Part shown: piece after piece, positions 1-64,000 of the stretch
How positions within the stretch are numbered: the first letter of the stretch is position 1
How the letters are laid out: each line of letters starts with the position of its first letter
Origin: Clostridia bacterium
Lineage (GTDB): Bacteria; Bacillota; Clostridia; TANB77; CAG-508
Assembly: GCA_017528085.1 (NCBI GenBank)
Contig: JAFXPH010000006.1
Span: 4,376-68,375 of the forward strand
DNA: 64,000 bases
Direction: 5' to 3'
Translations under genes and position numbers: made by a program
Notes under the pieces: generated by a model
Databases searched by the model: none
Told to the model about the DNA's origin: nothing
Seen by the model: the letters and a program-made list of their open reading frames with translations, nothing else

Positions 1-81
1 GTAGTTGTTTATAGGGTTCTCTTGTGTTTGAGGATTATTTACCTCGGCTTTTACTTCATTAATTGAATTATCGTTCTCCAT
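1..81 (-). CDS. hypothetical protein, N-terminal fragment (gene continues past window start)
   Basis: minus-strand ATG at 81..79 preceded by GGAGGT RBS (complement of ~86..91); ORF open to position 1 (MENDNSINEVKAEVNNPQTQENPINNY...). Confidence 0.45.
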   Translation of the reverse strand, partial: MENDNSINEVKAEVNNPQTQENPINNY

Positions 82-182
82 ATTTACCTCCCTTTTTTTT
101 ACTCTTTATACATCATATAACATTTCAAGAAAAAATTAAATATTATTTGGTATTTTTTATAAAAAAAACCATTACTTTTTTA

Positions 183-211
183 TTGAAATATTTATTTCGT
201 AAATATATAAT
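183..211 (+). promoter_or_regulatory. sigma-A-type promoter, TTGAAA - 17 nt - TATAAT
   Basis: consensus-like -35 TTGAAA (183..188) and perfect -10 TATAAT (206..211) with 17-nt spacer, ~40 nt upstream of the 252 start. Confidence 0.5.
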
Positions 212-251
212 AATTCTATAATATTAAAAAAATCTTAAAGTGGAGAAGTCT

Positions 252-812
252 ATGTATAAATCTGTTAAAAAAGGCGAAAAAGGTATAACTTTAGTAGTCT
301 TAGTAATTATTATAATTGTACTTTCAATTATCTTAGGAGTTACGTATACAACGATTAGAGGATTAATTCAATCAACAAATGCAAAAAAATATGCAACTAT
401 TATGTACATGTTAAAAAGTCAGATTGAAAAATCTTATGATGAGTATTCTTTCTCAGGAGAAAGAAGTGATTTAATTGGTACAAAAATCGACATAAGAGCT
501 GCCAAGACTGAAGCAAAGCTAACGGAAATACTAAGAAGTGAAGTAAATACTGTAGATTATAATAAGTATTACTTAAAAGATTCTGATGGATACAACGCTA
601 CATGTGAATTTTGGTATATGATAGATTTAGACACTTTAAAGTCAATAGGTATTGATGGAAGCAAAATAGCTGATAATGATACAAGGGTATTTATTGTAAA
701 TTACGTTACTAATGAAATAATCTATACTCCAGGTTATAAATTAACTTCTAAAGGAGATAGTGGACAAATAGAAAGAACATTTTATACATTAAGAAGTATA
801 GAGGACTTTTAG
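252..812 (+). CDS. type IV prepilin-like / pseudopilin-like small protein (basic leader, G, then hydrophobic helix), function unknown
   Basis: GGAGAAG RBS then ATG at 252; N-terminus MYKSVKKGEKG|ITLVVLVIIIIVLSIIL resembles class III signal peptide (charged leader-G-hydrophobic stretch) but lacks Glu at +5. Confidence 0.4.
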   Translation: MYKSVKKGEKGITLVVLVIIIIVLSIILGVTYTTIRGLIQSTNAKKYATIMYMLKSQIEKSYDEYSFSGERSDLIGTKIDIRAAKTEAKLTEILRSEVNTVDYNKYYLKDSDGYNATCEFWYMIDLDTLKSIGIDGSKIADNDTRVFIVNYVTNEIIYTPGYKLTSKGDSGQIERTFYTLRSIEDF

Positions 813-813
813 A

Positions 814-1440
814 ATGAAGGAAAAAGAAGAAGAAAGACTTAAACTTTTAAAACAACTAGAACTTAGCTTATATGATGACAAAGTAAAATATATTTGTGGA
901 ATTGATGAAGCAGGAAGAGGACCATTAGCAGGACCAGTTGTAGTTGGAGCTGTTATTATGCCAAAAGAGTCATTTATCGAAGGAGTAAATGATTCAAAGA
1001 AGGTTTCAGAAAAGAAAAGAGAATTGCTATTCGATAAAATAACTTCAGAAGCAGTTGCTTATTCAGTAGGAATTGTAGATCAAGAAAAAATTGATGAGAT
1101 AAACATACTAGAAGCGACAAGACTTGCTGTTCATCAAGCATTAGAAAAAATAGAAGTAAAACCAGATTTAATAGTAGTAGATGCTCTAACAAATATTGAT
1201 ACATTTGGAATTCCTTACATGTCAATTATAAAGGGAGATGCTAAAGTGTATTCAATATCAGCAGCATCAATTATTGCTAAAGTAACAAGGGATAGAATGA
1301 TGCAAGAGTGGGATGAGATATTCCCTGAATATGGATTTGCAAAACATAAAGGATATGGAACTAAGGACCATATAAATGCAATAAAAACATATGGACCAAC
1401 TCCAATACATAGGAAGACATTTATAAAGAATTTTATATAA
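814..1440 (+). CDS. rnhB: ribonuclease HII
   Basis: GIDEAGRGPLAGPVV catalytic motif, ~208 aa, typical RNase HII size. Confidence 0.9.
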   Translation: MKEKEEERLKLLKQLELSLYDDKVKYICGIDEAGRGPLAGPVVVGAVIMPKESFIEGVNDSKKVSEKKRELLFDKITSEAVAYSVGIVDQEKIDEINILEATRLAVHQALEKIEVKPDLIVVDALTNIDTFGIPYMSIIKGDAKVYSISAASIIAKVTRDRMMQEWDEIFPEYGFAKHKGYGTKDHINAIKTYGPTPIHRKTFIKNFI

Positions 1441-1468
1441 ATTAAATGTACAAATGAAAGGAAATAAT

Positions 1469-2773
1469 ATGGATATTAAAAGTATTATTGTAAAGAAAAG
1501 AAGCAGAGATGTTTTAAATGACGATGAAATTAAATATTTCGTTTCAAAAATGACTAAAGGCGAAATAACTGAAGCTCAAATAGGAGCATTACTAAGTTAC
1601 ATCTACACAACTGGACTTACAGAACAAGAACTTGTATGTTTAGCTCAAGCAATGGCAAATTCAGGAGATAAAATAGATTTGTCAGATGTAGCAGATAACA
1701 TCGTTGACAAACACTCAACTGGCGGTGTTGGTGATAAAGTAACTTTAATACTTATACCAGTTATAGCTGCACTTGGAATTCCAGTAGGAAAGATATCTAG
1801 TAGAGGCTATGGTATTACAGGAGGAACACTGGATAAACTTGAATCTATTCCAGGATTTAATGTTAATATCTCAATTGAAGATTTTAAAAAGCAAGTTAAA
1901 GAAGTTGGAGCAAGTATAATAGGACAAAAGTTGAATCTAGCACCAGCAGAAACTATAATGTACAAAATCAGAAATCAAGTTGCTTGCCAAGATAGTCTTC
2001 CAATAATTGCTGCAAGTTTAATGAGTTTAAAATTAGCTACTGGAGCAAACAAGATAGTATTTGATATTACTTGTGGAAAAGGAACATATGTAAAAAATCT
2101 TGAAGAGGCAAGAAGACTTGGAAAACTTTTAATTAGGCTTGGAAAGAATTTAAAGAAAGATGTAGCTTGCATTATAACTGATATGGATGAACCACTTGGT
2201 TATTCAGTCGGTCATAATTTAGAGATAGAAGAAACAATTAATGCACTTAATGGAAAGATGCCAGAAGATTTAGGAAATGTTGTTGTTACTTTAGGTACAG
2301 TAATACTAAATCTAGTAAATGGCAAAAAGAATGATGAAGAGCATAAAGAAGCAATAAAAGAAGTACTTAGAAATGGTGCTGCATACGAGAAATTTAAAGA
2401 AATAGTAAAAGCCCAATCAGGTGATTTAAGCTATGTTGAAAATGTTGATAAATTTGAAAAAGCAAAATATATAGTACCAGTTTATGCAGAAAAAGATGGA
2501 ACTATAGAATCAGTTGATGCTGATATTGTAGGAAGTATAGCAATATATATAGGTGCTGGTAGAACAAAAGAAAACAATGAAGTAAATCATAGATCAGGAA
2601 TAACAATACTTAAGAAAAAAGGAGATCCAGTATCTACTGGAGAAACTTTAGCTTATATACATTCAGATGATGAATCTAAAATTAAAGGTGCAACTGAAAA
2701 TTTAAGAGATGCATTTAAAATTACTAATAAGAAAGTTCAGTTTAAATCAAATATTTTAGATATATTATATTAA
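1469..2773 (+). CDS. pdp: pyrimidine-nucleoside (thymidine) phosphorylase, copy 1
   Basis: DKHSTGGVGDK phosphate-binding motif, ~435 aa; RBS AAAGGAAA before ATG 1469 (ORF track start 1454 lacks RBS). Confidence 0.85.
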   Translation: MDIKSIIVKKRSRDVLNDDEIKYFVSKMTKGEITEAQIGALLSYIYTTGLTEQELVCLAQAMANSGDKIDLSDVADNIVDKHSTGGVGDKVTLILIPVIAALGIPVGKISSRGYGITGGTLDKLESIPGFNVNISIEDFKKQVKEVGASIIGQKLNLAPAETIMYKIRNQVACQDSLPIIAASLMSLKLATGANKIVFDITCGKGTYVKNLEEARRLGKLLIRLGKNLKKDVACIITDMDEPLGYSVGHNLEIEETINALNGKMPEDLGNVVVTLGTVILNLVNGKKNDEEHKEAIKEVLRNGAAYEKFKEIVKAQSGDLSYVENVDKFEKAKYIVPVYAEKDGTIESVDADIVGSIAIYIGAGRTKENNEVNHRSGITILKKKGDPVSTGETLAYIHSDDESKIKGATENLRDAFKITNKKVQFKSNILDILY

Positions 2774-2788
2774 TATTAAGGGGTACAT

Positions 2789-4093
2789 ATGAATATTATT
2801 GATATTATTGAAAAGAAAAAAATATCTAGAGAATTAACAAAGCAAGAAATAGAGTTTTTTATTAATGGTTATACAGATGGTTCAATTGCAGATTATCAAG
2901 CTGCTGCATTAATAATGGCTATATGTATAAATGGTATGACACAAAATGAAATCCTTAATTTAACATTAGCTATGGCAAACTCAGGAGAGACTTTGGATTT
3001 GTCAGAAATATCTGATAATATCGTTGATAAACATTCTACAGGAGGTGTTGGAGATAAAATAACTTTAATTTTATCACCAATTATAGCTGCACTTGGAGTT
3101 CCTGTTGCTAAGATGAGTGGAAGAGGATTAGGAATTACAGGAGGAACAGCTGATAAACTTCAATCAATACCTGGATACAATACAGAAATATCAATAGATG
3201 ATTTTAAGAGAAATGTAAAAGATATTGGTATAAGTTTAATTTCTCAAACATTAAACTTAGCACCAGCTGATAAAAAAATATATGCATTAAGAGATAGTAT
3301 AGGCTGTACTAACAGCATTCCTCTTATTGCATCAAGTATAATGAGTAAGAAAATTGCAGCTGGAGCAAGTAATATAGTTTTAGATGTTACTTGTGGAAGC
3401 GGTGCATTTATGAAAGATAGAAAAGAAGCTGAAAAATTAGCCAAGATGATGAATCTAATTGGAGAATGGGCTCATAGAACTACAATTAGTATAATAACTA
3501 ATATGGATGAACCACTAGGACATGCAGTAGGAAATTCTTTAGAAGTTGTTGAATCAATTAACTTCTTAAAAGGTGATATGCCAGAAGATGTAAAAGAAGT
3601 AGTATTTACAATGGGTTCATATATGCTTAAACTTGCAGGAAAAGGAAATGACTTAAAACAAAATAGAGAAAAAATTCAAGCAGTAATAGATAGTGGAGAA
3701 GCATTTGAAAAATTTAGAGAACTTGTTATAAGACAAGGCGGAGATGTTTCATTTATAGATAATCCTGAAAAGTTTGAAAAAGCTCCTATTATTGTTCCAG
3801 TAGTAAGTAGAAGAGAAGGATATGTTCAAAGTTTAAACGCTGAAGTAGTAGGAAAAGCCGGAGTTGAACTAGGCGTTGGAAGAAAGAAAAAAGAAGATTC
3901 TATAGATCCAAGACTAGGATTCATCTTTGTTAAGAAAACTGGCGATTATGTAGATGATAATGAAGTGTTAGCATATGTTCATGCACCTGATGCTGAAAGA
4001 GCAGAAGAGGCTGTAAATAGAATTTTAGAAGCATATGATATTAGTTCACTAAAGCAAATTAAGAAGAATAATATACTAGAAGTTTTATACTAA
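2789..4093 (+). CDS. pdp: pyrimidine-nucleoside (thymidine) phosphorylase, copy 2 (tandem paralog)
   Basis: same DKHSTGGVGDK motif and colinear similarity to the upstream gene; RBS AAGGGG. Confidence 0.85.
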   Translation: MNIIDIIEKKKISRELTKQEIEFFINGYTDGSIADYQAAALIMAICINGMTQNEILNLTLAMANSGETLDLSEISDNIVDKHSTGGVGDKITLILSPIIAALGVPVAKMSGRGLGITGGTADKLQSIPGYNTEISIDDFKRNVKDIGISLISQTLNLAPADKKIYALRDSIGCTNSIPLIASSIMSKKIAAGASNIVLDVTCGSGAFMKDRKEAEKLAKMMNLIGEWAHRTTISIITNMDEPLGHAVGNSLEVVESINFLKGDMPEDVKEVVFTMGSYMLKLAGKGNDLKQNREKIQAVIDSGEAFEKFRELVIRQGGDVSFIDNPEKFEKAPIIVPVVSRREGYVQSLNAEVVGKAGVELGVGRKKKEDSIDPRLGFIFVKKTGDYVDDNEVLAYVHAPDAERAEEAVNRILEAYDISSLKQIKKNNILEVLY

Positions 4094-4120
4094 GAGGAAA
4101 AACACAAAGGAGAAATATTG

Positions 4121-5527
4121 ATGGAAGAAACAAAATACCTAAAAGAAAAATTATTTAATGACAAGAAAAATGGTTGGTTTAGAATGACTGATGAAATGTC
4201 AGATAAAATCATGCAATATGCAGAAGAATATATGTATTTCATCAACAGATCTAAAACAGAAAAAGAAGCATTTAACAGTGTTAAAGATATTCTAATCAAA
4301 AATGGCTTTGTTGACATTGCAGAAAAAGAAGAACTAGTTCCAGGTGATAAAGTTTTCTTTGGAAATAGAAATAGATCAATATATATGGCGGTAATAGGAA
4401 GTGAACCATTACTAAATGGAGTAAGGGCAATTGGAGCTCATATAGATTCACCAAGAATAGATTTGAAACAAAATCCACTATATGAAGAAAATGAATTTGC
4501 TATGCTCAAAACTCAATATTATGGTGGAATTAAAAAGTACCAATGGACAAATATTCCACTTGCAATGCATGGTATATTCGTAAAACCTACAGGTGAAAAA
4601 ATAAATGTTGTTATTGGAGAAGATGAAGAAGATCCTGTATTTACAATCAGTGATTTATTACCACATCTTGCCCAAGATCAACTAGCAAGAAAACTATCAG
4701 AAGGCGTTAAAGGTGAAGAACTTAATATTTTAGTTGGTAGTAGACCATATGATGATGAAAGTATAACAGAAGCAGTAAAATTAAATGTTTTAAAACTATT
4801 AAATGATAAATATGGAATTACAGAAATCGACTTTACAAGTTCAGAAATCGAGTTTGTTCCAGCTTTAAAAGCAAGATCAATAGGACTTGATTCTAGCATG
4901 GTTGGTGGATATGGACAAGATGACAGATCATGTTCATATGCAGCATTAAGAGGAATTTTAAATTTATCAGAATTAAAGAAAACAGCAGTATGTATTTTAA
5001 CAGATAAAGAAGAAATTGGTTTTATGGGTAATACTGGAATGGAGTCAAGAACATTTGACTTCTTTATGGCAGAACTATTAAATAAAACTAATTCAAATAA
5101 ACCAAACGCTTTGGAAGAAATGTATTCTAAATCAAAAGTAATATCAGCAGATGTTGATGCTGCTTATGATCCAACATATGCTAGTGTATTTGAAAAAAGA
5201 AATTCAGCATTCATGGGTAAAGGTGTTACAATAGTAAAATTTGGCGGAGTAAAAGGTAAAGCGAATGCATCAGAAGCATCTTGTGAAATGGTTGCAGAAT
5301 TAAGAGATGTTTATGATAAAGCAGGTGTTAAATATCAATCATCTCAACTACATAAAGTTGACCAAGGCGGTGGAGGAACAATAGCTATGGTTCTTGCAAA
5401 TAAAGGAATGGATGTTATTGATTCAGGAATTCCAATACTTGGAATGCATTCACCATATGAAATAAGCAGTAAATATGACTTATATCAAGCTTTTATTGGT
5501 TATGAAGCGTTTTACAAATATGAATAG
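4121..5527 (+). CDS. M18-family (aspartyl-type) aminopeptidase
   Basis: size ~468 aa and motifs GAHIDSP, GGGGT, HSPYE typical of peptidase M18; RBS AAAGGAG 7 nt before ATG 4121. Confidence 0.75.
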   Translation: MEETKYLKEKLFNDKKNGWFRMTDEMSDKIMQYAEEYMYFINRSKTEKEAFNSVKDILIKNGFVDIAEKEELVPGDKVFFGNRNRSIYMAVIGSEPLLNGVRAIGAHIDSPRIDLKQNPLYEENEFAMLKTQYYGGIKKYQWTNIPLAMHGIFVKPTGEKINVVIGEDEEDPVFTISDLLPHLAQDQLARKLSEGVKGEELNILVGSRPYDDESITEAVKLNVLKLLNDKYGITEIDFTSSEIEFVPALKARSIGLDSSMVGGYGQDDRSCSYAALRGILNLSELKKTAVCILTDKEEIGFMGNTGMESRTFDFFMAELLNKTNSNKPNALEEMYSKSKVISADVDAAYDPTYASVFEKRNSAFMGKGVTIVKFGGVKGKANASEASCEMVAELRDVYDKAGVKYQSSQLHKVDQGGGGTIAMVLANKGMDVIDSGIPILGMHSPYEISSKYDLYQAFIGYEAFYKYE

Positions 5528-5534
5528 AGGATAA

Positions 5535-5566
5535 AAAATAGTAGTTTAAAACTACTATTTTTTTTG
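5535..5566 (+). terminator. rho-independent terminator
   Basis: hairpin AATAGTAGTTT/AAACTACTATT followed by T-run. Confidence 0.7.
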
Positions 5567-5658
5567 CTTAAAAATTAGTAAAAAAATCGGCTAAAAGTAT
5601 TGAAAATGGGGCGTTAAAGTGTTATAATTATTATATATGGACTAATATTAAAGAAGGG

Positions 5659-5919
5659 ATGAAAAAAGTGACTATTTTTAAATTAAATTTAGATGCAATT
5701 TGGCAATTATATGTTTTGTTTGGATTACCAATTTTCTTTTTAGCTATGGTGGTTAGGTATGTAGCTATTAATAGAAAATCTAAGTTTTTAAAAAGGTGTT
5801 CAACAATTGTTATTATAATTTGTATACCACTTCTAGTCTTAAGTTTACTAGAAGCACTAGGTGTTGACACACATATTCCAATTTTTAATTATAGTTTATA
5901 TAATGTATTTGGAGAATAA
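5659..5919 (+). CDS. small two-TM membrane protein, unknown function
   Basis: 86-aa ORF with two hydrophobic helices; antisense ORF 5631..5870 judged spurious. Confidence 0.35.
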   Translation: MKKVTIFKLNLDAIWQLYVLFGLPIFFLAMVVRYVAINRKSKFLKRCSTIVIIICIPLLVLSLLEALGVDTHIPIFNYSLYNVFGE

Positions 5920-5936
5920 AAATTAAATAAGATAGT

Positions 5937-5977
5937 AGGCTTTCAGAAAATCATTTTCTGTGAGCCTTTTTTATTTT
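5937..5977 (+). terminator. rho-independent terminator (imperfect stem)
   Basis: GGCTTTCAGAAAA..TTTTCTGTGAGCC hairpin then TTTTTT. Confidence 0.45.
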
Positions 5978-6098
5978 TCAAATAGGTAAAAAATATATAA
6001 TTTTTTTATTAATTTGTAGAAAAAATTTTTTCTATAGTATACAATTAAATAGAACTATTATATGAAAATAATTTAAGTATAAAATAGAGGTAAAAAGT

Positions 6099-9000
6099 AT
6101 GAGTATTTTCTATGAAGAGGGTAATGAAGAAGAAGATGATGATTTAGACCCAAATAAGAAACAAAACGATGGTCAAGAAGATGAATCAAGTGAGTTTGAA
6201 GATGAGATTAGGGATAAATTAAAAGAAGAATTAAAGGAAAGAGATCAAGCAAAGAATCAGGAGCAAGCTAATAAAGACACTACTCAATCAAATCAAAATG
6301 GACAAGCTGAAGGTTCAAACAATACTCAAGGACAAGGAAATGGAACAGATTCTGCTCAAACTGGTTCTCAAAATGGACCACAAAATGGACCTCAAAGTGG
6401 ACCAGAAACGACTGGACAAGGACCAAGTACTTCAGGTACTACACCAAATGCTGCATCAGGTACAGCAAATGCAACTACTAATGCTACTAATGCAGGTGTT
6501 AATGCAGGAAGTAATGCAGCAGCTAGTACAACAGCAAGTACTGGAGCAGCTGGAACTGCAGGTGGAACTGCAGCAGCAGGTGCAGGTGGAGCAACAGCAG
6601 CAGGAGGAGCCGCAGCAGGAGGTTCAGCAGCAGCAGCTGGTGGAACTGCCGCAGCAGGTGCAGCTAGTGCCGGTGGAGCCGCAGCAGCAGGAGGTGCAGC
6701 AGCTGGTCTTGGAGTTGTACTATTCTGGGTATTAGTAGTTGCAATTATTTTATTTATTTTGATAGGTATAATTGCATTCTTATTAACAATGCCTGGTGTA
6801 GCATTGGCTAAATTAAAACAATTATTTGGAGTTTTGAAACAAGCCGTTGTAGCTTTCTTCGGTGGAGATACAACACAAATGATAGCTAACCAAGACATGT
6901 ATGATATTATGGATTACATAGAATCTATGGGTTATGACTTAAAAGGTGATGGATACTTAACTGAATTCTATGGAAGAGATTATTTAGCAAGTAGTGAATT
7001 TATAGATAGAATTAAACAAGATAACGAAGAAAGAGTAGAGAAAACTGGTGATACAAGTAAAAACTTACCAGAAGATACAACTGAAGGTTTTAGTTATGAA
7101 AACGGTGCAATAAGATATGGAGATAAGATAGCTGTTGCAGATAGTGATTTCTTAACTACATATATGATGAGTGATAACTATTGTTATACTGTAAAAAACT
7201 TTAACTTAGCTACTCAACAATCTGATGACAACTGGATTCAATCAATTTGGCATGGTATTGTAGCCCTTGCAGAAAAAGTTAATAGATGGGCCGCAAATCT
7301 AGTTGGGGCAAGTACAAAATCTGCTTCTAGATGGGGCAAGGGTATGATTTACCTAAAAGAAAGAAGTGCTTCTAGACAGAATGAATGGGATTGGGAAAAA
7401 CTTCCAGAATGGGCAAATGGATATACTTTATTCAAAGGTTCAAAAAGTGCTGAATTAGATGCAGGTGCACAAACTTTAACAATTAAAACAACGGAATGGT
7501 TTACATCAACTAAGATTGAATATTCACTTGAAGGTTGGACAGGCCGTTATGGTATGCCAATAGAATTCTTGCTTGCTATACATCAAGCAACAAGAATGCC
7601 TGACTTACCAATGAGTATGGTTGATTATTTCCCAACAACAATAAATATTGTATTAAATTCCGGAACAGTAGATGTTGATGCTATGGCTGTTGGTACTAAA
7701 GATACTCTAAGTAAAAGAGAAATTAAAGGTGACGGTTTATGGGATTGGCTTACTGGTGGAGGAGTAAATGAAATACAAATGTGTATAAAATATGGCTTCT
7801 GTGCTCCAGATTGTGAAGGAGTAGATGATAAAATCACAGGAGAACATGTTAATTGTTGTAATCAAACAATTCCTGAAGGTACAGACATAATGGAATATAC
7901 AGATCTTTCTATTTGCGATGCTTGTAAAACATATATGGATGGAATTACATCAGGAATTCAAGAGACAAATAGAGAAAATGCTGATACATATATACCATTT
8001 ATCCATAGCGTAAAAAATCATTGGTATAGAGATGTATTATTTGTAGCAAAGAGAGATAGCGAAGTAATAAATATTGATGATGATTATGAATTATTAATGG
8101 ATGAAAGATGGACTTTATACGATACAGATGATAATGGAAATACAATTTGGTATAAAGTTGACGAAAATGGAGAAACAACAAATGAAAAATGGAATGGAAC
8201 TAAAAAGGAAGCTCTAGAGGCTGGTGTAGCAGTTGCTAGAAAGGCTAAATTATCAAAACTAGAAGATAAATTTAAACCAGAAGGTTCAGATGACGAGAAA
8301 AATAAAGAGTTCCAAGGTGATTGGTGGACAGCATATTCATTTACTGATCAACAATCATCAGCTAAAGAAAAAGCATTCCCTGAGGAACCTCCAGAGAGTG
8401 GAAAAAGCCAAGTTTATTATGTTATGACTTTCACATCTGGTTATCCTAAACAATTAGAAGACGGTCAAAGAACAGAAACAAATAATATAATTAAAGATTT
8501 ATTCTTGAATAAATATTATTTGGCTTATAATGGTCAAGGGGATACAGCAGAAGAAATTTATAATTTAAGAAAAGAATTTTTAAGCAATAAGAGTTATAAT
8601 ACAGATCCAGAGTATGCAACAATGCCAGATGGTTCATATTATTATGGACCTATTCCAGATAATATGATTGAAAAAATGCTTACTACTACAGAGGCAGGCG
8701 GAAAGATTCTAAATAAAGAAGATGAGACATATGTAATGGCAAATCCTAACTATAATGCTCAACAGGAAGCAGTTTCAGGAGATGATCCTACAGCAGAAAA
8801 TGGAAATGTTTCTCATGAGAAATTAAACTTAGTAAATTACATTGCGCTACCTTCAGTAGACTCAAAAGCATTAGAAGCATTTACAATGTTAGAACATATG
8901 CATTCAGTTGATGCAGACTTTATTTATAAAGATTTTAAAGAATTAATAGTAGAACTTGGATATTTTGACAAAGAAGCATTAGCAGATCATATACCAGAGT

Positions 9001-11855
9001 TATTTGAATTTATAATTCCTGATATAGGATCAGGCGGTTTCCCAAAGAGAGAAATGGACAAGAGCGAACAATATGAAGGTACATTAGCACATTCAAAAGA
9101 GGACTATACAATTAATGAACAAAACACATTTGCTGCATTAGTTTCTACAATGACACCAGAGATTGACCCAGCATTATCAAAAGAGCAATACTTTAATGCT
9201 GTAAGTGATTTAAAATATGAAACAGAAGATGGTCAAACTATCGACCCTCAAGGAAAATCAAATCTATTCAGTGCGGCTGCTGCAGGAGATACAAATGCTG
9301 TACAAGGAGCAAGTGCATTTACAGCCGATAGTGAGACAACTGCTAAAACTTCATTTAGCAGACCAGTTGGAGCAAAAGTTAAAGGTGCTGCAAGATCTGT
9401 TGAATCTGTATCAATAGATGAATTCATAGAAGTTAACCAAGAAATGATAGACTACTGTATGCAAACAGGATATGATTATTGTGTATTAGTTGGTGATGCA
9501 GGTAATGGAGAACAAAATTGTAATCACGCACCAGTTCACGGAAATTCATGTAATTTACCAACATCATTTGAGAAGTCAAAAAATGGTGGTATACCAACTG
9601 CAAACTATTGTTGTGCTACATTGGTTTGCTGGGCACTTCAAAATGTTGAAGTTATTCCTGAATCTGACCATTTAGATGGTGCTGATTCACTTTGTGAATA
9701 TATTAAAAACGTATTAAATGCAGAAGTAATTCAAATAGGTGAACCATTAGAAGTTGGTGATATATTCTGCTATGATGGACATATTGACTATTTAGGTAAT
9801 GAAGACTCTGGTGGATTGATACTATTTAATGGTGGTCACTATTGTCCAATAGGATCTTCACTGGACTCAGATCATTCAGCATCACGTCACCAAAATGGTT
9901 GGCCAAGTGATGATAGATTAAAATTTGCATTAAGACTACCTTGGGGTGGTAAGAAGAAAGAACCTAAAAACTATGAAGGATTCATGGGAGGCGAAGCAGT
10001 AGTTTCACCAGTAACAGGTATTCTATTAGATTATGGTGTTTATGATGGTTCAATAACAAAGGAGACAAAGACAGTTGGCGAAGGAGATTTTGCTAACACA
10101 GTTGAAATACAACATGGACCAGACAGAGTAAACTTAAATAAATTATATCCTCCAATGGGATATCAATCAGTAATAGTTAACAAAAATAATGGAAAAGATA
10201 ATGATAATAATCAACCTGATACTCAAGTAACCACAGATGGACAAGAAGGAAAAGACCACATTGGTATGACACCAGAAGACATAGCAGAAACAACAGGTGG
10301 AGAGGTTGTAATAGATAAAGTTGCTTATGCTAAGATAATGACTTTAGATTATACTCATATTCAAAAGTTGGAAAATCACTTAGCTCACAATATACCACTA
10401 GCAGGAGGTGCGACATCACTTGTAAATTCAGAAGGTGGATTTGTTGAAGCAGATAAGATTAGTCCAGATAAGATAAGAGATTGGACAGATGATGAGATTA
10501 CATTATATGGCTATAAAGAGTTTGCAGAGTTATATTCAAAGTTTGGACTAGGTGGAACAATTATAACAATTGATGGATTTAAACCTGAAGCTCCAGTTGA
10601 AAAAGATGAAGAGGAAGAAGAGAAAACATATTCATCAGATCCAAGAGCTGAATATACAAATGTAAGTACAGAACCTCTAGGCGATGGTATTACACTTTCT
10701 AAATCATACTTTGCAAGTCAAAGTAAAGAATATAAGAAAACAAGATATGAACCTGATACAATCTATCAATTATCAACTGAAGCTGCTACAGATAAACAAA
10801 ATGCTGAAGCAACAATTAAGAAAGGTGCATATGCTATGTTAGCATATGGCGAAGATGAAATATATATTAAAGAAGGTACAGTTTTAGGTAGAACATATAC
10901 AAATAAAGAGTTTATAACAGAATGTAGAGATGGAGAATCATACGTAGATACTTATGATTCAAGAAAAGATCCAGATAATGAAGATGCTGCTACATTCTAT
11001 CAAAAGGATATGGATGGTAACTATATTAGAATAATAATGACTACATCAGATCAAACAACAGTAGAAAATGTTGAAGACTACATGAAGCTAGATGAAGTAG
11101 TTCATGACTTAGAAATCACAGATTGGTTATTATTCTACTGGATTCCATTTGAAGGTGGATGTACAAATACAACACCATATCAAGTAAAAGTAGTACAAAG
11201 ATATACAGGACCTTCATCAATAAGTACATGTTCAGAAGGTGAGGTTGCTATTGGTATTATCCAAGAGACAAGTTTGACAAGTAAAGGAATGTGTAACCAA
11301 AGAGATCAATTTGTACCATTCATGAAAAAGAATTATCCAGAAGTTTATAGCTACATTAGAGTTATGGATGGTAAAGATGCAAATTGGTGGTGGGAAGACT
11401 TTAATGGTGCTAACCAAGCACAAAAAGCAATTTCAGCATGTGATAAAGATATGCATGACTTATTACTAAAAGCAGAATTTGAAGAAGCAAAAGAGCACTA
11501 TTATAAGCCATTAATTGAGGAAATTCCATGGTTAGCATCAAAAAATGTTGCAGCTCAAGCTGAAATATTACACTTAAAAGTTTGGGGTGCAGATTATAAT
11601 GATATAACTGAAGGAATGTCAGATAAAGATTTAATAATGTATGCAAGAGAAAAAATCGCAACTACTTCTTCAACTGCAAACCAAAATCCAGATGGTGATA
11701 CAACTAAAGGTAGAGCATTTAATGAACCAGAGATTGGACTTGGTATTCTAGATGGAAGACTATCAGAAAGCGATATTGAAGAATTCGTAAAGACAGGTGA
11801 CTTTGGTATTATCACAAGTCATGGAGTTAAACAAGCTGGAGCTCAAACAAATTAA
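6099..11855 (+). CDS. giant (1918 aa) single-pass membrane protein: acidic + Ala/Gly/Asn/Gln-rich disordered N-terminal region, TM helix, large extracytoplasmic region with Cys-rich segment and CHAP/NlpC-P60-like Cys-His peptidase fold
   Basis: uninterrupted 5.7-kb ORF with AGAGGT RBS; TM at ~aa 240-275 (LGVVLFWVLVVAIILFILIGIIAFLL); motifs YCCATLVCWAL...GDIFCYDGHIDYLG resemble CHAP/peptidase C51 catalytic Cys and His. Confidence 0.75.
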   Translation: MSIFYEEGNEEEDDDLDPNKKQNDGQEDESSEFEDEIRDKLKEELKERDQAKNQEQANKDTTQSNQNGQAEGSNNTQGQGNGTDSAQTGSQNGPQNGPQSGPETTGQGPSTSGTTPNAASGTANATTNATNAGVNAGSNAAASTTASTGAAGTAGGTAAAGAGGATAAGGAAAGGSAAAAGGTAAAGAASAGGAAAAGGAAAGLGVVLFWVLVVAIILFILIGIIAFLLTMPGVALAKLKQLFGVLKQAVVAFFGGDTTQMIANQDMYDIMDYIESMGYDLKGDGYLTEFYGRDYLASSEFIDRIKQDNEERVEKTGDTSKNLPEDTTEGFSYENGAIRYGDKIAVADSDFLTTYMMSDNYCYTVKNFNLATQQSDDNWIQSIWHGIVALAEKVNRWAANLVGASTKSASRWGKGMIYLKERSASRQNEWDWEKLPEWANGYTLFKGSKSAELDAGAQTLTIKTTEWFTSTKIEYSLEGWTGRYGMPIEFLLAIHQATRMPDLPMSMVDYFPTTINIVLNSGTVDVDAMAVGTKDTLSKREIKGDGLWDWLTGGGVNEIQMCIKYGFCAPDCEGVDDKITGEHVNCCNQTIPEGTDIMEYTDLSICDACKTYMDGITSGIQETNRENADTYIPFIHSVKNHWYRDVLFVAKRDSEVINIDDDYELLMDERWTLYDTDDNGNTIWYKVDENGETTNEKWNGTKKEALEAGVAVARKAKLSKLEDKFKPEGSDDEKNKEFQGDWWTAYSFTDQQSSAKEKAFPEEPPESGKSQVYYVMTFTSGYPKQLEDGQRTETNNIIKDLFLNKYYLAYNGQGDTAEEIYNLRKEFLSNKSYNTDPEYATMPDGSYYYGPIPDNMIEKMLTTTEAGGKILNKEDETYVMANPNYNAQQEAVSGDDPTAENGNVSHEKLNLVNYIALPSVDSKALEAFTMLEHMHSVDADFIYKDFKELIVELGYFDKEALADHIPELFEFIIPDIGSGGFPKREMDKSEQYEGTLAHSKEDYTINEQNTFAALVSTMTPEIDPALSKEQYFNAVSDLKYETEDGQTIDPQGKSNLFSAAAAGDTNAVQGASAFTADSETTAKTSFSRPVGAKVKGAARSVESVSIDEFIEVNQEMIDYCMQTGYDYCVLVGDAGNGEQNCNHAPVHGNSCNLPTSFEKSKNGGIPTANYCCATLVCWALQNVEVIPESDHLDGADSLCEYIKNVLNAEVIQIGEPLEVGDIFCYDGHIDYLGNEDSGGLILFNGGHYCPIGSSLDSDHSASRHQNGWPSDDRLKFALRLPWGGKKKEPKNYEGFMGGEAVVSPVTGILLDYGVYDGSITKETKTVGEGDFANTVEIQHGPDRVNLNKLYPPMGYQSVIVNKNNGKDNDNNQPDTQVTTDGQEGKDHIGMTPEDIAETTGGEVVIDKVAYAKIMTLDYTHIQKLENHLAHNIPLAGGATSLVNSEGGFVEADKISPDKIRDWTDDEITLYGYKEFAELYSKFGLGGTIITIDGFKPEAPVEKDEEEEEKTYSSDPRAEYTNVSTEPLGDGITLSKSYFASQSKEYKKTRYEPDTIYQLSTEAATDKQNAEATIKKGAYAMLAYGEDEIYIKEGTVLGRTYTNKEFITECRDGESYVDTYDSRKDPDNEDAATFYQKDMDGNYIRIIMTTSDQTTVENVEDYMKLDEVVHDLEITDWLLFYWIPFEGGCTNTTPYQVKVVQRYTGPSSISTCSEGEVAIGIIQETSLTSKGMCNQRDQFVPFMKKNYPEVYSYIRVMDGKDANWWWEDFNGANQAQKAISACDKDMHDLLLKAEFEEAKEHYYKPLIEEIPWLASKNVAAQAEILHLKVWGADYNDITEGMSDKDLIMYAREKIATTSSTANQNPDGDTTKGRAFNEPEIGLGILDGRLSESDIEEFVKTGDFGIITSHGVKQAGAQTN
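6440..6720 (+). repeat. GC-rich low-complexity tract (GCA/GGT/GGA codon runs encoding poly Ala/Gly/Thr) inside the giant gene
   Basis: runs such as GCAGCAGCAGG / GGTGGAGC repeated; locally much higher GC than the surrounding AT-rich DNA. Confidence 0.7.
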
Positions 11856-11862
11856 TATATAA

Positions 11863-11897
11863 AAAGAAATGACAGAAATGTCATTTCTTTTTTTATG
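11863..11897 (+). terminator. rho-independent terminator
   Basis: AGAAATGACA-GAAA-TGTCATTTCT hairpin + T-run. Confidence 0.75.
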
Positions 11898-11971
11898 TTT
11901 TTAAAAAATAATATAGCTATTTTTTTTCAATTAGTATACAATATTTGTGAGATTAAATTAGGAGAATTAAT

Positions 11972-12652
11972 ATGAGTAGTAAAAATAATGAAGAAAAAAT
12001 GAAAAATGTTAAAGGATTAATATTATTTCTTGTAATACTTCTAGTTGTTTTAGTTGTTTATAGAATTATTCATGTAAGTACTGTAGATAAACAATTACGT
12101 TATTTAAATAGTGCAAATATAGAAGAAGGTACTATAGGAATAAGTAATATGTATGCCTTTGGTATGAAATATAATGGAGATGTTGAATTAGGTACTATAG
12201 ACAAAACAGTTTATTATTTTGCATCTGAACTAGCTCCGGAATACAAAAATATTGACGATATTGAAAAATACTATAATAGAAACGTAGATAAAATCACAAG
12301 ATATTTAGGAGTTGCTAATGTCGAAGATTTCAGCAAAGTAGTTAAAAGCTTACAAGCACTACCAGTAAGTGATTTAAAAGTTAAATCTATAAAATGCTAT
12401 GAATCTTCTATAAAAAGTAGAAAACTAAGTACAGCCATGACAGTTGGAATTGAATTTGAAGGATTAGATGACTATTATTTGATAGACGTTGATGTATTAG
12501 ATAAATCCTTATCAAATAGTGAATCTTCTGTAAAAATTTCTAGAAATTATGCTACAGATGTAGTTTACAATACTTCAGTAAAAGAAGAATTCGTAGAGGA
12601 TAAGATGAATAATAAAGTAATATATATGGAAACAACAGGTAGAGTTCATTAA
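11972..12652 (+). CDS. single-pass membrane protein with extracytoplasmic domain, unknown function (partner of giant protein?)
   Basis: 226-aa ORF, AGGAGAA RBS, N-terminal TM LILFLVILLVVLVVY. Confidence 0.55.
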   Translation: MSSKNNEEKMKNVKGLILFLVILLVVLVVYRIIHVSTVDKQLRYLNSANIEEGTIGISNMYAFGMKYNGDVELGTIDKTVYYFASELAPEYKNIDDIEKYYNRNVDKITRYLGVANVEDFSKVVKSLQALPVSDLKVKSIKCYESSIKSRKLSTAMTVGIEFEGLDDYYLIDVDVLDKSLSNSESSVKISRNYATDVVYNTSVKEEFVEDKMNNKVIYMETTGRVH

Positions 12653-12698
12653 TAAAAAAAAAAGCCTTTAAGCTTTTGCTTAAAGGCTTTTTTGCTTT
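12653..12698. terminator. bidirectional rho-independent terminator
   Basis: AAAGCCTTTAAGC/GCTTAAAGGCTTT hairpin flanked by A-run and T-run; sits between convergent genes. Confidence 0.75.
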
Positions 12699-13300
12699 TA
12701 AAATAGACTATTAATTATTTCAATAATTGAATTACTTAGTTTATCTATATCAATATCAGCATTTGAATTATAAGTGCTGACATCAGCATATGAATTAATT
12801 AATTTATTTATAATAAAGACTTTTTCATTTAAGTTTTCTTTTGATATTCCGTTTTTTTCAAACCATTCTACAATATCTTTATTGTACTGTTGTTCCATTT
12901 CAACATATATCTTTAAAAAGTCTTCATCTGAATGAATCATACCTATAATATTTTCATAAGATCTTCTTGTCATTTTTCTAAAATCGTAAGTTGTTTTAAG
13001 AAACTTCTTTATAGCAGGTTCTATATTATTATCTTTGATTTCAGTCTTCTCTATTATTTCATATATAGGGAAGAGAATAGGCTTAGAAAATATTTCTAAT
13101 GCTTCTAGCATAACAGCTTTTTTATCTGAAAAATATGCATAAAGTGTTCCAACAGAAACTTCAGCTTTATTTGCAATTTGAGGAGTAGTTAATGATTCAT
13201 AACCATTCTCACACACTAAGTAATAACCCGCATCTAGTATTCTGTTTTTCTTGTCTATACTATTTGTTTTCTTTGGTATTCTAGTAGGTGCTTTACCCAT
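12698..13300 (-). CDS. TetR/AcrR-family transcriptional regulator
   Basis: N-terminal HTH (ILDAGYYLVCENGYESLTTPQIANKAEVSVGTLYAYF), 200 aa. Confidence 0.8.
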   Translation of the reverse strand: MGKAPTRIPKKTNSIDKKNRILDAGYYLVCENGYESLTTPQIANKAEVSVGTLYAYFSDKKAVMLEALEIFSKPILFPIYEIIEKTEIKDNNIEPAIKKFLKTTYDFRKMTRRSYENIIGMIHSDEDFLKIYVEMEQQYNKDIVEWFEKNGISKENLNEKVFIINKLINSYADVSTYNSNADIDIDKLSNSIIEIINSLF

Positions 13301-14222
13301 TTTGACCTCCTTTATAGTATATTCCTTGATATAGATTTTTTTCTTTCATTATTTTATTAAATGTATTTAATATCCTTTTCTTGTGAAGATTCCACTCTGG
13401 TGCAACTAAGATATCTTTAGGTGCATCTCCGACAATTCTATGGATTATAATATTTTCTGGTACATGAGTTATTATATATTCTAGATCTTTTATATAATCT
13501 TCTTCAGTTATTGGTATATAAGAGCCATCGTTATACATCTTTTCTAAAACAGTATCTTTAACAACATATGTAGAATGAATTTTAAGACCTGTATATTGTA
13601 ATTTGTTTAAATATTCTACAGTGTTTTTAATATCTTCAAATGATTCATAAGGTAATCCGCACATTATATGTAGCACTGTGTCAATTTCATAATTGTTTAA
13701 AATAGATAAACTTTTTTCTAAGTCACTATTATTATATTTTAAATTAAGAAAATCTTTTGTTCTATCATTTGATGTTTGGAACCCAAGTTCAACTTGAACA
13801 TAATACTTTTCTTTGTATGTAGATAAAAGTTTTGCAACTTCTTCATTTATCATATCTGGTCTTGTTGCAATTGAAAGACCAACAATTCTATCATCTATTA
13901 AGCTACTATCATATTTAGATTTTAGGTTTTCTAGAGTATCGTAAGTATTAGTATAGTTTTGAAAATATACTATAAACTTATTAGCTCTATCTGATTTATA
14001 TGAAGATAGGTAATTTTTAACTTGATCAGTAATAGTTGGAGCTTTTTTAATTAGTTCTCCAGATCCTAAATTACTACAATAGATACATCCACCAGTTCCT
14101 TTTAAGCCATCACGATTGGGGCAAGTAAAAGAGCCATCAACACATATTTTTAAAACTCTTTCACCAAACTTCTTCTTATAGTATTCTGTTACTCTATTAT
14201 ACTTAAAACTATTTACTATCAT
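13293..14222 (-). CDS. radical SAM protein, TIGR01212-like (YhcC/YtqA family)
   Basis: CPNRDGLKGTGGCIYC cysteine motif near N-terminus, ~309 aa. Confidence 0.7.
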   Translation of the reverse strand: MIVNSFKYNRVTEYYKKKFGERVLKICVDGSFTCPNRDGLKGTGGCIYCSNLGSGELIKKAPTITDQVKNYLSSYKSDRANKFIVYFQNYTNTYDTLENLKSKYDSSLIDDRIVGLSIATRPDMINEEVAKLLSTYKEKYYVQVELGFQTSNDRTKDFLNLKYNNSDLEKSLSILNNYEIDTVLHIMCGLPYESFEDIKNTVEYLNKLQYTGLKIHSTYVVKDTVLEKMYNDGSYIPITEEDYIKDLEYIITHVPENIIIHRIVGDAPKDILVAPEWNLHKKRILNTFNKIMKEKNLYQGIYYKGGQNG

Positions 14223-14313
14223 ATCTAAAGTATATCAAAGTAAAAACTAAAAATAAAGTTCATATTGAGTTTTAATATTAAAACTAGTAAAATAGGGATT
14301 AGGAGAGAAAAAA

Positions 14314-14924
14314 TGGATATTCTAACAATGAAATCAAAAGTAAGCCTTGGCTGTAATAGATGTGATAAGTGTTGTGTATATAGAGGTGATATTAAACTTA
14401 CTGGAGTAAATATTTACCAAATATCAAAACACCTAAATATGACTCCAAAGGAGTTTATAGAAAAATATACTGAACGATTGGAAGACTCTTTCCCAGAAAT
14501 AGTATTTAAAACTAAGGGAGAGAAGAGGGAGTGTATACTTTATGATGATGACTTTAAGGGATGCTCAATTAACTCAATCAAACCTCTTCAATGTATAATG
14601 TTTCCATTAGTTCCAGAAAATTTAAAAAGAAATTACTTTACAAGTAATAATCAATGTCCATATGTTCCACCAAAGAAAATAACTGTTAAGAAGTGGCTAG
14701 ACGGAAATAATAGATTATATTCTAAGAATAAAAAGAATTATTTAAAGTGGATTTCATATATGGAATGGATCTCATATAGGGAAGAAAAATTAACAAAAGA
14801 AGAGAAAGAAAAGATATATTTTTATCTGTTTGAAAATTATGATATTTCGAAGAGAAATCTAAATAAGCAATTTGATTCAAACTTAAAAGAAGTAGAAAAA
14901 ATAATTAATCAAAAAGAAGACTAA
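14314..14924 (+). CDS. YkgJ-family cysteine-cluster protein (putative Fe-S/zinc-binding, UPF0153)
   Basis: CNRCDKCC motif; RBS AGGAGAG before ATG 14314 (ORF track start 14265 is upstream, no RBS). Confidence 0.6.
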
Positions 14925-14945
14925 TTTTTAGTCTTCTTTTTTCTT
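14914..14945 (+). terminator. rho-independent terminator
   Basis: AAGAAGACTA/TAGTCTTCTT hairpin + T-run, overlapping stop codon. Confidence 0.7.
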
Positions 14946-15035
14946 TAAAACCTTGAAATGTGTTGTAATTGAGGTTAATCTGTGATATAATAAAAAACTG
15001 TCTAGGAAAAAAATTTTTAAATTAGGAGAGTATAT

Positions 15036-18000
15036 ATGAATTCACTAGTAAAAGTTTTGCCTAGTCTTGAAAAATATAATGACTACATCTTTAATTTGAA
15101 AAAGGGTGTAAGTCCTATAATGCTTTCAGGACTGACAGATGTAGCTAAAGTACATATGGCATATTCAACAAAATTTTATACAGAAAAGCCAATATGCATA
15201 GTTACATATAACGAATTACAAGCTAAAAAAATAATAAATGATTTAGCATATTTTGAAGAAGAAGTTAAATTATTTCCAAAAAGAGATCTAATTAGTTTCG
15301 ACTATATAGTTGAAAGTAAAGATACTTTATATAGTAGAATTGAAGTATTAAATGATATCTATAAGGGTAATAATCCAATTATAGTAACAACTATAGAGGC
15401 TATGCTTCAAAAGATGATAAAGAAAGATAGTTTATATAAAAATGTTCTATCTATTAAAGTAGGAGATACTATCGATTTAGAGAAACTTAAGGAAAAACTT
15501 ATCTTACTTGGTTATGAAAGATATGATTTAATCGAAGGTAAAGGACAGTTCTCAATAAGAGGTGGTATCGTCGATGTTGCAACTTCTAAGACAGAAGGTG
15601 TAAGAATTGAACTTTGGGGAGATGAAGTTGATTCAATTAGGAACTTTAACATATCTACTCAAAGAACTACAGAAATGATTGGTGAATTTGATATTTATCC
15701 TTCTTTTGAATTCTTGCTTGAAGATAGTTTAGATAATATTGCTAAGAAGATTGATGAAAAGAATTATCCTCAATCAGTTAGAGTAAAAGTTGATGAAGAT
15801 ATAGAAGCAATCAAAGAAGGCGATTATTTAAACAAGATAGACAAATACTTTAATGAATTTTATCCTGAGACAGATACTCTTCTAGATTATCTATCAGACA
15901 ATTATATTGTATTTATAGATGAGATAGAAAAATTAAAGAGTAGAGCAATAAGTATAGAAAAAGATAATGAATCTTTAGTTAAAGATTTAATATCAAGAAA
16001 TAAATTAGTTCCAGGAATATTCATTTCAGACAATAACTATGAAAAATTTATTACTGAACTTGAAGATACTAAACAAACAATATATCTAGAAAGACAAGAT
16101 GTTGGATTTATAGATAAACAAAGTATGCATGCAAAAAGAAACGGATATAGCTTTAGCTATAGGGAGGTTAACTTTTTTCGTAGTTCAATGGATCTATTGT
16201 TTAAGGAATTACAAGAAGCTACTAAAAGAGGAAAAGGAACAATAGTCCTAGGCGGAAACGCTGAGAACTCAAAAAGACTTTCAAACATACTTTTGGAGCA
16301 TGATATTCAAACACAATACATGGAAAAACTAGAAGATGACTTAGCTCTTGGTGTCGTAATTGTTACACCAGGGGCTTTTAGTGCTGGCTTTGAATTCTAT
16401 GATGCAAATATTTTATTAGTTTCTATTGGTGAAATGTTTGAACCAAAACCTGTAAGAAAAAAGAAAATGGGTAAGACTTTTAAGGAAAGCGAAAAGATAG
16501 TTTTTGCAGACTTAAAAGAGGGAGATTATATTGTTCATAGATACCATGGTATTGGTCAGTATATAGGAGTAAATACTATAAGAGCTGACGGAGTAACTAA
16601 GGACTATGTTAAAATTAAATATTTAAATGGTGACCTTTTATATGTTCCTACTGATTCTTTAGATAACATTAGAAAATATATCGGTGATGAGAAAAATGGT
16701 CCGAGATTAAATAAACTAGGATCTAAGGACTGGGAGAAGACTAAAGCAAAAGTAAAGAGCAATTTAAGAGAGGTTGCAGAAGAACTAATAGAACTATACG
16801 CTAAAAGACAAAAAATGAAAGGCTACGCATTCTCAAAGGATACAGCATGGCAAAATGAATTCGAAAATAGTTTTAACTATGTTGAAACTGATGATCAATT
16901 AAGGTGTATTGAAGAAATCAAAAAAGATATGGAAGCTGATAAGCCAATGGATAGATTATTATGTGGAGATGTTGGCTATGGAAAGACTGAGGTTGCTATG
17001 AGGGCTGCGTTTAAAGCTGTTATGGATGGTAAACAGGTAGCATATCTAGCACCAACAACAGTCCTTTCTAATCAACAACTAGACTCTTTTAAAGAGAGAA
17101 TGAAAGACTATCCAGTAAGAATAGATATCCTAAATAGATTTAAAACAAAAAAAGAACAAAAAAATACCCTTAATAAGCTCGAAAATGGAAATTTAGACAT
17201 TTTAATCGGAACACATAGAATATTAAGTAACGATGTAAAATTTAAAAATTTAGGCCTTCTAATTGTCGACGAAGAGCATAGATTTGGTGTTAAAGCTAAA
17301 GAGAAAATAAAAGAGTATAAAAACAATGTTGACGTACTTACAATGACAGCTACTCCTATACCAAGAACATTACATATGTCTATTGTAGGAATGAGAGATT
17401 TATCTGTTATTTATGAGCCTCCTCAAAACAGAAAACCGGTTCAAACTTATGTATTTGAATATGATGAAGAAGTTATTAAAGAGGCAATAACAAAAGAAAT
17501 AGAAAGAGAAGGACAAGTTTTCTATCTATATAACAATGTTGAAGGTATTGAGAAAAAAGTAGTAGAAATCTCACAATTAGTACCTGAAGCAAAGGTGGTA
17601 TATGCACATGGAAAAATGACAGGTAATGAGATAGAAAATATCATGGAAGATTTCGTTGAAGGAAAGACTAATGTTTTAGTATGTACAACAATTCTAGAAT
17701 CTGGTATTGATATTCCAAATGCTAATACAATTATTGTTGAAAATGCAGATAGATTAGGCCTAGCTCAGCTATACCAAATAAGAGGTAGAGTAGGTAGATC
17801 TGATAGACAAGCATATGCATATATTACATATAAAAGGGATAAGATGCTTTCAGAAGTTGCTGATAGTAGATTAAAAGCAATAAAAGAATTTACTGAGTTC
17901 GGTTCTGGATATAAGATTGCTATGCGTGACTTAGAAATAAGAGGTGCAGGAAGTTTAATGGGAGAAATACAACATGGTCATATGGAACAAGTAGGATATG

Positions 18001-18494
18001 ACATGTATTGTAGACTATTAGACGAAGTAGTAAAAGAATTAAGAGGCGAAAAGGTAGAAGAAGAAAAAGATATCCAAATCGATATCAATTTATCAAGTTA
18101 TATTCCAGAAGAATACATATCTTCTAATTCTCAAAAAATTGAAGTATATCAAAACATTGCTCTATGTAAAACTGAAGAAGATATCTTAAATGTAACTGAT
18201 GAAATAATAGATAGATATGGACCAATACCTAAAGAAATTGAGAACTTACTTGATATAGTGAGAATAAAAACATTAGCAGGTAAAAAGAATATATTAAAGA
18301 TAATTCAAAGAAATCAAAATGTTTTATTCTATTTTGATCCAGAAGAATTTGACTTTAACATAGTTAATAATTTAATAAAACTATACAAAAATAAGATTAA
18401 GTTTTCACCATCTCAAGAACCATATATTACTCTTAATATTAATGAATATAGTGATTTGGTAAAAGCAATAATGAAATTTTTAAATTGTATATAA
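15036..18494 (+). CDS. mfd: transcription-repair coupling factor
   Basis: 1152 aa; UvrB-homology N-term, DEAD/H helicase motifs (LLCGDVGYGKTEVA, DEEHRFG, TATPIPRT, QLYQIRGRVGR). Confidence 0.95.
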   Translation: MNSLVKVLPSLEKYNDYIFNLKKGVSPIMLSGLTDVAKVHMAYSTKFYTEKPICIVTYNELQAKKIINDLAYFEEEVKLFPKRDLISFDYIVESKDTLYSRIEVLNDIYKGNNPIIVTTIEAMLQKMIKKDSLYKNVLSIKVGDTIDLEKLKEKLILLGYERYDLIEGKGQFSIRGGIVDVATSKTEGVRIELWGDEVDSIRNFNISTQRTTEMIGEFDIYPSFEFLLEDSLDNIAKKIDEKNYPQSVRVKVDEDIEAIKEGDYLNKIDKYFNEFYPETDTLLDYLSDNYIVFIDEIEKLKSRAISIEKDNESLVKDLISRNKLVPGIFISDNNYEKFITELEDTKQTIYLERQDVGFIDKQSMHAKRNGYSFSYREVNFFRSSMDLLFKELQEATKRGKGTIVLGGNAENSKRLSNILLEHDIQTQYMEKLEDDLALGVVIVTPGAFSAGFEFYDANILLVSIGEMFEPKPVRKKKMGKTFKESEKIVFADLKEGDYIVHRYHGIGQYIGVNTIRADGVTKDYVKIKYLNGDLLYVPTDSLDNIRKYIGDEKNGPRLNKLGSKDWEKTKAKVKSNLREVAEELIELYAKRQKMKGYAFSKDTAWQNEFENSFNYVETDDQLRCIEEIKKDMEADKPMDRLLCGDVGYGKTEVAMRAAFKAVMDGKQVAYLAPTTVLSNQQLDSFKERMKDYPVRIDILNRFKTKKEQKNTLNKLENGNLDILIGTHRILSNDVKFKNLGLLIVDEEHRFGVKAKEKIKEYKNNVDVLTMTATPIPRTLHMSIVGMRDLSVIYEPPQNRKPVQTYVFEYDEEVIKEAITKEIEREGQVFYLYNNVEGIEKKVVEISQLVPEAKVVYAHGKMTGNEIENIMEDFVEGKTNVLVCTTILESGIDIPNANTIIVENADRLGLAQLYQIRGRVGRSDRQAYAYITYKRDKMLSEVADSRLKAIKEFTEFGSGYKIAMRDLEIRGAGSLMGEIQHGHMEQVGYDMYCRLLDEVVKELRGEKVEEEKDIQIDINLSSYIPEEYISSNSQKIEVYQNIALCKTEEDILNVTDEIIDRYGPIPKEIENLLDIVRIKTLAGKKNILKIIQRNQNVLFYFDPEEFDFNIVNNLIKLYKNKIKFSPSQEPYITLNINEYSDLVKAIMKFLNCI

Positions 18495-18536
18495 AAAAAC
18501 TGAGCTGCACCGGAATTCCGATGCAGCTCTTTTTGG
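18492..18536. terminator. bidirectional GC-rich rho-independent terminator
   Basis: GAGCTGCACCGG-AATT-CCGATGCAGCTC hairpin flanked by A7 upstream and T5 downstream; serves convergent mfd (+) and 18545..19084 (-). Confidence 0.75.
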
Positions 18537-18544
18537 GATGCAAC

Positions 18545-19084
18545 TTACATTGTGCTATTGGCCTCGAAGGTAACGGTATAGGTGGCAAATTTCTCCTTGC
18601 ACCACGTGAAGACCTTGTCCGTGAAAGCATACCCCTCGGGGACGACGGAACGGATTTCCTGAAGTTCATCGTAAGAAAATTCTCGTTTCCCAGCGGGGAA
18701 GACGATCTTAAACTGGATGGAGTCAGGGAAGAAGTGGTCAAGGTACTTGGTACCAAGTTCCACTTCGATGATGTTTACACCATAAGACCTGATTTTGTCG
18801 TACAACTTCACGAAGGAAGTGTAGTGGGGAAAATTCACCCAAATCTTGTCTCTGGTGTAAGAGAACACCTCACCAATGTTCTTGATGTTGCTCTTGTCCG
18901 TCATGAAAAGTTCTTGCGCGATGCTTTTGGCGATTTCATCCGTGAGGTCACTGTGGAAGCAGAAAACCACCTCTCCGTCTGAAGAGTCTTGACGACAATC
19001 AAACTTGAGATGATTTGCTTCGAAGTACCCACATAGCCGCTCTACCATTGACCCAATGTTAGGCTCGAACCGAATGAAGTCCAT
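18545..19084 (-). CDS. hypothetical cytoplasmic protein (179 aa) on a GC-rich island
   Basis: strong AGGAGG RBS 8 nt upstream of minus-strand ATG at 19084; codon usage and GC clearly differ from neighbours; + strand ORF 18485..18982 is its antisense shadow. Confidence 0.6.
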   Translation of the reverse strand: MDFIRFEPNIGSMVERLCGYFEANHLKFDCRQDSSDGEVVFCFHSDLTDEIAKSIAQELFMTDKSNIKNIGEVFSYTRDKIWVNFPHYTSFVKLYDKIRSYGVNIIEVELGTKYLDHFFPDSIQFKIVFPAGKREFSYDELQEIRSVVPEGYAFTDKVFTWCKEKFATYTVTFEANSTM

Positions 19085-19164
19085 AAACGATCCCTCCTTA
19101 AGTACTCATGCAAAAGCATGGACTTTTATTATAGCACAGGAAGTCATAAAAATCAATAAATCAA

Positions 19165-19193
19165 GTGACTTAAAGGTTTTTATATGTTATAAT
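19165..19193 (+). promoter_or_regulatory. sigma-A-type promoter with extended -10 (GTGACT - 17 nt - TGtTATAAT)
   Basis: TATAAT at 19188..19193 preceded by TG at 19185..19186; -35-like GTGACT at 19165..19170. Confidence 0.4.
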
Positions 19194-19224
19194 AAAGAAG
19201 ATAAAAAAGAAAAGGAATAAAAAA

Positions 19225-19992
19225 ATGGTAATTATTTCAAGTAAAGATAATGATATTATCAAACATATCAAAAAACTTAGCGAAAAGAAGTATAGAGAAG
19301 AGTTTGGAGAATATGTAATCGAAGGAAAGAAAATAGTAGAAGAAGCTATAGAAAATGGAGCAGATATAGAAAGAATTGTTGTATCAGAATCATTTATTAG
19401 AGTAAATAATATGAAAGATGTGACAATAGTAACAGATAAAGTATTTGAAAGTATGTCAGGACTTGTAAATTCAGAAGGAGTTTTAGCAGTTATTAGAAAC
19501 AAAAAGCTAGATGAAGAAAATATAGATTTATCTCATGATTTTTATCTAATATTAAATGATATTCAAGATCCAGGAAACCTAGGAACAATAATTAGAACTG
19601 CAGATTCTTTAAATATTAAACAAATATTAGTTACTGATAAAACTGTAGATGCATATAACCCTAAAGTAGTAAGATCTACAATGGGAGCTATCTTTAGAGT
19701 TAAGATAATTACAATTAATGATATAAAAAAGACAATAGAAAAGCTAAAAGAAAATGGTATAAAAGTGTACACTACAGACTTAAATACAGAAAATACTATT
19801 TATAGTATTTCATTTGATAAAGCAGCTGTTGTAATAGGAAATGAAGCAAATGGAGTTTCAGAAGAAGTAAAGAATATGTGCGATTCAAGATTTATAATTC
19901 CAATGCTAGGAAAAACAGAAAGTTTAAATGCAGCTGTAGCTACAGGTGTAGTATTGTATGAAGCATTTAGAAATAAATTAATGAATAAATAA
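19225..19992 (+). CDS. TrmH/SpoU-family RNA 2'-O-methyltransferase (RlmB-like)
   Basis: SPOUT C-terminal motifs (VIGNEANGVS, ESLNAAVATGVVLYE), 255 aa. Confidence 0.8.
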   Translation: MVIISSKDNDIIKHIKKLSEKKYREEFGEYVIEGKKIVEEAIENGADIERIVVSESFIRVNNMKDVTIVTDKVFESMSGLVNSEGVLAVIRNKKLDEENIDLSHDFYLILNDIQDPGNLGTIIRTADSLNIKQILVTDKTVDAYNPKVVRSTMGAIFRVKIITINDIKKTIEKLKENGIKVYTTDLNTENTIYSISFDKAAVVIGNEANGVSEEVKNMCDSRFIIPMLGKTESLNAAVATGVVLYEAFRNKLMNK

Positions 19993-20024
19993 AAAAATCC
20001 AAGTATAAACTTGGATTTTTTTAT
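19990..20024. terminator. bidirectional rho-independent terminator
   Basis: ATCCAAGT-ATAAA-CTTGGAT hairpin between A-run and T-run. Confidence 0.7.
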
Positions 20025-20614
20025 TCATCTAAATGATTTGATTTATCAATAAGTTCATCACGCTTTTCAGTTTCAATTAATAAATTTAGTAGTTTTGGAT
20101 ATATTTCAGTTGCATTGTTATTCCAATTGTCAACTATTTTTTTGGCTTGTTCTTTTGATCCTGCATAAGCATTTAGATCAAAAATAACATCTGTATTATC
20201 TATGATTTTACATCTAATTTTGTATTCTTTTTCATTAATAGGAGTAGATTCTGCTGAAATTGAGAATTTGTTTTTAATATCTCCTAAGTTTTTCTTAAAC
20301 TTACTATCAATATCTAATTTTAATATTCCAGGCACCATGTCGATTGTAAGATCAAGTGCTGATTTACCTTCTTTAGTAATTTCATATATTTCAGTTTCAT
20401 CTTCTTCATACTTGACGATATAGTTATCTTCAAATAAGTCAAGTAAGAATTGTTGAAAATAGAAGTAATTCATATCTGAAATAGATACTACTAAATCCAA
20501 GAGTTCATTATGTGAAATTGGTTTTCCAACTTTGCTAATTATGTATAAAAGTAATACTTTATTTTCAGCTAAAGTTTGGTCATCTGAATTTAATTTCAAG
20601 CTTGTTTCCTCCAA
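20021..20614 (-). CDS. hypothetical protein (197 aa), possible wHTH N-terminus
   Basis: ORF with plausible coding composition between two terminators/promoter region; no recognisable catalytic motif. Confidence 0.45.
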   Translation of the reverse strand: MEETSLKLNSDDQTLAENKVLLLYIISKVGKPISHNELLDLVVSISDMNYFYFQQFLLDLFEDNYIVKYEEDETEIYEITKEGKSALDLTIDMVPGILKLDIDSKFKKNLGDIKNKFSISAESTPINEKEYKIRCKIIDNTDVIFDLNAYAGSKEQAKKIVDNWNNNATEIYPKLLNLLIETEKRDELIDKSNHLDE

Positions 20615-20738
20615 ATTTTTTCTAGGCTTATTATATCACAGAATTTATATAAGTAAATATTTAAATTGTATTAAAGCCTTACTTGTGATAGAATGTGAGA
20701 AGAATATGATAATTTTTAAACAAAAGAAAGGAAGAACA

Positions 20739-22508
20739 ATGGACGAAAAATACACATGGGATTTAACAGAGTTTTATAAAACAGATGAAGAGTTTTACTC
20801 TGATATTGACAAAATAAAAGAACTAGTAGAAAAAGTAAAAAGATTTAGGGGTACATTTAAAGATGATTTATCAAATGTCGCTGCATGCTTTAGAGAGTTA
20901 GAGGAGCTAGATAGAATTTTTGAAATTGTAAGCTCATATGCAACATTTGCATATCATCAAGATATGTCAGATACATCAAGACTAAAAAAATATAAAATGG
21001 TAGAATCTTTAGCTACAACTTTTTCAGAAGCTACAAGTTATATCTCTCCAGAGCTAAGTAAATTAGATGATAGTGTCTTAGAAGAACTAGCAAATAGAGA
21101 AGATATGACAGAATACAAGCTAGAAATTAAGGATATTATCAAATTTAAAAAACATATTTTAACGGAAGAAGTAGAAGAAGTAATAGCAAAATTTTCAGAA
21201 GTATTTGGTACTCCTGAAAATGTATTTGATCTACTTACAAACACAGAATTTAAATATGAAAATGTTAAAGATTCTTCAGGTAAAGAATATGAAATGAATG
21301 AAGCTTTATATTCTATATACATTAAGAGTAATGATGAAGAGTTAAGAAGAAATGCTTTCCAAGTATTATTTAATAAATATAAATCACACATTAATTCAAT
21401 TACTGAATTATACTTAAGTATAGTAAAAGAAAGCTCAATTTCTTGTAAGTTAAGACATTATGAATCTTCTCTAGATGCTGCAACTCAAGGCGATGACTCA
21501 AATATAAATGTTTATAATACTCTAGTTAGAGAAGTAAATAAAAACTTAAGCCTTAACCATGAATACTTAGCACTAAAGGCTAAGATGCTTGGAAAAGATA
21601 AAGTACATATGTATGATGTATATACAAATACATTGGTACCAGAAGATGATAAAGTTGAATACGAGGATGCAAAAGAGATTGTTAAAAAAGCTCTTAGTGT
21701 ACTTGGAGATGATTATGTGGAACAACTTCAATATGCATTTGATCATAGATGGATTGATGTATATAAGACAGAGAATAAGATGAGTGGAGGATATAGCGCA
21801 GGAGTTCATCCAATGCATCCATTTATTCTTTTAAACTATGTAAATTCATCAAGAGATGTGTCTACTTTAGCTCACGAACTTGGTCATACAATGCATAGCT
21901 TTTATTCAAATAATGCTCAAAATATATTTAATGCAAACTACACTATCATGGTTGCAGAAGTAGCATCTACAGTAAATGAGATTTTACTTGCAAATTATCA
22001 AATTGAGCATGAAGAGGATAAGATGAAAAAAGCAGCTCTTATAAATGAACAACTTGATATGATAAGAGCAACTTTAATTCGTCAAACAATGTTTGCAGAA
22101 TTCGAAGAAATCATTCATGATAAAGTATCAAAAGGTGAAAGCTTAACATCAGATAACTTATGTGATGAATACTACGAATTAGTTAAAAAATACTTCGGAG
22201 ATCCTACAATTTGTGATGAAGAAATCAAATATGAATGGGCAAGAATACCACATTTTTATAGATGTTTCTACGTTTATAAATATGCAACTGGTATTACTTC
22301 TGCAATAGTAATTGCAAGCAACATATTAGCTCACAAAGAAGGATATGTAGAGAAGTATAAACACATGCTATCACTTGGTAGAACTTTAGAATCATTAGAT
22401 TTATTAAGACTTGTTGACGTTGATCTTGAAAAAGAAGAAACATATGAAAAAGCATTTGATTATTATAGAGACAACTTAAGAAAATTAGAAGAATTACTAA
22501 ATAGTTAA
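20739..22508 (+). CDS. pepF: oligoendopeptidase F (M3B family)
   Basis: HELGH zinc-binding motif, ~590 aa from ATG 20739 (MDEKYTWDL...); ORF track start 20532 overlaps upstream minus gene and is unlikely. Confidence 0.85.
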   Translation: MDEKYTWDLTEFYKTDEEFYSDIDKIKELVEKVKRFRGTFKDDLSNVAACFRELEELDRIFEIVSSYATFAYHQDMSDTSRLKKYKMVESLATTFSEATSYISPELSKLDDSVLEELANREDMTEYKLEIKDIIKFKKHILTEEVEEVIAKFSEVFGTPENVFDLLTNTEFKYENVKDSSGKEYEMNEALYSIYIKSNDEELRRNAFQVLFNKYKSHINSITELYLSIVKESSISCKLRHYESSLDAATQGDDSNINVYNTLVREVNKNLSLNHEYLALKAKMLGKDKVHMYDVYTNTLVPEDDKVEYEDAKEIVKKALSVLGDDYVEQLQYAFDHRWIDVYKTENKMSGGYSAGVHPMHPFILLNYVNSSRDVSTLAHELGHTMHSFYSNNAQNIFNANYTIMVAEVASTVNEILLANYQIEHEEDKMKKAALINEQLDMIRATLIRQTMFAEFEEIIHDKVSKGESLTSDNLCDEYYELVKKYFGDPTICDEEIKYEWARIPHFYRCFYVYKYATGITSAIVIASNILAHKEGYVEKYKHMLSLGRTLESLDLLRLVDVDLEKEETYEKAFDYYRDNLRKLEELLNS

Positions 22509-22584
22509 TAATTTCACACAAAATTCATAAAAGTAGTATAATATAAAGCTGAAATTGATAGGTTTTATTTTAAGGAGGACTGTT

Positions 22585-23265
22585 ATGTCAGATGTAACTA
22601 TACTTGTAGTTGATGATGAATCAAGAATGAGAAAACTAATTAGAGACTTCTTGGTTCAAAAGAATTACAACATAATTGAAGCTCAAGATGGAGAAGAAGC
22701 TTTAAAAATCTATAATGAGAACAAGAACAAAATAAAACTAATATTATTAGATGTTATGATGCCAAAACTAGATGGATGGAGTGTACTTCGTCAAATTCGT
22801 CAAGAGAATAAAACAATTCCAATAATCATGCTTACAGCAAGAAGTGAAGAACAAGATGAATTATTTGGATTTGAACTTGGTGTTGATGAATATATAACAA
22901 AGCCATTTAGTCCAAAAATCTTAGTTGCTAGAGTCGAAGCAATACTAAAAAGAAGCATTAAAGAAACTAAAGAACTTAAAGATTATGATGGTATCGTAAT
23001 TGACAATGAAGGTAGAACAGTAACTGTTGACGGAAAAATTGTTGAATTAAGCTTTAGAGAATATGAACTTTTAAAATACTTATTAGATAATGAAAACATT
23101 GCGTTATCTAGAGATAAGATATTAAATACTGTATGGAATTATGACTATTATGGTGATTCAAGAACAATAGATAGTCACATTAAAAAGATTAGACATAAAT
23201 TAGGTAAAAAAGGTAAACATATCCAAACTATTAGAGGAATTGGATATAAATTTGAAATTAAATAA
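22585..23265 (+). CDS. OmpR-family two-component response regulator
   Basis: receiver domain (ILVVDDE...LLDVMMPKLDG) + winged-helix output; RBS AAGGAGG before ATG 22585. Confidence 0.85.
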   Translation: MSDVTILVVDDESRMRKLIRDFLVQKNYNIIEAQDGEEALKIYNENKNKIKLILLDVMMPKLDGWSVLRQIRQENKTIPIIMLTARSEEQDELFGFELGVDEYITKPFSPKILVARVEAILKRSIKETKELKDYDGIVIDNEGRTVTVDGKIVELSFREYELLKYLLDNENIALSRDKILNTVWNYDYYGDSRTIDSHIKKIRHKLGKKGKHIQTIRGIGYKFEIK

Positions 23266-23281
23266 GTTTTAGGAGAATTAA

Positions 23282-24805
23282 ATGGGAAAGAAGATGGCAT
23301 CTTCTGTTCGTGTTAAATTATTTGCAACTTTGGCAATTGTTATTATCATAATAATTGCCTTTTTAATTATTGTAAGTAATACAATTCTAGAAACTATTTA
23401 CCTATACACAAAGAAGAATACTGCTTTGGATGTGCTTGGGCATATAGATTCTATCATGGAACAGAGTTTAAAAGATAATAGAGATGATAGTATTATATTT
23501 GATATTGAAAAAACTTCTATTAAGAATAACTTTGAAATACTAATAATGAGTAAAGATAAAGAAGTTCTTTATGATACAGATGGAAACTTTACAAAAGACT
23601 TTACTGAAAAGGAAATAGCAGATATTGGATACAATATAAGCTACAGCATTTTAAATAGATCAGATGTAATATTCTCTGAAGGAACTACATATATTAAAAG
23701 GTTACAGGACAGGAAATATGATTTAAACTTCCTTTTAATAAAAGGAGAACTTAAATGTGGCGATATAGCTTATATCAGAATACCTATCCTTCCAATACAA
23801 GAAAGTGTTAATATTTCAAATCAATTCTTAACTATTATTGGAGTTGTAACTATAGTTTTAGGTGGTATAGCAATTGTTGTAATTACTGATAGATTTACAA
23901 AACCAATTGAGAAATTAAATGAGATTGCTAACTCAATGGCAAATTTAGATTTTTCTAAAAAGTACAGAATATCTGATAATGAAGATGAAATAAATGAACT
24001 TGGAAGAAGCATTAACACACTTTCAGATAAACTAGAAAGTACTATTGATAAGTTAAAAAAGAATAATCTAGAACTTGAAAAGAACATTGAAAACAAATCT
24101 AAAATAGATGAAATGAGAAAACAATTTATCTCTGATGTATCACATGAACTTAAAACTCCTATAGCATTGATTCAAGGATATGCAGAAGGATTAGTTGAAA
24201 ATGTAGTAACTGAAGAAGAGGATAAAAAGCAATACTTATCAGTAATTTTAGATGAAGCAAATAAAATGGATTCTTTAGTAAAAAGATTACTAGAATTAAT
24301 GAAATTAGAGTATGACGAAAGAAAATTCTCAGATAATAAATTTGATTTAGTAGATTTAATTAATGGTGTTATAAAGAATTCTAAAGTAATGCTTGAGGAT
24401 GAAAAAATAACAGTAGAATTTGCTGAAAAAGATCCAATGTGGGTATATGCAGATGACTTCTATATTGAGCAAGTAGTAACTAACTATTTTACTAATGCAA
24501 TTAAGAACAATGTAGAGAAAAATGGTGTAAAGAAGATTAAGATATCAATTAAAAATGCAAAAGATCCAGCAAAATATAGAGTAACTGTTTTCAACACTGG
24601 AAATAATATTTCTGATGAGAACTTAGAAAGAATCTGGACAAGATTTTATAAAGTTGATTCATCAAGAGATAGATCTAAAGGTGGAACAGGTATAGGTTTA
24701 GCCCTAGTAAGAGCAATTATGAATAAATATAATAATGCTTATGGTGTAGTAAACAAAAAAGATGGAGTAGAGTTCTACTTTGAAATTCATAAAGATACAA
24801 AATAA
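23282..24805 (+). CDS. sensor histidine kinase (membrane, HAMP + HisKA + HATPase)
   Basis: H-box SHELKTPI, G-box GGTGIGLALV, two TM segments. Confidence 0.85.
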   Translation: MGKKMASSVRVKLFATLAIVIIIIIAFLIIVSNTILETIYLYTKKNTALDVLGHIDSIMEQSLKDNRDDSIIFDIEKTSIKNNFEILIMSKDKEVLYDTDGNFTKDFTEKEIADIGYNISYSILNRSDVIFSEGTTYIKRLQDRKYDLNFLLIKGELKCGDIAYIRIPILPIQESVNISNQFLTIIGVVTIVLGGIAIVVITDRFTKPIEKLNEIANSMANLDFSKKYRISDNEDEINELGRSINTLSDKLESTIDKLKKNNLELEKNIENKSKIDEMRKQFISDVSHELKTPIALIQGYAEGLVENVVTEEEDKKQYLSVILDEANKMDSLVKRLLELMKLEYDERKFSDNKFDLVDLINGVIKNSKVMLEDEKITVEFAEKDPMWVYADDFYIEQVVTNYFTNAIKNNVEKNGVKKIKISIKNAKDPAKYRVTVFNTGNNISDENLERIWTRFYKVDSSRDRSKGGTGIGLALVRAIMNKYNNAYGVVNKKDGVEFYFEIHKDTK

Positions 24806-24840
24806 AAAAGAGGAAGTAAAATTCCTCTTTTATTTTTACT
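24806..24840 (+). terminator. rho-independent terminator
   Basis: AAGAGGAA-GTAAAA-TTCCTCTT hairpin + T-run. Confidence 0.7.
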
Positions 24841-24934
24841 TTTAAAAAAGGTTACATAAAATTTGATATTTAAAAGTAAAAGTGCTATAATTAAGGAGGT
24901 TACCGTTTTATTAATTTATAAGGAGGATGACACT

Positions 24935-25765
24935 ATGTCAAAGACGGAACGGTACACTATTACTCGGGGATTGATTCTGATTATCATCATGATGATTGTT
25001 TCAATCTCTATGCCTATCACTGCGATGGCATTCGAGAGCTTCTCTGTTGGCTCGGTTGTCTACGTGAATGTCGAAGACTTCCTTCGCATAAGAGAAGAAC
25101 CACAAGGTGAAATCATTGGTCAAATTCCAAGAGGTGGAACTGTTACTATTCTCTCTCAAAGAGACAGGAACGGATACTATAAAGTCAAAGTAAATAGCAC
25201 AGGTGAAACTGGCTATTGCTATGGCGAGTATCTGACTTCTGAAAAAGTCGAAAGGAGAGGAAAAGCACAGACTACCCAAGAAGAAACCCATGAGAGTACT
25301 ACCGAGTGGTACATTGGAGACCTTGCGTATGCAAATGTTTCTCAACGACTAATCCTAAGAAAAGGACCGTCAAAAAAGACCAAGTCCATTGGGTACATTG
25401 AGAAGGATACAGAAGTAGAAATCATGTCTGAAATGGCAGAAAATGGATATATCGAAGTTAAGGTTCTAAAGACCGGAACTATCGCATATGTCGACTCGTA
25501 CTATCTTAAGAAAATTGAGGTAGAGGAGTTTGAATGCCAAGACTATGATGTGTGTCCTGGAATGGTAATGTACGTGGATAATAGAGGGAGACTGAATTTC
25601 AGAAAGAATCCGACTATGTCCAATAATGTACGATTCCAACTCCATCCGGGTGACGAAGTCACAATACTCTCCTTGGAGATTATTGATGGATTCGTAAATG
25701 TCTGTACCTCAAATGGAACCGAAGGATATGTCAAACTCGAATTCCTGACATTTGATAAGCATTGA
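24935..25765 (+). CDS. secreted/membrane-anchored protein with three bacterial SH3 (SH3b) repeats, on GC-rich island
   Basis: AAGGAGGA RBS before ATG 24935; signal/anchor ILIIIMMIVSISMPITAMA; three ~65-aa repeats each with ...GYVKxxYL-type SH3b signature; GC markedly above neighbours. Confidence 0.65.
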   Translation: MSKTERYTITRGLILIIIMMIVSISMPITAMAFESFSVGSVVYVNVEDFLRIREEPQGEIIGQIPRGGTVTILSQRDRNGYYKVKVNSTGETGYCYGEYLTSEKVERRGKAQTTQEETHESTTEWYIGDLAYANVSQRLILRKGPSKKTKSIGYIEKDTEVEIMSEMAENGYIEVKVLKTGTIAYVDSYYLKKIEVEEFECQDYDVCPGMVMYVDNRGRLNFRKNPTMSNNVRFQLHPGDEVTILSLEIIDGFVNVCTSNGTEGYVKLEFLTFDKH

Positions 25766-25817
25766 TGACGTTTCGTATCTCCTGTTGTAACCGACTTAAA
25801 AGAGTCAGTAGGAACTA

Positions 25818-25840
25818 TTGAGCCTACGGGCTCTTTTTGC
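25818..25840 (+). terminator. short GC-rich rho-independent terminator
   Basis: GAGCC-TACG-GGCTC + TTTTT. Confidence 0.4.
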
Positions 25841-25905
25841 ATATTATTGACAGTAATTTTTTAAATATATATAATATTTTTAGAATATGTAAGGAGGGGG
25901 TTAAT

Positions 25906-26490
25906 ATGAAAATAATTTTAGCATCACAATCTCCAAGAAGGGCTTCACTACTAAAACTTGTTAATATAGATTGTGAAATTTTTCCAAGCAATTATGACGA
26001 GGCAAAAACACCAGGTCTTACAGTAGAAGAACAATCTAAAGAGTGGGCTTATCAAAAAGCAAAGAGTGTATTTGAAAGCATGCAAGGAGATAGAGCAGTA
26101 ATTGGAGCAGATACTATAGTAGTAAAAGATGGAGTTATATATGGAAAACCAAAAGATAGAGATGAAGCTATTAGTATGATAGAAAATATTCAAAATGATG
26201 TTCATCAAGTATATACAAGTATTGCTGTATTAATTGAAGATAGAGGTAAAGTTAAAGAGTTTAAAGATATAGTTAGAACAGATATCTATGTAAATAAAAT
26301 GACTAAAAAAGAAATTGAAGAATACATAGATTATGATTTACCTTTTGATAAAGCAGGAGCATATGCTATTCAAGGATTCTTCTCAAAATATATTAGTAGA
26401 ATAGATGGTAACTACTCTAGTGTAGTAGGACTTCCGGTAGACAGGATCTATACTATTTTAAAAGAAAATGATGTATTTGATGAGATATAA
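25906..26490 (+). CDS. maf: Maf-like nucleotide pyrophosphatase (septum formation protein Maf)
   Basis: MKIILASQSPRR N-terminus, RBS AAGGAGGGGG; ~195 aa. Confidence 0.85.
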   Translation: MKIILASQSPRRASLLKLVNIDCEIFPSNYDEAKTPGLTVEEQSKEWAYQKAKSVFESMQGDRAVIGADTIVVKDGVIYGKPKDRDEAISMIENIQNDVHQVYTSIAVLIEDRGKVKEFKDIVRTDIYVNKMTKKEIEEYIDYDLPFDKAGAYAIQGFFSKYISRIDGNYSSVVGLPVDRIYTILKENDVFDEI

Positions 26491-26530
26491 AAATAAGCAC
26501 TTCAACATAAGTTGAAGTGCTTTTGTTTTA
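26491..26530. terminator. bidirectional rho-independent terminator
   Basis: AGCACTTCAAC-ATAA-GTTGAAGTGCT hairpin. Confidence 0.75.
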
Positions 26531-26536
26531 TCTTAT

Positions 26537-26803
26537 TTAAAATTTTTCAAATACTTGGAACTGAAGTGCCTTTTTAACTTCTGGCCATTCTTCATCAGTT
26601 AAATCAGTAAGCGTTATAGTATTATTTTCAGTACTTACGATTCTTAATATATCTAAATTATTATACATACTATTTTTTTCAAATATAGGTGCTTGGTTAT
26701 CTACAACTGCAAAACCAGACTTTAGTTCTGGTATATTGAATGAAAATACCAAGTCTACATTTAATTCATTTAATTTATCATCTACACATTTCATCTTTGG
26801 CAT
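26537..26803 (-). CDS. hypothetical small protein (88 aa)
   Basis: ORF only. Confidence 0.35.
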   Translation of the reverse strand: MPKMKCVDDKLNELNVDLVFSFNIPELKSGFAVVDNQAPIFEKNSMYNNLDILRIVSTENNTITLTDLTDEEWPEVKKALQFQVFEKF

Positions 26804-26817
26804 AATAAAATCCTTTT

Positions 26818-27210
26818 TTATAATGGTTTTAATGTTTTAAAGAATGGGTGAGAAAGAAGAGTCTTATCTGAAATTGCTTCGCTATCATCACTTACTTGAG
26901 GAGCTGCACTAGCAGCTGGTTGAGGATTTGATTGTTCCTCTAGCTCTTTTGGTATTGGTTTTGTAAGTCCAAGTATTTCTCTCATTCTTCTAATAGTCAT
27001 AAAGTTAACTTGTTTTGCAAATAAAGTATAAGTCTTAGGAATGTAATTGAAGTTATCAACTTGTACGACAAATTCTGAATTTTTTGAATATTCATATAAT
27101 TTTGATGTCATTAATTTTGTGTTATAAAAAGACCTTAAAGTCTCTATATCTGATTTAGTTAACACCATTGACCCTTTGCAAGGGAATACTACTTTCAAAA
27201 AATTCACCAC
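26818..27210 (-). CDS. hypothetical protein (up to 130 aa; start may be the internal Met giving MVLTKSD...)
   Basis: ORF only; C-terminal Pro/Ala/Ser-rich tail. Confidence 0.35.
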   Translation of the reverse strand: MVNFLKVVFPCKGSMVLTKSDIETLRSFYNTKLMTSKLYEYSKNSEFVVQVDNFNYIPKTYTLFAKQVNFMTIRRMREILGLTKPIPKELEEQSNPQPAASAAPQVSDDSEAISDKTLLSHPFFKTLKPL

Positions 27211-27345
27211 CTTATCCTATGTACTCACAAATACTATATCAATATTAGTATGCATTTTCAAGAATTTTGAAAAAAAGAAATAATAATGTAATATTTATAT
27301 ATTGCAAGCTTTGTGTTATAATAAAAAACGATTTTAGGAGGGAAA

Positions 27346-27849
27346 ATGAAACTTAATATTGTAATGGTAGAACCAGAAATACCACAAAACACTGGAAACA
27401 TAGCAAGAACATGTGCGGCTTTAGGTGCAAAACTTCATTTAGTATATCCACTAGGATTTTCTATAGATGAAAAACAAGTAAAAAGAGCTGGACTTGATTA
27501 TTGGGATAAATTAGAAATAGAAGAATATATGGATTTAGATGAATTTTTAGAAAAACACAAACCTGAAGAAACTAATATGTATTTCTCAACAACAAAGGGA
27601 AAACATGTTTATTCAGATGTAGACTATAGTAAATTTGATGAAGTATACTTACTTTTTGGAAAAGAGACTAAAGGACTTCCAGAACCACTACTTATGAAGT
27701 ATATTTCAAATACTATTAGAATACCTATGAGAGATGGACTAAGATCACTTAATTTATCTAATTCTGTAGCTATTGTAGCATATGATGTTGCAAGGCAAGC
27801 AGGGTTTGACAATTTGCTTCAAATTAGCCCATATTTTGATGATAAATAG
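27346..27849 (+). CDS. trmL: tRNA (cytidine/uridine-2'-O)-methyltransferase TrmL (SPOUT)
   Basis: MKLNIVMVEPEIPQNTGNIARTCAALG N-terminus typical of TrmL/YibK; 167 aa. Confidence 0.8.
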   Translation: MKLNIVMVEPEIPQNTGNIARTCAALGAKLHLVYPLGFSIDEKQVKRAGLDYWDKLEIEEYMDLDEFLEKHKPEETNMYFSTTKGKHVYSDVDYSKFDEVYLLFGKETKGLPEPLLMKYISNTIRIPMRDGLRSLNLSNSVAIVAYDVARQAGFDNLLQISPYFDDK

Positions 27850-27929
27850 GGCTTTTAAAAGTTGATAAAAGTGCAAAAATATAGTATAATTAATATATAT
27901 GGGATAATTTATACATAGGAGGAAAGAAT

Positions 27930-28187
27930 ATGAAAAAAGTTGTAAGTATAGTAGTATTCATTGTTATGATGACTTGCATTTTATTTGCTCTTACAGGATG
28001 TACTTTAAAGATAGAAACAACAGACAATTCTGTTTCTGCATCAGTTGATGGAGATACAACAGAAAAAGTTGATAATATATTAGAATGGACAAAAGAAAGA
28101 TTAAGAAGAATTTTTACTTCTACAGCAGAAGAAAATAATTCTAGTACAAATACAAACACAAGTACAAGTACTAACACAAATGCATAA
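27930..28187 (+). CDS. small lipoprotein, Asn/Thr/Ser-rich tail
   Basis: lipobox LTGC after hydrophobic signal. Confidence 0.5.
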   Translation: MKKVVSIVVFIVMMTCILFALTGCTLKIETTDNSVSASVDGDTTEKVDNILEWTKERLRRIFTSTAEENNSSTNTNTSTSTNTNA

Positions 28188-28207
28188 ACATAACATTGGA
28201 GGATAAG

Positions 28208-29002
28208 ATGGTTAATAAGATATTCAAATCTTTGGCACTAATTATCATTAGTGCCTTATTAATTTGTGCCTTGACAGGATGCACAAAAAAAGAAGAAACT
28301 ACTAATGTAGAGAATACATCAAGTAGTAGTGAAAATGTAGTAGAAAATACTACAGAAAAGAAATCAGACAAAGTTAGAGTAGTTGATACAATCGACTATA
28401 AAGCTGCTGCTGAAAAGCAATTTGCAGAACCACAAAAAGGAGATACTATTGCTATTATTCATGTAGAAAAATATGGAGATATTAAAGTAAGATTTTTTGC
28501 TGATAAAGCTCCAAAAGCAGTAGAAAACTTTACTACTCTTGCAAAAAGAGGATACTATGATGGAGTTATTTTCCATAGAGTTATTAATGAATTTATGATT
28601 CAAGGTGGAGATCCTGAAGGAACTGGTTATGGTGGAGAAAGTATGTGGGGAGAAGGATTCGGACCAGAACTAGACTATGAACTTGTTCCATATAGAGGAT
28701 CACTTTGTATGGCTATGAGTAATCAGCCTAATAGTATAGGAAGTCAATTCTTTATTACTCAAGCAAATTATGATAAAGAACAAGATGATTATTTAAGGGA
28801 AGCAAATTACCCAGCAAAATTAATGGATGAATATAAAAATTATGGTGGTTATTTATCACTATATCTTCAATATACAGTCTTTGGACAAGTATATGAAGGT
28901 ATGGATGTAGTAGATGCAATTGCTAAAGTTGAAACTAATCCAGAAGATGATAAACCACTAACAGATGTAGTTATAAAATCAATTGAAGTAAAGGAATTTT
29001 AA
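28208..29002 (+). CDS. cyclophilin-type peptidyl-prolyl cis-trans isomerase, lipoprotein
   Basis: FHRVINEFMIQGGDP motif; lipobox LTGC; RBS GGAGGA before ATG 28208. Confidence 0.85.
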   Translation: MVNKIFKSLALIIISALLICALTGCTKKEETTNVENTSSSSENVVENTTEKKSDKVRVVDTIDYKAAAEKQFAEPQKGDTIAIIHVEKYGDIKVRFFADKAPKAVENFTTLAKRGYYDGVIFHRVINEFMIQGGDPEGTGYGGESMWGEGFGPELDYELVPYRGSLCMAMSNQPNSIGSQFFITQANYDKEQDDYLREANYPAKLMDEYKNYGGYLSLYLQYTVFGQVYEGMDVVDAIAKVETNPEDDKPLTDVVIKSIEVKEF

Positions 29003-29010
29003 GATATAGA

Positions 29011-30264
29011 ATGTATGAAATGTTTGGAATAAGTAATAAAATTGTAGATTTAGCATCAGAAGTAGAAAAAGAATTAGAACCAATTTTTAAAGGCTATGAT
29101 GATAATTGTGCTTTAGTTAGTGCTAAAGTTTTAAAAGCTTTTCAAGATAATAGAGTATCTACAAGTGACTTTATAGAAGTTACTGGATATGGATATTATG
29201 ACGGTGGTAGAGATAAATTAGAGAAAGTTTATGCTCAAATATTTGGAGCAGAAGATGCACTAGTTAGACCACAAATAATGTCAGGAACACATGCTTTAAC
29301 ATTAGCTTTATTTGGATTATTAAAGCACGGAGATACAATGATAAGCATCTCTGGAGAACCTTATGATACTTTAAAAAGCGTAATAGGTCTTACAGGAGAT
29401 AGTGAAAATTCTTTGATTAAACATGGAATTAAATATGAACAAATAGAATTAGTTAATAATGATTTTGATTATGAGAAAATAGAAAAGAGAGTAAAAGAAG
29501 GAAATATTAAACTAATTGAAATTCAAAGATCAAGAGGATATTCTCAAAGAAATAGTATTAATATTGATAAGATTGAAAAAGTAACTAAACTTATTAAATC
29601 ATTAGATAAAGATATTATCGTAATGGTAGATAATTGTTATGGTGAATTTGTAGAAGATAGAGAACCTACAGAAGTAGGTGCAGACTTATTTGTAAGTTCA
29701 CTTATGAAAAACTTAGGTGCTGGTATTGCAACTAGCGGTGGATACATAGTAGGAAGAAAAGATATAATTTATATGGTTGGTGAAAGATTAACTGCTCCAT
29801 GTGTTGGAAAAGATATGGGAGCTAACTTTAATCAATTACTTCCATACTTTAAAGGTTTATTTATGGCACCATCAGTTGTTGCATCAGTTTTAAAAACTAT
29901 GACATTTGCAAGTAGAATGCTTGAAAGATTAGGATTTGAAGGTATTAGCCCTAAATATAATGAAAAAAGAGCAGATATCATTCAAACTATTGAACTTAAA
30001 TCAGAAGAGAAACTAATTAAGTTCTGCCAAGGACTTCAAAAGGGATCTCCAATTGAAGCATATGTTGTTCCAGTTCCAGATTCAATGCCTGGATATCCAC
30101 ATCTAGAAATAATGGCTGGAGGAAGCTTTACACCAGGTTCTACTATTGAATTAAGTTGTGATGGACCACTTGTTGAACCATATACAGCTTATATGCAAGG
30201 TGGTTTAACATATGAATATGGCAAATTAGGAATAATGATTGCTTTAGAAAACATGCTTAAATAG
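29011..30264 (+). CDS. PLP-dependent Cys/Met-metabolism family protein (aluminium-resistance-protein/YnbB-like)
   Basis: size 417 aa and overall fold-type-I aminotransferase-like pattern recalled by eye; moderate confidence. Confidence 0.5.
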   Translation: MYEMFGISNKIVDLASEVEKELEPIFKGYDDNCALVSAKVLKAFQDNRVSTSDFIEVTGYGYYDGGRDKLEKVYAQIFGAEDALVRPQIMSGTHALTLALFGLLKHGDTMISISGEPYDTLKSVIGLTGDSENSLIKHGIKYEQIELVNNDFDYEKIEKRVKEGNIKLIEIQRSRGYSQRNSINIDKIEKVTKLIKSLDKDIIVMVDNCYGEFVEDREPTEVGADLFVSSLMKNLGAGIATSGGYIVGRKDIIYMVGERLTAPCVGKDMGANFNQLLPYFKGLFMAPSVVASVLKTMTFASRMLERLGFEGISPKYNEKRADIIQTIELKSEEKLIKFCQGLQKGSPIEAYVVPVPDSMPGYPHLEIMAGGSFTPGSTIELSCDGPLVEPYTAYMQGGLTYEYGKLGIMIALENMLK

Positions 30265-30272
30265 GAAAATTT

Positions 30273-30308
30273 TTAAGACAATAATTATTAATTATTGTCT
30301 TTTTTTAT
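30273..30308 (+). terminator. rho-independent terminator
   Basis: AAGACAATAATTA-TTAA-TTATTGTCTT hairpin + T-run. Confidence 0.75.
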
Positions 30309-30432
30309 TGATTTAATTATACTTTAAAACCACACTAAAGATATATTTTATAAAAGTCTTTTAAAATAAAAATTATTGTGATACAATAACGAAAAAGCAA
30401 AAATATGTTTGTATAAAAATAAGGAGAATGAA

Positions 30433-31029
30433 ATGATTGCATATGTTAAAGGTACTTTAGAAGAAGTAGGAAATAATTTTGTTATTATTGATGTTCAAGG
30501 AATTGGATATAAAGTTTTTATGAGTGATATGTCACTTCAAAAAATATGTGAAGTAGGGCAAACTATTAAAGTACACACATACTATTATGTAAGAGAAGAT
30601 AATATTAGTTTATATGGATTTTTATCTAATGATGAACTAAAGATGTTTGAACTTTTACTATCTGTAAGTGGTGTAGGAGCAAAATCTGCACTTGCTATGC
30701 TTTCACACATCCATCCATCAGACTTTGCATTTGCAATTATCTCTAATGATGTTGGAATGCTTAAAAAGATTCCAGGAATTGGGCCAAAGACAGCTCAAAG
30801 AATTATATTAGAGTTACAAGATAAATTGAAGAATATAGATACAATAGAAAAACCAGAGAGCGGAACAGTAGTTACAAAACACTCAGAAAATGTAAATGAA
30901 GCAATGGAAGCATTACAAATATTAGGATACAATAGAAAAGAAATCGAAAAGGCATTTGACAAAATTGCTAATAAAGATGTTAGTGTTGAAGAGTTAATTA
31001 AGAAAGGACTTACTATATTAGCAAAATAG
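30433..31029 (+). CDS. ruvA: Holliday junction DNA helicase subunit RuvA
   Basis: MIAYVKG...GIGYKV N-terminal OB fold, HhH motifs (LLSVSGVGAKSALAML, IPGIGPKTAQRI); RBS AAGGAG. Confidence 0.85.
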   Translation: MIAYVKGTLEEVGNNFVIIDVQGIGYKVFMSDMSLQKICEVGQTIKVHTYYYVREDNISLYGFLSNDELKMFELLLSVSGVGAKSALAMLSHIHPSDFAFAIISNDVGMLKKIPGIGPKTAQRIILELQDKLKNIDTIEKPESGTVVTKHSENVNEAMEALQILGYNRKEIEKAFDKIANKDVSVEELIKKGLTILAK

Positions 31030-31050
31030 TATTTTAAGGAGATATTTGTT

Positions 31051-32295
31051 ATGGAGTCTAATCAACCATTAGCATTTAGAGTTAGACCTAAATCTCTTGA
31101 CGAGTTTGTAGGTCAGGAACAAATTCTTGGAAAAGATAAACTTTTGTATAGAACAATTGCAGCTGATAGATTATCAAGTTTAATACTATGGGGACCACCA
31201 GGCTGTGGTAAAACATCACTTGCAAAAGTTATAAGTGAAACTACAAAATATAAATTTATAAAGATTAATGCTGTTACATCAGGAGTAGGAGATATTAAAG
31301 CAGCTGTTGAAGAAGCAGGAAACTTACTTTTAAATCCTACAGGAAAATGTATTTTATTTATTGATGAGATTCATAGATTCAATAAACTACAACAAGATGC
31401 ATTACTTCCATATGTAGAAAATGGAACAGTAATTTTGATTGGTGCTACTACAGAAAATCCTTATTTTGAGGTTAACAAAGCCTTAATTTCAAGATCTATG
31501 GTAGTAAGATTAGAACCACTTAAAAAAGAAGATATCATAAAAATCGTAAATAATGCTCTAAAGAACAAAGAAGGTCTTGGAGATTATAATATAAAGATTA
31601 GCAAATCTACTATTGAAACAATAGCAGAGATTTCTAATGGCGATGTTAGAACTGCTTTAAATGGATTAGAGGTAGCAGTACTAACTACTAAAATGAATGC
31701 AAAAGGCGAAATAGTTATCACAGATGAGATAGCAAGTCAATCAATGAATACTAATAAAGCTATGTTTGATAAAAAAGGTGATTCTCATTATGATAATATT
31801 AGTGCATTTATCAAATCTTTAAGAGGTAGTGATCCAGATGCTGCTATATTCTATTTAGCAAGAGCACTAAATGCAGGAGAAGATCCTGTATTTATGGCAA
31901 GAAGAATGGTTATTCTATCTGCCGAAGATGTTGGACTTGCAAATCCAGAAGCACTTCAAGTAGCTACTGCTGCTATGGAAGCTACAAGAATGGTGGGTAT
32001 GCCGGAAGCAAGAATAATTCTAGCAGAAGCAGCAGTATATTTAGCAAGATCAAAGAAATCAAACTCTGCATATCTTGCAATTGATAAAGCACTAGCAGAT
32101 GTTAGAAGTAAAGATACTGGAACAATTCCAATGCACATAAGAAATGCACCAGCAGAAGGAATGAGTGATTTCGGATATGGACAAGGATATAAATATCCAC
32201 ATGATTTCCCAGGTCACTATGTAGAACAACAATATTTACCAGACAAGATGCTTGGAACTAAATATTATGAAAAAGGTGAAAATGATATAGATTAG
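31051..32295 (+). CDS. rarA: recombination/replication-associated AAA+ ATPase RarA (MgsA)
   Basis: LWGPPGCGKTSLA Walker A, IDEIHRFNK, C-terminal GYKYPHDFPGHYV..QYLP signature; not RuvB. Confidence 0.85.
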   Translation: MESNQPLAFRVRPKSLDEFVGQEQILGKDKLLYRTIAADRLSSLILWGPPGCGKTSLAKVISETTKYKFIKINAVTSGVGDIKAAVEEAGNLLLNPTGKCILFIDEIHRFNKLQQDALLPYVENGTVILIGATTENPYFEVNKALISRSMVVRLEPLKKEDIIKIVNNALKNKEGLGDYNIKISKSTIETIAEISNGDVRTALNGLEVAVLTTKMNAKGEIVITDEIASQSMNTNKAMFDKKGDSHYDNISAFIKSLRGSDPDAAIFYLARALNAGEDPVFMARRMVILSAEDVGLANPEALQVATAAMEATRMVGMPEARIILAEAAVYLARSKKSNSAYLAIDKALADVRSKDTGTIPMHIRNAPAEGMSDFGYGQGYKYPHDFPGHYVEQQYLPDKMLGTKYYEKGENDID

Positions 32296-32304
32296 GAGAA
32301 TAAT

Positions 32305-33663
32305 ATGAACTTTGAAGAATTAAGGGAGAAACACCCAGTAATTTTATATAGAAGTTATGATATTGAAGATAAGGAAGATAGGTTAGTAATAACATACCAT
32401 TTTGAGATTCCAAACCTAGCTTCTTTTTATCCTAAGATTGAAATATTAAAGAAGAGTTTTAAATTTAAAGATATTCATTCTAATATAGTTAAAAACATGG
32501 TTTTTAATATTGGAATGGTAGAACTATTAAGCTACTTTAAATGTACATGCTCTAAACAAGTAATTGTAGAGTGTGGTTCTTTAGACGAAAGACAGGTTAG
32601 ATGGTATAAGAAATTATACTATTTAGGACTTGGTGAATTCAGATTTATTAATCACATAAGTATTGATATGGATTCTTTTGTAGAGATAATTTCTACTGGA
32701 GAAAAACTAGAAGTAGAGAACTCTTTGGAAGAACTATCTGGCAATTTAATTCCTGTAGGTGGTGGAAAAGATTCTAATGTAACTATGGAATTATTAAACG
32801 AATCTAAAAATGATAATCTATGCTTCTTAATTGGAAGTAAAACAGTATCAATAGAGTGTACAAAAGCTGCAGGATATGAATATGATAAAGTAGTAGAAAT
32901 TAATAGAATTATAGATAAGAATTTATTAGATTTAAATAGCAAAGGGTACTTGAACGGACACACTCCATTTTCAGCAATAGTTGCATTTATCTCATATTTA
33001 GTGTCATATTTACTAGGAAAGAAGTATATTATTCTATCAAATGAAGATAGCGCCAATGAAACTAATGTTGAAGGTGAGAACATAAATCATCAATATTCAA
33101 AGACATTAGAGTTTGAAAATGACTTTAGGGAGTATGCTAGAGATTATTTGAAAGCAGGAGTAGAGTACTTTAGTATCTTAAGACCAATTACAGAACTTCA
33201 AATAGCATATTTGTTTTCTAAAAATGAGAAGTATCACAAGATATTCAAAAGTTGTAATGTAGGAAGCAAAAAGGAACCTTGGAATTGGTGCTGTAATTGT
33301 CCAAAGTGCTTATTTGTATATACAATATTAAGTCCATTCCTATATAAAGAAAAACTAGTAGATATCTTTGGCGAAGATTTATTTAGAAAAGAATCATTAT
33401 TAGATACATTTATTTCACTTTGCGGATATGGAACTAATAAACCATTTGAATGTGTTGGTACATATAAAGAAGTAGGATATGCTTTAACTAGAGTAATAGA
33501 TGATTTAAAATCAAAGGGTGAAGAATTACCTTATCTTTTAAAGTATTATGATGATAACTTTAACAAGGTATATGATGAGAATATTTTAAAATACTATAAT
33601 GATGAAAATAACTTACCAGAGGAATTTGGCAAGATATTAAAAGGAAGCTTAGGTATATGTTAA
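32305..33663 (+). CDS. hypothetical protein with PP-loop-like motif (VGGGKDSN) and C-terminal Cys cluster (CCNCPKC)
   Basis: 452-aa ORF; SGGxDS-like motif suggests ATP-pyrophosphatase (PP-loop) superfamily; no closer assignment possible by eye. Confidence 0.5.
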   Translation: MNFEELREKHPVILYRSYDIEDKEDRLVITYHFEIPNLASFYPKIEILKKSFKFKDIHSNIVKNMVFNIGMVELLSYFKCTCSKQVIVECGSLDERQVRWYKKLYYLGLGEFRFINHISIDMDSFVEIISTGEKLEVENSLEELSGNLIPVGGGKDSNVTMELLNESKNDNLCFLIGSKTVSIECTKAAGYEYDKVVEINRIIDKNLLDLNSKGYLNGHTPFSAIVAFISYLVSYLLGKKYIILSNEDSANETNVEGENINHQYSKTLEFENDFREYARDYLKAGVEYFSILRPITELQIAYLFSKNEKYHKIFKSCNVGSKKEPWNWCCNCPKCLFVYTILSPFLYKEKLVDIFGEDLFRKESLLDTFISLCGYGTNKPFECVGTYKEVGYALTRVIDDLKSKGEELPYLLKYYDDNFNKVYDENILKYYNDENNLPEEFGKILKGSLGIC

Positions 33664-35027
33664 AAGAATTATTAGATTATTTAGATTCAAAGAATAGAAT
33701 ATTGATATTAGGTTTCGGTAGAGAGGGAAGAAGTACATATAATTTAATTAGAAAATTCTTTCCAGAAAAGAAGCTATTTATTGCAGATCAAAAGATGGAT
33801 TTGCTTGAAAATAATATAGATTTAGGTGAAGATATCAATCTAGAAGTATCATTAGGAGAAGGTTATTTAAATGGCCTTTATGATTATGACCTAATTATAA
33901 AAGCTCCTGGTGTTACTTTTAAAGGAACTGATATAGATGTAAATATTATTAGAGATAAACTAACTTCAGAGTTGGATTTATTCTTTAAATTCTTTAATGA
34001 TAAAGTTACTACTATAGGAATAACAGGAACAAAGGGAAAAAGTACAACAAGTTCTTTGTGCTATGCAATTCTAAACAGTAATAATAAAAAAGCTAGCTTA
34101 CTTGGAAATATAGGAAAGCCAATATTTGAAGAGGTAGAAAATATTACTGAAGAAACATATGTTGTTATAGAGCTTTCATCACATGCTCTTCAATATGTTA
34201 ATTATTCACCTAATATTGCAATTCTACTAAATATGTTCGAAGAGCATTTAGACTATTATGATTCTTATGAAGATTATATAGATGCTAAGTGCAATATATT
34301 TAAATATCAAACAGAAAAAGATTATCTAATATATAATATTGATAATCCAGATGTAGTAAGAAAAGTAGTAAACTTAAAATCTACAGGAATAAAAATAAGT
34401 CTAGATGAGAAAAACTCTGATAGCTTAGTTTATATTAAAGATGACACAATCTATGTAAAAGATACACCTGCTATGAGACTAGATGAAGAAATTAATCTAA
34501 TAGGATTGCACAATAAGAATGATATTATGTTTGTACTTGCAGTAAGTGATATTTTAGGATTAGATTTAAATTCATCACTTAAAGGAATAAGGGATTTTAG
34601 ACCTTTAGAACATAGAATAGAACATTTCGCTAATATTAATGGTGTAGATTATTATAATGATTCAATAGCAACAATTCCAGCCTCAACAATTAACTGTGTT
34701 AACTCAATTTCTAACATTGGAACATTAATAGTAGGAGGTAAAGATAGAGGAATTGACTATAGTGAATTTTGTGAGTTCCTATTAAACACAAATATTGAAA
34801 ATATTATTTGTATACATGCTACAGGCAAAATAATTTATGAAAGAATAAAATCTTCTAATAAAAATACTTACTATACGGAAGATTTTGATGAAGCATGTAG
34901 AATAGCAAAAGAAATGACAAAATCAGGTACTGCATGTGTTTTATCACCTGCAGCATCTAGCTATGGATACTTTAAAAACTTCGAAGAAAGAGGAAGAAAA
35001 TTTAAAGAAAACATCAAAAATAATTAG
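33657..35027 (+). CDS. murD: UDP-N-acetylmuramoyl-L-alanine--D-glutamate ligase
   Basis: ILILGFGREGRS Rossmann N-term, IGITGTKGKSTT P-loop. Confidence 0.85.
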   Translation: MLKELLDYLDSKNRILILGFGREGRSTYNLIRKFFPEKKLFIADQKMDLLENNIDLGEDINLEVSLGEGYLNGLYDYDLIIKAPGVTFKGTDIDVNIIRDKLTSELDLFFKFFNDKVTTIGITGTKGKSTTSSLCYAILNSNNKKASLLGNIGKPIFEEVENITEETYVVIELSSHALQYVNYSPNIAILLNMFEEHLDYYDSYEDYIDAKCNIFKYQTEKDYLIYNIDNPDVVRKVVNLKSTGIKISLDEKNSDSLVYIKDDTIYVKDTPAMRLDEEINLIGLHNKNDIMFVLAVSDILGLDLNSSLKGIRDFRPLEHRIEHFANINGVDYYNDSIATIPASTINCVNSISNIGTLIVGGKDRGIDYSEFCEFLLNTNIENIICIHATGKIIYERIKSSNKNTYYTEDFDEACRIAKEMTKSGTACVLSPAASSYGYFKNFEERGRKFKENIKNN

Positions 35028-35228
35028 TTGCAAATAATTATTAAAGTCTAAAACAATATAAAATAAAGGAAAAAATTTTGAAAGAACAGTAAAAAGTTTG
35101 TGAAAAATAAACTTTTTATGTAGACAAAGCCGTCAAAAGGTGCTATAATATAATTGTTTTAAGCGGATTTATAAGGTACATTTTGATGAATTAAAACACA
35201 GTAGAAAAAATTTTAGGGGGAATAAAAA

Positions 35229-35909
35229 TTGAATACTAATTATTTAGAGAACAATCATTTACAATTAGTGGGTAAGATTGTAAGTGATAAAAGCTACAGT
35301 CACGAGATTTATGGAGAAAAATTCTATAACTTTGATTTAGAAGTTATTAGATTAAGCAACACAGTAGACATTATACCTATTACAATTTCTGAAAGACTAC
35401 TTACTGAAGTAGATATAGAAATTGGAAAAAACGTTATTATTGAAGGTCAATTTAGATCATACAATAACTATGAGAACGAAAGAAACAGATTAGTTTTAAC
35501 AGTATTTGCAAAAGAGATCAAAGTTGTTTCAGAAGACGACGTTATAGAAGTTACTAACAATGTTGTATTAGTTGGTTATGTATGTAAAAAACCAATTTAC
35601 AGACAAACACCATTTGGAAGAGAAATTGCAGATATATTATTAGCTGTTAACAGAGCTTATAATAAATCAGATTACATTCCATGTATTTCATGGGGAAGAA
35701 ATGCAAGATTCTGCCAAAACATGGAAGTAGGAACTGAAGTTAAAATTGTTGGTAGAGTTCAATCAAGAAATTATGAAAAGAAGCATGAAGATGGTTCTGT
35801 TGAAACAAGAGTTGCTTACGAAGTATCAGTAGCAAGTATGGAAGTAGTTGATGAAGAAAATATGGATTCAACAACTGAAAGCGAAACAGAAAACGTTGAA
35901 AATGCATAA
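35229..35909 (+). CDS. SSB-like protein with two tandem OB folds and acidic C-terminal tail
   Basis: TTG start after AGGGGG RBS; two similar ~100-aa halves each resembling SSB OB fold; ends in acidic tail ...ESETENVENA. Confidence 0.5.
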   Translation: MNTNYLENNHLQLVGKIVSDKSYSHEIYGEKFYNFDLEVIRLSNTVDIIPITISERLLTEVDIEIGKNVIIEGQFRSYNNYENERNRLVLTVFAKEIKVVSEDDVIEVTNNVVLVGYVCKKPIYRQTPFGREIADILLAVNRAYNKSDYIPCISWGRNARFCQNMEVGTEVKIVGRVQSRNYEKKHEDGSVETRVAYEVSVASMEVVDEENMDSTTESETENVENA

Positions 35910-35943
35910 TGAAGAAATATAGATTTTAGCAAATTATATAAAT

Positions 35944-35987
35944 GCTCACGTACTAATTTGAAATTGGTATGTGGGCGTTATTTTTTT
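35944..35987 (+). terminator. rho-independent terminator (stem with 2 G-U pairs)
   Basis: GCTCACGTAC...GTATGTGGGC hairpin + T7. Confidence 0.45.
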
Positions 35988-36217
35988 GTGATTTTTTCTC
36001 CTAGGGAATAAAGGGTTTCAAAAAATAAAAAATCATAAAAAAATCACAAAAATATGTAGAAATAAATTTACTTTAATGATAGAATTATCATGATAATTTT
36101 TGGATTTCTAAGGGGAAAAGATGAGAAAAAAATTAGTAAGTTGTTTATTATATTTGAATTTATTTTTTATTATTTTATTTTCAATAAAATCGACTACAAG
36201 CATTCGGAATCAGGAAA

Positions 36218-37198
36218 GTGGAATATATTTATGGTATTTTTGTAGGAATTTTAATTTTTGCTCCTACAGCTTATTCTTTATTAAAAGCAAAAGAAATACC
36301 AAATAATATTAAAGAAATTAAAAGATTCGATGAACATTCTGTTTCCCCAGTGATTGCAGAATCATTAATAGATGGAAAAATAAATCTTGATAAATTAATT
36401 TTAACTACTTTAGTTGAATTAGTCGCTAAAGGAAAAATAAGTAGACAAAATGGAATGTTTAAACTTGAATCTATAGATGATCTTGATGAATATGAAAAAG
36501 AAGTAGTTTTTATTTTATTTGATGAAGTTGGAGACGAAACTAGTTTTAAACAAATAAATGATAATTTAAAAGAAAATGATTGTTTTGAAAGTAAGATATC
36601 TCATTTAAAATATGAAATCAGAAAACAACTAAGAGAAGATGGTTTCTTTGATAGTAAAGTTAAATCAAGATTAAATGTTGTAAAAGCTTTTGCTATTATG
36701 AATATTATAAATTTAATATTTTTCTTATTATCAGTTTGCATGAAAAGTATTCCATTTACAGGAATAATTACAGGAAATCTAGTAGGACTTTTAGTAATTG
36801 GCTTTTTAAGAAATAATATCTATAAAGTTGTTGATGATCTATTCTCATTTAGAAATGTCGGAAGAATAATCTTATGGATATTCTTCATATGTTTGATTTC
36901 TATTTTAGGTTATCTAACACTTAATATCTATTTCTTGATATTTGGAGTATTAGAAATGGTATTAATATTAAATTCATTAAATTATTCAACTCTTGATACA
37001 TATACGGAAAAAGGTATTATGAGCCTTCATAGTATACTAGCTTATAAAAATTATTTGATGAGTAATGAAGTAGATGTAAAAGATGTGGATAACGATAACT
37101 ATACGATGGATTTAGCTTACGCAATAGCGTTTAACATGAAAACAGCATTGAATGATAAAATTGAAAATGCAGATATAAAAATTAGTTTTAAAGGATAA
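36218..37198 (+). CDS. polytopic membrane protein, unknown function (DUF2207-like topology: TM, soluble domain, TM bundle)
   Basis: 326-aa ORF with N-terminal TM and 4 C-terminal TMs; overlapping 61-aa ORF 36121..36306 judged spurious. Confidence 0.5.
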   Translation: MEYIYGIFVGILIFAPTAYSLLKAKEIPNNIKEIKRFDEHSVSPVIAESLIDGKINLDKLILTTLVELVAKGKISRQNGMFKLESIDDLDEYEKEVVFILFDEVGDETSFKQINDNLKENDCFESKISHLKYEIRKQLREDGFFDSKVKSRLNVVKAFAIMNIINLIFFLLSVCMKSIPFTGIITGNLVGLLVIGFLRNNIYKVVDDLFSFRNVGRIILWIFFICLISILGYLTLNIYFLIFGVLEMVLILNSLNYSTLDTYTEKGIMSLHSILAYKNYLMSNEVDVKDVDNDNYTMDLAYAIAFNMKTALNDKIENADIKISFKG

Positions 37199-37202
37199 TG
37201 AT

Positions 37203-39020
37203 ATGGACGAAAAGGATGTAAATGAAAATTTAAACGAGACAAATGAGAATAAAGAAGAAGTAAAAGAACAAAAGAAGAAAAAGACTATATTTAAGGAGAT
37301 GTCTGAAAAAGAGCAAAACTTTATATTTAATATAATTGCTATTATAGCACTTATATTATTAAGTATAGCAGTTACACCTAAGGTGCTACAAAACGATACT
37401 TTCTACACAGTAAAAGTAGGAGAATATATAAGTCAAAATGGTATATTTAATCTAAATACAGATCCATTCTCATGGATGGATTTACCTTATACATTTCCAC
37501 ATTGGCTTTATGATTTAATGATGTATAAGATCTATAATATAGGTGGATTTGATGCTATTTATGTATCATCAATGATCTTTATATCACTTTTGTCACTTTC
37601 AATATATAAAGTATGTAAAGAAAAAACAAATAATAATTATGTAGTTTCAGCTGTACTTGCGATGCTAGCTATATATGTTCTAGAACCATATATACCTGCT
37701 AGAGCGCAACTTGTTACTTTCATTTTATTTGCTTTAACTGTTTACTTTATTGAAAGATTGTACAAAACGAATAATAAGAAATATGCTATACCACTTCTTA
37801 TTATTCCACTACTAATAACTAATTTACATTGTGCAGTATATCCATTTTACTTCATAGTATGCTTACCATATGTTGCAGAATATATTGTAGCAATAGTTGC
37901 TGAAAAGGATTTGGATAAACAAGTATTTAAATTAGTTACTAGAATTCAAAAGAAGTTTTCTAAAAAGAATAAAGAAAAGTATGATCAAAGAATTAACATT
38001 TTAAATGATGAAATATATAGAAGAAAAGTAAGAAGAGAAGAAGTAAGAAAAAATCCATATAAGATTAAGATTGAGAAGAATCCTGCAGCTAAGACTCTAA
38101 TAGTAATAGTATTAATTGCAGCATTACTTGGATTTGTTAATCCATGTGGAACTGGTGCATACACATACATTTATAAAACATATCAAGGAAATACTACTCA
38201 AAGTATAAATGAGCATTTACCTGTTACACTAATAGAATCAAGAGACTTCTTGGTAAGTTTAATAGTTATTTTATGTGTATTAATGTTTACTGATACAAAG
38301 ATAAGACTTCCAGATTTATTCTTCTTTGGTGGTTTAACATTACTTGCACTTAAATCTAGAAGACAAATTTCATTCTTCTACATATTCTGCATACCAATAG
38401 CGGCAGCTTTGATTGCAGCATTTTTAGATAAATATGATAGCAAGCTATGTAAAATCATAAAAAGATATTTCACAGACTTCTTTGGCGTAATTATATTCAC
38501 TTGTATTGTTTTAATAGTATCTATGAATATATTAAAGCCAAAACTACATATGGAATATATTGCAAAAGAATCTTATCCTGTGGAAGCAGCTGATTGGATA
38601 CTTGAAAATGTAGATTTAAGTACTGCTAAATTCTATAACGAATATAACTATGGAAGTTACTTAATACTAAGAGGAATTCCAGTATTCATAGATTCAAGAT
38701 GTGATTTATATACACCACAATTCAATTCAGATTATGATAGTGAATTTGCAGGTAAAGATATATTCTCAGATGCACTTAATATTGCAAATCAAGGAGTAGA
38801 TTATAATATTAAATTTGAAGAATATGGAGTAACACATGTTATGCTTCTATCTAATGCAAAAGTAGCAGAAGAGATGTCAAAAGATACAGGATACGAAAAG
38901 ATTTATGATGATGGTACATTTGTTATTTTCAAAAGAAAAGCAGCAAATATCGATAAATTAAAAAGCGAACTTATAACAGAAGAAAAAGATGGTGTAAGTA
39001 TAGTTAACAGTGCTAATTAA
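37203..39020 (+). CDS. large polytopic membrane protein (~12 TM + C-terminal soluble domain), possible GT-C-fold glycosyltransferase-like
   Basis: 605 aa, start overlaps previous stop (ATGATATGG); topology resembles PMT/ArnT/YfhO-type enzymes; family not assignable by eye. Confidence 0.5.
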   Translation: MDEKDVNENLNETNENKEEVKEQKKKKTIFKEMSEKEQNFIFNIIAIIALILLSIAVTPKVLQNDTFYTVKVGEYISQNGIFNLNTDPFSWMDLPYTFPHWLYDLMMYKIYNIGGFDAIYVSSMIFISLLSLSIYKVCKEKTNNNYVVSAVLAMLAIYVLEPYIPARAQLVTFILFALTVYFIERLYKTNNKKYAIPLLIIPLLITNLHCAVYPFYFIVCLPYVAEYIVAIVAEKDLDKQVFKLVTRIQKKFSKKNKEKYDQRINILNDEIYRRKVRREEVRKNPYKIKIEKNPAAKTLIVIVLIAALLGFVNPCGTGAYTYIYKTYQGNTTQSINEHLPVTLIESRDFLVSLIVILCVLMFTDTKIRLPDLFFFGGLTLLALKSRRQISFFYIFCIPIAAALIAAFLDKYDSKLCKIIKRYFTDFFGVIIFTCIVLIVSMNILKPKLHMEYIAKESYPVEAADWILENVDLSTAKFYNEYNYGSYLILRGIPVFIDSRCDLYTPQFNSDYDSEFAGKDIFSDALNIANQGVDYNIKFEEYGVTHVMLLSNAKVAEEMSKDTGYEKIYDDGTFVIFKRKAANIDKLKSELITEEKDGVSIVNSAN

Positions 39021-39031
39021 AGGAGATATTT

Positions 39032-39514
39032 ATGGATAAAGGGCTAAAGAAAAAAATAGCTATTTTTATAATAATAACAATATTACTTATTGCACTTGAT
39101 CAAATATCAAAACAAATTGTAGTTAGTAATTATGTTGAACCATATGGCAATAGTTTTATGTCATTTACTTTAACTGAAAATACAGGTATGTTTTTAGGAT
39201 TAAATGAAGGAAATTTGAGAAATATAATAATTACAATAGTTATATTATGTTTGATATTACACTTTATAATAAAACAAAACGAGATGATTGATAAAGTAGC
39301 TCTTGTAGGAGTTTCTTTAATCAATGCAGGAGCATTATCTCAGCTAATTGATAGGCTTGTAAGACACCATATTGTTGATTTTATTAAGATATGGAAATTC
39401 CCAATTTTCAATGTAGCTGATTGTATTATAGTAATTGGATGGATACTATTTGTTGTTTCAATTTTTAAAACAGCATTAACAGATAGGAGTGAACATGTTG
39501 ACAACAAAGAATAA
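39032..39514 (+). CDS. lspA: lipoprotein signal peptidase (signal peptidase II)
   Basis: NTGMFLGL and FNVADCIIVIG catalytic-region motifs, 4 TM, 160 aa. Confidence 0.85.
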   Translation: MDKGLKKKIAIFIIITILLIALDQISKQIVVSNYVEPYGNSFMSFTLTENTGMFLGLNEGNLRNIIITIVILCLILHFIIKQNEMIDKVALVGVSLINAGALSQLIDRLVRHHIVDFIKIWKFPIFNVADCIIVIGWILFVVSIFKTALTDRSEHVDNKE

Positions 39515-40253
39515 AGTCCTTGGAATCGGAATAAGTAATGTCGATATTGAGGATGCGTATAATGTTACTAAAGAACTAGTTGAAAGTAGTAATAAAACAT
39601 GTAAGATGGTATTTGCACCTAATACAGAATTTATTATGAAAGCTCAAAAAGATGAAGAATTTTATAATATATTAAACCAAGCAGATTTGGCAACACCAGA
39701 TAGCGTTGGTGTTATGCTTGCTGGAAAATTCAAAAAAGAACCTTTTAAACAAAGGATACCTGGACAAGCATACTTTAGAAGAATTTTAGCTGGTGCTGAA
39801 GAAAATAACTGGTCTATATACATTTTAGGAGGCAAAGGTGATACTCCAGATAGAGCAGTAGAAAACTTAAAGAAGATTTTTCCAAAGTTAAATGTTGTTG
39901 GATTTCATGAAGGATTCTTTGAAAAAGATTCTGAAGAAGATGTAATAAAAGAAATAAACTCTTTAGAGCCTAATATTCTATTTGTTGCAATGGGTGCACC
40001 ACTTCAAGAAAAATGGATTTATAAACACAAAGATATATTAAAAGTAGATGTTGCTGCAGGTCAAGGTGGAACTCTTGATTATGAAGCAGACAATGTAAAA
40101 AGAGCTCCTGAAGCGTTCCAAAAGATGGGGATAGAATGGCTTTGGAGACTAATAAAGCAACCATCAAGAATAGGTAGAATGATGGTGCTACCAGTATTCT
40201 TTTTAAAGATTGTTTTTACTAAAGATATTTCAAAAGGAAAATTTGATAAATAA
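39495..40253 (+). CDS. WecB/TagA/CpsF-family glycosyltransferase (TagA-like)
   Basis: ILGIGISNV..FAPNTEFIM..DSVGV..ILGGKGDT..FVAMGAPLQEKWI family signature. Confidence 0.7.
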   Translation: MLTTKNKVLGIGISNVDIEDAYNVTKELVESSNKTCKMVFAPNTEFIMKAQKDEEFYNILNQADLATPDSVGVMLAGKFKKEPFKQRIPGQAYFRRILAGAEENNWSIYILGGKGDTPDRAVENLKKIFPKLNVVGFHEGFFEKDSEEDVIKEINSLEPNILFVAMGAPLQEKWIYKHKDILKVDVAAGQGGTLDYEADNVKRAPEAFQKMGIEWLWRLIKQPSRIGRMMVLPVFFLKIVFTKDISKGKFDK

Positions 40254-40263
40254 GGAAAACAAT

Positions 40264-41175
40264 ATGAAAGAGTTTGAATTTGAAGTAAAAGATGAAAATG
40301 TGTCTGACAGAATAGACAAATACATATCTTCAAAAAATGAAGATATATCTAGAGTTATGGTACAAAGGCTAATAGATGAAGGAAATATTTTAGTTAATGG
40401 AAAGGAAACTAAAGCAAGTTATAAAGTTCAAATAGGAGACAAGATTTTAGTTAAAATCGAAGATCCAAAACCAACTGAGTTAGTTCCTCAAGAAATACCA
40501 CTAGATGTTGTTTATGAAGATGATGATATATTAGTTATCAATAAGCAAAAAGGTCTTGTTGTTCATCCTGGAAATGGTAATCAAGATGGCACTTTGGTTA
40601 ATGCAATTTTAGCAAGATGCAAAGATTCATTATCAGGAATAGGTGGAGAAATAAGACCAGGAATAGTCCATAGAATTGATAAAGATACATCAGGGCTATT
40701 AATAGTTGCTAAAAATGATAAAGCTCATATTAACATGAGTAATCAAATTAAAGAACACAAAGTTAAAAAGACATATTTAGCATTAGTTAGAGGTGTTATT
40801 AAAGAAAATTTTGCCACAATTAATATGCCAATAGCTAGATCTACTAAAGATAGAGTTAAGATGGCAGTTGATAAGAATGGAAAAGAAGCAGTAACACATA
40901 TTAAAGTATTAGAAAGATTCAATGGATATACATTTATAGAAGTAAATATTGAGACAGGAAGAACTCATCAAATTAGAGTTCATATGGCTCAAATAGGATA
41001 TCCACTAGTTGGAGATTTTGTTTATTCAAATGGAAAGAATCCATTTGGAGTAGAAGGCCAGATGCTTCATAGCTACAAGCTAGAATTTGAGCATCCAATT
41101 ACAGGAAAGAAAATGGAACTTACAGCAGACCTTCCAAAGTATTTTAAAGATGTATTAGAAGAATTAAGAAGATAG
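40264..41175 (+). CDS. rluD: 23S rRNA pseudouridine synthase, RluA family (RluD-like)
   Basis: S4 domain N-term, HRIDKDTSGLL catalytic motif; RBS AAGGAAAA before ATG 40264. Confidence 0.85.
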   Translation: MKEFEFEVKDENVSDRIDKYISSKNEDISRVMVQRLIDEGNILVNGKETKASYKVQIGDKILVKIEDPKPTELVPQEIPLDVVYEDDDILVINKQKGLVVHPGNGNQDGTLVNAILARCKDSLSGIGGEIRPGIVHRIDKDTSGLLIVAKNDKAHINMSNQIKEHKVKKTYLALVRGVIKENFATINMPIARSTKDRVKMAVDKNGKEAVTHIKVLERFNGYTFIEVNIETGRTHQIRVHMAQIGYPLVGDFVYSNGKNPFGVEGQMLHSYKLEFEHPITGKKMELTADLPKYFKDVLEELRR

Positions 41176-41185
41176 AGAGGATGTT

Positions 41186-41746
41186 ATGAAAGAAGTTAAT
41201 ATAAAGAAAGTAGCTCATTTATATAGATTACTATTCCTTCTTTTATTCATATTTGTAACTACAATTTGTAATACTACAGTTAAAGTAGTTTCAGATGGAT
41301 ATTTTATAAGGATACTTGATTACATAATTGCATTTGGAATCTTTTCAGCACTTATACCATTTATATTCTTTAAGAAAAAAGCAATAGATTCTGAAAGTAT
41401 TAAAGATTTTAATAAAATGTGTATAGCATTTGTTGCAATAATCCTTACACTTAATTTCTTAATTAATATTTTGGTTCAAGCATATAGTTTTGATCATTAT
41501 GTTGAAGTTACTGATAACTTAAGAAAAGTAAGTCAGGGTGTAGAAAATTCATTTTACTATAGAAATAGTGGCCTAATAGAGAATTCTGTTATAGATAGGC
41601 AAATAGGTGGAGAAATGTATGATTTTAACTACGCAGTTATAACTATTTGTGAGATTTGTATGTCTGTTTTATTTATAAATTTAATTCAAAAGAAAATAAT
41701 AATTAAGTTAACAAATAATCAGGATAAGAAAGAAAATGGAGAATAA
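41186..41746 (+). CDS. membrane protein, unknown function (4 TM)
   Basis: ORF with RBS AGAGGATG; hydrophobic helices. Confidence 0.45.
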   Translation: MKEVNIKKVAHLYRLLFLLLFIFVTTICNTTVKVVSDGYFIRILDYIIAFGIFSALIPFIFFKKKAIDSESIKDFNKMCIAFVAIILTLNFLINILVQAYSFDHYVEVTDNLRKVSQGVENSFYYRNSGLIENSVIDRQIGGEMYDFNYAVITICEICMSVLFINLIQKKIIIKLTNNQDKKENGE

Positions 41747-42473
41747 TGAAAAAGAAATCCGTCTTCAAAAATTTTTAGCAAATTCTGGAGTAGCTTCAAG
41801 AAGAAAATCAGAAGAGCTAATTTTAGAAGGAAGAGTTAAGGTAAACGGAAAAGTTGTTACTGAACTTGGTACTAAAGTTAATCCAGAAGATGAAGTAATT
41901 TGTGACGGAAAAAAAGTTGAACTTAATAAGGAAGGATATATTTATATTCTTCTAAACAAGCCAATTGGATATGTAACTTCAAGTCATGATCAGTTCGGCA
42001 GGGACGATATTCTTGATTTAGTTAAAGTTAAAGAAAGAGTAGTCAGTGTTGGACGATTAGACATGTACACATCTGGAGCAATAATTTTAACAAATGATGG
42101 AGATTTTGTGTATAAAGTTACTCATCCAAAGCATGAAATTGTGAAAACTTATCAAGTAACTGTAAAAGGAAAAGTTACTGATGAAGATATAGATAGCTTA
42201 AAAAATGGTGTCATTATAGATGATAATTATTTAACTAAAGAAGCTGATGCAAGAATAATGAAAATAGATGAAGAAAAGAATATTTCTAGAATTGAAATAA
42301 AGATTCATGAAGGTAGAAATAGACAAGTTAGAAAAATGTGTGAAGCAATTGGAAAAAAGGTAATTGCACTTCATCGTTCAAAAATAGGTAGTGTAGGAGT
42401 AAAAGACTTACCTATTGGAAAGTGGAGATATTTAAAAGAATATGAGGTAAAAAATATACTAGAGGGTAAATGA
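41736..42473 (+). CDS. rluB: rRNA pseudouridine synthase, RsuA/RluB family
   Basis: S4 domain (RLQKFLANSGVASRR), GRLDMYTSGAIILTNDG catalytic Asp motif. Confidence 0.85.
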   Translation: MENNEKEIRLQKFLANSGVASRRKSEELILEGRVKVNGKVVTELGTKVNPEDEVICDGKKVELNKEGYIYILLNKPIGYVTSSHDQFGRDDILDLVKVKERVVSVGRLDMYTSGAIILTNDGDFVYKVTHPKHEIVKTYQVTVKGKVTDEDIDSLKNGVIIDDNYLTKEADARIMKIDEEKNISRIEIKIHEGRNRQVRKMCEAIGKKVIALHRSKIGSVGVKDLPIGKWRYLKEYEVKNILEGK

Positions 42474-42501
42474 TAAATAAAGTACTAAAGAGGAGAAAAA
42501 T

Positions 42502-43305
42502 ATGGAATATCAAAAGTTTATTCCTGAAGGATGGGTTGAAACAAAAGAAGAATTTAATATTGATGGACTAAAGACTGCATTAGAAAACAAAGATGTAATC
42601 CAAGGATATGTTACATCATGCGATAACAATTATAATTTGCATGTAGATCTTGGTAATAATATTAAAGGTGTTATTCCTCGAAATGAAGTAGATGCAATTA
42701 ATAGTGATGAATATGGCTTTTGTAAGCCTAACTTATGCGTTAATAAAGTTAATTCTTTTGTTCAATTTAAAGTAAAAGAAATATATGATAATAACAATGT
42801 TATTTTATCACGTAAAGAGGTTGGAACAGATGCACTTAATTGGGTAAAAACATCACTAGAACCCCATACTGTAATCAATGGTATAGTAAAGAATATTAGA
42901 AAATATGGAGTGTTTGTTGAGATAGGTGGAGGTATGGTAGGCTTGCTACATATCGAAGATATATCTGTTTCAAGAATGAAAACTCCAGAAGAAAGATTCC
43001 AAGTTGGACAAAAAATTCAGGTTATGATAAAATCAATTGACAAAGAAACTGGAAGAATAATTCTTTCTTACAAAGAGTTACTAGGTGACTGGGATGAGAA
43101 CATCAAAAGCTTTAAAGAAAAGATGATTGTTCCGGGAATAATAAAAGAAGCAGATAAATATAAAAATGGTATATTTATTGAACTTAAACCTAATTTGGTT
43201 GGACTTGCTGAATACAAAGAAGGCTTCTCATATGGAGAAAAAGTAAATGTATTCATCAAGAAAATCGTTAAAGATAAAAAGAAAATTAAATTAGTTATTG
43301 TATAG
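42502..43305 (+). CDS. RNA-binding protein with two S1 domains
   Basis: two ~70-aa S1-like OB segments (GYVTS..., GIVKNIRKYGVFVEIGGGMVGLLHISD-like). Confidence 0.65.
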   Translation: MEYQKFIPEGWVETKEEFNIDGLKTALENKDVIQGYVTSCDNNYNLHVDLGNNIKGVIPRNEVDAINSDEYGFCKPNLCVNKVNSFVQFKVKEIYDNNNVILSRKEVGTDALNWVKTSLEPHTVINGIVKNIRKYGVFVEIGGGMVGLLHIEDISVSRMKTPEERFQVGQKIQVMIKSIDKETGRIILSYKELLGDWDENIKSFKEKMIVPGIIKEADKYKNGIFIELKPNLVGLAEYKEGFSYGEKVNVFIKKIVKDKKKIKLVIV

Positions 43306-44254
43306 GAGGATTTTAGAAGTGGTTGAAGATGAAGATATTAAAACTACGGTATCACCATTCGCTATTAGAGAAGGTGAAATTAAGACATTTGATGGTAAAG
43401 ACGGCTACGTTTCTATCAATCAAATAATTCACAAAATTAATTTGGGACACATCAATGAGGTTCATTTTGCAATATTAGATATTGTTAATGAATTTGAGTT
43501 TGTTACATCAAGACAAATATTCCAATTATTACAACTTAGAGGAGTTGAAATTAAATCTCAAGATAAATTGAATATTAAACTTGAGCAATTAGTTAAAACA
43601 AAGATACTTACAAGATATTACTTTACATCTGAAGAGGGTAAAGGAATCTATAGAATATATTGTATGGAAAAGATGGGTAAATATTTACTAAATTCTAAAG
43701 AAGTTGAATGTAAATGGCAACCAACAGACAATATTAAACCAGTTCCATTAATTAAGAAAAGATTGGCTGGAAACCAAGTATTACTTGCTTACATGAGAAA
43801 AGCAAAAGCTTATTCACAAGTTATAGTAAAACCACAAATAACAGCTAAGATGGCAGGAAAATCATTCAAGTGTCATGGTAAAGTTACTTTAGAGAAAGCT
43901 GGAAAATCAATCGATTTAATATTTGAATGTGTTAGAAGAGAAGATGATTGGCAAACAAAATTTGTTGATAGAATGAGATTATATGCTGATTTCTATAATA
44001 ACTTTGTTAAATTTGATTCAGGATTTAATACAATGCCTCAACTTATTTTAGTATGTGAAGATAAAAACCATATGGCAGAATGCTATGTTGAAATTGTTAA
44101 AGCTAAAGTAGAATTTAAGAAATTAAAACTATACTTTACAACAGATTTAGATCAAAACTCTACATCATTAAAGAAATCATTATATGAATTCGTTAAAGAT
44201 GAAGCAACAGGAAAGGTTAAGACAAACAACATAGAGCTTAATATTTTAGGATAA
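43298..44254 (+). CDS. replication-relaxation (Replic_Relax)-family-like wHTH protein
   Basis: N-terminal pattern HFAILDIVNEFEFVTSRQIFQLL matches the conserved wHTH of replication-relaxation proteins as I recall it; start overlaps previous gene. Confidence 0.4.
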   Translation: MYRRILEVVEDEDIKTTVSPFAIREGEIKTFDGKDGYVSINQIIHKINLGHINEVHFAILDIVNEFEFVTSRQIFQLLQLRGVEIKSQDKLNIKLEQLVKTKILTRYYFTSEEGKGIYRIYCMEKMGKYLLNSKEVECKWQPTDNIKPVPLIKKRLAGNQVLLAYMRKAKAYSQVIVKPQITAKMAGKSFKCHGKVTLEKAGKSIDLIFECVRREDDWQTKFVDRMRLYADFYNNFVKFDSGFNTMPQLILVCEDKNHMAECYVEIVKAKVEFKKLKLYFTTDLDQNSTSLKKSLYEFVKDEATGKVKTNNIELNILG

Positions 44255-44259
44255 TAAAA

Positions 44260-44292
44260 AGGAGAGGAATAGGGAAGCTATTCCTCTTTTTT
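44260..44292 (+). terminator. rho-independent terminator
   Basis: AGAGGAATAG-GGAAGC-TATTCCTCT hairpin + T6. Confidence 0.75.
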
Positions 44293-44301
44293 GGAGGATA
44301 T

Positions 44302-44670
44302 ATGAAAAGGAAAACTTTTTTGGAAATAATGATAATTATTTGTGTAATACTTGCATTTTATACTGTGAGTGAAAAGGCACAAGTTGTGAATTTAATGAAT
44401 AGAGGATACTATCCACTAATTGATGTTATGAGATACTATGGATATAATTCTACTGGCCTTTATGAATTCAAAAAAGGTGATGACATAGTTAAATTTGAAC
44501 AAAGTACAAAAACTCTAATAGTTAATAATGATAAGTATGTATTATCAGAAGAAGAATTTCTTTTAGGCAAAAACATGATATATTTATCAAATAGTGTCTA
44601 TATGAGAGCATTTGGAATCTCTGTAGATAATGATGGAACAACTATGGACATTGTTCAAGTAGATACTTAA
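44302..44670 (+). CDS. small secreted/anchored protein (122 aa), unknown
   Basis: GGAGGA RBS; N-terminal hydrophobic signal/anchor. Confidence 0.45.
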   Translation: MKRKTFLEIMIIICVILAFYTVSEKAQVVNLMNRGYYPLIDVMRYYGYNSTGLYEFKKGDDIVKFEQSTKTLIVNNDKYVLSEEEFLLGKNMIYLSNSVYMRAFGISVDNDGTTMDIVQVDT

Positions 44671-44671
44671 A

Positions 44672-44715
44672 TAAAAACAAAAAAGCGACTACATTAAGTA
44701 GTCGCTTTTAATTTT
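44672..44715. terminator. bidirectional rho-independent terminator
   Basis: AAAGCGACTAC-ATTAA-GTAGTCGCTTT hairpin between convergent genes. Confidence 0.75.
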
Positions 44716-44717
44716 TA

Positions 44718-47096
44718 TTATTGTTTTTTGTTATGTTTGATGCTGCTATCATTTTTGTTTTTTCTCATATCGATGATTGCATCTTGATCATCAGCATCAT
44801 ATACCATATCATGCGTTCTAGTTTGAATTGGATTAATAGAATGCATTTCATCTTCTGGTAAGTTATCGAAGTCTATATTTGAATAATTAAACTTAGATGA
44901 TAATTTTTTAGCTTCGTTTTCTTCTTTCTTTTCAATTCCTCCAGCAAACTTAGCAAAGTTAAATGTTCTAATTTTTTGTTTTTGTTTATATTTGCTTTCA
45001 AGGAAATCAAGTTTTGCTTGACCAACAAGCATCTTACCATTAACATCTCTTGTCTTGTATATACAAGCTTTAAATTTAAGTGAGTTAATTTTACCCATCT
45101 TAAAGTTTTCTTTCCAAGCCCAAGATATTGATTTATATGTTGTATCGTATTCACCTTTATCTGTTTTATAGTCGTTAGTGAATTTCCACTCTCTCTTATC
45201 ACCAAACTCTTTTTGCCACCATTCGTTATCTTCTGGAGTGTTATTACCAAATACGATTTTTGTAGAACAGTTAGCTAGAATTGTTTGTCTGAAGTTATAA
45301 TCATTGTTTACACCAAATTGTGATAAGTTTTGTGCAGATATAATTGTACCAACTCTATACTTTCTATATAGTGTGAATATATCTTCTGTTGCTCTACATA
45401 CATATGGTGGGAATTCATCAATGTATAAGAAGTGAGGGATTCTTGTCTTTTCTGTACCTGGTCTAGTTAATACTGAGTATTGCATTAATAGTAAGAAGAA
45501 TAGACCAAATGCTTTATGAATTGATGCTCCTAAGTCTCCACGTCTTGTACATAATAGTATGATTTCACCATTTGCTAAAGCTTTATCATAATTTAAGTTT
45601 TCATGTCTATTACATAGAATATTCTTTACTCCAGGATATCTTAATAGATTTTCAAGTTGAGCAATTGTAGGTTGTAAACATTTTTCTGTTTCTGCTCTTC
45701 CAGAACCATCTTTAAAGAAGTTTTTCTTGAAGTAATTTATTTGATATTTATATTTCTCAGTCAAGTCTTCATGTTCTTGAAGCTGAGCAACCATTTTTTC
45801 AACATTATCAAAGTTATTAATTAATTCTAGTAAATCTTCTAGAGTAGGTAGGTCACCTGAGTGTTCTCTAGGATATAATTCTTTAAGTACTAATACTAAG
45901 TTTTCAACTGCTTGACTAGAAATGTTTTGCATATATGCTTGATCTACAGTTACGTTTCTAGTTAAGTTTATATCTGTATCATACAATCTCTTTAATACTG
46001 ATGAAATTGCAATAGATGTTTTAACTGGGTCTGTGAATATAAATGGGTTTAGTCCAACAGAATTTGTTGAATCATTTGGATCTATTAATTTATATTTGAA
46101 ACCAAAGTTTGTACATACATCTTTTATATGTTCAATTGACTCTATATCTGGAGCCATATATGTTATACCTAAATCTTTAAATGTTGACTTGTTTCCGTTG
46201 TATGAGTACATTAACTTTTTAAAGAAAGATTGGAAAACTTTTTCTTTGTTGTTCCCTGGTGATAACATGTTAAGTGAAAAATTATCATTAATATATTCAT
46301 TTGAATATGGACTATTAAGAATTGCAACACCAGCTTTTAATGCTGTATAACCCATCTCTTTAGCTGACTCTTTAAAGAAGTGCTTTCTTTCAATATCTCT
46401 AGCAATCATTGGTTCGAATACCATTGATGTTTTACCTGAACCAGATACACCAACAACTAACATTGATTCGAATCTTCTTGATTCAGGAATCTTAATTGTT
46501 GTACCAAATTCTTTATCTCTACATAAGTATATCTCACAAGAGAATGGTCCAACGAATTCGCTCTTTTTATTTATATTAATTCCACCATAATCAAATATTG
46601 AGTCTCTTAAATCCTTTGTATCATCAACGAATGTGTATAACCATTTAAATAGTGGATAGAATGATATGATTGGTACATACCAAGCGAATGATGATAATGC
46701 TGGATGAATTAAGTAATCAAATGAAGTTATAACATACTTGTAATTAGGTACCATAAATAAAAGCGTCCAGCTTAATTTGTTTACCCATTGAATAACCATT
46801 GATGCTAACATTATATATAGAGATATTGTATATATGTAGAAGAATTGTAGTTTGATTTTATCATCAGTTACGAATTTAGATCCACCTGATAGATAGAATG
46901 CAGCTACGGGAACAGCCATTGCTATAGTGTACTTAATAGGTCCCCAATAATCTACGGATATACCTGTAAAGCCTATCAATAATATTTCAACAAATCTGTC
47001 TATTACGACATAGAACGCCATTAATGTAAATAAATATGTAAAGAATGTGTTTCTGTCGGTTTTTAACTTCTTTAAGAACTTATCTAAAATATTCAT
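44718..47096 (-). CDS. membrane-anchored P-loop ATPase resembling type IV secretion coupling protein (VirD4/TraG/TraD-like)
   Basis: 792 aa; ~4 N-terminal TM helices; Walker A VVGVSGSGKTS, Walker-B-like LYIDEF, downstream IISAQNLSQF (T4CP/FtsK-like Q motif). Confidence 0.5.
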   Translation of the reverse strand: MNILDKFLKKLKTDRNTFFTYLFTLMAFYVVIDRFVEILLIGFTGISVDYWGPIKYTIAMAVPVAAFYLSGGSKFVTDDKIKLQFFYIYTISLYIMLASMVIQWVNKLSWTLLFMVPNYKYVITSFDYLIHPALSSFAWYVPIISFYPLFKWLYTFVDDTKDLRDSIFDYGGININKKSEFVGPFSCEIYLCRDKEFGTTIKIPESRRFESMLVVGVSGSGKTSMVFEPMIARDIERKHFFKESAKEMGYTALKAGVAILNSPYSNEYINDNFSLNMLSPGNNKEKVFQSFFKKLMYSYNGNKSTFKDLGITYMAPDIESIEHIKDVCTNFGFKYKLIDPNDSTNSVGLNPFIFTDPVKTSIAISSVLKRLYDTDINLTRNVTVDQAYMQNISSQAVENLVLVLKELYPREHSGDLPTLEDLLELINNFDNVEKMVAQLQEHEDLTEKYKYQINYFKKNFFKDGSGRAETEKCLQPTIAQLENLLRYPGVKNILCNRHENLNYDKALANGEIILLCTRRGDLGASIHKAFGLFFLLLMQYSVLTRPGTEKTRIPHFLYIDEFPPYVCRATEDIFTLYRKYRVGTIISAQNLSQFGVNNDYNFRQTILANCSTKIVFGNNTPEDNEWWQKEFGDKREWKFTNDYKTDKGEYDTTYKSISWAWKENFKMGKINSLKFKACIYKTRDVNGKMLVGQAKLDFLESKYKQKQKIRTFNFAKFAGGIEKKEENEAKKLSSKFNYSNIDFDNLPEDEMHSINPIQTRTHDMVYDADDQDAIIDMRKNKNDSSIKHNKKQ

Positions 47097-47517
47097 ATTC
47101 CACCGCTTTCTTAAAAATAATATTCTTATCTATATTATGCTACAAAATCGGAAAAAAAACAAGTATTTTTAGCAAAAAATAGCTAGTTTTCATAATTTTT
47201 TACACATTTTTTTGCCATTATTAATTACATTATATATAAATAAAATAAAATGATTTTTAGAAATTTTAAAAATATTACAAAAATAATACAAAAAAATTAA
47301 AAATTTTTGAAAAAAGTTCAACTCTAGTTAAAGGGGCGAACGCCTTGGGAATAAAAGAATACAAAAGACGAAAACCTTATACATATTGAAAAATAAATAA
47401 AGAAAAATAAAAAAAAAGAAGGAAAAAAATCTAATGTGTCGAATAGATTAATTGTAGAACAAAAAAATATAGAAGCTTCTACAATAATATACTTAATTCT
47501 ATTAGGAGGTAATTAGA

Positions 47518-47796
47518 ATGAACAAAGCTGAATTAGTTGCAGCTATCGCTGCTAAAACAGGAGACACAAAAAAATCTGCAGAAGAAACAGTTAACGCATT
47601 TGTAAACGTTGTAACTGCTGCATTAAAGAAAGGTGAAAAAGTTCAATTAGTTGGATTTGGATCTTTCGAAGTTAGAAAAAGAGCTGCTAGAAAGGGAAGA
47701 AACCCACAAACTAAAGAAGAAATTAAAATACCTGCTTCAAAAGCTCCAGTATTCAAAGCTGGTAAAGCTTTAAAAGAAACAGTTAACAAAAAATAA
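47518..47796 (+). CDS. hup: DNA-binding protein HU
   Basis: [11 protein letters not shown]...[20 protein letters not shown] signature, 92 aa, GGAGGT RBS. Confidence 0.9.
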
Positions 47797-47810
47797 TTTT
47801 AATTATCTAT

Positions 47811-47843
47811 AGAAGAAGATGAGTTACTCATCTTCTTTTTTTA
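47811..47843 (+). terminator. rho-independent terminator
   Basis: AAGAAGATGAG-TTA-CTCATCTTCTT + T-run. Confidence 0.8.
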
Positions 47844-47965
47844 TGCCTTCAAAATTTAGAATCCGCAAGTAAAAATATTTATTTAAAGATATAAAAATCT
47901 CTTGAAATATAAAATTATTATATATATAATTTTTATGAGATTATACAAAAGAATGAGGAGAGATT

Positions 47966-48397
47966 ATGGAAAAAGACATTGATGTCATCTTTATGGATGA
48001 AGATAGAGTTACAATCCTAGATACTCAAAGGGTTGCTAAAGGAGATAAGGTTGTTTACAAAGGAAAAATTCCTTCAAAAGAACCAGTTGAAGGTGTTACT
48101 TATTCTTTTGCAGGCTGGGAAAATGAAGAAAGAATGGATTGTGTAGTTGAGAAACTAGTATTAGTAGCCAAATACGAATCATCAAGTTCTTTAAAGGATG
48201 CAATGTATAATGCTTCACTTGAAAATGCTCAAAAGGCAAATTTGAAAGACGTTATGGCTTCAGGAAATAAGATAAATGAACAACAAAAAGCTTTAGAAAA
48301 AGATTCTAGATCAGCAGAAGAAATCGTAAACGATATTGTTGAAAATGGAAAAACTGAAGTAGGACAAGAAATAAATAAAGACAACATGGAAAGATAA
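47966..48397 (+). CDS. hypothetical protein (143 aa)
   Basis: GAGGAGAGA RBS; no recognisable motif. Confidence 0.45.
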   Translation: MEKDIDVIFMDEDRVTILDTQRVAKGDKVVYKGKIPSKEPVEGVTYSFAGWENEERMDCVVEKLVLVAKYESSSSLKDAMYNASLENAQKANLKDVMASGNKINEQQKALEKDSRSAEEIVNDIVENGKTEVGQEINKDNMER

Positions 48398-48417
48398 CAA
48401 AAGATAAGGAGTTAGTT

Positions 48418-49047
48418 ATGGGAGTAGTAATTACAAGAGATGATATCATAGCTTATGCTGAGGTAGATTATGTAATTAAACACATGAATGAGAGATATCA
48501 AGATATGGTACCAATTAAATTAAGAGATTTTTTTGAAACATATAAAGAACCAGATTATGATATATATGTTAATCCAAAGGTACCACTTGCAAATCAAGGA
48601 TTAAAGAAATATACATTAGAGATTTTGGCACTATTACATTTAAAATATTGGTGCCAAGATGAAGATAGAAAAAAACAATTATACAATATGATGAAACAAA
48701 ATGAGATGGAAATTGAAGCGAGAATCAGGGAACAATATGGTGTAGAAAATCTTTTCCAAACTGCTGATGCTACAATTGTTAATTCAGAAGAAGACCTAGA
48801 AGATGCAGAACCACAAGATTTTTCAAAACCAAAAGGAGTAACTAGAGTAGATGTAGTGTCTACTGAAGAAGTAGAAGAAAAAGAGACAGAATCTGAAGAA
48901 ACAAAAACAGAGGAAAAAACTAGTGAAACTGCTGAAAGCGCAAGTAGTGAAGATAATAATTTAGCTTCTATTAATAAAACTGGATTTTTTGAAAAAATTA
49001 AAGAATTTTTCTCAAAATTATTTAAGAAAAATGGAAGTGTTGAATAG
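48418..49047 (+). CDS. hypothetical protein with acidic Glu-rich region and C-terminal amphipathic helix (FFEKIKEFFSKLFKK)
   Basis: AAGGAG RBS; C-terminus resembles a membrane-targeting amphipathic helix. Confidence 0.45.
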   Translation: MGVVITRDDIIAYAEVDYVIKHMNERYQDMVPIKLRDFFETYKEPDYDIYVNPKVPLANQGLKKYTLEILALLHLKYWCQDEDRKKQLYNMMKQNEMEIEARIREQYGVENLFQTADATIVNSEEDLEDAEPQDFSKPKGVTRVDVVSTEEVEEKETESEETKTEEKTSETAESASSEDNNLASINKTGFFEKIKEFFSKLFKKNGSVE

Positions 49048-49065
49048 AACAACACTTCTTTTTTA
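49034..49065 (+). terminator. rho-independent terminator
   Basis: GAAGTGTTG-AATAGAA-CAACACTTC + T6; stop codon lies in loop. Confidence 0.7.
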
Positions 49066-49226
49066 CAATTGTTAAATTTTGACAGTAAAAATATAGGAAA
49101 AAAGTTGATAAAAATAGTGGTTTTTTGTTGATATTTTCCTAAATATATAGTATCATAATATATGTAGTATAAGTAGATTTTATGCTACGGATATTAATGA
49201 ACAAATAATTCCTAAGGGGGATAAAT

Positions 49227-49640
49227 ATGCTAAAAAAAGTATTAATCTTAACAATGGTATTTATGTGCGTATTAGGTATGTTTTTCATGTTTTCAAATGC
49301 AGACTCAGAATATGATGCTGTTATTGAACAACATGATGACCCAGAATTAGTTCAAATGAGGGAATCAACAGCTGCAAAATTAGAAGGCTATGTAGCAGCA
49401 TATGGTTCATATCCATATGGTGTAGCTGCAGCAATCTTGAATGTTGTTAGAATTTACAGTATTCCATTTTGCTTTGTTGGTATAGCATTAGGATCTATAT
49501 ACCAATATGTTATTGGTATAAGAAGATTAGATGTTAGAGATAGAGGTTTCCACCTTATCATAACATTTGTAACTATATTGGTAATATGCCAAATTTTACC
49601 ATTACTTTTTGCTGTAATAGTAACAGGTTGGAGGAGTTAA
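49227..49640 (+). CDS. small polytopic membrane protein (137 aa)
   Basis: AAGGGGG RBS; 3-4 TM helices. Confidence 0.5.
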   Translation: MLKKVLILTMVFMCVLGMFFMFSNADSEYDAVIEQHDDPELVQMRESTAAKLEGYVAAYGSYPYGVAAAILNVVRIYSIPFCFVGIALGSIYQYVIGIRRLDVRDRGFHLIITFVTILVICQILPLLFAVIVTGWRS

Positions 49641-49643
49641 CGA

Positions 49644-52600
49644 ATGAAAGTTTTATTTGCAGTTAGTAGCGAGGCTATTTCAGAAGGAATAGTTAGACAA
49701 TATCAAAAAGAATATAAAGAGATATTGTCTTATAAAAATGTTTATTACTTTAATGCAATATTAAAAGAAATACAACAAGATAAATCATATGACAGAATTG
49801 TCATATCAGAGGATTTAGAGTCATTTTCAAATAATAACTACGAACAAATCGATAAGTTCTTATTTGAGAAGTTAGATAATATTAGTGATGAGGCACAAGA
49901 TATTAATGGTCAAGAAACAGCAATCATTTTAATATGTTCTGAAAGAAGAAACAAGGGTAGTGCTTTCTTAAACAAGATTTTTAGTATCGGTATTTATAAT
50001 GCTTTATTAGGTCAAGATAGAATTAAGACAAATGTTTGTAAATTAATTAATAAGCCTAGAATTAAAAAAGAAGCCAAGACATACTATGCTATTGATGCTG
50101 AAGATGCTAATTATGATCAAAGCAATGATGAAGAAGTATCTGAAATTGAAATAACAAATATTAGAAATCACTTTAGAAAATTAGGAAAGAATACTGATAA
50201 GTATGCTGAGAGCTTTAATAATATTGCTGCTCAATATACTGATGATCAATTAAAAATTGTTGTTAACTGTTTACCTGCACAAGTTAAACAAGTTCTTGAA
50301 AAAACATCACCAAGATATCAAGAATTTATGGCAGCAGGAAATGTTAAATCAGTTGCTAATATGTCTGTTGAAGAAGAAGCAAAATCTTCAGGATTAAAGA
50401 TGGACTTCATTTCTAAGAATAAAAATACTATTGATAAACCAATAGTTATTCCATCTTCAGTTCGTAGAAGAACACCTTCTGCTTCAGGAACAGCAAGCTC
50501 TAGTTCAAGTGGTGTATCTACAATTAGAAGAGTAACAAACACAATTAAGCCAGAAGCAAATAAAGCTCCAACTCCAGCTGAAGAAAAAACAGCAGAAAAT
50601 GTTGAGAATGAACTTGATGCGCTAGATGATTTACTAGCACCTCAAGAAGATAAAGCAAATGATATTAATGATAATTTATTAAATATGGATAATACATCAA
50701 ATGAAGTTCCAAATGAATCAGCAGATGATATGTTATCAGCACTAGATGACTTGGGTGGAACTGATGATCTACTAAATCCAGAACCAACAGCAGAAGAACC
50801 TGTTGTAGAAGAAACTGCTAAAGAGGATGATGGAATACTTCCAGGATTCGATGATTTAGGAGGATCAGATGATTTATTAAATCCAGAACCAACAGCAGAA
50901 GCACCTGCTGCAGAGGATGATGGAATTCTTCCAGGATTCGATGATTTAGGTGGAACTGATGACTTATTAAATCCAGAACCAACAGCAGAAGAACCTGCTG
51001 CAGAGGATGATGGAATTCTTCCAGGATTCGATGATTTAGGAGGATCAGATGATTTATTAAATCCAGAACCAACAGCAGAGGAACCTGCTACAGATGATGA
51101 TTTATTACCAGGATTTGATGACTTAGGAGGATCAGATGATTTATTAAATCCAGAACCAACAGCAGAAGAACCTGCTACAGAGGATGATGGAATACTTCCA
51201 GGATTCGATGATTTAGGTGGAACTGATGACCTATTAAATCCAGAGCCAACAGCAGAAAAACCTGCTACAGAGGATGATGGAATACTTCCAGGATTTGATG
51301 ATTTAGGTGGAACTGATGACCTATTAAATCCAGAACCAACAGTAGAAAAACCTGCTGAAGAAGATGATATGCTTCCAGGATTAGATGATTTAGGTGGAAC
51401 TGATGATTTATTAAATCCAGAACCAACAGTAGAAGAATCTACTGAAGAAGATGACATGCTTCCAGGATTAGACGATCTTTCAAATATAGATGATGAAGAA
51501 CCTAAAAAGAGAGGTAGAGGAAGACCAAGAAAAATTATTACTGAGCCTCCAAAACCAAAGGGAAAAAGAGGTAGACCTAGAAAAAATCCTGTTGGAGAAG
51601 ATGGTTCAACATTACCTGGAATGGGATTTGAAGATGATGAATATACAGACGAAGTAGACATCGAAGGATTAGATGAACTTGATGATTACACAGATGAAAG
51701 CTTCGGCGATGTTGAAACAAACAACACTGCAGATGATGGAATGTTACCAGGATTTGATGATTTAGATGTTACTGATGATACTACATCAGATTCATCTGAA
51801 AGTTCAGTTGATGATTTATTATCAGGATTAGATGATTTAGGAGGAGATACTCCTGTAGCTGACAGCACTCCTAGTGATGATATGCTACCAGGTTTAGATG
51901 ATGTAGATGATTTATTAGGTGGCGAAACTCCAGCAAATAATAATCCTGAACCTACTAAGATAGATACTGTAAAACCAACAGTAGATTATTCAATGTCAAG
52001 TTTAAATAGTTTATTAACACCAGATAAGAAGATAGCAACATTTATAGGAACATCTAAAAATGGTACATCTTTCTTAGTTAATAACCTTGGATTATTATTT
52101 GATACAATTGGTAAGAATGTAGCTATCTTAGATATGACTAAAAATAGAAATTCTTATTACATCTTTAATTGTAACGATGAAGAGTTAAGAAAAGTATGTA
52201 ATAATTCATTTAGCAATTTGGAAAGAGGTGTAGCAGAAGGAATTAGAGTTAAACCTAATTTAACTGTTTATACTGGACTACCAGATGATGGAAAAGTGTA
52301 TAAAAATGTTGAAGCTATGCTATCAACATTAGTACAAAATCATGATATAGTATTAATAGATTGTGATTTTGATACAGATCCTTCATTCTTTGCTAAGTGT
52401 CAAGAAATATATCTTGTTCAATCAATGGATACATTAACAATTCAACCATTGACATACTTCTTAAAGATATTACAAGATAGAGAAGTATTAGAACCAGAAA
52501 AAATTAGAATAGTACTTAACAAAGTAGTTAAGTTAAGAGGATTCCAACCAAAAGATTTCGTTGGAGGTATGTCATGTTATAATGCTCCTTCAATGTCAGT

Positions 52601-52895
52601 AATGAGAACATTGTTTAATCCTCAATTAGTAAAAGTGTTTACAATAAACTTTGAAGAAAGTGTTTATATTAGATACTTAGATGCTATTGCAGCATGTAAG
52701 ATGACTTTAGATGGTTACTCAAAGACATTTATGGCTGCATTAAAGCAACTTGCTCAATCTGTTTATTCATTTAACAATGGTGGCGGAATGAGAACAAATA
52801 TTGGTGCACCAACTCAACCACAAATGAGACCAGGAGCACAATTTACAAGTAATATGAATAACACATTAGACAAAATGAAAAGAAATATGAATTAG
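49644..52895 (+). CDS. modular 1083-aa protein: receiver-like N-domain, ~8 near-perfect plus ~4 degenerate acidic [DDGILPGFDDLGG(S/T)DDLLNPEPTAEEPA]-type motifs, two AT-hooks (GRGRPRK, KRGRPRK), C-terminal MinD/ParA-like domain with degenerate Walker A
   Basis: GGAGGAG RBS 7 nt before ATG 49644; repeats visible in DNA; C-terminal IATFIGTSKNGTSFLVNNLG...VAILDMT...IVLIDCDFD aligns to MinD/ParA deviant Walker A region but lacks the GK[ST] lysine. Confidence 0.7.
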   Translation: MKVLFAVSSEAISEGIVRQYQKEYKEILSYKNVYYFNAILKEIQQDKSYDRIVISEDLESFSNNNYEQIDKFLFEKLDNISDEAQDINGQETAIILICSERRNKGSAFLNKIFSIGIYNALLGQDRIKTNVCKLINKPRIKKEAKTYYAIDAEDANYDQSNDEEVSEIEITNIRNHFRKLGKNTDKYAESFNNIAAQYTDDQLKIVVNCLPAQVKQVLEKTSPRYQEFMAAGNVKSVANMSVEEEAKSSGLKMDFISKNKNTIDKPIVIPSSVRRRTPSASGTASSSSSGVSTIRRVTNTIKPEANKAPTPAEEKTAENVENELDALDDLLAPQEDKANDINDNLLNMDNTSNEVPNESADDMLSALDDLGGTDDLLNPEPTAEEPVVEETAKEDDGILPGFDDLGGSDDLLNPEPTAEAPAAEDDGILPGFDDLGGTDDLLNPEPTAEEPAAEDDGILPGFDDLGGSDDLLNPEPTAEEPATDDDLLPGFDDLGGSDDLLNPEPTAEEPATEDDGILPGFDDLGGTDDLLNPEPTAEKPATEDDGILPGFDDLGGTDDLLNPEPTVEKPAEEDDMLPGLDDLGGTDDLLNPEPTVEESTEEDDMLPGLDDLSNIDDEEPKKRGRGRPRKIITEPPKPKGKRGRPRKNPVGEDGSTLPGMGFEDDEYTDEVDIEGLDELDDYTDESFGDVETNNTADDGMLPGFDDLDVTDDTTSDSSESSVDDLLSGLDDLGGDTPVADSTPSDDMLPGLDDVDDLLGGETPANNNPEPTKIDTVKPTVDYSMSSLNSLLTPDKKIATFIGTSKNGTSFLVNNLGLLFDTIGKNVAILDMTKNRNSYYIFNCNDEELRKVCNNSFSNLERGVAEGIRVKPNLTVYTGLPDDGKVYKNVEAMLSTLVQNHDIVLIDCDFDTDPSFFAKCQEIYLVQSMDTLTIQPLTYFLKILQDREVLEPEKIRIVLNKVVKLRGFQPKDFVGGMSCYNAPSMSVMRTLFNPQLVKVFTINFEESVYIRYLDAIAACKMTLDGYSKTFMAALKQLAQSVYSFNNGGGMRTNIGAPTQPQMRPGAQFTSNMNNTLDKMKRNMN
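50730..51480 (+). repeat. in-frame tandem repeat, 90-nt period (about 8 near-identical copies, one 87-nt), followed by degenerate copies to ~51940
   Basis: unit GAGGATGATGGAATWCTTCCAGGATTCGATGATTTAGGWGGAWCWGATGAYTTATTAAATCCAGAACCAACAGCAGAAGMACCTGCTGCA recurring at 50823, 50913, 51003, 51090, 51180, 51270, 51361, 51451. Confidence 0.85.
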
Positions 52896-52910
52896 TAGAG
52901 GTGAATAGTT

Positions 52911-53996
52911 TTGGCGATATTTTTAGCTATTGTTCTTGTCATTATAATAATAATACTAGTTTGTTATAACATCGACTTACAGAAAAAAATTAAAATGTTT
53001 AATAACATCAATGAGAAGATTAACAACTTAAGTATTTTACAGAACTTCATGGAAATTGCAGGTGAAGAGGATTCTGTAGAAGATAAATTGGCAAAGATCA
53101 ATGAAATTGTAATTGAAAAATATGATATTAAGTATTCTACTATAGTTGTTTTTGACGGTGCAGAATTCGTTATCAAAGCATCAAATGTTGATAAGATTCA
53201 TTATGATACACTTGCAAATATCCATCAAGAAGAGATATTCCAAGACAGTATTCAAACAGCAACGCCAAAATATATAACAATAGAAGATGAAAATGAAAAA
53301 CTTCCTTATCAAAAGGTTGAAATGGGTAGAGCTAAATCTGCAATGTTTTTCCCATTGTTTACAGACAACATTTTCACAGGTTACTGGATAATGGAAAGTG
53401 GAAAGATGCATGCATTCGATAATATTGATACAACAATTATTGAAGTTGTTAAGACAAATATCGTAAATGTTCTTTCAACTGTATCTTATCAAAGTACTAT
53501 TGAAAATACTGTAAGAGTAGATCAATTTACAGGACTATATTCACCAGAACACTTATATACTGCTGGTAGAAAAATATATGATAAATATGATACTTCAGCC
53601 GTATGTATGTTTAAAATAGCTAATATCGAAGAAATAAATGAAAAAGTTAGTAGACAAGTTGGTAACGATATAATTACTGAAATTAGTAATATAGTTAAGA
53701 CAAAGATGTCTAACCAATACATTTTCGTAAGATATATGGGACCAAGATTTGTTATAGTATTCTCTGGAGTTGATGAGGGTTCAGTTGAAGAATTCTTAAA
53801 AGACTTAAAGAGAGAGATGGAAGAAGTAGAAGTAGTTGAAGAAAGAGATGGCCAGACAGCACTCTCTGCTTCACCACTTATCAATTTCGTAATTAGTACA
53901 TACTACAAAGGAACTGGTATGGAACAATTATGTAAGAGATTGGAAGAATACTTAGATTCAGCAGATAAATCTGAAAACCAAATTAATTATATTTAG
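52911..53996 (+). CDS. membrane-anchored protein with degenerate GGDEF-like C-terminal domain
   Basis: TTG start after GAGGTGA RBS; N-terminal TM; VDQFTGLYSPEHL (D-x-TGL-x-N-like) and RYMGPRFVIVF in place of RYGGEEF; no RxxD I-site seen. Confidence 0.5.
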   Translation: MAIFLAIVLVIIIIILVCYNIDLQKKIKMFNNINEKINNLSILQNFMEIAGEEDSVEDKLAKINEIVIEKYDIKYSTIVVFDGAEFVIKASNVDKIHYDTLANIHQEEIFQDSIQTATPKYITIEDENEKLPYQKVEMGRAKSAMFFPLFTDNIFTGYWIMESGKMHAFDNIDTTIIEVVKTNIVNVLSTVSYQSTIENTVRVDQFTGLYSPEHLYTAGRKIYDKYDTSAVCMFKIANIEEINEKVSRQVGNDIITEISNIVKTKMSNQYIFVRYMGPRFVIVFSGVDEGSVEEFLKDLKREMEEVEVVEERDGQTALSASPLINFVISTYYKGTGMEQLCKRLEEYLDSADKSENQINYI

Positions 53997-54008
53997 GAGG
54001 ATTTTGAA

Positions 54009-54266
54009 ATGCAAAGTAATGATAAAACTATGAGTTTTAGAGTTGAAAAGGATAAGAGCATAAGAGCAAGAGAAATTTTAAAAGAAGTTTATCAAGCTTT
54101 AGTTGAAAAAGGATATAATCCAATCAATCAAATCGTTGGATATATTTTATCAGGAGATCCTACTTATATAACAAGCCATAACGATGCTAGAAATTTAATC
54201 AGACTAATAGAAAGAGATGAATTACTAGAGAAGATGGTTAAATATTATATAGGATTGGAAGACTAA
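54009..54266 (+). CDS. ireB: IreB-family regulatory phosphoprotein (UPF0297/DUF965)
   Basis: 85 aa, ...[35 protein letters not shown]... family signature; conserved position upstream of ruvX. Confidence 0.75.
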
Positions 54267-54269
54267 TTA

Positions 54270-54686
54270 ATGCGTATACTTGGAATTGATTATGGTGATA
54301 GCCGAGTAGGGATTGCTATAACTGATGCACTTGGTTATACAGCTCAAGGACTTGAAACTATTACTCATAATGGTAATGATAAAATAGTATTGAAAAGATT
54401 AGATGAGATTCTTTCTGAATACGAAATTGATACGTTTGTAGTTGGTATGCCTTACAATATGGATGGCACTAAAACTATAAGAGCAGAAGTAACTGAGAAG
54501 TTTATACATAAGCTTAAATGTAAGTATAATAAGATAAAAATTGAGACTATGGATGAAAGACTAACAACAGTCGCTGCTCATAAAACAATGAACCTTCTAG
54601 ATATCAATAAACACAAGAAAAGAGGGATTGTTGATACTATTTCTGCAGTGTACATTTTAGAGATGTACATGAACAAAAAAAGTTAA
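54270..54686 (+). CDS. ruvX: Holliday junction resolvase-like protein RuvX/YqgF
   Basis: MRILGIDYGDSRVGIAI N-terminus. Confidence 0.85.
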   Translation: MRILGIDYGDSRVGIAITDALGYTAQGLETITHNGNDKIVLKRLDEILSEYEIDTFVVGMPYNMDGTKTIRAEVTEKFIHKLKCKYNKIKIETMDERLTTVAAHKTMNLLDINKHKKRGIVDTISAVYILEMYMNKKS

Positions 54687-54778
54687 ATAAAAGTATTGCA
54701 ATAAATTTTTAGTTAGTATATTATATTTATATATAGAAATATGCAAATGATAATTTGATTAGTGAAAGGAGCTAAGTA

Positions 54779-55102
54779 ATGGACGAGAATAATGAAAATG
54801 AAAACATGGAAGAATTTGATGAAGATTTAAGCAACATCATAATCTTAAATGACGAGAATGGTGAGGAAGTTAAATTCGAATTCTTAGATCTTATTGAATA
54901 TGATTCAAACGAATATGTCGTTTTATTACCAGTAGATGCTGACGAAGATGATGGAGAAGTTGTTATTCTTCAAGTTGAAGAAACAGAAAATCCAGATGAA
55001 GAGTCATATATTAGTGTAAATGATGATGAAGTCCTTATGACTGTATTTAATATTTTTAAAGAAAAATTTAAAGATGAATTTAATTTCGAAGATGCAGAAT
55101 AA
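54779..55102 (+). CDS. DUF1292-family acidic protein (UPF0473)
   Basis: acidic 107-aa protein with ...IIILNDENGEEVKFEFLDLIEYDSNEYVVLLP... pattern; canonical neighbour of ireB-ruvX. Confidence 0.7.
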   Translation: MDENNENENMEEFDEDLSNIIILNDENGEEVKFEFLDLIEYDSNEYVVLLPVDADEDDGEVVILQVEETENPDEESYISVNDDEVLMTVFNIFKEKFKDEFNFEDAE

Positions 55103-55114
55103 TATAATATAATT

Positions 55115-55143
55115 AAAGAAGTACTTAGTACTTCTTTTTTTTA
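55115..55143 (+). terminator. rho-independent terminator
   Basis: AGAAGTAC-TTA-GTACTTCT + T10. Confidence 0.8.
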
Positions 55144-55227
55144 TTTTCATAAATGAAATTGATTTAAAGAATTCTTTGTGATAGAATATTTTTAGTTTTT
55201 ATTATACGAAAGAATAGGAGGATAGAA

Positions 55228-55686
55228 ATGTCATCTTTAATTAGTTATTTATTTACATTTCTAGCTATTGCATTTTGGGGCTTTAGAGCAATAGTTGCAC
55301 TTATGTCATCAATGCAAATTGATTATTGGGCACAACCTTATAATCTACATTATGAGATAATAATTTTATTTTTAACTATACCATGCTTGGTATTTGTTAT
55401 TAAAAGAAATATATTTGCAGCTATTATTTATCTTACAATGTATCTTGCTTATTTTGGATCAGAGATGTATGAATTATTTCAAGCAGGAATCAGTGTAACT
55501 GGAAGTTCACAATTCTTACTAGATTTATTTGGAGTTATAATTCCATTATTTACATTCTTTGATATTTTACTAAATAAGAACAGAGTAAATTTAGGATTAG
55601 CTATGAAATCAGATTGGTTCTATAAAAACGAGCAATTCGACAGAAAATTTGACGAAAGAGCAGATAGAAACCAATATAAATTTTAA
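55228..55686 (+). CDS. membrane protein (4 TM), unknown
   Basis: ORF with AGGAGGA RBS. Confidence 0.5.
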   Translation: MSSLISYLFTFLAIAFWGFRAIVALMSSMQIDYWAQPYNLHYEIIILFLTIPCLVFVIKRNIFAAIIYLTMYLAYFGSEMYELFQAGISVTGSSQFLLDLFGVIIPLFTFFDILLNKNRVNLGLAMKSDWFYKNEQFDRKFDERADRNQYKF

Positions 55687-55712
55687 TATTGATATTTTAA
55701 GGAGATATTGTT

Positions 55713-56144
55713 ATGGATATATGGGAAAAGATGTATTTGGAAGCAAAAAAGGAGTACCATCCAGAAGAGATATCTCCTTTTATTAATGCTCACCATGTAG
55801 TTGCGGCAGTAGAAAGTGAAAGTGGAAAAATATTCACAGGTTTCTGCATAGAAAGTGCAAGTGGAGTAATGAATTTATGTGCTGAAAGAGTAGCGGCTCT
55901 TAACATGTATTTAAATACTGGTGAGACAGTAATTAAAAGGATGATAGCTTTTAGAGCAGAACCACCAAAAGTAAATGGTGGAATGCCATGTGGAGCATGT
56001 AGAGAATTCTTAATGCAGCTTTCTTATGAAAATAGAAATATGGAAATACTAACAGATTATGAAACTAGAAAAACAGTTTATCTAAAAGATATTATTCCTA
56101 ATTGGTGGGGAGATAAAAGATATAAGCAAGTAGAGGAGAATTAA
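55713..56144 (+). CDS. cdd: cytidine deaminase
   Basis: CAERVA...PCGACREF zinc-ligand motifs, 143 aa. Confidence 0.7.
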   Translation: MDIWEKMYLEAKKEYHPEEISPFINAHHVVAAVESESGKIFTGFCIESASGVMNLCAERVAALNMYLNTGETVIKRMIAFRAEPPKVNGGMPCGACREFLMQLSYENRNMEILTDYETRKTVYLKDIIPNWWGDKRYKQVEEN

Positions 56145-56145
56145 T

Positions 56146-56766
56146 ATGATTAAGTTAAATAATAGTGGACCTGCTAGGTTCATGTATACAGTAATTGCAA
56201 TTTGTTTAGTTACATCAATTACTTGTTTTACTATGTTTTATGGAAGTAAAGCGGGAGGAAAACCAGTACTATATACTGGAATTGTTACTTTCACAATAAT
56301 GTACCACTTTTGGGTAAGAATTATTATGGGTAATGTTTCAAAGTTATTTAGAAACAAAATTAAATATGATCAATGGTGGTTTCAAGAACATAGTTTTGAA
56401 AAACCATTATACAAGCTACTACAAGTAAAGAAATGGAAAGATAAAGCCTTTACATATAATCCTGGAGACTTTGATTTAAAAGAAAAATCTTTAGATGAGA
56501 TAGCAAATATTATGGCTAAGTCTGAGGTAGACCATTGGATAAATGAATGCATTTCAATATCTACAATGTTCTTTTCTTTAATATGGCCAAAATTAACTGC
56601 AGCATTTATAATATCAGCAATTTGTGCAATGATTTTTGATAGTCAGTTTATTATAATTCAAAGGTACAATAGACCAAGAATAGTAAAAGCTTTGGAGCAT
56701 AAAAATAGAGTTCAAGAAAAAGCTGAAGAAACGAACGAAGAAGAAGCTAAAGAATCTGAAGAATAA
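56146..56766 (+). CDS. membrane protein, unknown
   Basis: ORF, several TM helices, acidic C-terminal tail. Confidence 0.45.
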   Translation: MIKLNNSGPARFMYTVIAICLVTSITCFTMFYGSKAGGKPVLYTGIVTFTIMYHFWVRIIMGNVSKLFRNKIKYDQWWFQEHSFEKPLYKLLQVKKWKDKAFTYNPGDFDLKEKSLDEIANIMAKSEVDHWINECISISTMFFSLIWPKLTAAFIISAICAMIFDSQFIIIQRYNRPRIVKALEHKNRVQEKAEETNEEEAKESEE

Positions 56767-56779
56767 AAGGAGAAAAGGT

Positions 56780-57448
56780 ATGATTGAATCAAAAGGTTGG
56801 AACTGGAAGATTGTTAGCGATGATAAAGATTCTATATGGAAAAATCCTGCAATAGAGTCTTATTATTTACTAAGTAGGTGGACTTCTCAAGGAATGAAAG
56901 ATTTCTTGGATTTAGGCTGTGGCCTTGGAAGACACACAATCCTATTTGGAAAAAATGGATTTAATGTCAAAGCATTTGATATTAGTGAAGTAGCAGTAGA
57001 AAAGACAAAAAGTTGGGCAGAGGAAGAAGGACTAACTATTGAAACAAAGACAGGAGATATGCTAGAACTTCCATATGAGGACTCATCAGTCGATTGTATT
57101 TATTGTAGAAATGTTATTTCTCATACAGATACTGAAGGAATGAAAAAAGTAGTAGAAGAGCTTAGAAGAGTCTTAAGAAAAGGTGGAGAATGTTATCTTA
57201 CTTTAGGTTCAAAAGACACATGGGGCTTTAAACAAGAAAGTTGGCCACTAGTTGATTCAAATACTAGACTAAGAATGGAAGAAGGACCTGAATACAAAAC
57301 ACCTCATTTTTATGTTGATTATAAGCTTGCAAAAGAATTATTTAAAGAATTTGAAATAGTAAATATTTATCAAGTGGTTAATTATCATGAAAAAGAAGAT
57401 AAGGTATTAGATTCATACCATTATCATTTATTAATTAAAAAAGTTTAA
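56780..57448 (+). CDS. class I SAM-dependent methyltransferase
   Basis: motif I LDLGCGLGRH. Confidence 0.65.
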   Translation: MIESKGWNWKIVSDDKDSIWKNPAIESYYLLSRWTSQGMKDFLDLGCGLGRHTILFGKNGFNVKAFDISEVAVEKTKSWAEEEGLTIETKTGDMLELPYEDSSVDCIYCRNVISHTDTEGMKKVVEELRRVLRKGGECYLTLGSKDTWGFKQESWPLVDSNTRLRMEEGPEYKTPHFYVDYKLAKELFKEFEIVNIYQVVNYHEKEDKVLDSYHYHLLIKKV

Positions 57449-57460
57449 AGGAGAAAGGAT

Positions 57461-57817
57461 ATGTCATATATTTATGAATATAATAAACTTGTAAGAGATA
57501 AGATACCAACTAGGATTATTTCAAGAGGTGCAAAACCTAAATATAGAACTCTAAACGAGGAAGAATATTTAAAAGAATTAAATAAAAAGATAATAGAAGA
57601 AGCTACAGAATTTATTGAAGATAATAGTTTAGAAGAACTTGCAGACTTAATAGAAGTATGTGAATCAATAATGAAGGTTAAGAATTATTCTTGGGACGAA
57701 GTAGAAGAAGCGCAAAAGAATAAACTTGAAAAAAATGGCGGTTTCTATGAAAGAATATTCCTAGAGACAGTTGAAGAAGATACTATTAACGAAAAGGAAG
57801 AAAAATACAGAAAATAA
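57461..57817 (+). CDS. MazG-like nucleotide pyrophosphohydrolase (small all-alpha NTP-PPase)
   Basis: KLVRDKIP N-terminal motif and EExxE acidic helices. Confidence 0.55.
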   Translation: MSYIYEYNKLVRDKIPTRIISRGAKPKYRTLNEEEYLKELNKKIIEEATEFIEDNSLEELADLIEVCESIMKVKNYSWDEVEEAQKNKLEKNGGFYERIFLETVEEDTINEKEEKYRK

Positions 57818-57910
57818 AAAAGGCAAGAGCCCTACGCTTGTGTAGTATTATCTACTATAGCATAAGGCTCTATTATAATTATATTTTCTAGTTCGGCTCA
57901 CGTTAAAAAG

Positions 57911-58324
57911 TTATCTATTTTTGTGTCTCCGAATAGTACCAGTGGTACCATCCCAATCAACGAGTTCATAGCGCCCTAAATGACCTCCAATCTTATCCTG
58001 TGGTGGAACAAGTGGACTATACATGAGAAATAATCTTTCGGCGTCATCGACGTCAAAAGTAAAATATTCTCCGTCTTCTGTAAGTATTGAATAGGTGCAG
58101 TAGCATCTACCGCGAAAATATCCAATAGCTACATAAGAGTCCTCAATTACCTCATCAAAATCAGGATTTGCCTCTACGGCATTTCTGAAAGTGTTATTGA
58201 GAGAATCAGCTCCATCAACAACATGAATGCGGTCTTTGTCCGCTTCAAACTGCTTGGCTGGGGTCGCGCATGCGCTTAAAACTACTAAAAAAACAACAAT
58301 AGCAAGTAAATAAAATTTCTTCAT
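57911..58324 (-). CDS. lipoprotein (137 aa) on GC-rich island, unknown function
   Basis: lipobox LSAC after signal MKKFYLLAIVVFLVV; GC clearly above neighbours; GGAAGG RBS. Confidence 0.6.
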   Translation of the reverse strand: MKKFYLLAIVVFLVVLSACATPAKQFEADKDRIHVVDGADSLNNTFRNAVEANPDFDEVIEDSYVAIGYFRGRCYCTYSILTEDGEYFTFDVDDAERLFLMYSPLVPPQDKIGGHLGRYELVDWDGTTGTIRRHKNR

Positions 58325-58483
58325 GAGTATAAACCTTCCTTATTTCTGTGGGTGAGCCAAACTTGCTATATAATGTTATATTTATGTTAACATAAATATA
58401 ACAAAAAGTCAATGATAAAAAGACATAAACTTCATATGGGAGTAGCATTTGATGAATATTTTTTGGAAAGAAGGTAAATAATA

Positions 58484-58942
58484 ATGGAAGAATTAACGCC
58501 AGCAATGTTAACTGATCAAGGGATTTGTCCAACATGTTATGACAAAGAACATAACCATATTTTGTATGGAGATAACTCAGATAAAATGTTATTTGAAAAT
58601 GATTTATTCGAATGTTTCTTGGTGGGAAATCCAAGAGCAGATGGGCATACAATAATAAGCACTAAGACTCATTATAAAGATATGATGGAATGTCCAGATG
58701 ATCTAGTAAAAGAAATATATGTATTTGCAAAGAAAGCAATGAATATAATTAAAGAAGTGTATGGTTCAGAAAGTGTTTATCTTTGTACTATGTGTGATGG
58801 ACCAATGAATCACTTCCATGTACAACTTATTCCAAGATACGATTTTGAAAAAAGAGGATCTAAGAATTTTGTAAAAGAAAGAAAAGAATATGTAGAAGAT
58901 AAGGATAAGATTAATAAAATAAGAGAATTATTAAAGCAATAA
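58484..58942 (+). CDS. HIT-family (histidine triad-like) protein with N-terminal Cys cluster
   Basis: ADGHTIISTK...NHFHVQLIP resembles HIT nucleotide-binding/His-triad region. Confidence 0.5.
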   Translation: MEELTPAMLTDQGICPTCYDKEHNHILYGDNSDKMLFENDLFECFLVGNPRADGHTIISTKTHYKDMMECPDDLVKEIYVFAKKAMNIIKEVYGSESVYLCTMCDGPMNHFHVQLIPRYDFEKRGSKNFVKERKEYVEDKDKINKIRELLKQ

Positions 58943-58966
58943 AATATCATTTTATTGCTTTTTTCT
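58935..58966 (+). terminator. rho-independent terminator
   Basis: AGCAATAAAAT-ATC-ATTTTATTGCT + T-run. Confidence 0.75.
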
Positions 58967-59022
58967 GTTTCTTAAGGGAGCGTTCATATGATATAATAGT
59001 TGGCGTAAAAGGGAGTGATTTT

Positions 59023-59541
59023 ATGAACAAAAAAGTATTAACAAAAACATATTTAAGAGAAGCAGTAAAATATCAAGTCCGCTTATTTTTGGATGAGGAC
59101 GATAAATGGGTGGTAGTAAAGAAGTTAATAGAGATAACTGAACCTTTTATTATTCGTGAGAATGTGACAGGAATGGATAATGGCTATTATGTATTAGAAC
59201 TAATCCCAAAGAATGAGAATTATGCTTTAAGAATATTTTTTGATGAAAATAAGAAGATAGTCGAATACTATTATGATGTTATCAAAAGTAGTGGTATAGA
59301 TGAAGAGACAAAAGTGCCATACTTTTGGGATCTATATCTAGATGTTACTTATAATGAATATTTTGATGATATTCACATTTTAGATGAAGATGAACTTGAA
59401 GAAGCTTATAGAACAGGAGTCATTAATAAAGAAGATTATAAAATGGCAATTGAAGTCAAAGATAAATTAGTAGAAGAAATAAAAAGTAAAACAAATAAGT
59501 ACTTAAATTATGATTATAGTAAATATTTGAAAGACTTTTAA
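59023..59541 (+). CDS. DUF402-like protein (FomD-like nucleoside diphosphatase family?)
   Basis: WDLYLDV...ILDEDELEEA pattern recalled from DUF402; low confidence. Confidence 0.35.
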   Translation: MNKKVLTKTYLREAVKYQVRLFLDEDDKWVVVKKLIEITEPFIIRENVTGMDNGYYVLELIPKNENYALRIFFDENKKIVEYYYDVIKSSGIDEETKVPYFWDLYLDVTYNEYFDDIHILDEDELEEAYRTGVINKEDYKMAIEVKDKLVEEIKSKTNKYLNYDYSKYLKDF

Positions 59542-59551
59542 GGAGGAATAA

Positions 59552-59938
59552 ATGAAGTTTAATAGTTTAATTCCAGAACTTTCTGTTTCTGATATTAATA
59601 AAAGTAAAGAGTTTTATTTAAACCTAGGATTTGAAATTAAATATGAACGAGAAGAAAATAGATTCTGCTTCTTAGAATTAGAAGAAAACCAAATAATGAT
59701 AGAAGAGAATAATGGTAATTGGGATGTAGGTCCAATGGAGTATCCATATGGACGTGGAATTAATATTAGTATGGCAGTTAAAGATGTTGAAGCTTTTTAT
59801 AATAAGCTAAAACAAAAAGGAATAAAAATGTATTTAGATTTAGAGAAACATGAATATAGAGTAGGAGATGAAGTATCTAAAGATATAGAATTCTTGCTTC
59901 AAGATCCAGATGGATATTTACTTAGATTTAATAATTAA
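59552..59938 (+). CDS. VOC-family (glyoxalase/bleomycin-resistance fold) protein
   Basis: 128 aa, N-terminal IPELSVSDINKSKEFYLNLGFEI beta-alpha-beta-beta-beta module. Confidence 0.65.
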   Translation: MKFNSLIPELSVSDINKSKEFYLNLGFEIKYEREENRFCFLELEENQIMIEENNGNWDVGPMEYPYGRGINISMAVKDVEAFYNKLKQKGIKMYLDLEKHEYRVGDEVSKDIEFLLQDPDGYLLRFNN

Positions 59939-59962
59939 AAAATTATAAATAGGAGTAAAGGT

Positions 59963-60709
59963 ATGAAACAAAATATTTATGACGATTCAGATTTTGCTAA
60001 AGGGTACGACAACATTAGAAAAGAAGGCAAAGGAACCAATGCTAACGATTTAATTGAAATTCCAAACTTTAGAAAAATGGTGCCAGATGTAAAGGGAAAA
60101 ACTATATTAGATCTTGGATGTGGTTATGGAGAAAATGACAAGTACTACAAAGAAAAAGGTGCAGAATATGTTTTAGGAATTGATATTTCAAAGCATATGA
60201 TTGATGAGGCAAACAAAGAAAATAAAGTTGATGGAGTTGAATTTGAAGTCCTTCCAATGGAAGATATAAGCACTTTAGGTAAGACTTTTGATATGGTTAT
60301 CTCATCACTTGCATTTCACTACATTAAAGACTTTGATAAACTTGTAAAAGATATTTATGACATACTAAATGATGGGGGATACTTAGTCTTTTCTCAAGAA
60401 CACCCCAATATTACTAGTTTTAAACCAACTGAGAATATGCCCAAAGGCCATATAGAAGTAGATGGCAAATACTATGGAGTATTTTCTGACTACAATAGAC
60501 TAGGAACAAGAGAAATGAATTGGTTTGATAAAAAAGTGCTTAAATATCATAGAAACTTTGAATACATTATAAATACTTTGGTAAAAGCAGGATTTACTAT
60601 AGAAGAAGTAAATGAACCAGTACCTAGTGAAGAGGGAATAAAGATTAATCCAAAATATAATAATCAATTTGATAGACCTTACTTTTTAATAATAAGAGTA
60701 AGAAAATAA
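59963..60709 (+). CDS. class I SAM-dependent methyltransferase
   Basis: motif I ILDLGCGYGE. Confidence 0.7.
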   Translation: MKQNIYDDSDFAKGYDNIRKEGKGTNANDLIEIPNFRKMVPDVKGKTILDLGCGYGENDKYYKEKGAEYVLGIDISKHMIDEANKENKVDGVEFEVLPMEDISTLGKTFDMVISSLAFHYIKDFDKLVKDIYDILNDGGYLVFSQEHPNITSFKPTENMPKGHIEVDGKYYGVFSDYNRLGTREMNWFDKKVLKYHRNFEYIINTLVKAGFTIEEVNEPVPSEEGIKINPKYNNQFDRPYFLIIRVRK

Positions 60710-60736
60710 ACAAAAGATAAATAGGAGGAAACTACC

Positions 60737-61192
60737 ATGTATATGGAAGACGCAATTAATAGAGCAAGACATACAGTTTATGAAAATGCTGGAGGACCTT
60801 TTGGCGCAGTTATAGTAAAAAATGGAGAAGTTATTTCAATAGCATCAAATACAGTTTTAAGAGATAATGATCCTACAGCTCATGCAGAAATGAATGCAAT
60901 AAAAGGAGCAGGGAAAGCTCTAAACACATATGATTTATCAGGGTGTGAGATATATGCTACCGGGTATCCTTGTCCAATGTGTATGTCAGCTATTATGTGG
61001 TCAAACATTAGAAAAATCTATTATGGTACAGACTTAAAAGATGCTGGAGCAATTGGCTTTAGGGATGATAAGATATATGACTTTATTAAAAATGGAAATG
61101 AATCTAATCTAATAGAAATAGAAAATGTTGATAGAGATAAATGTTTGAAATTATTTGAAGAATATAAAAATATGGGTAAAACAATTTATTAA
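60737..61192 (+). CDS. CMP/dCMP-type nucleoside/nucleobase deaminase (TadA/guanine-deaminase-like)
   Basis: HAEMNAI and PCPMC zinc-ligand motifs. Confidence 0.75.
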   Translation: MYMEDAINRARHTVYENAGGPFGAVIVKNGEVISIASNTVLRDNDPTAHAEMNAIKGAGKALNTYDLSGCEIYATGYPCPMCMSAIMWSNIRKIYYGTDLKDAGAIGFRDDKIYDFIKNGNESNLIEIENVDRDKCLKLFEEYKNMGKTIY

Positions 61193-61204
61193 AGGAGATT
61201 GTCT

Positions 61205-61699
61205 ATGGAATTAGTAGATGTATATGATGATAATGCTCAATTAACAGGAAGAGTAGTTGAAAGAGGTTCAAAAGATTTTAAAGAAGGAGAACACATCGCA
61301 GTCGCAATTATTTATATCGAAAACAGTAATCATGAATTCTTAATTCAAAAAACATCAAAAGAAAAAGGTGGACAGTATTCTTCTACAGGAGGACATATTG
61401 ATCATGGAGAAAAACCTATGCAAACTATAAAAAGAGAAGTTAAAGAAGAATTAGGAATTGATATAGAAGGTGATAATGTTGTTGATTTAGGCTATTTATG
61501 TGTTGATTTTCCAATTAGATTTTGCTTTTATTTAAAAAAGGATATTGATATTAAAGATATTAAAATTCAAGAAGATGAAGTAGAATCAGTATCTTACAAG
61601 ACTGTAGATGAAATTAAAAATCTTATTGATAAAGGACTTATGCATCCAGGTCATGCTAAAGTATTAGATAAAGTCCTAGAGTATCTAGAAAATAAATAA
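61205..61699 (+). CDS. NUDIX hydrolase
   Basis: Nudix box GGHIDHGEKPMQTIKREVKEELGI; RBS AAGGAGA before ATG 61205. Confidence 0.75.
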   Translation: MELVDVYDDNAQLTGRVVERGSKDFKEGEHIAVAIIYIENSNHEFLIQKTSKEKGGQYSSTGGHIDHGEKPMQTIKREVKEELGIDIEGDNVVDLGYLCVDFPIRFCFYLKKDIDIKDIKIQEDEVESVSYKTVDEIKNLIDKGLMHPGHAKVLDKVLEYLENK

Positions 61700-61714
61700 G
61701 TATTAGGAGAAAAC

Positions 61715-62125
61715 ATGATTTATATAAAGGAAAATATCAATAATGTAGATGAATTCAATATGTTATATGATTTGGTTGGCTGGGGAGCATATAATAGAAA
61801 AATCAGTCAAAAAGCATTAGATAATACTTTTTATTCAATAAGTGTATATCAAGAAGATAATATTATAGGATTTGGTAGACTTATTGGTGATTCAATTTGC
61901 TTTTTATATATTCAAGATATCATGGTGAAACCTGAGCATCAAAGGAATAAAATTGGAACTTTGATTATGAATACACTTTTGAATAAGATAAATGAAATAA
62001 GAAAAGAAAATCCAGATGTAAAAGTTTATTTAGGAGCATCTAAAGATAAAGAAGGATTTTATGAACAATTTGGCTTTATTAGAAGAATCGATGCAGGTCT
62101 TGGATATGGCATGATATTAAAATAA
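61715..62125 (+). CDS. GNAT-family N-acetyltransferase
   Basis: QRNKIGTLIMN acetyl-CoA-binding motif region. Confidence 0.65.
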   Translation: MIYIKENINNVDEFNMLYDLVGWGAYNRKISQKALDNTFYSISVYQEDNIIGFGRLIGDSICFLYIQDIMVKPEHQRNKIGTLIMNTLLNKINEIRKENPDVKVYLGASKDKEGFYEQFGFIRRIDAGLGYGMILK

Positions 62126-62143
62126 AAGGAGAAGCGTTGTTAA

Positions 62144-62989
62144 ATGAAACGTATTGAGTATTATATCTTTGATTCAGTTTATGATGACATGACTTCAGGC
62201 AAAAAAACAGTCGAATTTAGATTATTAAATGATAAAAGTAATAGTATCGAAATTGGAGATGAAATACTATTTAAGGTTTATGATAATGATAAAAGAAATG
62301 TTTTAGTCGAGGTAGTAAATAAAGATATTTATGATGGTTTAGATGATTTATGGAATAATAGAGATGCTTATGGTAATTCTTTAGATTATTCTAAAGAAGA
62401 ATTTGAGAATGCTTTTAATACAATATTTGGAAAAGAAAATGTAGATAACTCTAAAATCGTTGCAATCAACTTTAAAATCAAGAAAGTAAAATTAGAGTTA
62501 TTTGATGTAGTAGATGAAAATAGAACACTATTAGGATATACCAAAGAAAGAGGAGCAGTCCTTGAAGATAACGAGTATAATGTGGGCGTTGAATTCTGGC
62601 TTTTTAATGATAACAAACTTCTTATGACTCAAAGAAGTTTGGAAAAATCCCATCCAGGAGAATGGGAAGTTCCAGGAGGTTGTTCTCAAACAGGAGAAAC
62701 TTCAGTAGGTACTTTGTTAAGAGAAGCTAAAGAAGAAGTGAATCTTTCATTAATTGATGGAGAGTATACATTAATTGGTACAGAGCTTTATAAAAAGCAA
62801 TTTGTAGATATGTATTTGATGACAAAGAAAGTTAGCTTAAGCGATATTGTTCTTCAAGAAGAAGAGGTAAGTGACTGTAAATTTTTCACAAAGGAAGAAT
62901 TTTTGAAAATGGCAGAAGAAAACAAAGTAGTTAAATCAGTTTTTAATAGATATTTAAGTATCAAAGATAAATTAGAAGAGAATTGGTAG
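62144..62989 (+). CDS. ASCH-domain + NUDIX hydrolase fusion protein
   Basis: N-terminal ~110 aa ASCH-like beta-barrel (KTVEFRLL...GDEILFKV), C-terminal Nudix box GGCSQTGETSVGTLLREAKEEVNL. Confidence 0.6.
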   Translation: MKRIEYYIFDSVYDDMTSGKKTVEFRLLNDKSNSIEIGDEILFKVYDNDKRNVLVEVVNKDIYDGLDDLWNNRDAYGNSLDYSKEEFENAFNTIFGKENVDNSKIVAINFKIKKVKLELFDVVDENRTLLGYTKERGAVLEDNEYNVGVEFWLFNDNKLLMTQRSLEKSHPGEWEVPGGCSQTGETSVGTLLREAKEEVNLSLIDGEYTLIGTELYKKQFVDMYLMTKKVSLSDIVLQEEEVSDCKFFTKEEFLKMAEENKVVKSVFNRYLSIKDKLEENW

Positions 62990-62996
62990 GTAGAAT

Positions 62997-63410
62997 ATGG
63001 ATATTAAGATTTTTCATGAAATAACTAATGAAGAGTTTTTAGAAGTCATTGAATCAGTAGGATTTAAAACTTATAGTAATGATCAAGTAACTAAAGCACT
63101 TAAAAATACAATGTATATGGTTAAAGTCGAAGCAGATGGAAAACTTGCAGGAATAGGAAGAGTTGTTGGAGATTATAGCATTGTGTGCTGCCTTTCAGAT
63201 GTCTGTGTTAAGCCAGAATTTCAAAAGAAGGGAATAGGACTTGTTATTATTAATGAACTCAAGAAAATGATAGAAGATGGAGTTAAAGAAGGAGAAAAAA
63301 TGCAAATTGAACTTACTCCTACAGCTGGTAATGAAGGATTCTATCAAAAAGCTGGATTTAAGTATAAGCCAGAAAAAATTACAGGAATGTATTTATGGAT
63401 AAAAAAATAA
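62997..63410 (+). CDS. GNAT-family N-acetyltransferase
   Basis: QKKGIGLVIINEL motif region. Confidence 0.65.
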   Translation: MDIKIFHEITNEEFLEVIESVGFKTYSNDQVTKALKNTMYMVKVEADGKLAGIGRVVGDYSIVCCLSDVCVKPEFQKKGIGLVIINELKKMIEDGVKEGEKMQIELTPTAGNEGFYQKAGFKYKPEKITGMYLWIKK

Positions 63411-63411
63411 T

Positions 63412-63846
63412 TTGAAAGGTAGTAATGATATGGAAGAAAGAGAAGAGTTCAATAGTAGATTAGATGAGATTAGAGAAAACTTATTACTAGAAATAAAAAA
63501 TTGGTGGGGACATAGATTTCCTGGATCTATGGGTACAATTATAACTACTAATAAAGAGGTTTATAGATATCAGTTCTATAACAGAAAACCAGATTTCATA
63601 GAAGGTAATTGTAATTTTATTACAAAGGTAAGAGATTTAAATGATGAAGAATACTCAAAAATATATGCTTTTATAGAAGATGAAATAATTAGTAAATCAT
63701 ATGAAAATAGAAAAATGTATGACGCTGGCTATATAGTTTCAGTAAATTATAACGGTATTGTTAGAGTTATAGAAAACAATAAAGGTGATGAAAATAATCC
63801 TGAAATATATGATACTACAGAAAAATTGTTAAAAGAGATAATATAA
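63412..63846 (+). CDS. hypothetical protein
   Basis: ORF only. Confidence 0.4.
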   Translation: MKGSNDMEEREEFNSRLDEIRENLLLEIKNWWGHRFPGSMGTIITTNKEVYRYQFYNRKPDFIEGNCNFITKVRDLNDEEYSKIYAFIEDEIISKSYENRKMYDAGYIVSVNYNGIVRVIENNKGDENNPEIYDTTEKLLKEII

Positions 63847-63873
63847 CAATTTATATAGGAAAGAAAAAAACTA

Positions 63874-64000
63874 TGATTAAATTATTTGATAAAGAAATGA
63901 ACGAGATACCAGTTGAGAGAAGTATGTATCAATGGCAATTATTACCATTAGATAACTTTGCTGCATTTGGACTAATGATGAACGAAGAATATTTTCAAAC
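63874..64000 (+). CDS. hypothetical protein, N-terminal fragment (continues beyond window)
   Basis: ATG 63874 after GGAAAGAAAAAAA; open to window end. Confidence 0.35.

Follow-up and report, generated by a model that had tools for sequence, protein, structure and literature searches.

The 64-kb window, by which we mean the whole stretch of DNA analysed, holds a gene for a 1918-aa protein (the giant) followed by a gene for a small membrane protein (the partner), and the question that this pair raises is what a protein of such size does at the cell envelope. The initial annotation had read the giant as a membrane-anchored CHAP/NlpC-P60-like protein, an overall interpretation that the present analysis supports in part. 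The ORF at positions 6099 to 11855 of the plus strand runs from ATG to TAA over 1918 codons with zero internal stops, as seen in the ORF listing and translation, and a GAGG ribosome-binding site lies upstream. Eleven assembled contigs, independent of one another and derived from different sequencing runs, code for this same 1918-aa product, which rules out a frameshift or an assembly error, and the intact frame described initially stands. The features of the locus are as follows.

6099..11855, plus strand: giant gene, 1918 codons plus stop (ORF; 11 contigs)
6099..6704, plus strand: predicted cytoplasmic head, residues 1-202, with an acidic N terminus and then Ala/Gly/Thr/Asn/Gln low complexity (composition)
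6546-6707, plus strand: imperfect GCA-rich repeats coding for the poly-Ala/Gly part of the head (tandem-repeat analysis)
6705..6791, plus strand: single TM anchor, residues 203-231 (hydropathy, family consensus)
After the TM anchor, plus strand: conserved TMPG motif, then an amphipathic helix (family consensus)
6816..7658, plus strand: conserved scaffold region A, residues 240-520 (invariant GWTGRYGxP...H...PDL motif)
7659..7925, plus strand: variable Cys-rich insert, residues 521-609, with Cys at 562, 568, 572, 586, 587, 606 and 609 (homologue coverage falls; moderate model confidence)
7926..9107, plus strand: conserved scaffold region B, residues 610-1003 (PYI..V..HWYRDVYF and LENxHTxDADYIYRDFKELIVELGYF motifs)
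9108..9413, plus strand: low-confidence linker, residues 1004-1105 (pLDDT <50 in model 2; low homologue coverage)
9414..9935, plus strand: predicted NlpC/P60-CHAP-type papain-like peptidase module, residues 1106-1279
9612-9614, 9780-9782 and 9828-9830, plus strand: codons of peptidase residues Cys1172, His1228 and Asn1244, respectively
9951..11096, plus strand: conserved scaffold region C, residues 1285-1666 (mixed alpha/beta; residues ~1346-1390 form a disordered loop rich in Asn and Asp)
11097..11852, plus strand: predicted C-terminal lysozyme-superfamily (GH46 chitosanase/VgrG3C-like) module, residues 1667-1918
11151-11153 and 11241-11243, plus strand: codons of lysozyme-module residues Glu1685 and Glu1715, respectively
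11861..11892, plus strand: terminator-like hairpin right after the giant stop codon, weak, with 3 G-C pairs
11972..12652, plus strand: partner gene, 226 aa, coding for an N-terminal TM helix and a ~190-aa ectodomain
12658..12693, no strand assigned: bidirectional terminator-like hairpin of 16 pairs, separating the cassette from a convergent TetR gene

The composition of the giant agrees with the acidic N terminus, low-complexity stretch, single TM helix, and Cys-rich segments that had been described. Residues 1 to 60 are 23% Glu and 17% Asp, residues 60 to 200 are 29% Ala, 23% Gly, and 15% Thr, the single hydrophobic stretch is residues 203 to 231, and Cys residues cluster at 562 to 609 and 1120 to 1177. 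With this arrangement, the giant would be a type II (N-in) anchored protein whose single TM helix holds the ectodomain on the outer side of the membrane. The ectodomain is very acidic (net charge -134) and large, as first claimed, its measured length of ~1,686 residues being slightly above the ~1640 given before. The terminator noted earlier corresponds to the hairpin at 11861-11892, whereas a dedicated promoter found no backing: the region has 44 sigma-70-like matches, against 43 expected by chance. An upstream 86-aa membrane ORF was considered as a third component and rejected, having no homologue beside other giants.

Next, we examined what the ectodomain is made of. The giant gave no matches to Pfam, either as the whole protein or as 8 segments at E <= 10, and searches of NCBIfam, PHROGs, PDB sequences by phmmer, and the PDB by family profile were all negative. 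Regions A, B, and C comprise ~1,150 residues without recognisable relatives, and ~60% of the ectodomain lacks a recognisable fold, a point that the first reading had missed. Region B was present in 166 of the 166 non-identical giants examined, and no structural relatives of it were found; a search with nine diverse family scaffolds likewise gave no matches. Region C was considered as an M23/LytM domain and rejected, as it did not show profile similarity to bona fide M23 domains. Scaffold relatives were also absent from 2.9 million viral contigs, 50,697 phage records, and 72,556 plasmids. The three scaffold regions are lineage-specific, and because their fold cannot be assigned, they offer a new structure to solve.

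Residues 1106 to 1279 contain the motif YCCATLVCWAL...GDIFCYDGH...NGGH, and structure prediction gives this segment a papain-like alpha+beta fold, as the proposed Cys-His core required. Cys1172 (model residue 78) is the first residue of helix 78-88, His1228 (model residue 134) is the first of strand 134-142, and Asn1244 (model residue 150) is the last of strand 145-150, so that the model has the Cys at the start of a helix, the His on a strand, and the third, polar residue on the strand that follows. These residues are conserved in 88, 90, and 83 (N or D) of 93 sequences, respectively, and an upstream C/H cluster (C1128, C1141, H1143, H1147, and C1151) is conserved together with the module. 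Cys1172 and His1228 are likely the catalytic residues; the annotated pair, placed at Cys~1175 and His~1225, is therefore present, at positions close to those guessed. The Pfam profiles PF05257, PF00877, and PF13529 found nothing in the giant, even at E <= 10. Against a CHAP cutoff of 26 bits, relatives P0053 and P0072 score 30.9 and 31.5 bits, respectively, and their CHAP-matching columns align to giant residues 1169 to 1244. Thus, the assignment to the NlpC/P60-CHAP type depends upon the structure and upon these CHAP-matching relatives, and the CHAP/NlpC-P60 identity first proposed holds on both counts, although Pfam CHAP, NlpC/P60, and SLT do not detect it in the giant itself. On its modelled structure, the segment is an NlpC/P60-CHAP-type papain-like peptidase module with predicted activity. 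In structure comparison, its fold also matches Tae/Tse amidase effectors.

The C-terminal module has a predicted two-lobed, mainly helical lysozyme/chitosanase fold that matches VgrG3C, a peptidoglycan-degrading effector of the type VI secretion system (T6SS), in structure comparison. This second catalytic module had gone unnoticed in the initial annotation. Glu1685 (97% conserved, on model helix 589-592) and Glu1715 (91% conserved, on model strand 621-624) occupy plausible positions in the model for the candidate catalytic carboxylates. No sequence-profile match links the module to Vibrio cholerae VgrG3 or to GH46 chitosanases, and, unlike VgrG3, the giant has neither a T6SS nor a TsiV3-like immunity protein. 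We also considered whether the module is a divergent form of the Phage_lysozyme2 or Hydrolase_2 modules of relatives. HHalign probabilities of <=1.8% rejected this, which indicates that there is no sequence-level relation and that the C terminus of the giant represents a true module replacement. In the family as a whole, one conserved scaffold carries at least seven unrelated C-terminal and three middle lytic module types. The family is thereby a natural example of lytic cartridge swapping on a conserved scaffold, and its catalytic modules, taken in isolation, are candidates for new lysins.

The partner (MBR3512182.1, locus tag IKN74_04405, labelled "hypothetical protein" at NCBI) has one N-terminal TM helix and no match among Pfam or PDB sequences. 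A profile of its family found no VirB8-like protein among PDB sequences, the best relevant hit being an NTF2-like domain at E 0.75. One HMM describes the partner family (74 ORFs), which lies within 500 nt downstream of 62 of 91 giants, bearing out the idea of a conserved single-pass partner of 226 aa. A Spearman comparison of the giant and partner similarity matrices (rho 0.02) was uninformative because most partner pairs fall below BLAST detection, and it was replaced by best-hit agreement: the best matches of giant and partner are concordant in 26 of 61 pairs, against ~1 of 60 by chance. Giants with any of the middle or C-terminal module types are followed by this one partner family. Therefore, the partner is no immunity protein tied to a particular module, and no immunity gene co-varying with the toxin module, as in polymorphic toxin systems, was found. 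Two further identities were rejected: a duplicated piece of the giant (HHalign probability <=0.3%) and a type IV pilin of the Tad-type pilus cluster published for TANB77, which is a different system; a class III signal motif is absent from the partner consensus. The partner has the position, size, and topology expected of a VirB8-like (PrgL-type) bitopic protein and may be one.

To place the pair, we examined its relatives. The giants form a previously undescribed and entirely unannotated family of at least 729 clusters at 50% identity from uncultured gut Clostridia, known among named records from the order TANB77 only. This order is prevalent in human and animal guts and has been linked to immunotherapy response. 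Its members are uncultured and have reduced genomes (PMC11680825). Among relatives, giants occur at the end of a type IV secretion system (T4SS)-like cluster with the order VirB2-like pilin array, PrgI/VirB3, TraC-like, VirB4, six unknown genes, giant, and partner. Pfam scores for this cluster are 27.0 bits for T4SS_pilin and 25.8 bits for PrgI, and those for VirB4 are 52.9 (P-loop_TraG), 37 (AAA_10), and 30.8 bits (DUF87); the terminal 1330-aa and 206-aa genes are confirmed members of the giant and partner families. VirB4 was found in 11 relatives' loci and other genes of this cluster (the T cluster) in 25. Tandem TrbC/T4SS_pilin genes accompany PrgI and VirB4, with no relaxase or coupling protein in view. 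In distant genomes, the T cluster is flanked by LCP, PBP5, and ComEA-like genes. The window itself contains no VirB4, pilin, PrgI, or other T-cluster genes, and no ftsE or ftsX. The earlier remark that the giant is not flanked by T4SS genes thus holds within these 64 kb and fails for deep-branching relatives, which lie inside a VirB2/VirB3/VirB4 cluster.

In a midpoint-rooted neighbor-joining tree without bootstrap support, every deep branch is embedded in the T cluster, the ftsEX arrays are nested in one clade, and the window copy is sister to the sole locus having both T-cluster and ftsEX contexts. The T cluster adjoins ftsEX in locus L003. Most family members in the sampled reference genomes lie outside the T cluster in arrays adjoining ftsEX; this predominance hints at a different current role and counts against a T4SS assignment. 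The cytoplasmic head also varies across the family (median ~56 aa, maximum 265 aa). A long acidic head was rejected as a marker of T4SS-embedded copies, head length being unlinked to context class.

Because deep-branching relatives lie inside the VirB2/VirB3/VirB4 cluster, the closest comparison is PrgK, although it had initially been set aside. PrgK of pCF10, TraG of pIP501, CwlT of ICEBs1, and TcpG of pCW3 are the VirB1-class hydrolases of Gram-positive conjugation. The giant has the domain combination of this class: an N-terminal TM anchor, an extracytoplasmic glycan-cleaving domain, and a CHAP/NlpC-P60-type peptidase, with a small single-pass membrane protein that follows or cooperates. 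Its deep-branching relatives share the equivalent position in the VirB2/VirB3/VirB4 cluster. Unlike this class, the giant is 2 to 8 times larger, with its ~1,150 scaffold residues of no known fold, has a GH46/VgrG3C-like instead of an SLT/GH23 glycosidase, is ordered peptidase and then glycosidase, has no sequence-level link to PrgK, TraG, or CD419 in that Pfam SLT and CHAP miss it, and belongs to a chromosomal, multicopy, module-swapping family. PrgK itself is TM anchored, has LytM, SLT, and CHAP domains, and binds PrgL, and no in vitro activity was seen for its CHAP domain (PMC11323569).

A second parallel is found in Patescibacteria, where a chromosomal T4SS without a relaxase has arrays of pilin genes and, after virB4, peptidase and lysozyme genes that are essential (PMC12102498). 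This MPF-FATA-derived system resembles the relatives' cluster in being chromosomal, in its pilin array, and in its wall-hydrolase genes after virB4 (PMC12102498). The likeness consists of shared Pfam families, and both host lineages are uncultured with reduced genomes. In contrast to that system, the host here is a clostridial lineage (TANB77), and the wall hydrolase takes the form of one very large TM-anchored fusion protein that has its own partner. Through the giants, a chromosomal T4SS-like system of Clostridia that had not been described becomes accessible, a counterpart of the system that Patescibacteria need for their epibiotic life.

We hold, with somewhat more belief than doubt, that the giant is a membrane-tethered bifunctional wall hydrolase that ancestrally belonged to a T4SS-like apparatus. 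In this model, the scaffold would carry two catalytic cartridges, of which the Cys1172/His1228/Asn1244 peptidase would cut the peptide stems or cross-links of peptidoglycan and the Glu1685/Glu1715 GH46/VgrG3C-like glycosidase would cut the glycan strand. The partner would be an obligate companion throughout the family and, judged from its topology and the location of its gene, would stand to the giant as PrgL does to PrgK; it most probably binds the part of the scaffold close to the membrane and may position or restrain the enzyme. The ancestral home would be the 3' end of the chromosomal cluster of T4SS-like genes, in which a relaxase was not seen; there, the giant may have acted as a VirB1/PrgK-type enzyme, making local openings in the thick wall for an apparatus that spans the envelope. 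The copy in this window would be a paralogous cassette that has come away from the cluster and lies among housekeeping genes, and it may still make local, tethered breaches in peptidoglycan, either for the apparatus or in general remodelling. Since T-cluster genes are absent from the window, any T4SS-like service by this copy must be in trans. If the giants act on the cell's own wall, they would represent an unusual membrane-tethered solution to wall remodelling. An S-layer-associated enzyme, suggested at first, is without support.

The ftsEX arrays raise an alternative that we consider unlikely, namely, that giant and partner are a housekeeping divisome autolysin, tethered to the membrane and acting at the septum or in cell separation, that works or is co-regulated with FtsEX and the PcsB-like M23 hydrolases, and that any T4SS link is historical. 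Adjacency to ftsEX is limited to one nested, derived clade of relatives and may descend from a T cluster adjoining ftsEX, as in L003, and the window copy lies away from ftsEX. Tandem amplification with swapped, unrelated lytic modules would be unusual in a core division enzyme. Furthermore, PcsB, CwlO, and RipC are secreted proteins of ~350 to 470 aa with a coiled coil that docks to FtsX, whereas the giant is TM anchored, has a second catalytic domain, and shows no evident coiled-coil FtsX-binding module, with no match to CC_PcsB or other coiled-coil Pfam families. The giant thus does not fall among the FtsEX-activated hydrolases.

Quite improbable in our estimate is a contact-dependent weapon or feeding tool against foreign walls, the kind of effector suggested in the initial annotation, whose long ectodomain would carry exchangeable cartridges suited to differing types of foreign peptidoglycan, possibly along with a T4SS-like pilus, in a host-dependent or epibiotic lifestyle resembling that of Patescibacteria. 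The diversity of lytic types in tandem arrays, with up to ~9 copies per MAG, would suit such a role, as would the much faster evolution of the giants (25 to 57% identical, versus 81 to 100% for adjacent VirB4) and the matches of the two folds to VgrG3C and Tae/Tse effectors. TANB77 bacteria are, moreover, uncultured with reduced genomes (PMC11680825), and in Saccharibacteria a relaxase-less chromosomal T4SS with peptidase and lysozyme genes is essential to epibiotic growth (PMC12102498). However, the giant is TM anchored, and no signal for its release or delivery was identified. Genes resembling immunity genes are not evident either, and one partner family serves all lytic modules and is hence no cognate immunity protein. 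There is also no direct evidence of TANB77 cells attaching to other bacteria, and the wall of a single organism can require several bond specificities. A related proposal, which we rate as equally doubtful, is that TANB77 has a chromosomal, relaxase-less T4SS-like pilus machine, akin to the one of epibiotic Patescibacteria, with giants as exchangeable heads acting on foreign walls for attachment, DNA or nutrient gain, or killing. The scaffold would then be a new platform docking the cartridges, the partner a membrane adaptor, and detached copies such as the window giant a means to widen the range of target walls. Were this true, it would bear on why TANB77 resists cultivation.

That the giant is a mobile-element lysin, such as a hydrolase of a conjugative ICE or plasmid, or a lysin from a phage tail or tape measure, kept as cargo or remnant, is very improbable, given the scaffold's absence from viral, phage, and plasmid records, the lack of PHROG matches, the lack of an integrase, relaxase, coupling protein, or phage gene around the window copy or in the 10 kb on either side of the T cluster, and a GC content raised only mildly, by Ala/Gly codons. 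Judged from these records, the family appears to be chromosomal rather than mobile.

Copies number up to ~9 per MAG, and the family can take up as much as ~45 kb of TANB77 genomes of ~1.8 Mb. This copy number, together with the seven or more C-terminal modules, is seemingly more than one secretion apparatus needs.

The giant, a 1918-aa membrane-anchored protein, and its partner, a 226-aa protein, lie in the window as follows.

6099-11855, + strand: giant ORF, 1918 codons with zero internal stops and a GAGG ribosome-binding site upstream
11972-12652, + strand: partner ORF, 226 aa with an AGGAG site, downstream of the giant gene
Window neighbors: RNase HII, two PYNP genes, M18 aminopeptidase, TetR, a radical SAM gene, Mfd, SpoU methylase, PepF and a response regulator

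The initial annotation would have been undermined by an interrupted or frameshifted ORF. The ORF is uninterrupted, and because 11 contigs, each assembled independently and drawn from several sequencing runs, encode the identical 1918-aa product, a frameshift or assembly artifact is excluded. Composition analysis confirmed the acidic N terminus, the Ala/Gly/Thr/Asn/Gln low-complexity stretch (partly encoded by imperfect GCA-rich repeats), the single hydrophobic helix (residues 203 to 231) and the Cys clusters (562 to 609 and 1120 to 1177). After the giant gene, where a terminator was proposed, there is a weak terminator-like hairpin, and a strong bidirectional one follows the partner gene. However, promoter-like matches were at chance level (44 observed versus 43 expected), so the claim of a dedicated promoter is unsupported. 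Immediately 5' of the giant gene is a small 86-aa hydrophobic ORF (5659-5919) followed by its own terminator-like hairpin; because it had no homologue adjoining other giants, it is probably outside the cassette. Also 5' of the cassette are two pyrimidine-nucleoside phosphorylase genes in tandem, paralogues of 439 and 434 aa (1454-4093).

Per-segment HMM searches for CHAP, NlpC/P60 and SLT domains were blank. Neither the whole giant nor eight overlapping segments matched Pfam, NCBIfam or PHROGs even at an E value of ≤10, and PDB sequences matched neither the giant nor a 50-sequence family profile. The partner was equally blank at the sequence level and is labeled "hypothetical protein [Clostridia bacterium]" by NCBI. 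Using family alignments, we built AlphaFold2 models, which were good for residues 1095 to 1918 (mean pLDDT 78; catalytic domains mostly >90) and coherent for residues 232 to 1100 (pTM 0.70). In the model, a helix starts at Cys1172, a strand starts at His1228 and the next strand ends at Asn1244, a papain-like arrangement close to the Cys-His dyad predicted near residues 1175 and 1225. Of 93 sequences, 88 conserve Cys1172, 90 conserve His1228 and 83 conserve position 1244 (N or D), and His1228 is invariant across a 50-sequence alignment covering different module types. The predicted fold and modeled catalytic geometry are those of clan CA NlpC/P60-CHAP peptidases, as the initial annotation proposed, but the query matches none of their sequence models. 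In relatives above the Pfam CHAP or C39_2 thresholds, the matching columns align with query residues 1158 to 1245. The C-terminal domain is predicted to have a lysozyme/chitosanase fold with plausible candidate catalytic residues, Glu1685 in a helix (97% conserved) and Glu1715 in the next strand (91%). By inference, the reading of the giant as a membrane-tethered enzyme that would act on peptidoglycan is well supported: its cysteine peptidase and its lysozyme-fold glycosidase both have intact conserved catalytic residues.

Just before the catalytic Cys, a C...C.H...H...C cluster (C1128, C1141, H1143, H1147 and C1151; window 9480-9551, residues 1128 to 1151) is co-conserved. Because it is all-or-none across family members, it may be a metal site or a disulfide knot gating the active site.

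A word-indexed search recovered 86 clusters of proteins of 1,250 to 2,040 aa (two shorter, at 968 and 1,058 aa), nearly all metagenomic and unnamed. An exhaustive profile search with conserved regions A and B gave 729 clusters (50% identity) at an E value of ≤1e-3, 451 of them at ≤1e-30. When one genome per species was scanned, all 63 loci were in uncultured gut Clostridia MAGs, from rabbit, sheep, mouse, chicken and human. The genomes include Clostridium sp. CAG:571 as well as Ca. Scatovivens and Ca. Merdicola. The latter two belong to family CAG-508 of order TANB77 (PMC13106387), a clade of uncultured, reduced-genome bacteria (PMC11680825). The query is only 35 to 44% identical to its best relatives.

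Mapping with BLAST and jackhmmer set the module boundaries of the giant.

N-terminal: variable cytoplasmic head, ~200 aa in the query (family median, ~56 aa)
Next: TM helix, then a conserved TMPG motif
Residues 240-520: conserved region A
Residues 521-609: variable Cys-rich insert
Residues 610-1003: conserved region B
Between region B and the middle module: linker
Residues 1106-1279: variable middle module
Residues 1285-1666: conserved region C
Residues 1667-1918: variable C-terminal module

Among 166 non-identical giants, the middle module came in three types (the query's, n = 93; Peptidase_C39_2, n = 36; and a third related to the query's) and the C-terminal module in at least seven, none of which HHalign could relate to another; Phage_lysozyme2 and Hydrolase_2 are among these seven or more types. 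By these comparisons, lytic modules are exchanged as cartridges on a scaffold that stays constant.

The initial annotation also suggested the downstream gene as a partner, and co-occurrence bore this out: for 62 of 91 giants, a member of its family lies no more than 500 nt downstream, and contig ends truncate 6 more. A single HMM family covers the partners: 74 ORFs with a median length of 198 aa, all carrying an N-terminal TM helix. No segment of the giant resembles the partner. Best hits agreed between a giant and its own partner in 26 of 61 pairs (chance, ~1/60), so the cassettes diverge as units. A module-specific immunity protein was considered; however, a single partner family accompanies giants of every lytic module type, which argues instead for a partner that would bind the conserved scaffold. 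The giant:partner ratio is not strictly 1:1, since some arrays read G-p-p-G-G-G. Genomes differ greatly in copy number (loci L017, L018, L034, L039, L022, L025, L046 and L050), and the Tb.RUG.39 MAG carries ~9 giants across 6 contigs.

Two genomic contexts recur. In class F, one to four tandem cassettes lie directly 5' of ftsE-ftsX, two CC_PcsB+M23 genes and ctpB, with the cassette ending 94 to 486 nt upstream at 20 distinct ftsE loci. In class T (25 loci), the giant-partner pair ends a conserved T4SS-like cluster, the T cluster, whose full order is as follows.

L074 (6737-21962) and L075: four tandem TrbC/T4SS_pilin genes, PrgI, TraC-like, VirB4-type ATPase, six unannotated genes, giant, partner

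The cluster also occurs in TANB77 chromosomes at L072, L073, L070, L058 and L064 to L066. At L072, Pfam scores were 27.0 bits for T4SS_pilin (cutoff, 26.6), 25.8 for PrgI (cutoff, 27) and, for the ATPase, 52.9 (P-loop_TraG), 37 (AAA_10) and 30.8 (DUF87). The two genes that end the cluster, of 1330 aa and 206 aa, were confirmed as members of the giant and partner families (region A, E = 2.9e-55; region B, E = 1.5e-57; partner HMM, E = 1.2e-30). LCP, PBP5 and a ComEA-like gene flank the cluster, and no relaxase, coupling protein or integrase was found within ±10 kb. In a neighbor-joining tree of regions A and B from 83 giants (no bootstrap, midpoint root), every deep branch on both sides of the root was a T-class copy, and class F was a single nested radiation. 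The window giant was sister to the two giants of L003, which alone among the loci combines T-cluster genes upstream with ftsE downstream. The 64-kb window held no T-cluster, VirB4, ftsE or ftsX homologues; the statement that the giant is not flanked by T4SS genes is therefore right for the window but not for its class T relatives.

Among known enzymes, the nearest are the VirB1/PrgK-class wall hydrolases of Gram-positive T4SSs. PrgK has a TM anchor and LytM, SLT and CHAP domains, and its binding partner is the small bitopic protein PrgL (PMC11323569); ancestral members of the giant's family sit at the corresponding place in a VirB2/VirB3/VirB4 cluster, with a small bitopic partner downstream. 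Because the query shares the domain architecture of this class but only its relatives lie inside a T4SS cluster, it should be described as working like, and descending from, a PrgK-class hydrolase and not as a T4SS component in this genome. The relatives' cluster also resembles the relaxase-less chromosomal T4SS of Patescibacteria, which carries pilin arrays and has peptidase and lysozyme genes just 3' of virB4 that are essential for epibiotic growth (PMC12102498).

The window copy is a detached cassette that, in the favored though uncertain reading, would breach the wall locally, either acting in trans for the T4SS-like apparatus or contributing to general remodeling. The ftsEX arrays of relatives would fit a division autolysin, which we consider unlikely here. 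An outward-directed weapon or feeding role, consistent with module swapping, copy number and rapid divergence, is slightly less likely again. A mobile-element lysin is very improbable; searches of viral contigs, phage records and plasmids gave no relatives of the scaffold.

The catalytic folds were already known, as was the principle of a TM-anchored protein that combines two wall-hydrolase activities and has a small partner. New features are a giant scaffold to which no fold can be assigned, cartridge swapping, a partner family that is obligate, and tandem arrays adjoining ftsEX. Also new is the restriction of the family to TANB77, together with its link to a chromosomal T4SS-like system of Clostridia that had gone undescribed.

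Between loci, the ATPase of that system is 81 to 100% identical, versus 25 to 57% for giants and 23 to 40% for partners, an extreme rate disparity inside one cluster (L072:2239-4215 versus L072:10001-13927). The ATPase matched 7,019 database proteins at an E value of ≤1e-20, the best 120 clusters being 80 to 97% identical. Directly 5' of the pilin array is a ComEA-like gene with SLBB and HHH_3 DNA-binding domains (L074:5708-6355). Because of this adjacency, the machine could possibly be used for DNA uptake, by analogy with the ComB system of Helicobacter. A paralogous family of large unannotated proteins (~400 to 1,350 aa; ~60 ORFs at 24 loci) also occurs with the giants in the T cluster (for example, L072:4233-7462, L072:16276-19878 and L003:1-7610), one with a weak T4SS_pilin-like segment (E = 6.7e-5). 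Downstream of the cluster, distant genomes share ~1,500-aa proteins with a weak CLIPPER domain match and a PBP5-type carboxypeptidase (L070:18611-23077 and L072:21962-23927), which suggests a conserved chromosomal envelope island.

Follow-up and report, generated by a model that had tools for sequence, protein, structure and literature searches.

Between the genes for the transcription-repair coupling factor (mfd) and a SpoU/TrmH-family RNA 2'-O-methyltransferase (trmH), the AT-rich DNA of this Clostridia bacterium is interrupted by a single short gene of markedly GC-rich composition. The initial annotation took this segment for a recent insertion of a foreign gene cassette, and the locus thus raises the question of whether such a composition marks a newly arrived gene or one that has long been resident. 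Here, the window is the whole stretch of DNA that was analysed (64,000 nucleotides), and the features of the locus are collected in Table 1. The two flanking genes were identified via Pfam matches on 96–98% identical orthologs in the relative L001, where the mfd ortholog (98%) contains CarD_TRCF_RID, DEAD, Helicase_C and TRCF and the trmH ortholog (96%) SpoU_sub_bind and SpoU_methylase.

Table 1 Features of the mfd–trmH locus, in coordinates of the window.
Feature	Position	Strand	Remarks
mfd (transcription-repair coupling factor)	15036..18494	+	converges on small gene; ORF listing and Pfam on ortholog
GC-rich hairpin, putative terminator common to convergent mfd and small gene	18502..18529	both	12-pair stem, 4-nt loop
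small GC-rich ORF, 179 aa	18545..19084	-	ORF listing; GC, codon usage, dN/dS
Shine-Dalgarno AAGGAGGG	19092..19099	-	7 nt upstream of small-gene ATG; read from sequence
short stem-loop CCAUGCUUUUGCAUGA	19106..19121	-	at predicted transcript 5' end
promoter-like site of small gene	19128..19156	-	TTGATT, 17 nt, TATAAT with upstream TG
trmH promoter-like site, divergent	19165..19193	+	GTGACT, 17 nt, TATAAT with upstream TG
SpoU/TrmH-family RNA 2'-O-methyltransferase gene (trmH)	19225..19992	+	divergent from small gene

The minus-strand ORF reported earlier between these two genes was recovered, as was its GC excess, which had been put at about 45% against less than 30% in the flanks. In 300-nt windows the GC content was 0.45–0.48 across positions 18500–19100 and 0.21–0.27 on either side, and this island is among the strongest GC peaks of the 64-kb window (mean 0.296, sd 0.045). 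The ORF has a GC content of 0.465, with GC1 of 0.45, GC2 of 0.32 and GC3 of 0.628. The sliding GC/GC3 and codon-index analysis proposed by the initial annotation showed it to be a clear outlier, its GC3 comparing with a mean of 0.173 (sd 0.046) for the 61 other ORFs in the window (z = 10) and its CAI-like index, calculated against the codon usage of the window, being 0.27 versus 0.735 (z = -6.9). Among the codons singled out earlier as unusual, CTC (2), GTC (4) and CGG (2) are present but GGC is used 0 times, the unusual glycine codon being GGG (4 of 8). Codons preferred by the host are nearly all avoided (TTA 0, ATA 0, AGA 1 of 7, CCA 0), and CCC, ACG, GTG and AAG are in use alongside GGG. 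All degeneracy classes are shifted towards GC, as the gene has 0.70 C-ending two-fold codons versus 0.22 in the host, 0.56 versus 0.20 for G-ending codons and a four-fold GC of 0.55 versus 0.05. At the carrier loci scored, GC3 of the gene in this slot was 0.24–0.63 versus 0.07–0.19 in its neighbours (2–6 times), while GC1 and GC2 were host-like. The GC excess is synonymous-only, lying in third codon positions.

The GC-rich island is a real gene under purifying selection, since dN/dS was 0.09–0.16 in three comparisons. Its product is acidic (pI 5.0) and soluble, with a maximum Kyte-Doolittle 19-aa window of 0.50, in keeping with the cytoplasmic location assigned earlier. The family comprises about 14 clusters (90% identity) among 5.8 billion, and no homolog outside the slot between mfd and the SpoU methylase gene was found among those clusters or 1.84 billion representatives. 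Phage and plasmid collections gave no tblastn match at E <= 0.01, PADLOC gave none at E <= 10, and searches of Pfam, NCBIfam and PHROGs with 15 family members returned only scattered single-member matches at chance level. The candidate immunity or anti-defence function put forward earlier was not upheld, there being no PADLOC, Pfam or PHROG match and no toxin, antitoxin or defence signature. The AlphaFold2 model (pLDDT 77.5, pTM 0.76) predicts an alpha+beta fold in the order of four helix-strand-strand units, for which a fold search including the PDB found no credible match. Judged by these comparisons, the protein represents an undescribed family that appears limited to a single group of uncultured, very AT-rich Firmicutes from gut and rumen, and its mode of action is presumably the binding of a partner, not that of a recognisable enzyme.

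Because it combines the helix-strand-strand order with an LCGYFEANH motif, the protein was compared with LAGLIDADG homing endonucleases, but membership among them was rejected: at the acidic position other members of the family have Lys or some different residue, there is no Pfam match, and I-DmoI and I-AniI matched the model only at Foldseek E values of 0.03–0.3 and TM scores of 0.2–0.24. A match (E 2e-22) to P0005, a 2473-aa cadherin-like repeat protein, was an artefact in which 12 weak repeats were summed against one 48-residue stretch. An internal duplication was likewise discarded, as the N-terminal half resembled the C-terminal half by only 1.7 sd over shuffles.

The signals around the gene suggest that it is a self-contained promoter-gene-terminator unit. 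Its message would be monocistronic, starting from a dedicated promoter of the sigma-70 extended -10 type that faces away from that of trmH, and would be translated from a near-perfect Shine-Dalgarno sequence. The promoter-like site is a consensus match only (10 of 12 positions), and a TGnTATAAT element stands upstream of all orthologs. The strong AGGAGG ribosome-binding site noticed earlier is present within AAGGAGG, and AAGGAGG or AAAGGAG is kept upstream of every ortholog. The divergent site, also with 10 of 12 consensus matches, appears to serve trmH as a separate promoter; where the slot is empty, trmH adjoins or overlaps mfd. Transcription would end at the GC-rich hairpin, which begins after 7 nt beyond the mfd stop codon and would also close the convergent mfd transcript. 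Read on the minus strand, its stem includes one G-U pair (dG -23.6) and runs into 7 T (AGTTTTTTTA); the plus-strand reading contains a single C-A mismatch (dG -19.4), with 5 T (TTTTT) behind the stem. Two pairs are altered on both sides in the relative L007 with pairing kept, and every ortholog has a strong hairpin of different sequence at the same place. The terminator had been said to double for mfd, and with T-runs on both strands between convergent genes such bidirectional use is plausible, though the hairpin is stronger for the small gene and probably weaker for mfd because of the mismatch and the shorter T-run on the plus strand. In its GC-rich stem, A-run and T-run, position between convergent stop codons and compensatory changes it resembles known bidirectional intrinsic terminators, and there is nothing unusual in it. 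No known RNA was found at the locus with Rfam at gathering thresholds.

Wherever the DNA context of a family member is available, its gene sits between mfd and the SpoU methylase gene, and the orientation is always the same. The gene occurs in all relatives of the window clade (trmH 84–96% and Mfd 88–98% identical, the Mfd of L009 being a mosaic) and also in four other deep lineages, or in at least five deep lineages by another count. Between carrier lineages Mfd is 72–76% identical and the slot proteins 20–28%, the identity of Mfd to the outgroup being 60–63%; within group C, identities of the slot protein track those of housekeeping genes. With the same slot occupied in all close relatives as well as in deep lineages, the insertion cannot be called recent. 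The synteny comparison suggested earlier found the gene to be universal within the window clade but patchy in the wider family, ten related genomes having instead a tight mfd-trmH junction, overlapping or 6–63 nt apart. They include the outgroup L010 (the one informative relative from a scan of GTDB genomes with TrmH) and the nearest sampled relatives of the window clade, L052 and L081, which group with it at 85% bootstrap. The gene is absent only in lineages at a Kimura protein distance of about 0.47 or more, and empty-slot lineages are interspersed among carriers in a neighbour-joining tree that rests on about 1,000 columns, with some data missing, and whose root is weakly anchored. One genome (L046), placed beside a carrier with 85% bootstrap, keeps a deletion-like 206-nt spacer that has a promoter of its own, and two others (L053 and L058) have half-length forms consisting of the C-terminal half only. 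The slot is not a general insertion hotspot, as the large gaps seen in L036, L039 and L049 arise from mfd or trmH ORFs that are split.

The history of the silent sites was read from changes polarised within the window clade, of which 10 were AT-to-GC and 9 GC-to-AT. This balance differs from a theoretical neutral-decay null (P = 2e-5) and from the empirical process of the flank (P = 0.002), in a test of 19 changes in which P rises to 0.049 without the internal-branch class and for which the mfd control revealed an over-count of AT-to-GC changes by parsimony. An equilibrium GC3 of about 0.6–0.67 is implied, and GC3 stays high even across lineages with saturated silent sites (pS 0.54–0.77). There is no decay of GC3 toward AT. 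Silent divergence of the gene is 2–3 times that of the flanks, and this elevation is left unexplained by selection alone.

In 10 of 10 orthologs the coding sequence forms a more stable fold than its synonymous-codon shuffles do (z -1.4 to -4.0, mean -2.7), and 18 control genes average a z of -1.1 (Mann-Whitney P = 0.0013 with independent lineages as the unit); the excess is modest, one ordinary control gene reaching z = -3.1, and the shuffle test may gain power in genes with mixed codons. Four sequences do not suffice to validate any helix within the coding region. The same four window-clade sequences show an invariant stem and a variable loop in the stem-loop at the predicted 5' end, which may contribute to stabilisation of the mRNA.

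From these data it seems somewhat more probable than otherwise that this is an old accessory gene of the slot, repeatedly lost, whose silent sites are held GC-rich by selection on the transcript. It would go back to an ancestor shared by all carrier lineages and have been vertically inherited from then on, its evolution outpacing that of its neighbours three- to fourfold, with repeated loss or truncation. Its high GC3 would then be no foreign leftover but a high equilibrium kept against the AT-biased mutation of the host. It is established that in bacteria AT-biased mutation is opposed by a force favouring GC (PMC2936535, PMC2936529, PMC4478552). The likeliest force at this locus would be selection for a more stable and more structured mRNA, to which efficient reading of C-ending codons may contribute in part, and the gene would be highly expressed. 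A bolder version is offered tentatively and is probably too strong: silent sites would have been actively kept, over a very long period, at a GC3 of 0.5–0.63 in genomes at 0.10–0.18 because the transcript must be GC-rich and structured, and the protein would be a new fold family, with full- and half-length forms, in a hidden and possibly conflict-related role.

A foreign cassette can be retained if its recent date is given up, although we consider this unlikely. An ancestor of the window clade with a tight junction would have taken gene, promoter and terminator together from an unsampled, GC-richer donor, and the other carriers would have received related copies separately or by homologous recombination via the conserved flanks. 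Taken alone, the TAATG overlap at the junction of L052 and L081, which resembles that of an operon left undisturbed, favours gain in the window clade over precise loss, and the junction is intact-looking also in L043, L060, L064 and L010. The extreme codon usage, the apparently self-contained unit and the raised silent divergence fit such a history, as does a sharp identity break inside mfd of L009, from which it follows that recombination occurs in this region. However, no donor or mobile-element homolog was found in the collections searched, all homologs occupy one slot in one orientation, and the host-like GC1 and GC2 are not donor-like, with only GC3 shifted and that without decay. Since the slot proteins have diverged so far between deep lineages and track host genes in group C, any transfers would have to be old or drawn from sources not yet seen. 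Housekeeping genes flank the small gene, no integrase or transposase gene lies around it, and the window has no tRNA genes; an integron cassette was rejected, as there is neither an attC core (GTTRRRY or RYYYAAC) near the hairpin nor an integrase. Direct repeats bracketing the gene (18468–18505 and 19247–19281) were considered as an insertion scar or target duplication, but an unrelated site scores equally and other lineages show nothing, so that they are probably a chance product of AT-richness. Of the cassette as first proposed, the self-contained unit, the outlier codons and the relatives with a tight junction stand, whereas its recent date and its foreign origin and composition are not supported.

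Translational selection alone, by which a very highly expressed gene has its codons tuned to the tRNA pool and the C-ending ones raised, appears quite improbable. C-ending codons for Phe, Tyr, Asn, Asp, His and Ile are indeed raised in all nine lineages tested (0.25–0.70 versus 0.06–0.22), this being almost the sole shift in L019, and strong promoter and Shine-Dalgarno matches are found in all lineages. Highly expressed genes of AT-rich Firmicutes likewise combine a shift to TTC, TAC, AAC, GAC, CAC and ATC with strong Shine-Dalgarno and promoter sequences; here, however, the shift is far larger and extends to G-ending and four-fold sites. In most lineages G-ending Lys, Glu and Gln codons and four-fold G or C are raised equally (four-fold GC 0.26–0.56 versus 0.03–0.14), which is not the known pattern of tRNA-matched optimal codons in AT-rich Firmicutes. 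The codon shift looks more like a broad enrichment in GC than a fit to the tRNA pool. A very highly expressed protein would also not usually evolve fast or be lost repeatedly.

It is very unlikely that GC-biased gene conversion or a local mutational peculiarity is responsible, with recombination or head-on lagging-strand transcription driving the segment towards GC. Recombining bacterial genes tend to have higher GC3 (PMC4450053), and the locus offers presence/absence variation, the mosaic neighbour gene of L009 and raised silent divergence. The small gene also lies on the minority strand of a window across which cumulative GC skew climbs steadily, but a DUF4364 gene on the minus strand 1 kb away has a GC3 of only 0.17. 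Furthermore, the excess ends at the coding sequence and terminator in all lineages checked, where the adjoining codons and spacer are AT-rich like the genome; in the window, GC3 is 0.13 in the last 100 codons of mfd and 0.14 in the first 100 of trmH, and GC of the promoter spacer is 0.19–0.33. The effects of biased gene conversion in bacteria are reportedly far smaller than the 0.63 versus 0.17 seen here. Least probable of all is that deliberately rare GC-ending codons throttle translation or make it conditional (e.g. on starvation-dependent tRNA charging) so as to curb a harmful or condition-specific protein, for although nearly all preferred host codons are avoided and an accessory, fast-evolving, often-lost gene fits a conditionally useful product, the strong promoter and Shine-Dalgarno speak against throttling and there is no toxin, antitoxin or defence signature.

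The locus shares features with several known systems. Like a horizontally acquired genomic islet, the gene is self-contained, has outlier composition and codons, lies between core genes and is absent in several relatives; unlike one, it comes without mobility genes, a tRNA anchor, flanking repeats or a homolog in a donor or on a mobile element, occupies the same slot across deep lineages, and shows a silent-only GC shift with no signal of amelioration. Taxonomically restricted (orphan) accessory genes have the same very narrow range, lack of a domain or fold match, fast evolution and repeated loss. Such genes usually share or approach the composition of their host, whereas here GC3 is two to six times that of the neighbours in every lineage and strong expression signals are conserved. 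Genome-wide GC-favouring selection or conversion (PMC2936535, PMC2936529, PMC4450053, PMC4478552) similarly balances AT-biased mutation at silent sites, but here the force would act on one 540-nt gene alone and stop sharply at its edges, not genome-wide or regionally.

Atypical GC content and codon usage are routinely taken as proof of recent horizontal transfer, and here an old resident of its slot shows all the classic signs. If selection on the transcript is the correct explanation, the locus would provide a compact natural system in which a GC-rich coding sequence is maintained against AT-biased mutation, a gene-sized example of GC selection independent of the protein, and it would advise caution in the use of composition-based island finders on AT-rich gut and rumen genomes. 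As for the small protein itself, the present evidence shows nothing remarkable in its activity.

A 165-aa ORF (18485–18982) lies antisense to the small gene in the directly complementary frame and was rejected as a case of dual coding. Since its frame stays open in the GC-rich lineages alone, with 7–11 stops in milder ones, this ORF is a by-product of the avoidance of TTA, CTA and TCA codons in the small gene.

The minus-strand gene (the small gene) between mfd and the SpoU/TrmH-family methylase gene trmH, an interval here called the slot, gave dN/dS values of 0.09-0.16 against three orthologs and, on sequence evidence, is a real gene under purifying selection. In 300-nt windows GC content was 0.45-0.48 across 18500-19100 and 0.21-0.27 on either side, and only a few sites in the 64-kb window (mean 0.296) exceeded 0.38, the others being low-complexity stretches within two giant proteins and two more single genes. 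GC3 of the small gene was 0.628, 10 standard deviations higher than in the 61 other ORFs of the window (0.173 ± 0.046), and a CAI-like index was 0.27 against 0.735 (reference, the window's own codon usage). These measures bear out the GC-rich island with deviant codons described in the initial annotation, except that GGC, named there as an unusual codon, is absent from the gene, whose odd glycine codon is GGG. GC1 (0.45) and GC2 (0.32) are host-like and the shift affects silent positions only, as it does in every carrier (a locus with the gene in the slot). The GC3 excess was likewise found in every carrier lineage (0.24 to 0.63, against 0.07-0.19 in the neighbours), including those with silent sites long saturated relative to each other.

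Features of the slot and of the remainder of the window (window coordinates)
Feature	Position	Strand	Remarks
Pyrimidine-nucleoside phosphorylase paralogs	1454-2773; 2789-4093	+	side by side
Gene for 1918-aa protein	6099-11855	+	N-terminal region low-complexity, rich in Ala/Gly/Thr/Asn
Highest GC peak of the window	6201-6950		0.55; due to that N-terminal region
mfd	15036-18494	+
Imperfect direct repeats	18468-18505; 19247-19281		at the mfd stop; inside the trmH 5' end
GC-rich hairpin	18502-18529		between small gene and mfd
ATCCC	18530-18544		invariant; directly past the small-gene stop codon
Small-gene ORF	18545-19084	-	179 aa
Shine-Dalgarno sequence	19092-19099		AAGGAGGG; small gene
trmH	19225-19992	+
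Second codon-usage outlier	24863-25765	+	300 aa, secreted-looking, bacterial SH3 domains; GC 0.40, GC3 0.40
Second SpoU-family methylase gene	27346-27849		shorter
Gene for 1083-aa protein	49644-52895	+	about ten tandem acidic repeats (DDLGGTDDLLNPEPTAEEP...)
GC bump	50701-51450		from these repeats
Third outlier, lipoprotein-like ORF	57911-58324	-	137 aa; GC 0.40, GC3 0.30

Every family member with DNA context lies in this one slot in one orientation, convergent with mfd and divergent from the methylase gene, and in carriers DUF4364, PepF and a two-component pair come next beyond it. Three deep carrier lineages share 72-76% identity in Mfd; their identity to the outgroup locus L010, in which the small gene is absent and mfd overlaps trmH, is 60-63%. 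Between the deep lineages the slot proteins (the gene products) are 20-28% identical, against 50-75% for neighbouring proteins, and in group C, one set of carrier lineages, their identities follow those of housekeeping genes; this combination indicates a vertically inherited, fast-evolving gene. Scanning metagenomes with the neighbouring DUF4364 widened the sample by 53 loci. Full-length carriers numbered sixteen and half-length forms two, and a tight or short mfd-trmH junction marked the slot as empty in ten loci (L010 included). In a bootstrapped concatenated tree, empty L046 pairs with carrier L039 (85% bootstrap). In L046 the slot is filled by 206 nt of AT-rich spacer that carries a promoter of its own and resembles the product of a deletion, and L053 and L058 have only the C-terminal half of the slot protein (HMM positions 82-159); these three loci look like stages of loss. 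The half-length members (about 88-104 aa; L058 7626-7940 and the L053 slot), with GC3 still 0.50 in the L058 form, may have arisen by decay or may be single-module versions that still function. The same tree joins the window clade (the window and its close relatives) to empty L052 and L081 (85% bootstrap). The TAATG overlap of mfd and trmH in these two loci looks like an untouched operon junction, and this resemblance could favour a gain of the gene in the window clade. L009, of the window clade, is 96-100% identical to the window in flanking DNA over 16200-19400 and 90-97% in the small gene; nearer the mfd 5' end (15400-16100) identity is only 59-70%, which points to recombination with a breakpoint in mfd or else to a chimeric metagenome contig.

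The initial annotation proposed a recent foreign cassette. This is supported in part: the unit is built like a cassette, yet neither recent nor demonstrably foreign. That its GC richness is a relic of transfer is argued against by the restriction of the shift to silent positions, with host-like GC1 and GC2 in all carriers, by the excess in mutually saturated lineages, and by polarised silent changes in the window clade that are balanced (10 AT-to-GC, 9 GC-to-AT) instead of decaying to AT. Neutral decay would give about 12% AT-to-GC changes (P = 2e-5). With the empirical process of the flank as reference, which already includes the parsimony bias seen in the mfd control, the expectation is 20% (P = 0.002, rising to 0.049 when the most conservative subset is used). 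Nor was a donor found in any collection searched, which also counts against transfer. The locus is similar in outline to a horizontally acquired islet but fails the tests that define one, namely recency, mobility signatures, donor and amelioration, and it is an instructive exception to inferring transfer from composition.

In bacteria, AT-biased mutation is countered by a GC-favouring force (PMC2936535, PMC2936529), for which gBGC (PMC4450053) and direct selection (PMC4478552) are candidates; here such a force would be concentrated on a single gene. Pure tRNA adaptation is opposed by G-ending and four-fold sites, which have moved as much as C-ending two-fold codons, and a regional process such as gBGC by the confinement of the excess to the CDS and terminator, GC3 of the adjoining 100 codons being 0.13-0.14 in mfd and trmH. 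Silent divergence higher, not lower, than in the flanks, together with an antisense ORF that is not conserved, argues against both an overlapping gene and a specific conserved RNA. Compositional pressure on the transcript is what remains. In keeping with this, the CDS of 10 of 10 orthologs forms a more stable fold than its synonymous-codon shuffles (mean z -2.7, against -1.1 in 18 control genes; P = 0.0013), and the conserved expression signals comprise the promoter, the Shine-Dalgarno sequence, a 5' stem-loop and a strong terminator. Since the other causes are argued against, we favour, as an inference from this folding excess and these expression signals, selection for a stable, structured, well-translated mRNA, which would make the locus a possible natural model of selection on GC content. 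The small gene resembles a translationally optimised gene in part only; a taxonomically restricted accessory gene is the best fit, to which it adds an unusual, persistent, synonymous-only GC enrichment.

The strong Shine-Dalgarno sequence noted initially was confirmed. The hairpin is present as described, except that its stem, read on the mfd strand, contains one C-A mismatch and is followed by just five T, so that its use as mfd terminator is plausible but probably weaker. The ATCCC, shared with L001, L007 and L009 at the corresponding site, has GGGAU in the Shine-Dalgarno region as its predicted pairing partner. The pairing, with no covariation support, suggests a possible 5'-3' interaction within the mRNA. 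The direct repeats bracketing the gene, tested as an insertion scar, are probably chance in AT-rich sequence.

The slot protein is acidic (pI 5.0) and soluble, with no hydrophobic segment, and had no matches in Pfam, PADLOC, NCBIfam or PHROGs, among PDB sequences, or in phage and plasmid collections. A word-indexed search gave four close clusters, an exhaustive profile search of 1.84 billion representatives three further small proteins (E 1e-5 to 7e-4), and a broader profile search a family of about 14 clusters, to which a third search added none. The alignment is collinear with motifs in common, and the weak similarity is corroborated by the common synteny. An AlphaFold2 model from a 15-sequence alignment, considered reasonable (pLDDT 77.5, pTM 0.76), has four helix-strand-strand units; Foldseek found no credible fold partner in PDB or BFVD. 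Since the protein is small and acidic, shows no enzyme signature and also occurs in half-length forms, our tentative guess is a binding or regulatory module. In the L001-type allele one inserted nucleotide close to the 3' end (L001 near 7450; alignment A4 columns about 559-575) alters the last residues and gives 175 aa instead of 179.

Elsewhere in the window, the ortholog of the 1918-aa protein has no Pfam family recorded, and the lipoprotein-like ORF has no Pfam match; its mRNA folding beats synonymous shuffles (z = -3.2). The L002 ortholog of the SH3-domain protein is 89% identical with GC3 0.37, and this gene may have the same persistent synonymous GC excess as the small gene.

Follow-up and report, generated by a model that had tools for sequence, protein, structure and literature searches.

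Genes and features of the locus

The window analysed was a 64-kb stretch (64,000 nucleotides) of Clostridia bacterium DNA. The following features were assigned in its 42502..47517 region.

42502..43305, plus strand: S1-domain (OB-fold) protein, 267 aa (Pfam S1, 86.5 bits, 2 stretches)
43319..44254, plus strand: Replic_Relax (MOB_C-relaxase-family) wHTH protein, 311 aa, with corrected GTG start (PF13814)
44263..44287, plus strand: terminator-like hairpin and T-run after the wHTH gene (inverted repeat I13; terminator scan and direct reading)
44302..44670, plus strand: 122-aa ORF, inserted between the convergent genes, with a hydrophobic segment at its N terminus
44681..44709, no strand assigned: bidirectional intrinsic-terminator-like hairpin with a 12-bp stem and T-runs on both strands
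44718..47096, minus strand: VirD4/TraG-type coupling-protein-like ATPase, 792 aa (Pfam TraG-D_C and TrwB_AAD_bind)
47097..47517, no strand assigned: AT-rich intergenic region from which the ATPase gene and hup (HU) diverge, presumed to hold both promoters

The wHTH ORF had been annotated from position 43298, overlapping the S1 gene. Its start is most likely the GTG at 43319, which is preceded by GGAGG about 9 nt upstream and gives a protein of 311 aa as in all orthologs; the S1 stop codon (43303-43305), 13 nt before this start, is therefore not overlapped. The two genes belong to the same operon. The wHTH protein displayed an invariant N-terminal segment, which was poorly modelled, a winged HTH and a C-terminal α/β domain. 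Against PF13814 it scored 20.1 bits, below the cut-off of 25.3 and over the N-terminal half of the profile only, and two syntenic orthologs scored 35.8 and 30.2 bits, above the cut-off and over profile positions 1-178 and 1-188 of 191, outscoring genuine TraX. Membership of the Replic_Relax family, as first annotated, was upheld by these orthologs together with the sub-cut-off match of the protein itself. At least 5217 homologs were found, the top matches having approximately 70–77% identity.

PF13814 has been equated with the MOB_C relaxase family (PMC5357655), which is related to restriction endonucleases (PMC12857230) and placed in the PD-(D/E)XK superfamily (PMC5357655, PMC3424549, PMC12857230). 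In the AF2 model of the C-terminal domain (approximately residues 150-312), block-mean pLDDT was 72-95 across residues 151-310 and for the most part 85-95 as far as residue 280. Foldseek returned no match to the model at E ≤ 0.001; the top matches were weak and mostly PD-(D/E)XK nucleases (Can2, FokI, Nt.BspD6I, PaqCI, Cap4, Card1, YaeQ, and XisH). Direct profile comparison with TraX was not significant. Whether the wHTH protein still nicks DNA is uncertain, since the positions that align with TraX Y181 and with its presumed D152/E170/E172 were not conserved.

In the ATPase, an N-terminal membrane domain (residues ~1-160) precedes a P-loop NBD that contains a helical insert; a variable linker and a conserved C-terminal tail motif follow. 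The ORFs annotated earlier are real, as are three ATPase motifs, all of which were located: Walker A GVSGSGKTS (residues 216-224), LYIDEF (557-562), and SAQNLSQF (587-594). Walker A, Walker B and the QNLSQ sensor motif were invariant among orthologs. The HMM check gave 36.5 bits for TraG-D_C (cut-off 22) and 22.3 bits for TrwB_AAD_bind (cut-off 20.5), in agreement with the original assignment as a type IV coupling protein (T4CP), with T4SS-DNA_transf at 19.9 bits being below its cut-off of 20.1; precomputed Pfam annotations carried the same T4CP assignment in all 120 of the 120 listed orthologs. The nearest relatives of the family are plasmid T4CPs, and direct profile comparison with the pTEF1 T4CP was not significant. 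In Foldseek, the only significant matches of the model, which is of low confidence (pLDDT 55.5), were Cagβ (E = 4e-7) and DndH-C (E = 2.6e-4). No FtsK_SpoIIIE or gamma domain was found in the Pfam search, and FtsK was absent from the significant Foldseek matches. Identification as FtsK was rejected on the domain result and these two folds, and the canonical FtsK/SpoIIIE protein with a C-terminal gamma domain, raised in the first-pass annotation as the case against a coupling protein, was not what was found. Four N-terminal TMs had also been proposed; the AF2 model showed four long helices (residues 15-44, 52-69, 79-114, and 127-159) with charges compatible with the positive-inside rule, making four TM helices plausible, but only two segments exceeded the strict hydropathy threshold.

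The 122-aa ORF lies between the wHTH and ATPase genes, as described before. It showed a weak match to Cu_amine_oxidN1 (21.3 bits, below the cut-off of 24.2), was absent from 90 related loci and occurred only in the nearest relative, in which its identity was 78% versus approximately 98% for the flanking genes. It is a fast-evolving lineage-specific insert outside the conserved module. The bidirectional terminator said to be shared by the wHTH and ATPase genes exists at 44681-44709, but it is common to the 122-aa ORF and the ATPase gene, and the wHTH gene has its own hairpin. The scan called that hairpin (44263-44287) on the minus strand only; direct reading of the plus strand showed the stem followed by TTTTT. 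The promoters of the ATPase gene and hup are presumably both in 47097..47517, in which no convincing repeat array was found; a murJ-like gene occupies this gap in most relatives.

The S1 protein is a candidate accessory protein binding single-stranded nucleic acid. It was rejected as an rpsA equivalog, the best NCBIfam score being 112 bits against a cut-off of 624. In 69 (93%) of the 74 metagenome loci with room for it, the S1 gene directly preceded the wHTH gene in the same orientation; a similar S1 gene was found standing alone in Pusillibacter. It had been counted among surrounding "rRNA-modification genes", whereas it is part of the module. The "orphan conjugation-like pair" of the first-pass annotation is incomplete, the upstream S1 gene being the tightest partner of the wHTH gene, and a three-gene unit is the better description.

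Distribution on chromosomes and relatives on plasmids

The T4CP gene was detected in at least 571 GTDB species. It adjoined the HU gene in 76 of 85 loci, within a shared housekeeping neighbourhood that was kept by relatives at 50–68% identity. Its identity tracked that of flanking core genes (Spearman ρ 0.5-0.7), the wHTH protein was conserved at the level of RluD, GC and GC3 of the module matched those of neighbouring genes, and ORFs were intact in nearly all loci. This breadth of species, the constant neighbourhood, the co-divergence with core genes, the host-like GC3 and the intact ORFs indicate that the locus is neither decaying nor mobile and is vertically inherited as core genes. A decayed mobile element, one of three readings offered earlier, is rejected: across at least 571 species the genes are intact and conserved, keep their synteny, diverge in parallel with core genes and match the composition of the host. 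No att-like features were found around the locus, and searches of viral contigs and phages detected no relatives, except one partial T4CP match in a Microcystis phage.

In 56 of 75 informative species loci, the T4CP gene was followed by a convergent wHTH gene, and convergent adjacency was estimated for about 62–75% of loci. It was kept in lineages at 35% and 31% identity, in different neighbourhoods. The two genes were apart in about 25–38% of loci, each keeping its own neighbours, and they presumably co-occur in these genomes. One relative at 27% identity adjoins an integrase and a ParM-like gene.

Neither VirB4, integrase, FtsK nor an oriT-like repeat array was found in the 64-kb window, and no T4SS or known DNA channel was found within the 64 kb here or within ±10 kb of 85 related loci. 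The original statement that no relaxase, VirB4, integrase or repeats are nearby therefore stands for VirB4, integrase and an oriT-like array; "no relaxase" misleads, since Replic_Relax and the MOB_C relaxases are one family (PMC5357655). The missing relaxase would be the wHTH protein itself, at least by family.

The closest homologs outside the chromosomal family were on clostridial plasmids (C. botulinum pFWSKR40E1 family, C. beijerinckii p1, and Thermoanaerobacterium pMU3262), with BLASTP E values of 2e-57 for the T4CP, 2e-16 for the wHTH protein and 4e-19 for the S1 protein. They differ in having only 27–31% identity and wHTH similarity confined to the N-terminal half, and the plasmid T4CP is several kb away from the S1-wHTH pair, unlike in the chromosomal locus. 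The S1 protein was 27% identical to the C. botulinum plasmid S1 protein over 261 aa, a similarity no greater than that to generic S1 proteins; its link to the plasmid module therefore rests on gene order, the S1→wHTH order being present on C. botulinum, C. beijerinckii, Thermoanaerobacterium, and Aneurinibacillus plasmids. The plasmid wHTH and T4CP homologs lie among DNA-processing genes (Rad52, DUF3854, RecD-like helicase, topoisomerase IA, and RecJ). Two of these clostridial plasmids showed T4SS-type genes: pMU3262 has the type MPF_T, and on the C. botulinum plasmid a cell-wall hydrolase gene accompanies genes for a VirB4-like ATPase and for a large membrane protein, one segment of which is T4SS_pilin-like. 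In PLSDB/MOB-suite, no relaxase is typed on any of these plasmids, which are typed as non-mobilizable.

Comparison with known DNA-processing and coupling systems

CloDF13 is a precedent for a MOB_C relaxase that comes with a T4CP of its own (PMC7431656), and the same was seen in the pTEF1 copy examined for pAD1-type plasmids. These enterococcal plasmids carry a PF13814 wHTH protein, TraX, beside a TraG-D_C/TrwB_AAD_bind ATPase ("TraM recognition domain" protein), as here, and in both cases no HUH relaxase is involved. The present genes differ: they converge, lie on the chromosome and are inherited vertically, no T4SS was found nearby, and they have an S1-domain partner, which is absent from pTEF1. 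In CloDF13, MobC/MobB consist of a MOB_C-family protein and a TM-anchored T4CP lacking its own mating channel (PMC7431656); this likeness is by description, the deposited CloDF13 sequence being too frameshifted for direct comparison. CloDF13 is a small mobilisable enterobacterial plasmid with a defined oriT, whereas the present locus is a fixed chromosomal feature of one Clostridia lineage.

A non-HUH nuclease-type protein and a membrane-associated hexameric ATPase also act on chromosomal DNA in Neisseria gonorrhoeae (GGI TraI/TraD) and Thermus thermophilus (ICEth1 TdtA and the nicking endonuclease Tth111II) (PMC6736028, PMC5365140), and a stable covalent relaxase-DNA intermediate has gone undetected for GGI TraI and MOB_C relaxases (PMC6736028, PMC5365140). 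Both lie on horizontally acquired islands, GGI having a full T4SS and TdtA being a HerA/FtsK-type ATPase; homology of the present locus, which is known from genes alone, to GGI/TdtA is only at the P-loop level. Outside conjugative elements, the "DNA translocation operon" of Bacillus phages 0305phi8-36 and SPO1 has a MobC-family wHTH protein beside a VirD4-like ATPase (PMC3357382). It differs in being phage-borne, with an ATPase that lacks the N-terminal TM domain, and the wHTH protein of the window gave no match in tblastn against a phage collection.

Possible roles of the three-gene module

Judged from sequence, the set of S1/OB-fold protein, MOB_C-type relaxase-like protein and membrane coupling ATPase resembles the DNA-transfer front end of clostridial plasmids. 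The locus is probably, if far from certainly, a vertically inherited, chromosomally fixed relative of a plasmid Dtr-type module (DNA processing and coupling), composed of an S1/OB-fold protein, a Replic_Relax wHTH protein and a VirD4/TraG-type hexameric ATPase. Among the three readings offered earlier, a domesticated DNA-translocation system fits best; a minimal mobilisation module agrees in gene likeness (a MOB_C relaxase with its own T4CP, as in CloDF13 and pAD1) but not in mobility. In such a system, the wHTH protein would recognise one or more specific DNA sites, the S1 protein would bind single-stranded nucleic acid exposed there, and the complex would dock on the membrane ATPase, possibly via the conserved ATPase C-terminal tail and the invariant wHTH N-terminal segment; the ATPase would then spend ATP moving or presenting DNA at the membrane. 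The leading candidates for the downstream process are chromosomal DNA export or donation, alone or via the T4SSs of co-resident elements, and a housekeeping chromosome transaction.

Chromosome mobilisation ("built-in Hfr"), a specific version of this explanation, is a tentative and rather unlikely possibility: an active relaxosome and T4CP at a chromosomal oriT would feed co-resident T4SSs or expel DNA for competent neighbours. The layout is that of MOB_C1-type modules, in which a relaxase with its own T4CP borrows a T4SS (CloDF13, PMC7431656), the pAD1-type pair and the plasmid homologs alongside T4SS-type genes point the same way, the ATPase motifs are intact, and chromosomal DNA donation has precedents in Neisseria GGI TraI/TraD (PMC6736028) and in Thermus, where TdtA is paired with a nicking endonuclease (PMC5365140). 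However, oriT-like repeats were not found nearby, the aligned positions lack conservation of the TraX-type catalytic residues, and carrier genomes have no known helper T4SS; nor is strict retention as core genes an obvious outcome for a system that depends on variable helpers.

It is rather unlikely that the functions are unlinked, with the S1-wHTH operon being a housekeeping unit for RNA or transcription that shares a transcript with the RluD/RluB pseudouridine synthases, the wHTH protein a regulator or replication-type DNA-binding protein, the ATPase in a separate membrane role, and adjacency a matter of historical synteny. The separated loci with retained neighbours, the unconserved aligned catalytic residues and the resemblance of the S1 protein to generic S1 proteins are consistent with this, as are the suggestion that HTH-fused Replic_Relax proteins are transcription regulators and the listing of "plasmid replication" among the family functions (PMC3424549). 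Against it, convergent adjacency persists to 31–35% identity across different neighbourhoods, the wHTH and T4CP homologs recur on the same plasmids among DNA-processing genes with the S1 gene directly 5′ of the wHTH gene, and T4CPs are known to function together with MOB_C-family proteins.

A septal or forespore chromosome translocase, replacing or supplementing FtsK with the wHTH protein as loader, is very improbable: a hexameric-type P-loop ATPase preceded by four N-terminal helices has a parallel in FtsK/SpoIIIE, the gene behaves as a core gene, and FtsK-like T4CPs such as TcpA exist (as cited in PMC12857230), but the missing Pfam domains, the fold match to VirD4-family Cagβ instead of FtsK and the plasmid T4CPs as nearest relatives argue otherwise. 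A mobile-element remnant or cargo (a decayed ICE/IME or a site-fixed IME) is largely refuted and hardly credible: mobile elements typically carry such gene families, distant homologs are plasmid-borne and the 27%-identity relative lies beside an integrase, but the intact ORFs, the same housekeeping context in hundreds of species, the co-divergence, the host-like GC3 and the failure to find integrase, att repeats or T4SS genes all oppose it.

The preferred reading, a fixed relative of a plasmid DNA-processing and coupling module, suggests that a conjugation module was co-opted for a host role in uncultured gut Clostridia, because its genes are vertically inherited core genes in hundreds of species and no secretion channel was found nearby. 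If that role were chromosome mobilisation, the lineage would own a conserved gene-exchange system.

Organisation and linkage of the three-gene module

The three ORFs described for this region in the first-pass annotation, namely those of a winged-helix (wHTH) protein, a small secreted protein and a coupling-protein-like ATPase (T4CP), were all real in the window sequence, and an S1-domain gene precedes them. The hairpins were found by scanning.

Features of the module and its surroundings
42502-43305, + strand, S1-domain gene
43319-44254, + strand, wHTH gene of the Replic_Relax (PF13814) family, 311 aa
44263-44287, hairpin terminator after the wHTH gene
44302-44670, + strand, 122-aa ORF
44681-44709, bidirectional hairpin terminator between the 122-aa ORF and the ATPase gene
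44718-47096, - strand, T4CP gene, 792 aa
47097-47517, AT-rich spacer of 421 nt

Alignment of orthologs placed the start of the wHTH gene at GTG 43319, with GGAGG about 9 nt upstream, giving a protein of 311 aa and not 318. The gene begins 13 nt past the S1 stop codon and therefore does not overlap the S1 gene. The bidirectional terminator said to be shared by the wHTH and ATPase genes is real; it sits, as listed, beyond the 122-aa ORF, and a separate hairpin ends the wHTH gene. The 122-aa ORF is no part of the module, because it was absent from all 90 related loci and was seen in the nearest relative (L097) only, with 78% identity vs. approximately 98% for the flanking genes, so that it evolves far more rapidly than they do. 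Its product weakly resembles the Cu_amine_oxidN1 "stalk" domain, which is also present in proteins encoded close to the module in a distant relative (L086) and on an Aneurinibacillus megaplasmid. The T4CP gene and hup (HU) are separated in most relatives by a murJ-like flippase gene; this gene is missing here, leaving the AT-rich spacer.

In the best 80 T4CP species loci, a full-length wHTH gene was convergent downstream of the T4CP gene in 56 of 75 informative loci, usually 30–300 nt apart; the other 19 had room and no wHTH gene, and 5 of the 80 were too short to judge. Among 80 metagenome loci collected with the wHTH protein, an S1-domain gene was directly upstream on the same strand in 69 of the 74 with room. 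A T4CP gene was near the wHTH gene in 45 of 72 loci with downstream room (44 convergent downstream), and 27 had room and none. Where the parts were separated, RluB-S1-wHTH was followed by PFL, AdhE or IspH, the T4CP gene was still beside MurJ-HU, and the C-terminal tail motif of the T4CP was still conserved. Since each separated part keeps its own housekeeping neighbours and the T4CP keeps its tail, separation would fit rearrangement between convergent genes rather than loss.

The arrangement is old. In L086 (35% identity), which has a different neighbourhood (Mfd, Pth, PolA and SLH-domain proteins), S1 and wHTH genes are again followed by a convergent T4CP gene, and in L089 (31% identity) the order is HU-Fmt-T4CP, then convergent Replic_Relax-RluB-RluD. 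A third locus, L087 (27% identity), lies in plasmid-like surroundings that include an integrase gene and a ParM-like one, and marks the edge of the chromosomal family.

The unit consists of three genes, with S1-wHTH as the tight core. The S1 link rests on gene order, because the window S1 protein was equally similar to generic S1/RpsA-type and to plasmid S1 proteins; a related S1 gene stands alone in Pusillibacter. A rival explanation is that the genes have unlinked regulatory or RNA roles, a reading that the separated loci and the generic similarity of the S1 protein favour and that the convergent adjacency of wHTH and T4CP genes, kept down to 31–35% identity, speaks against.

Family assignment of the ATPase and the wHTH protein

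The 792-aa ATPase had been described as having the layout of type IV coupling proteins, and this was supported by Pfam matches to TraG-D_C (36.5 bits) and TrwB_AAD_bind (22.3 bits), which exceed the respective cut-offs of 22 and 20.5; T4SS-DNA_transf, at 19.9 bits, was barely under its cut-off of 20.1. The annotated motifs were present as Walker A GVSGSGKTS (216–224), Walker B LYIDEF (557–562) and SAQNLSQF (587–594), and Walker A, Walker B and the sensor motif were unchanged across the top orthologs, with G216, G221, K222, T223, D560 and E561 invariant among orthologs. At least 2590 orthologous proteins of approximately 780 aa were found. The best 120 were 62–72% identical to the window protein, except for one 99% match (P0001). 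Precomputed annotations assign PF12696 to every one of the 120, and PF10412 and/or PF02534 to most. With NCBIfam conju_CD1115, a VirD4-like conjugal transfer protein, the score was 37 bits and did not reach the equivalog cut-off of 250.

The ATPase has the N-terminal transmembrane domain of the T4CP family: the AF2 model contains four long N-terminal helices (residues 15–159), two segments exceed a strict hydropathy threshold, and the charge distribution is compatible with an N-in/C-in topology. A helical insert (approximately 384–500, pLDDT approximately 80–89) lies between Walker A and Walker B. The model is weak overall (pLDDT 55.5, TM-scores ≤0.42), and only two Foldseek matches to it were significant, the VirD4-family Cagβ (8dol, E = 4e-7) and the TraG-like DndH-C (E = 2.6e-4). 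Comparison of the family profile with PDB sequences found no solved structure (DotL, E = 0.26). Because its modelled fold matches only Cagβ and DndH-C and the sequence profile has no PDB match, the family is probably a remote branch of the T4CPs.

The tail of the T4CP (window 44718-44950, residues approximately 720–792) contains a conserved short motif, …[DEG]P[IV][QK]…aromatic-x-[FL]-[DEN]-x-[ED]-x-[AP]-I…, which follows a variable linker and closes a tail that is elsewhere variable and of low complexity. A reduced form, PIKY/PIQY, is kept at the extreme C-terminus of relatives at 30–32% identity. By analogy, the motif appears to resemble the partner-docking tails of other T4CPs.

An FtsK-like role is another rival explanation, an unlikely one, and would suit an ATPase encoded among core chromosomal genes. 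The first-pass annotation had named a canonical FtsK/SpoIIIE with a gamma domain as the alternative identity, which was not borne out: no FtsK_SpoIIIE or Ftsk_gamma Pfam match was obtained at E ≤ 0.1, and FtsK was not among the Foldseek matches. No FtsK was found in the 64-kb window. Anti-phage defence was rejected, as PADLOC gave one weak match only (mad8, 35.6 bits), read as generic P-loop similarity, and there was no defence-system context.

Replic_Relax (PF13814) is listed as the MOB_C relaxase superfamily (Coluzzi et al., PMC5357655) and has been placed in the PD-(D/E)XK superfamily, usually fused to an HTH (Steczkiewicz et al., PMC3424549). The prototypes, TraX of pAD1 and MobC of the mobilisable plasmid CloDF13, have an N-terminal wHTH and a restriction-endonuclease-like catalytic domain with a "DEE" metal motif, and a covalent DNA intermediate has not been detected for them (PMC12857230, PMC6736028). 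The window wHTH protein scored 20.1 bits against PF13814 (cut-off 25.3), with residues 60–166 of the 318-aa ORF covering profile positions 1–109 only. Two divergent syntenic orthologs scored 35.8 bits (1–178 of 191) and 30.2 bits (1–188 of 191), both higher than a genuine TraX, that of pTEF1 (28.5 bits), and the annotation is precomputed in about one-fourth of the wHTH orthologs listed. Taken over the orthologous family, the Replic_Relax assignment made earlier therefore stands, since syntenic orthologs pass the cut-off and the window protein itself remains under it. As this family is the MOB_C relaxase family, the accompanying statement that no relaxase is nearby needs correction; the wHTH protein is by family a relaxase-type component.

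In the AF2 model, helices at residues 54–100 fall inside the Pfam-matched region and are followed by a C-terminal α/β domain (approximately 150–312) with block-mean pLDDT of 72–95 over 151–310, mostly 85–95 to residue 280. Residues 1–49 and 102–145 were poorly modelled. The first of these segments (window 43319-43465; …SPFAIREGEIKTFDGKDGYVS.NQI..KIN.GHI…) hardly varies among orthologs and can still be recognised in the plasmid cousins described below, yet its pLDDT is 25–40, which suggests that it folds only upon partner binding. Foldseek returned nothing at E ≤ 0.001 for the wHTH model; the top matches, sub-significant, were mostly PD-(D/E)XK nucleases (Can2, FokI, Nt.BspD6I, PaqCI, YaeQ, Cap4, Card1 and XisH).

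The pTEF1 TraX carries Tyr181, reported to be essential, and a probable triad D152…E170-x-E172 that is our own assignment from its sequence. In a MAFFT alignment that is not decisive because TraX is just 18% identical, Y181 aligns with the invariant Phe 232 of the wHTH family, and the presumed D152, E170 and E172 align with positions 206 (D/N/S/Q), 221 (K/N/V) and 223 (V/I/L). The comparison leans towards the absence of the catalytic DEE/Tyr set from the wHTH family. Other residues, R213, (C/G)-E254-D255-x-x-H258 and T281-D283, are common to the chromosomal family and the plasmid cousins. Profile alignment by hhalign was not significant for the wHTH family vs. TraX (E = 0.54) or for the T4CP family vs. 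the pTEF1 T4CP (E = 0.048), results that say little because the alignments were of low diversity (Neff approximately 1.5).

Chromosomal conservation and absence of a nearby channel

Scanning of one genome per species detected T4CP relatives in at least 571 GTDB species. The best 80 of these were all uncultured gut or rumen Clostridia MAGs, with 50–68% identity and Candidatus Scatovivens as the sole named genus. The gene order Mur ligases-SSB-LspA-WecG-RluD-RluB-S1-wHTH, convergent T4CP, (MurJ)-HU was kept at approximately 65% identity; the neighbourhood context was kept in at least 80 species loci, and of 85 loci examined, 76 had HU next to the T4CP gene. In the set of 80 species, the identity of the T4CP correlated with that of the flanking genes (ρ = 0.67 for RluD, 0.53 for HU and 0.69 for a 605-aa membrane protein), mean identity was 69.4% for wHTH vs. 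69.5% for RluD, the module ORFs were intact, and GC3 matched that of the neighbours. The window has a G+C content of 29.6% with no compositional break at the module.

The rest of the 64-kb window is an ordinary stretch of core genes (RNase HII, Mfd, PepF, RuvA, Mur ligases, SSB, RuvX etc.). Several other loci were observed in it. At 1454-2773 and 2789-4093 (+) are tandem paralogous pyrimidine-nucleoside-phosphorylase genes (Glycos_transf_3 + PYNP_C), and at 6099-11855 (+), amid well-annotated housekeeping genes, is a 1918-aa ORF that matches nothing in Pfam at E ≤ 1e-5. The gene at 49644-52895 (+) encodes a 1083-aa protein with an N-terminal receiver-like region, an acidic repeat (…DDGILPGFDDLGG[TS]DDLLNPEPTAEEPA…) present in approximately ten tandem copies, and two AT-hooks (RGRPRK). 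Its C-terminal domain is ParA/MinD/CpaE-like, and the Walker A there is deviant (GTSKNGTS); in Pfam the protein matched AT_hook only. It is preceded by a gene for a 137-aa membrane protein (49227-49640) and followed by one for a 361-aa protein (52911-53996) whose relatives have a weak GGDEF match, and this three-gene set (49227-53996) was conserved in 12 of 85 related loci.

No T4SS genes (VirB4, VirB6 or other) were found in the 64-kb window or within ±10 kb of the 85 related loci, so that the association with a functional T4SS mating channel expected of a T4CP was not seen there. No convincing oriT-like repeat array was present in the flanking intergenic regions.

The reading of the locus as a decayed mobile element, raised in the first-pass annotation, is effectively refuted: synteny, intact ORFs, co-divergence with core genes, host-like composition in at least 571 species, and the lack of an integrase in the window and of flanking att-type repeats at the locus speak against a remnant, an IME or an ICE. 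Phage or viral origin was likewise rejected, with no relatives on viral contigs and one partial T4CP match in a Microcystis phage only.

Plasmid relatives and possible function of the module

A tblastn search of plasmids detected distant wHTH and T4CP homologs together on the C. botulinum pFWSKR40E1 family, C. beijerinckii p1 and Thermoanaerobacterium pMU3262. In each of these three, an "S1 RNA-binding domain" gene is directly upstream of the wHTH homolog, and the Aneurinibacillus megaplasmid has the same S1-wHTH order, surrounded by RecD-like, topoisomerase IA and RecJ genes. The adjacent S1 and Replic_Relax-like pairs of the plasmid loci were taken as L093:15629-17429, L092:19411-21214, L096:5029-6792 and L178:8992-10739.

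Similarity of the module proteins to their C. botulinum plasmid counterparts (BLASTP)
S1: 27% identity over 261 aa, E = 4e-19
wHTH: 28% identity over the N-terminal 163 aa, E = 2e-16
T4CP: E = 2e-57; 31% identity over 471 aa and 26% over a further 235 aa, the latter taking in two of the N-terminal helices

Besides its T4CP, the C. botulinum plasmid has genes for a VirB4-like ATPase (DUF87/AAA_10), a large membrane protein of which one segment is T4SS_pilin-like, a cell-wall hydrolase (C39_2+3D), a ParM-like protein, DUF3854 and Rad52, and pMU3262 is typed as MPF_T. In MOB-suite typing, the C. botulinum, C. beijerinckii, Thermoanaerobacterium and Aneurinibacillus plasmids are all given no relaxase and classed as "non-mobilizable". 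Because no relaxase is typed on them, the S1 + Replic_Relax-like cassette may be their unrecognised relaxosome.

Among known systems, pTEF1 (pAD1-type) likewise has a MOB_C-typed Replic_Relax gene adjoining a TraG-D_C T4CP gene, and CloDF13 (MOB_C1) pairs MobC with its own T4CP, MobB (PMC7431656). CloDF13 was abandoned as a direct comparator, its deposited sequence being too frameshifted to recover MobC or MobB. The cst-type clostridial conjugation locus was set aside as unrelated, with a MOB_P-type relaxase. Gram-positive conjugation has known accessory proteins with an OB-fold, HelP among them (PMC12857230).

Both protein families and their pairing are thus known already. What is new is the setting, a fixed, syntenic, core-like chromosomal module that is apparently T4SS-less and belongs to a large uncultured lineage; S1 is a partner in it, and TraX-type catalytic residues seem to be missing at the aligned positions. 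The literature searches found no description of such a module. The H. pylori ComB system is a host-captured T4SS channel.

In the mechanism we propose, the wHTH protein would bind specific DNA and the S1/OB protein single-stranded nucleic acid; the complex would dock on the membrane ATPase, which would then translocate or present the DNA. The output may be that chromosomal DNA is donated or exported, for which the Neisseria GGI system and Thermus transjugation are precedents (PMC6736028, PMC5365140), that it is mobilised by a helper T4SS, in the manner of CloDF13, or that the module performs some housekeeping transaction on the chromosome. The full reading, a possible though still doubtful one, is that a host-captured conjugative relaxosome and coupling-protein module, with a Replic_Relax active site unlike that of TraX, serves a core function of a large uncultured lineage of gut Clostridia without a T4SS of its own, either in chromosomal DNA export or donation, that is, a lineage-wide, built-in gene exchange, or in an unrecognised chromosome transaction at the membrane.

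Mobile elements are commonly recognised by their relaxases and coupling proteins, from which MOB-suite and CONJScan call mobility; surveys of the mobilome in gut metagenomes will wrongly count loci such as this among IMEs or mobilisable islands. On plasmids of the C. botulinum and Thermoanaerobacterium types carrying T4SS-type genes, the homologous cassette may be a relaxase that has gone unrecognised. The module offers a way to study T4CP action where no T4SS is encoded alongside, and to ask if MOB_C-family proteins act without a TraX-type active site. If a relaxase-family protein and a T4CP are indeed inherited vertically as core genes by hundreds of gut species, the host has clearly captured parts of the conjugation machinery without the channel.
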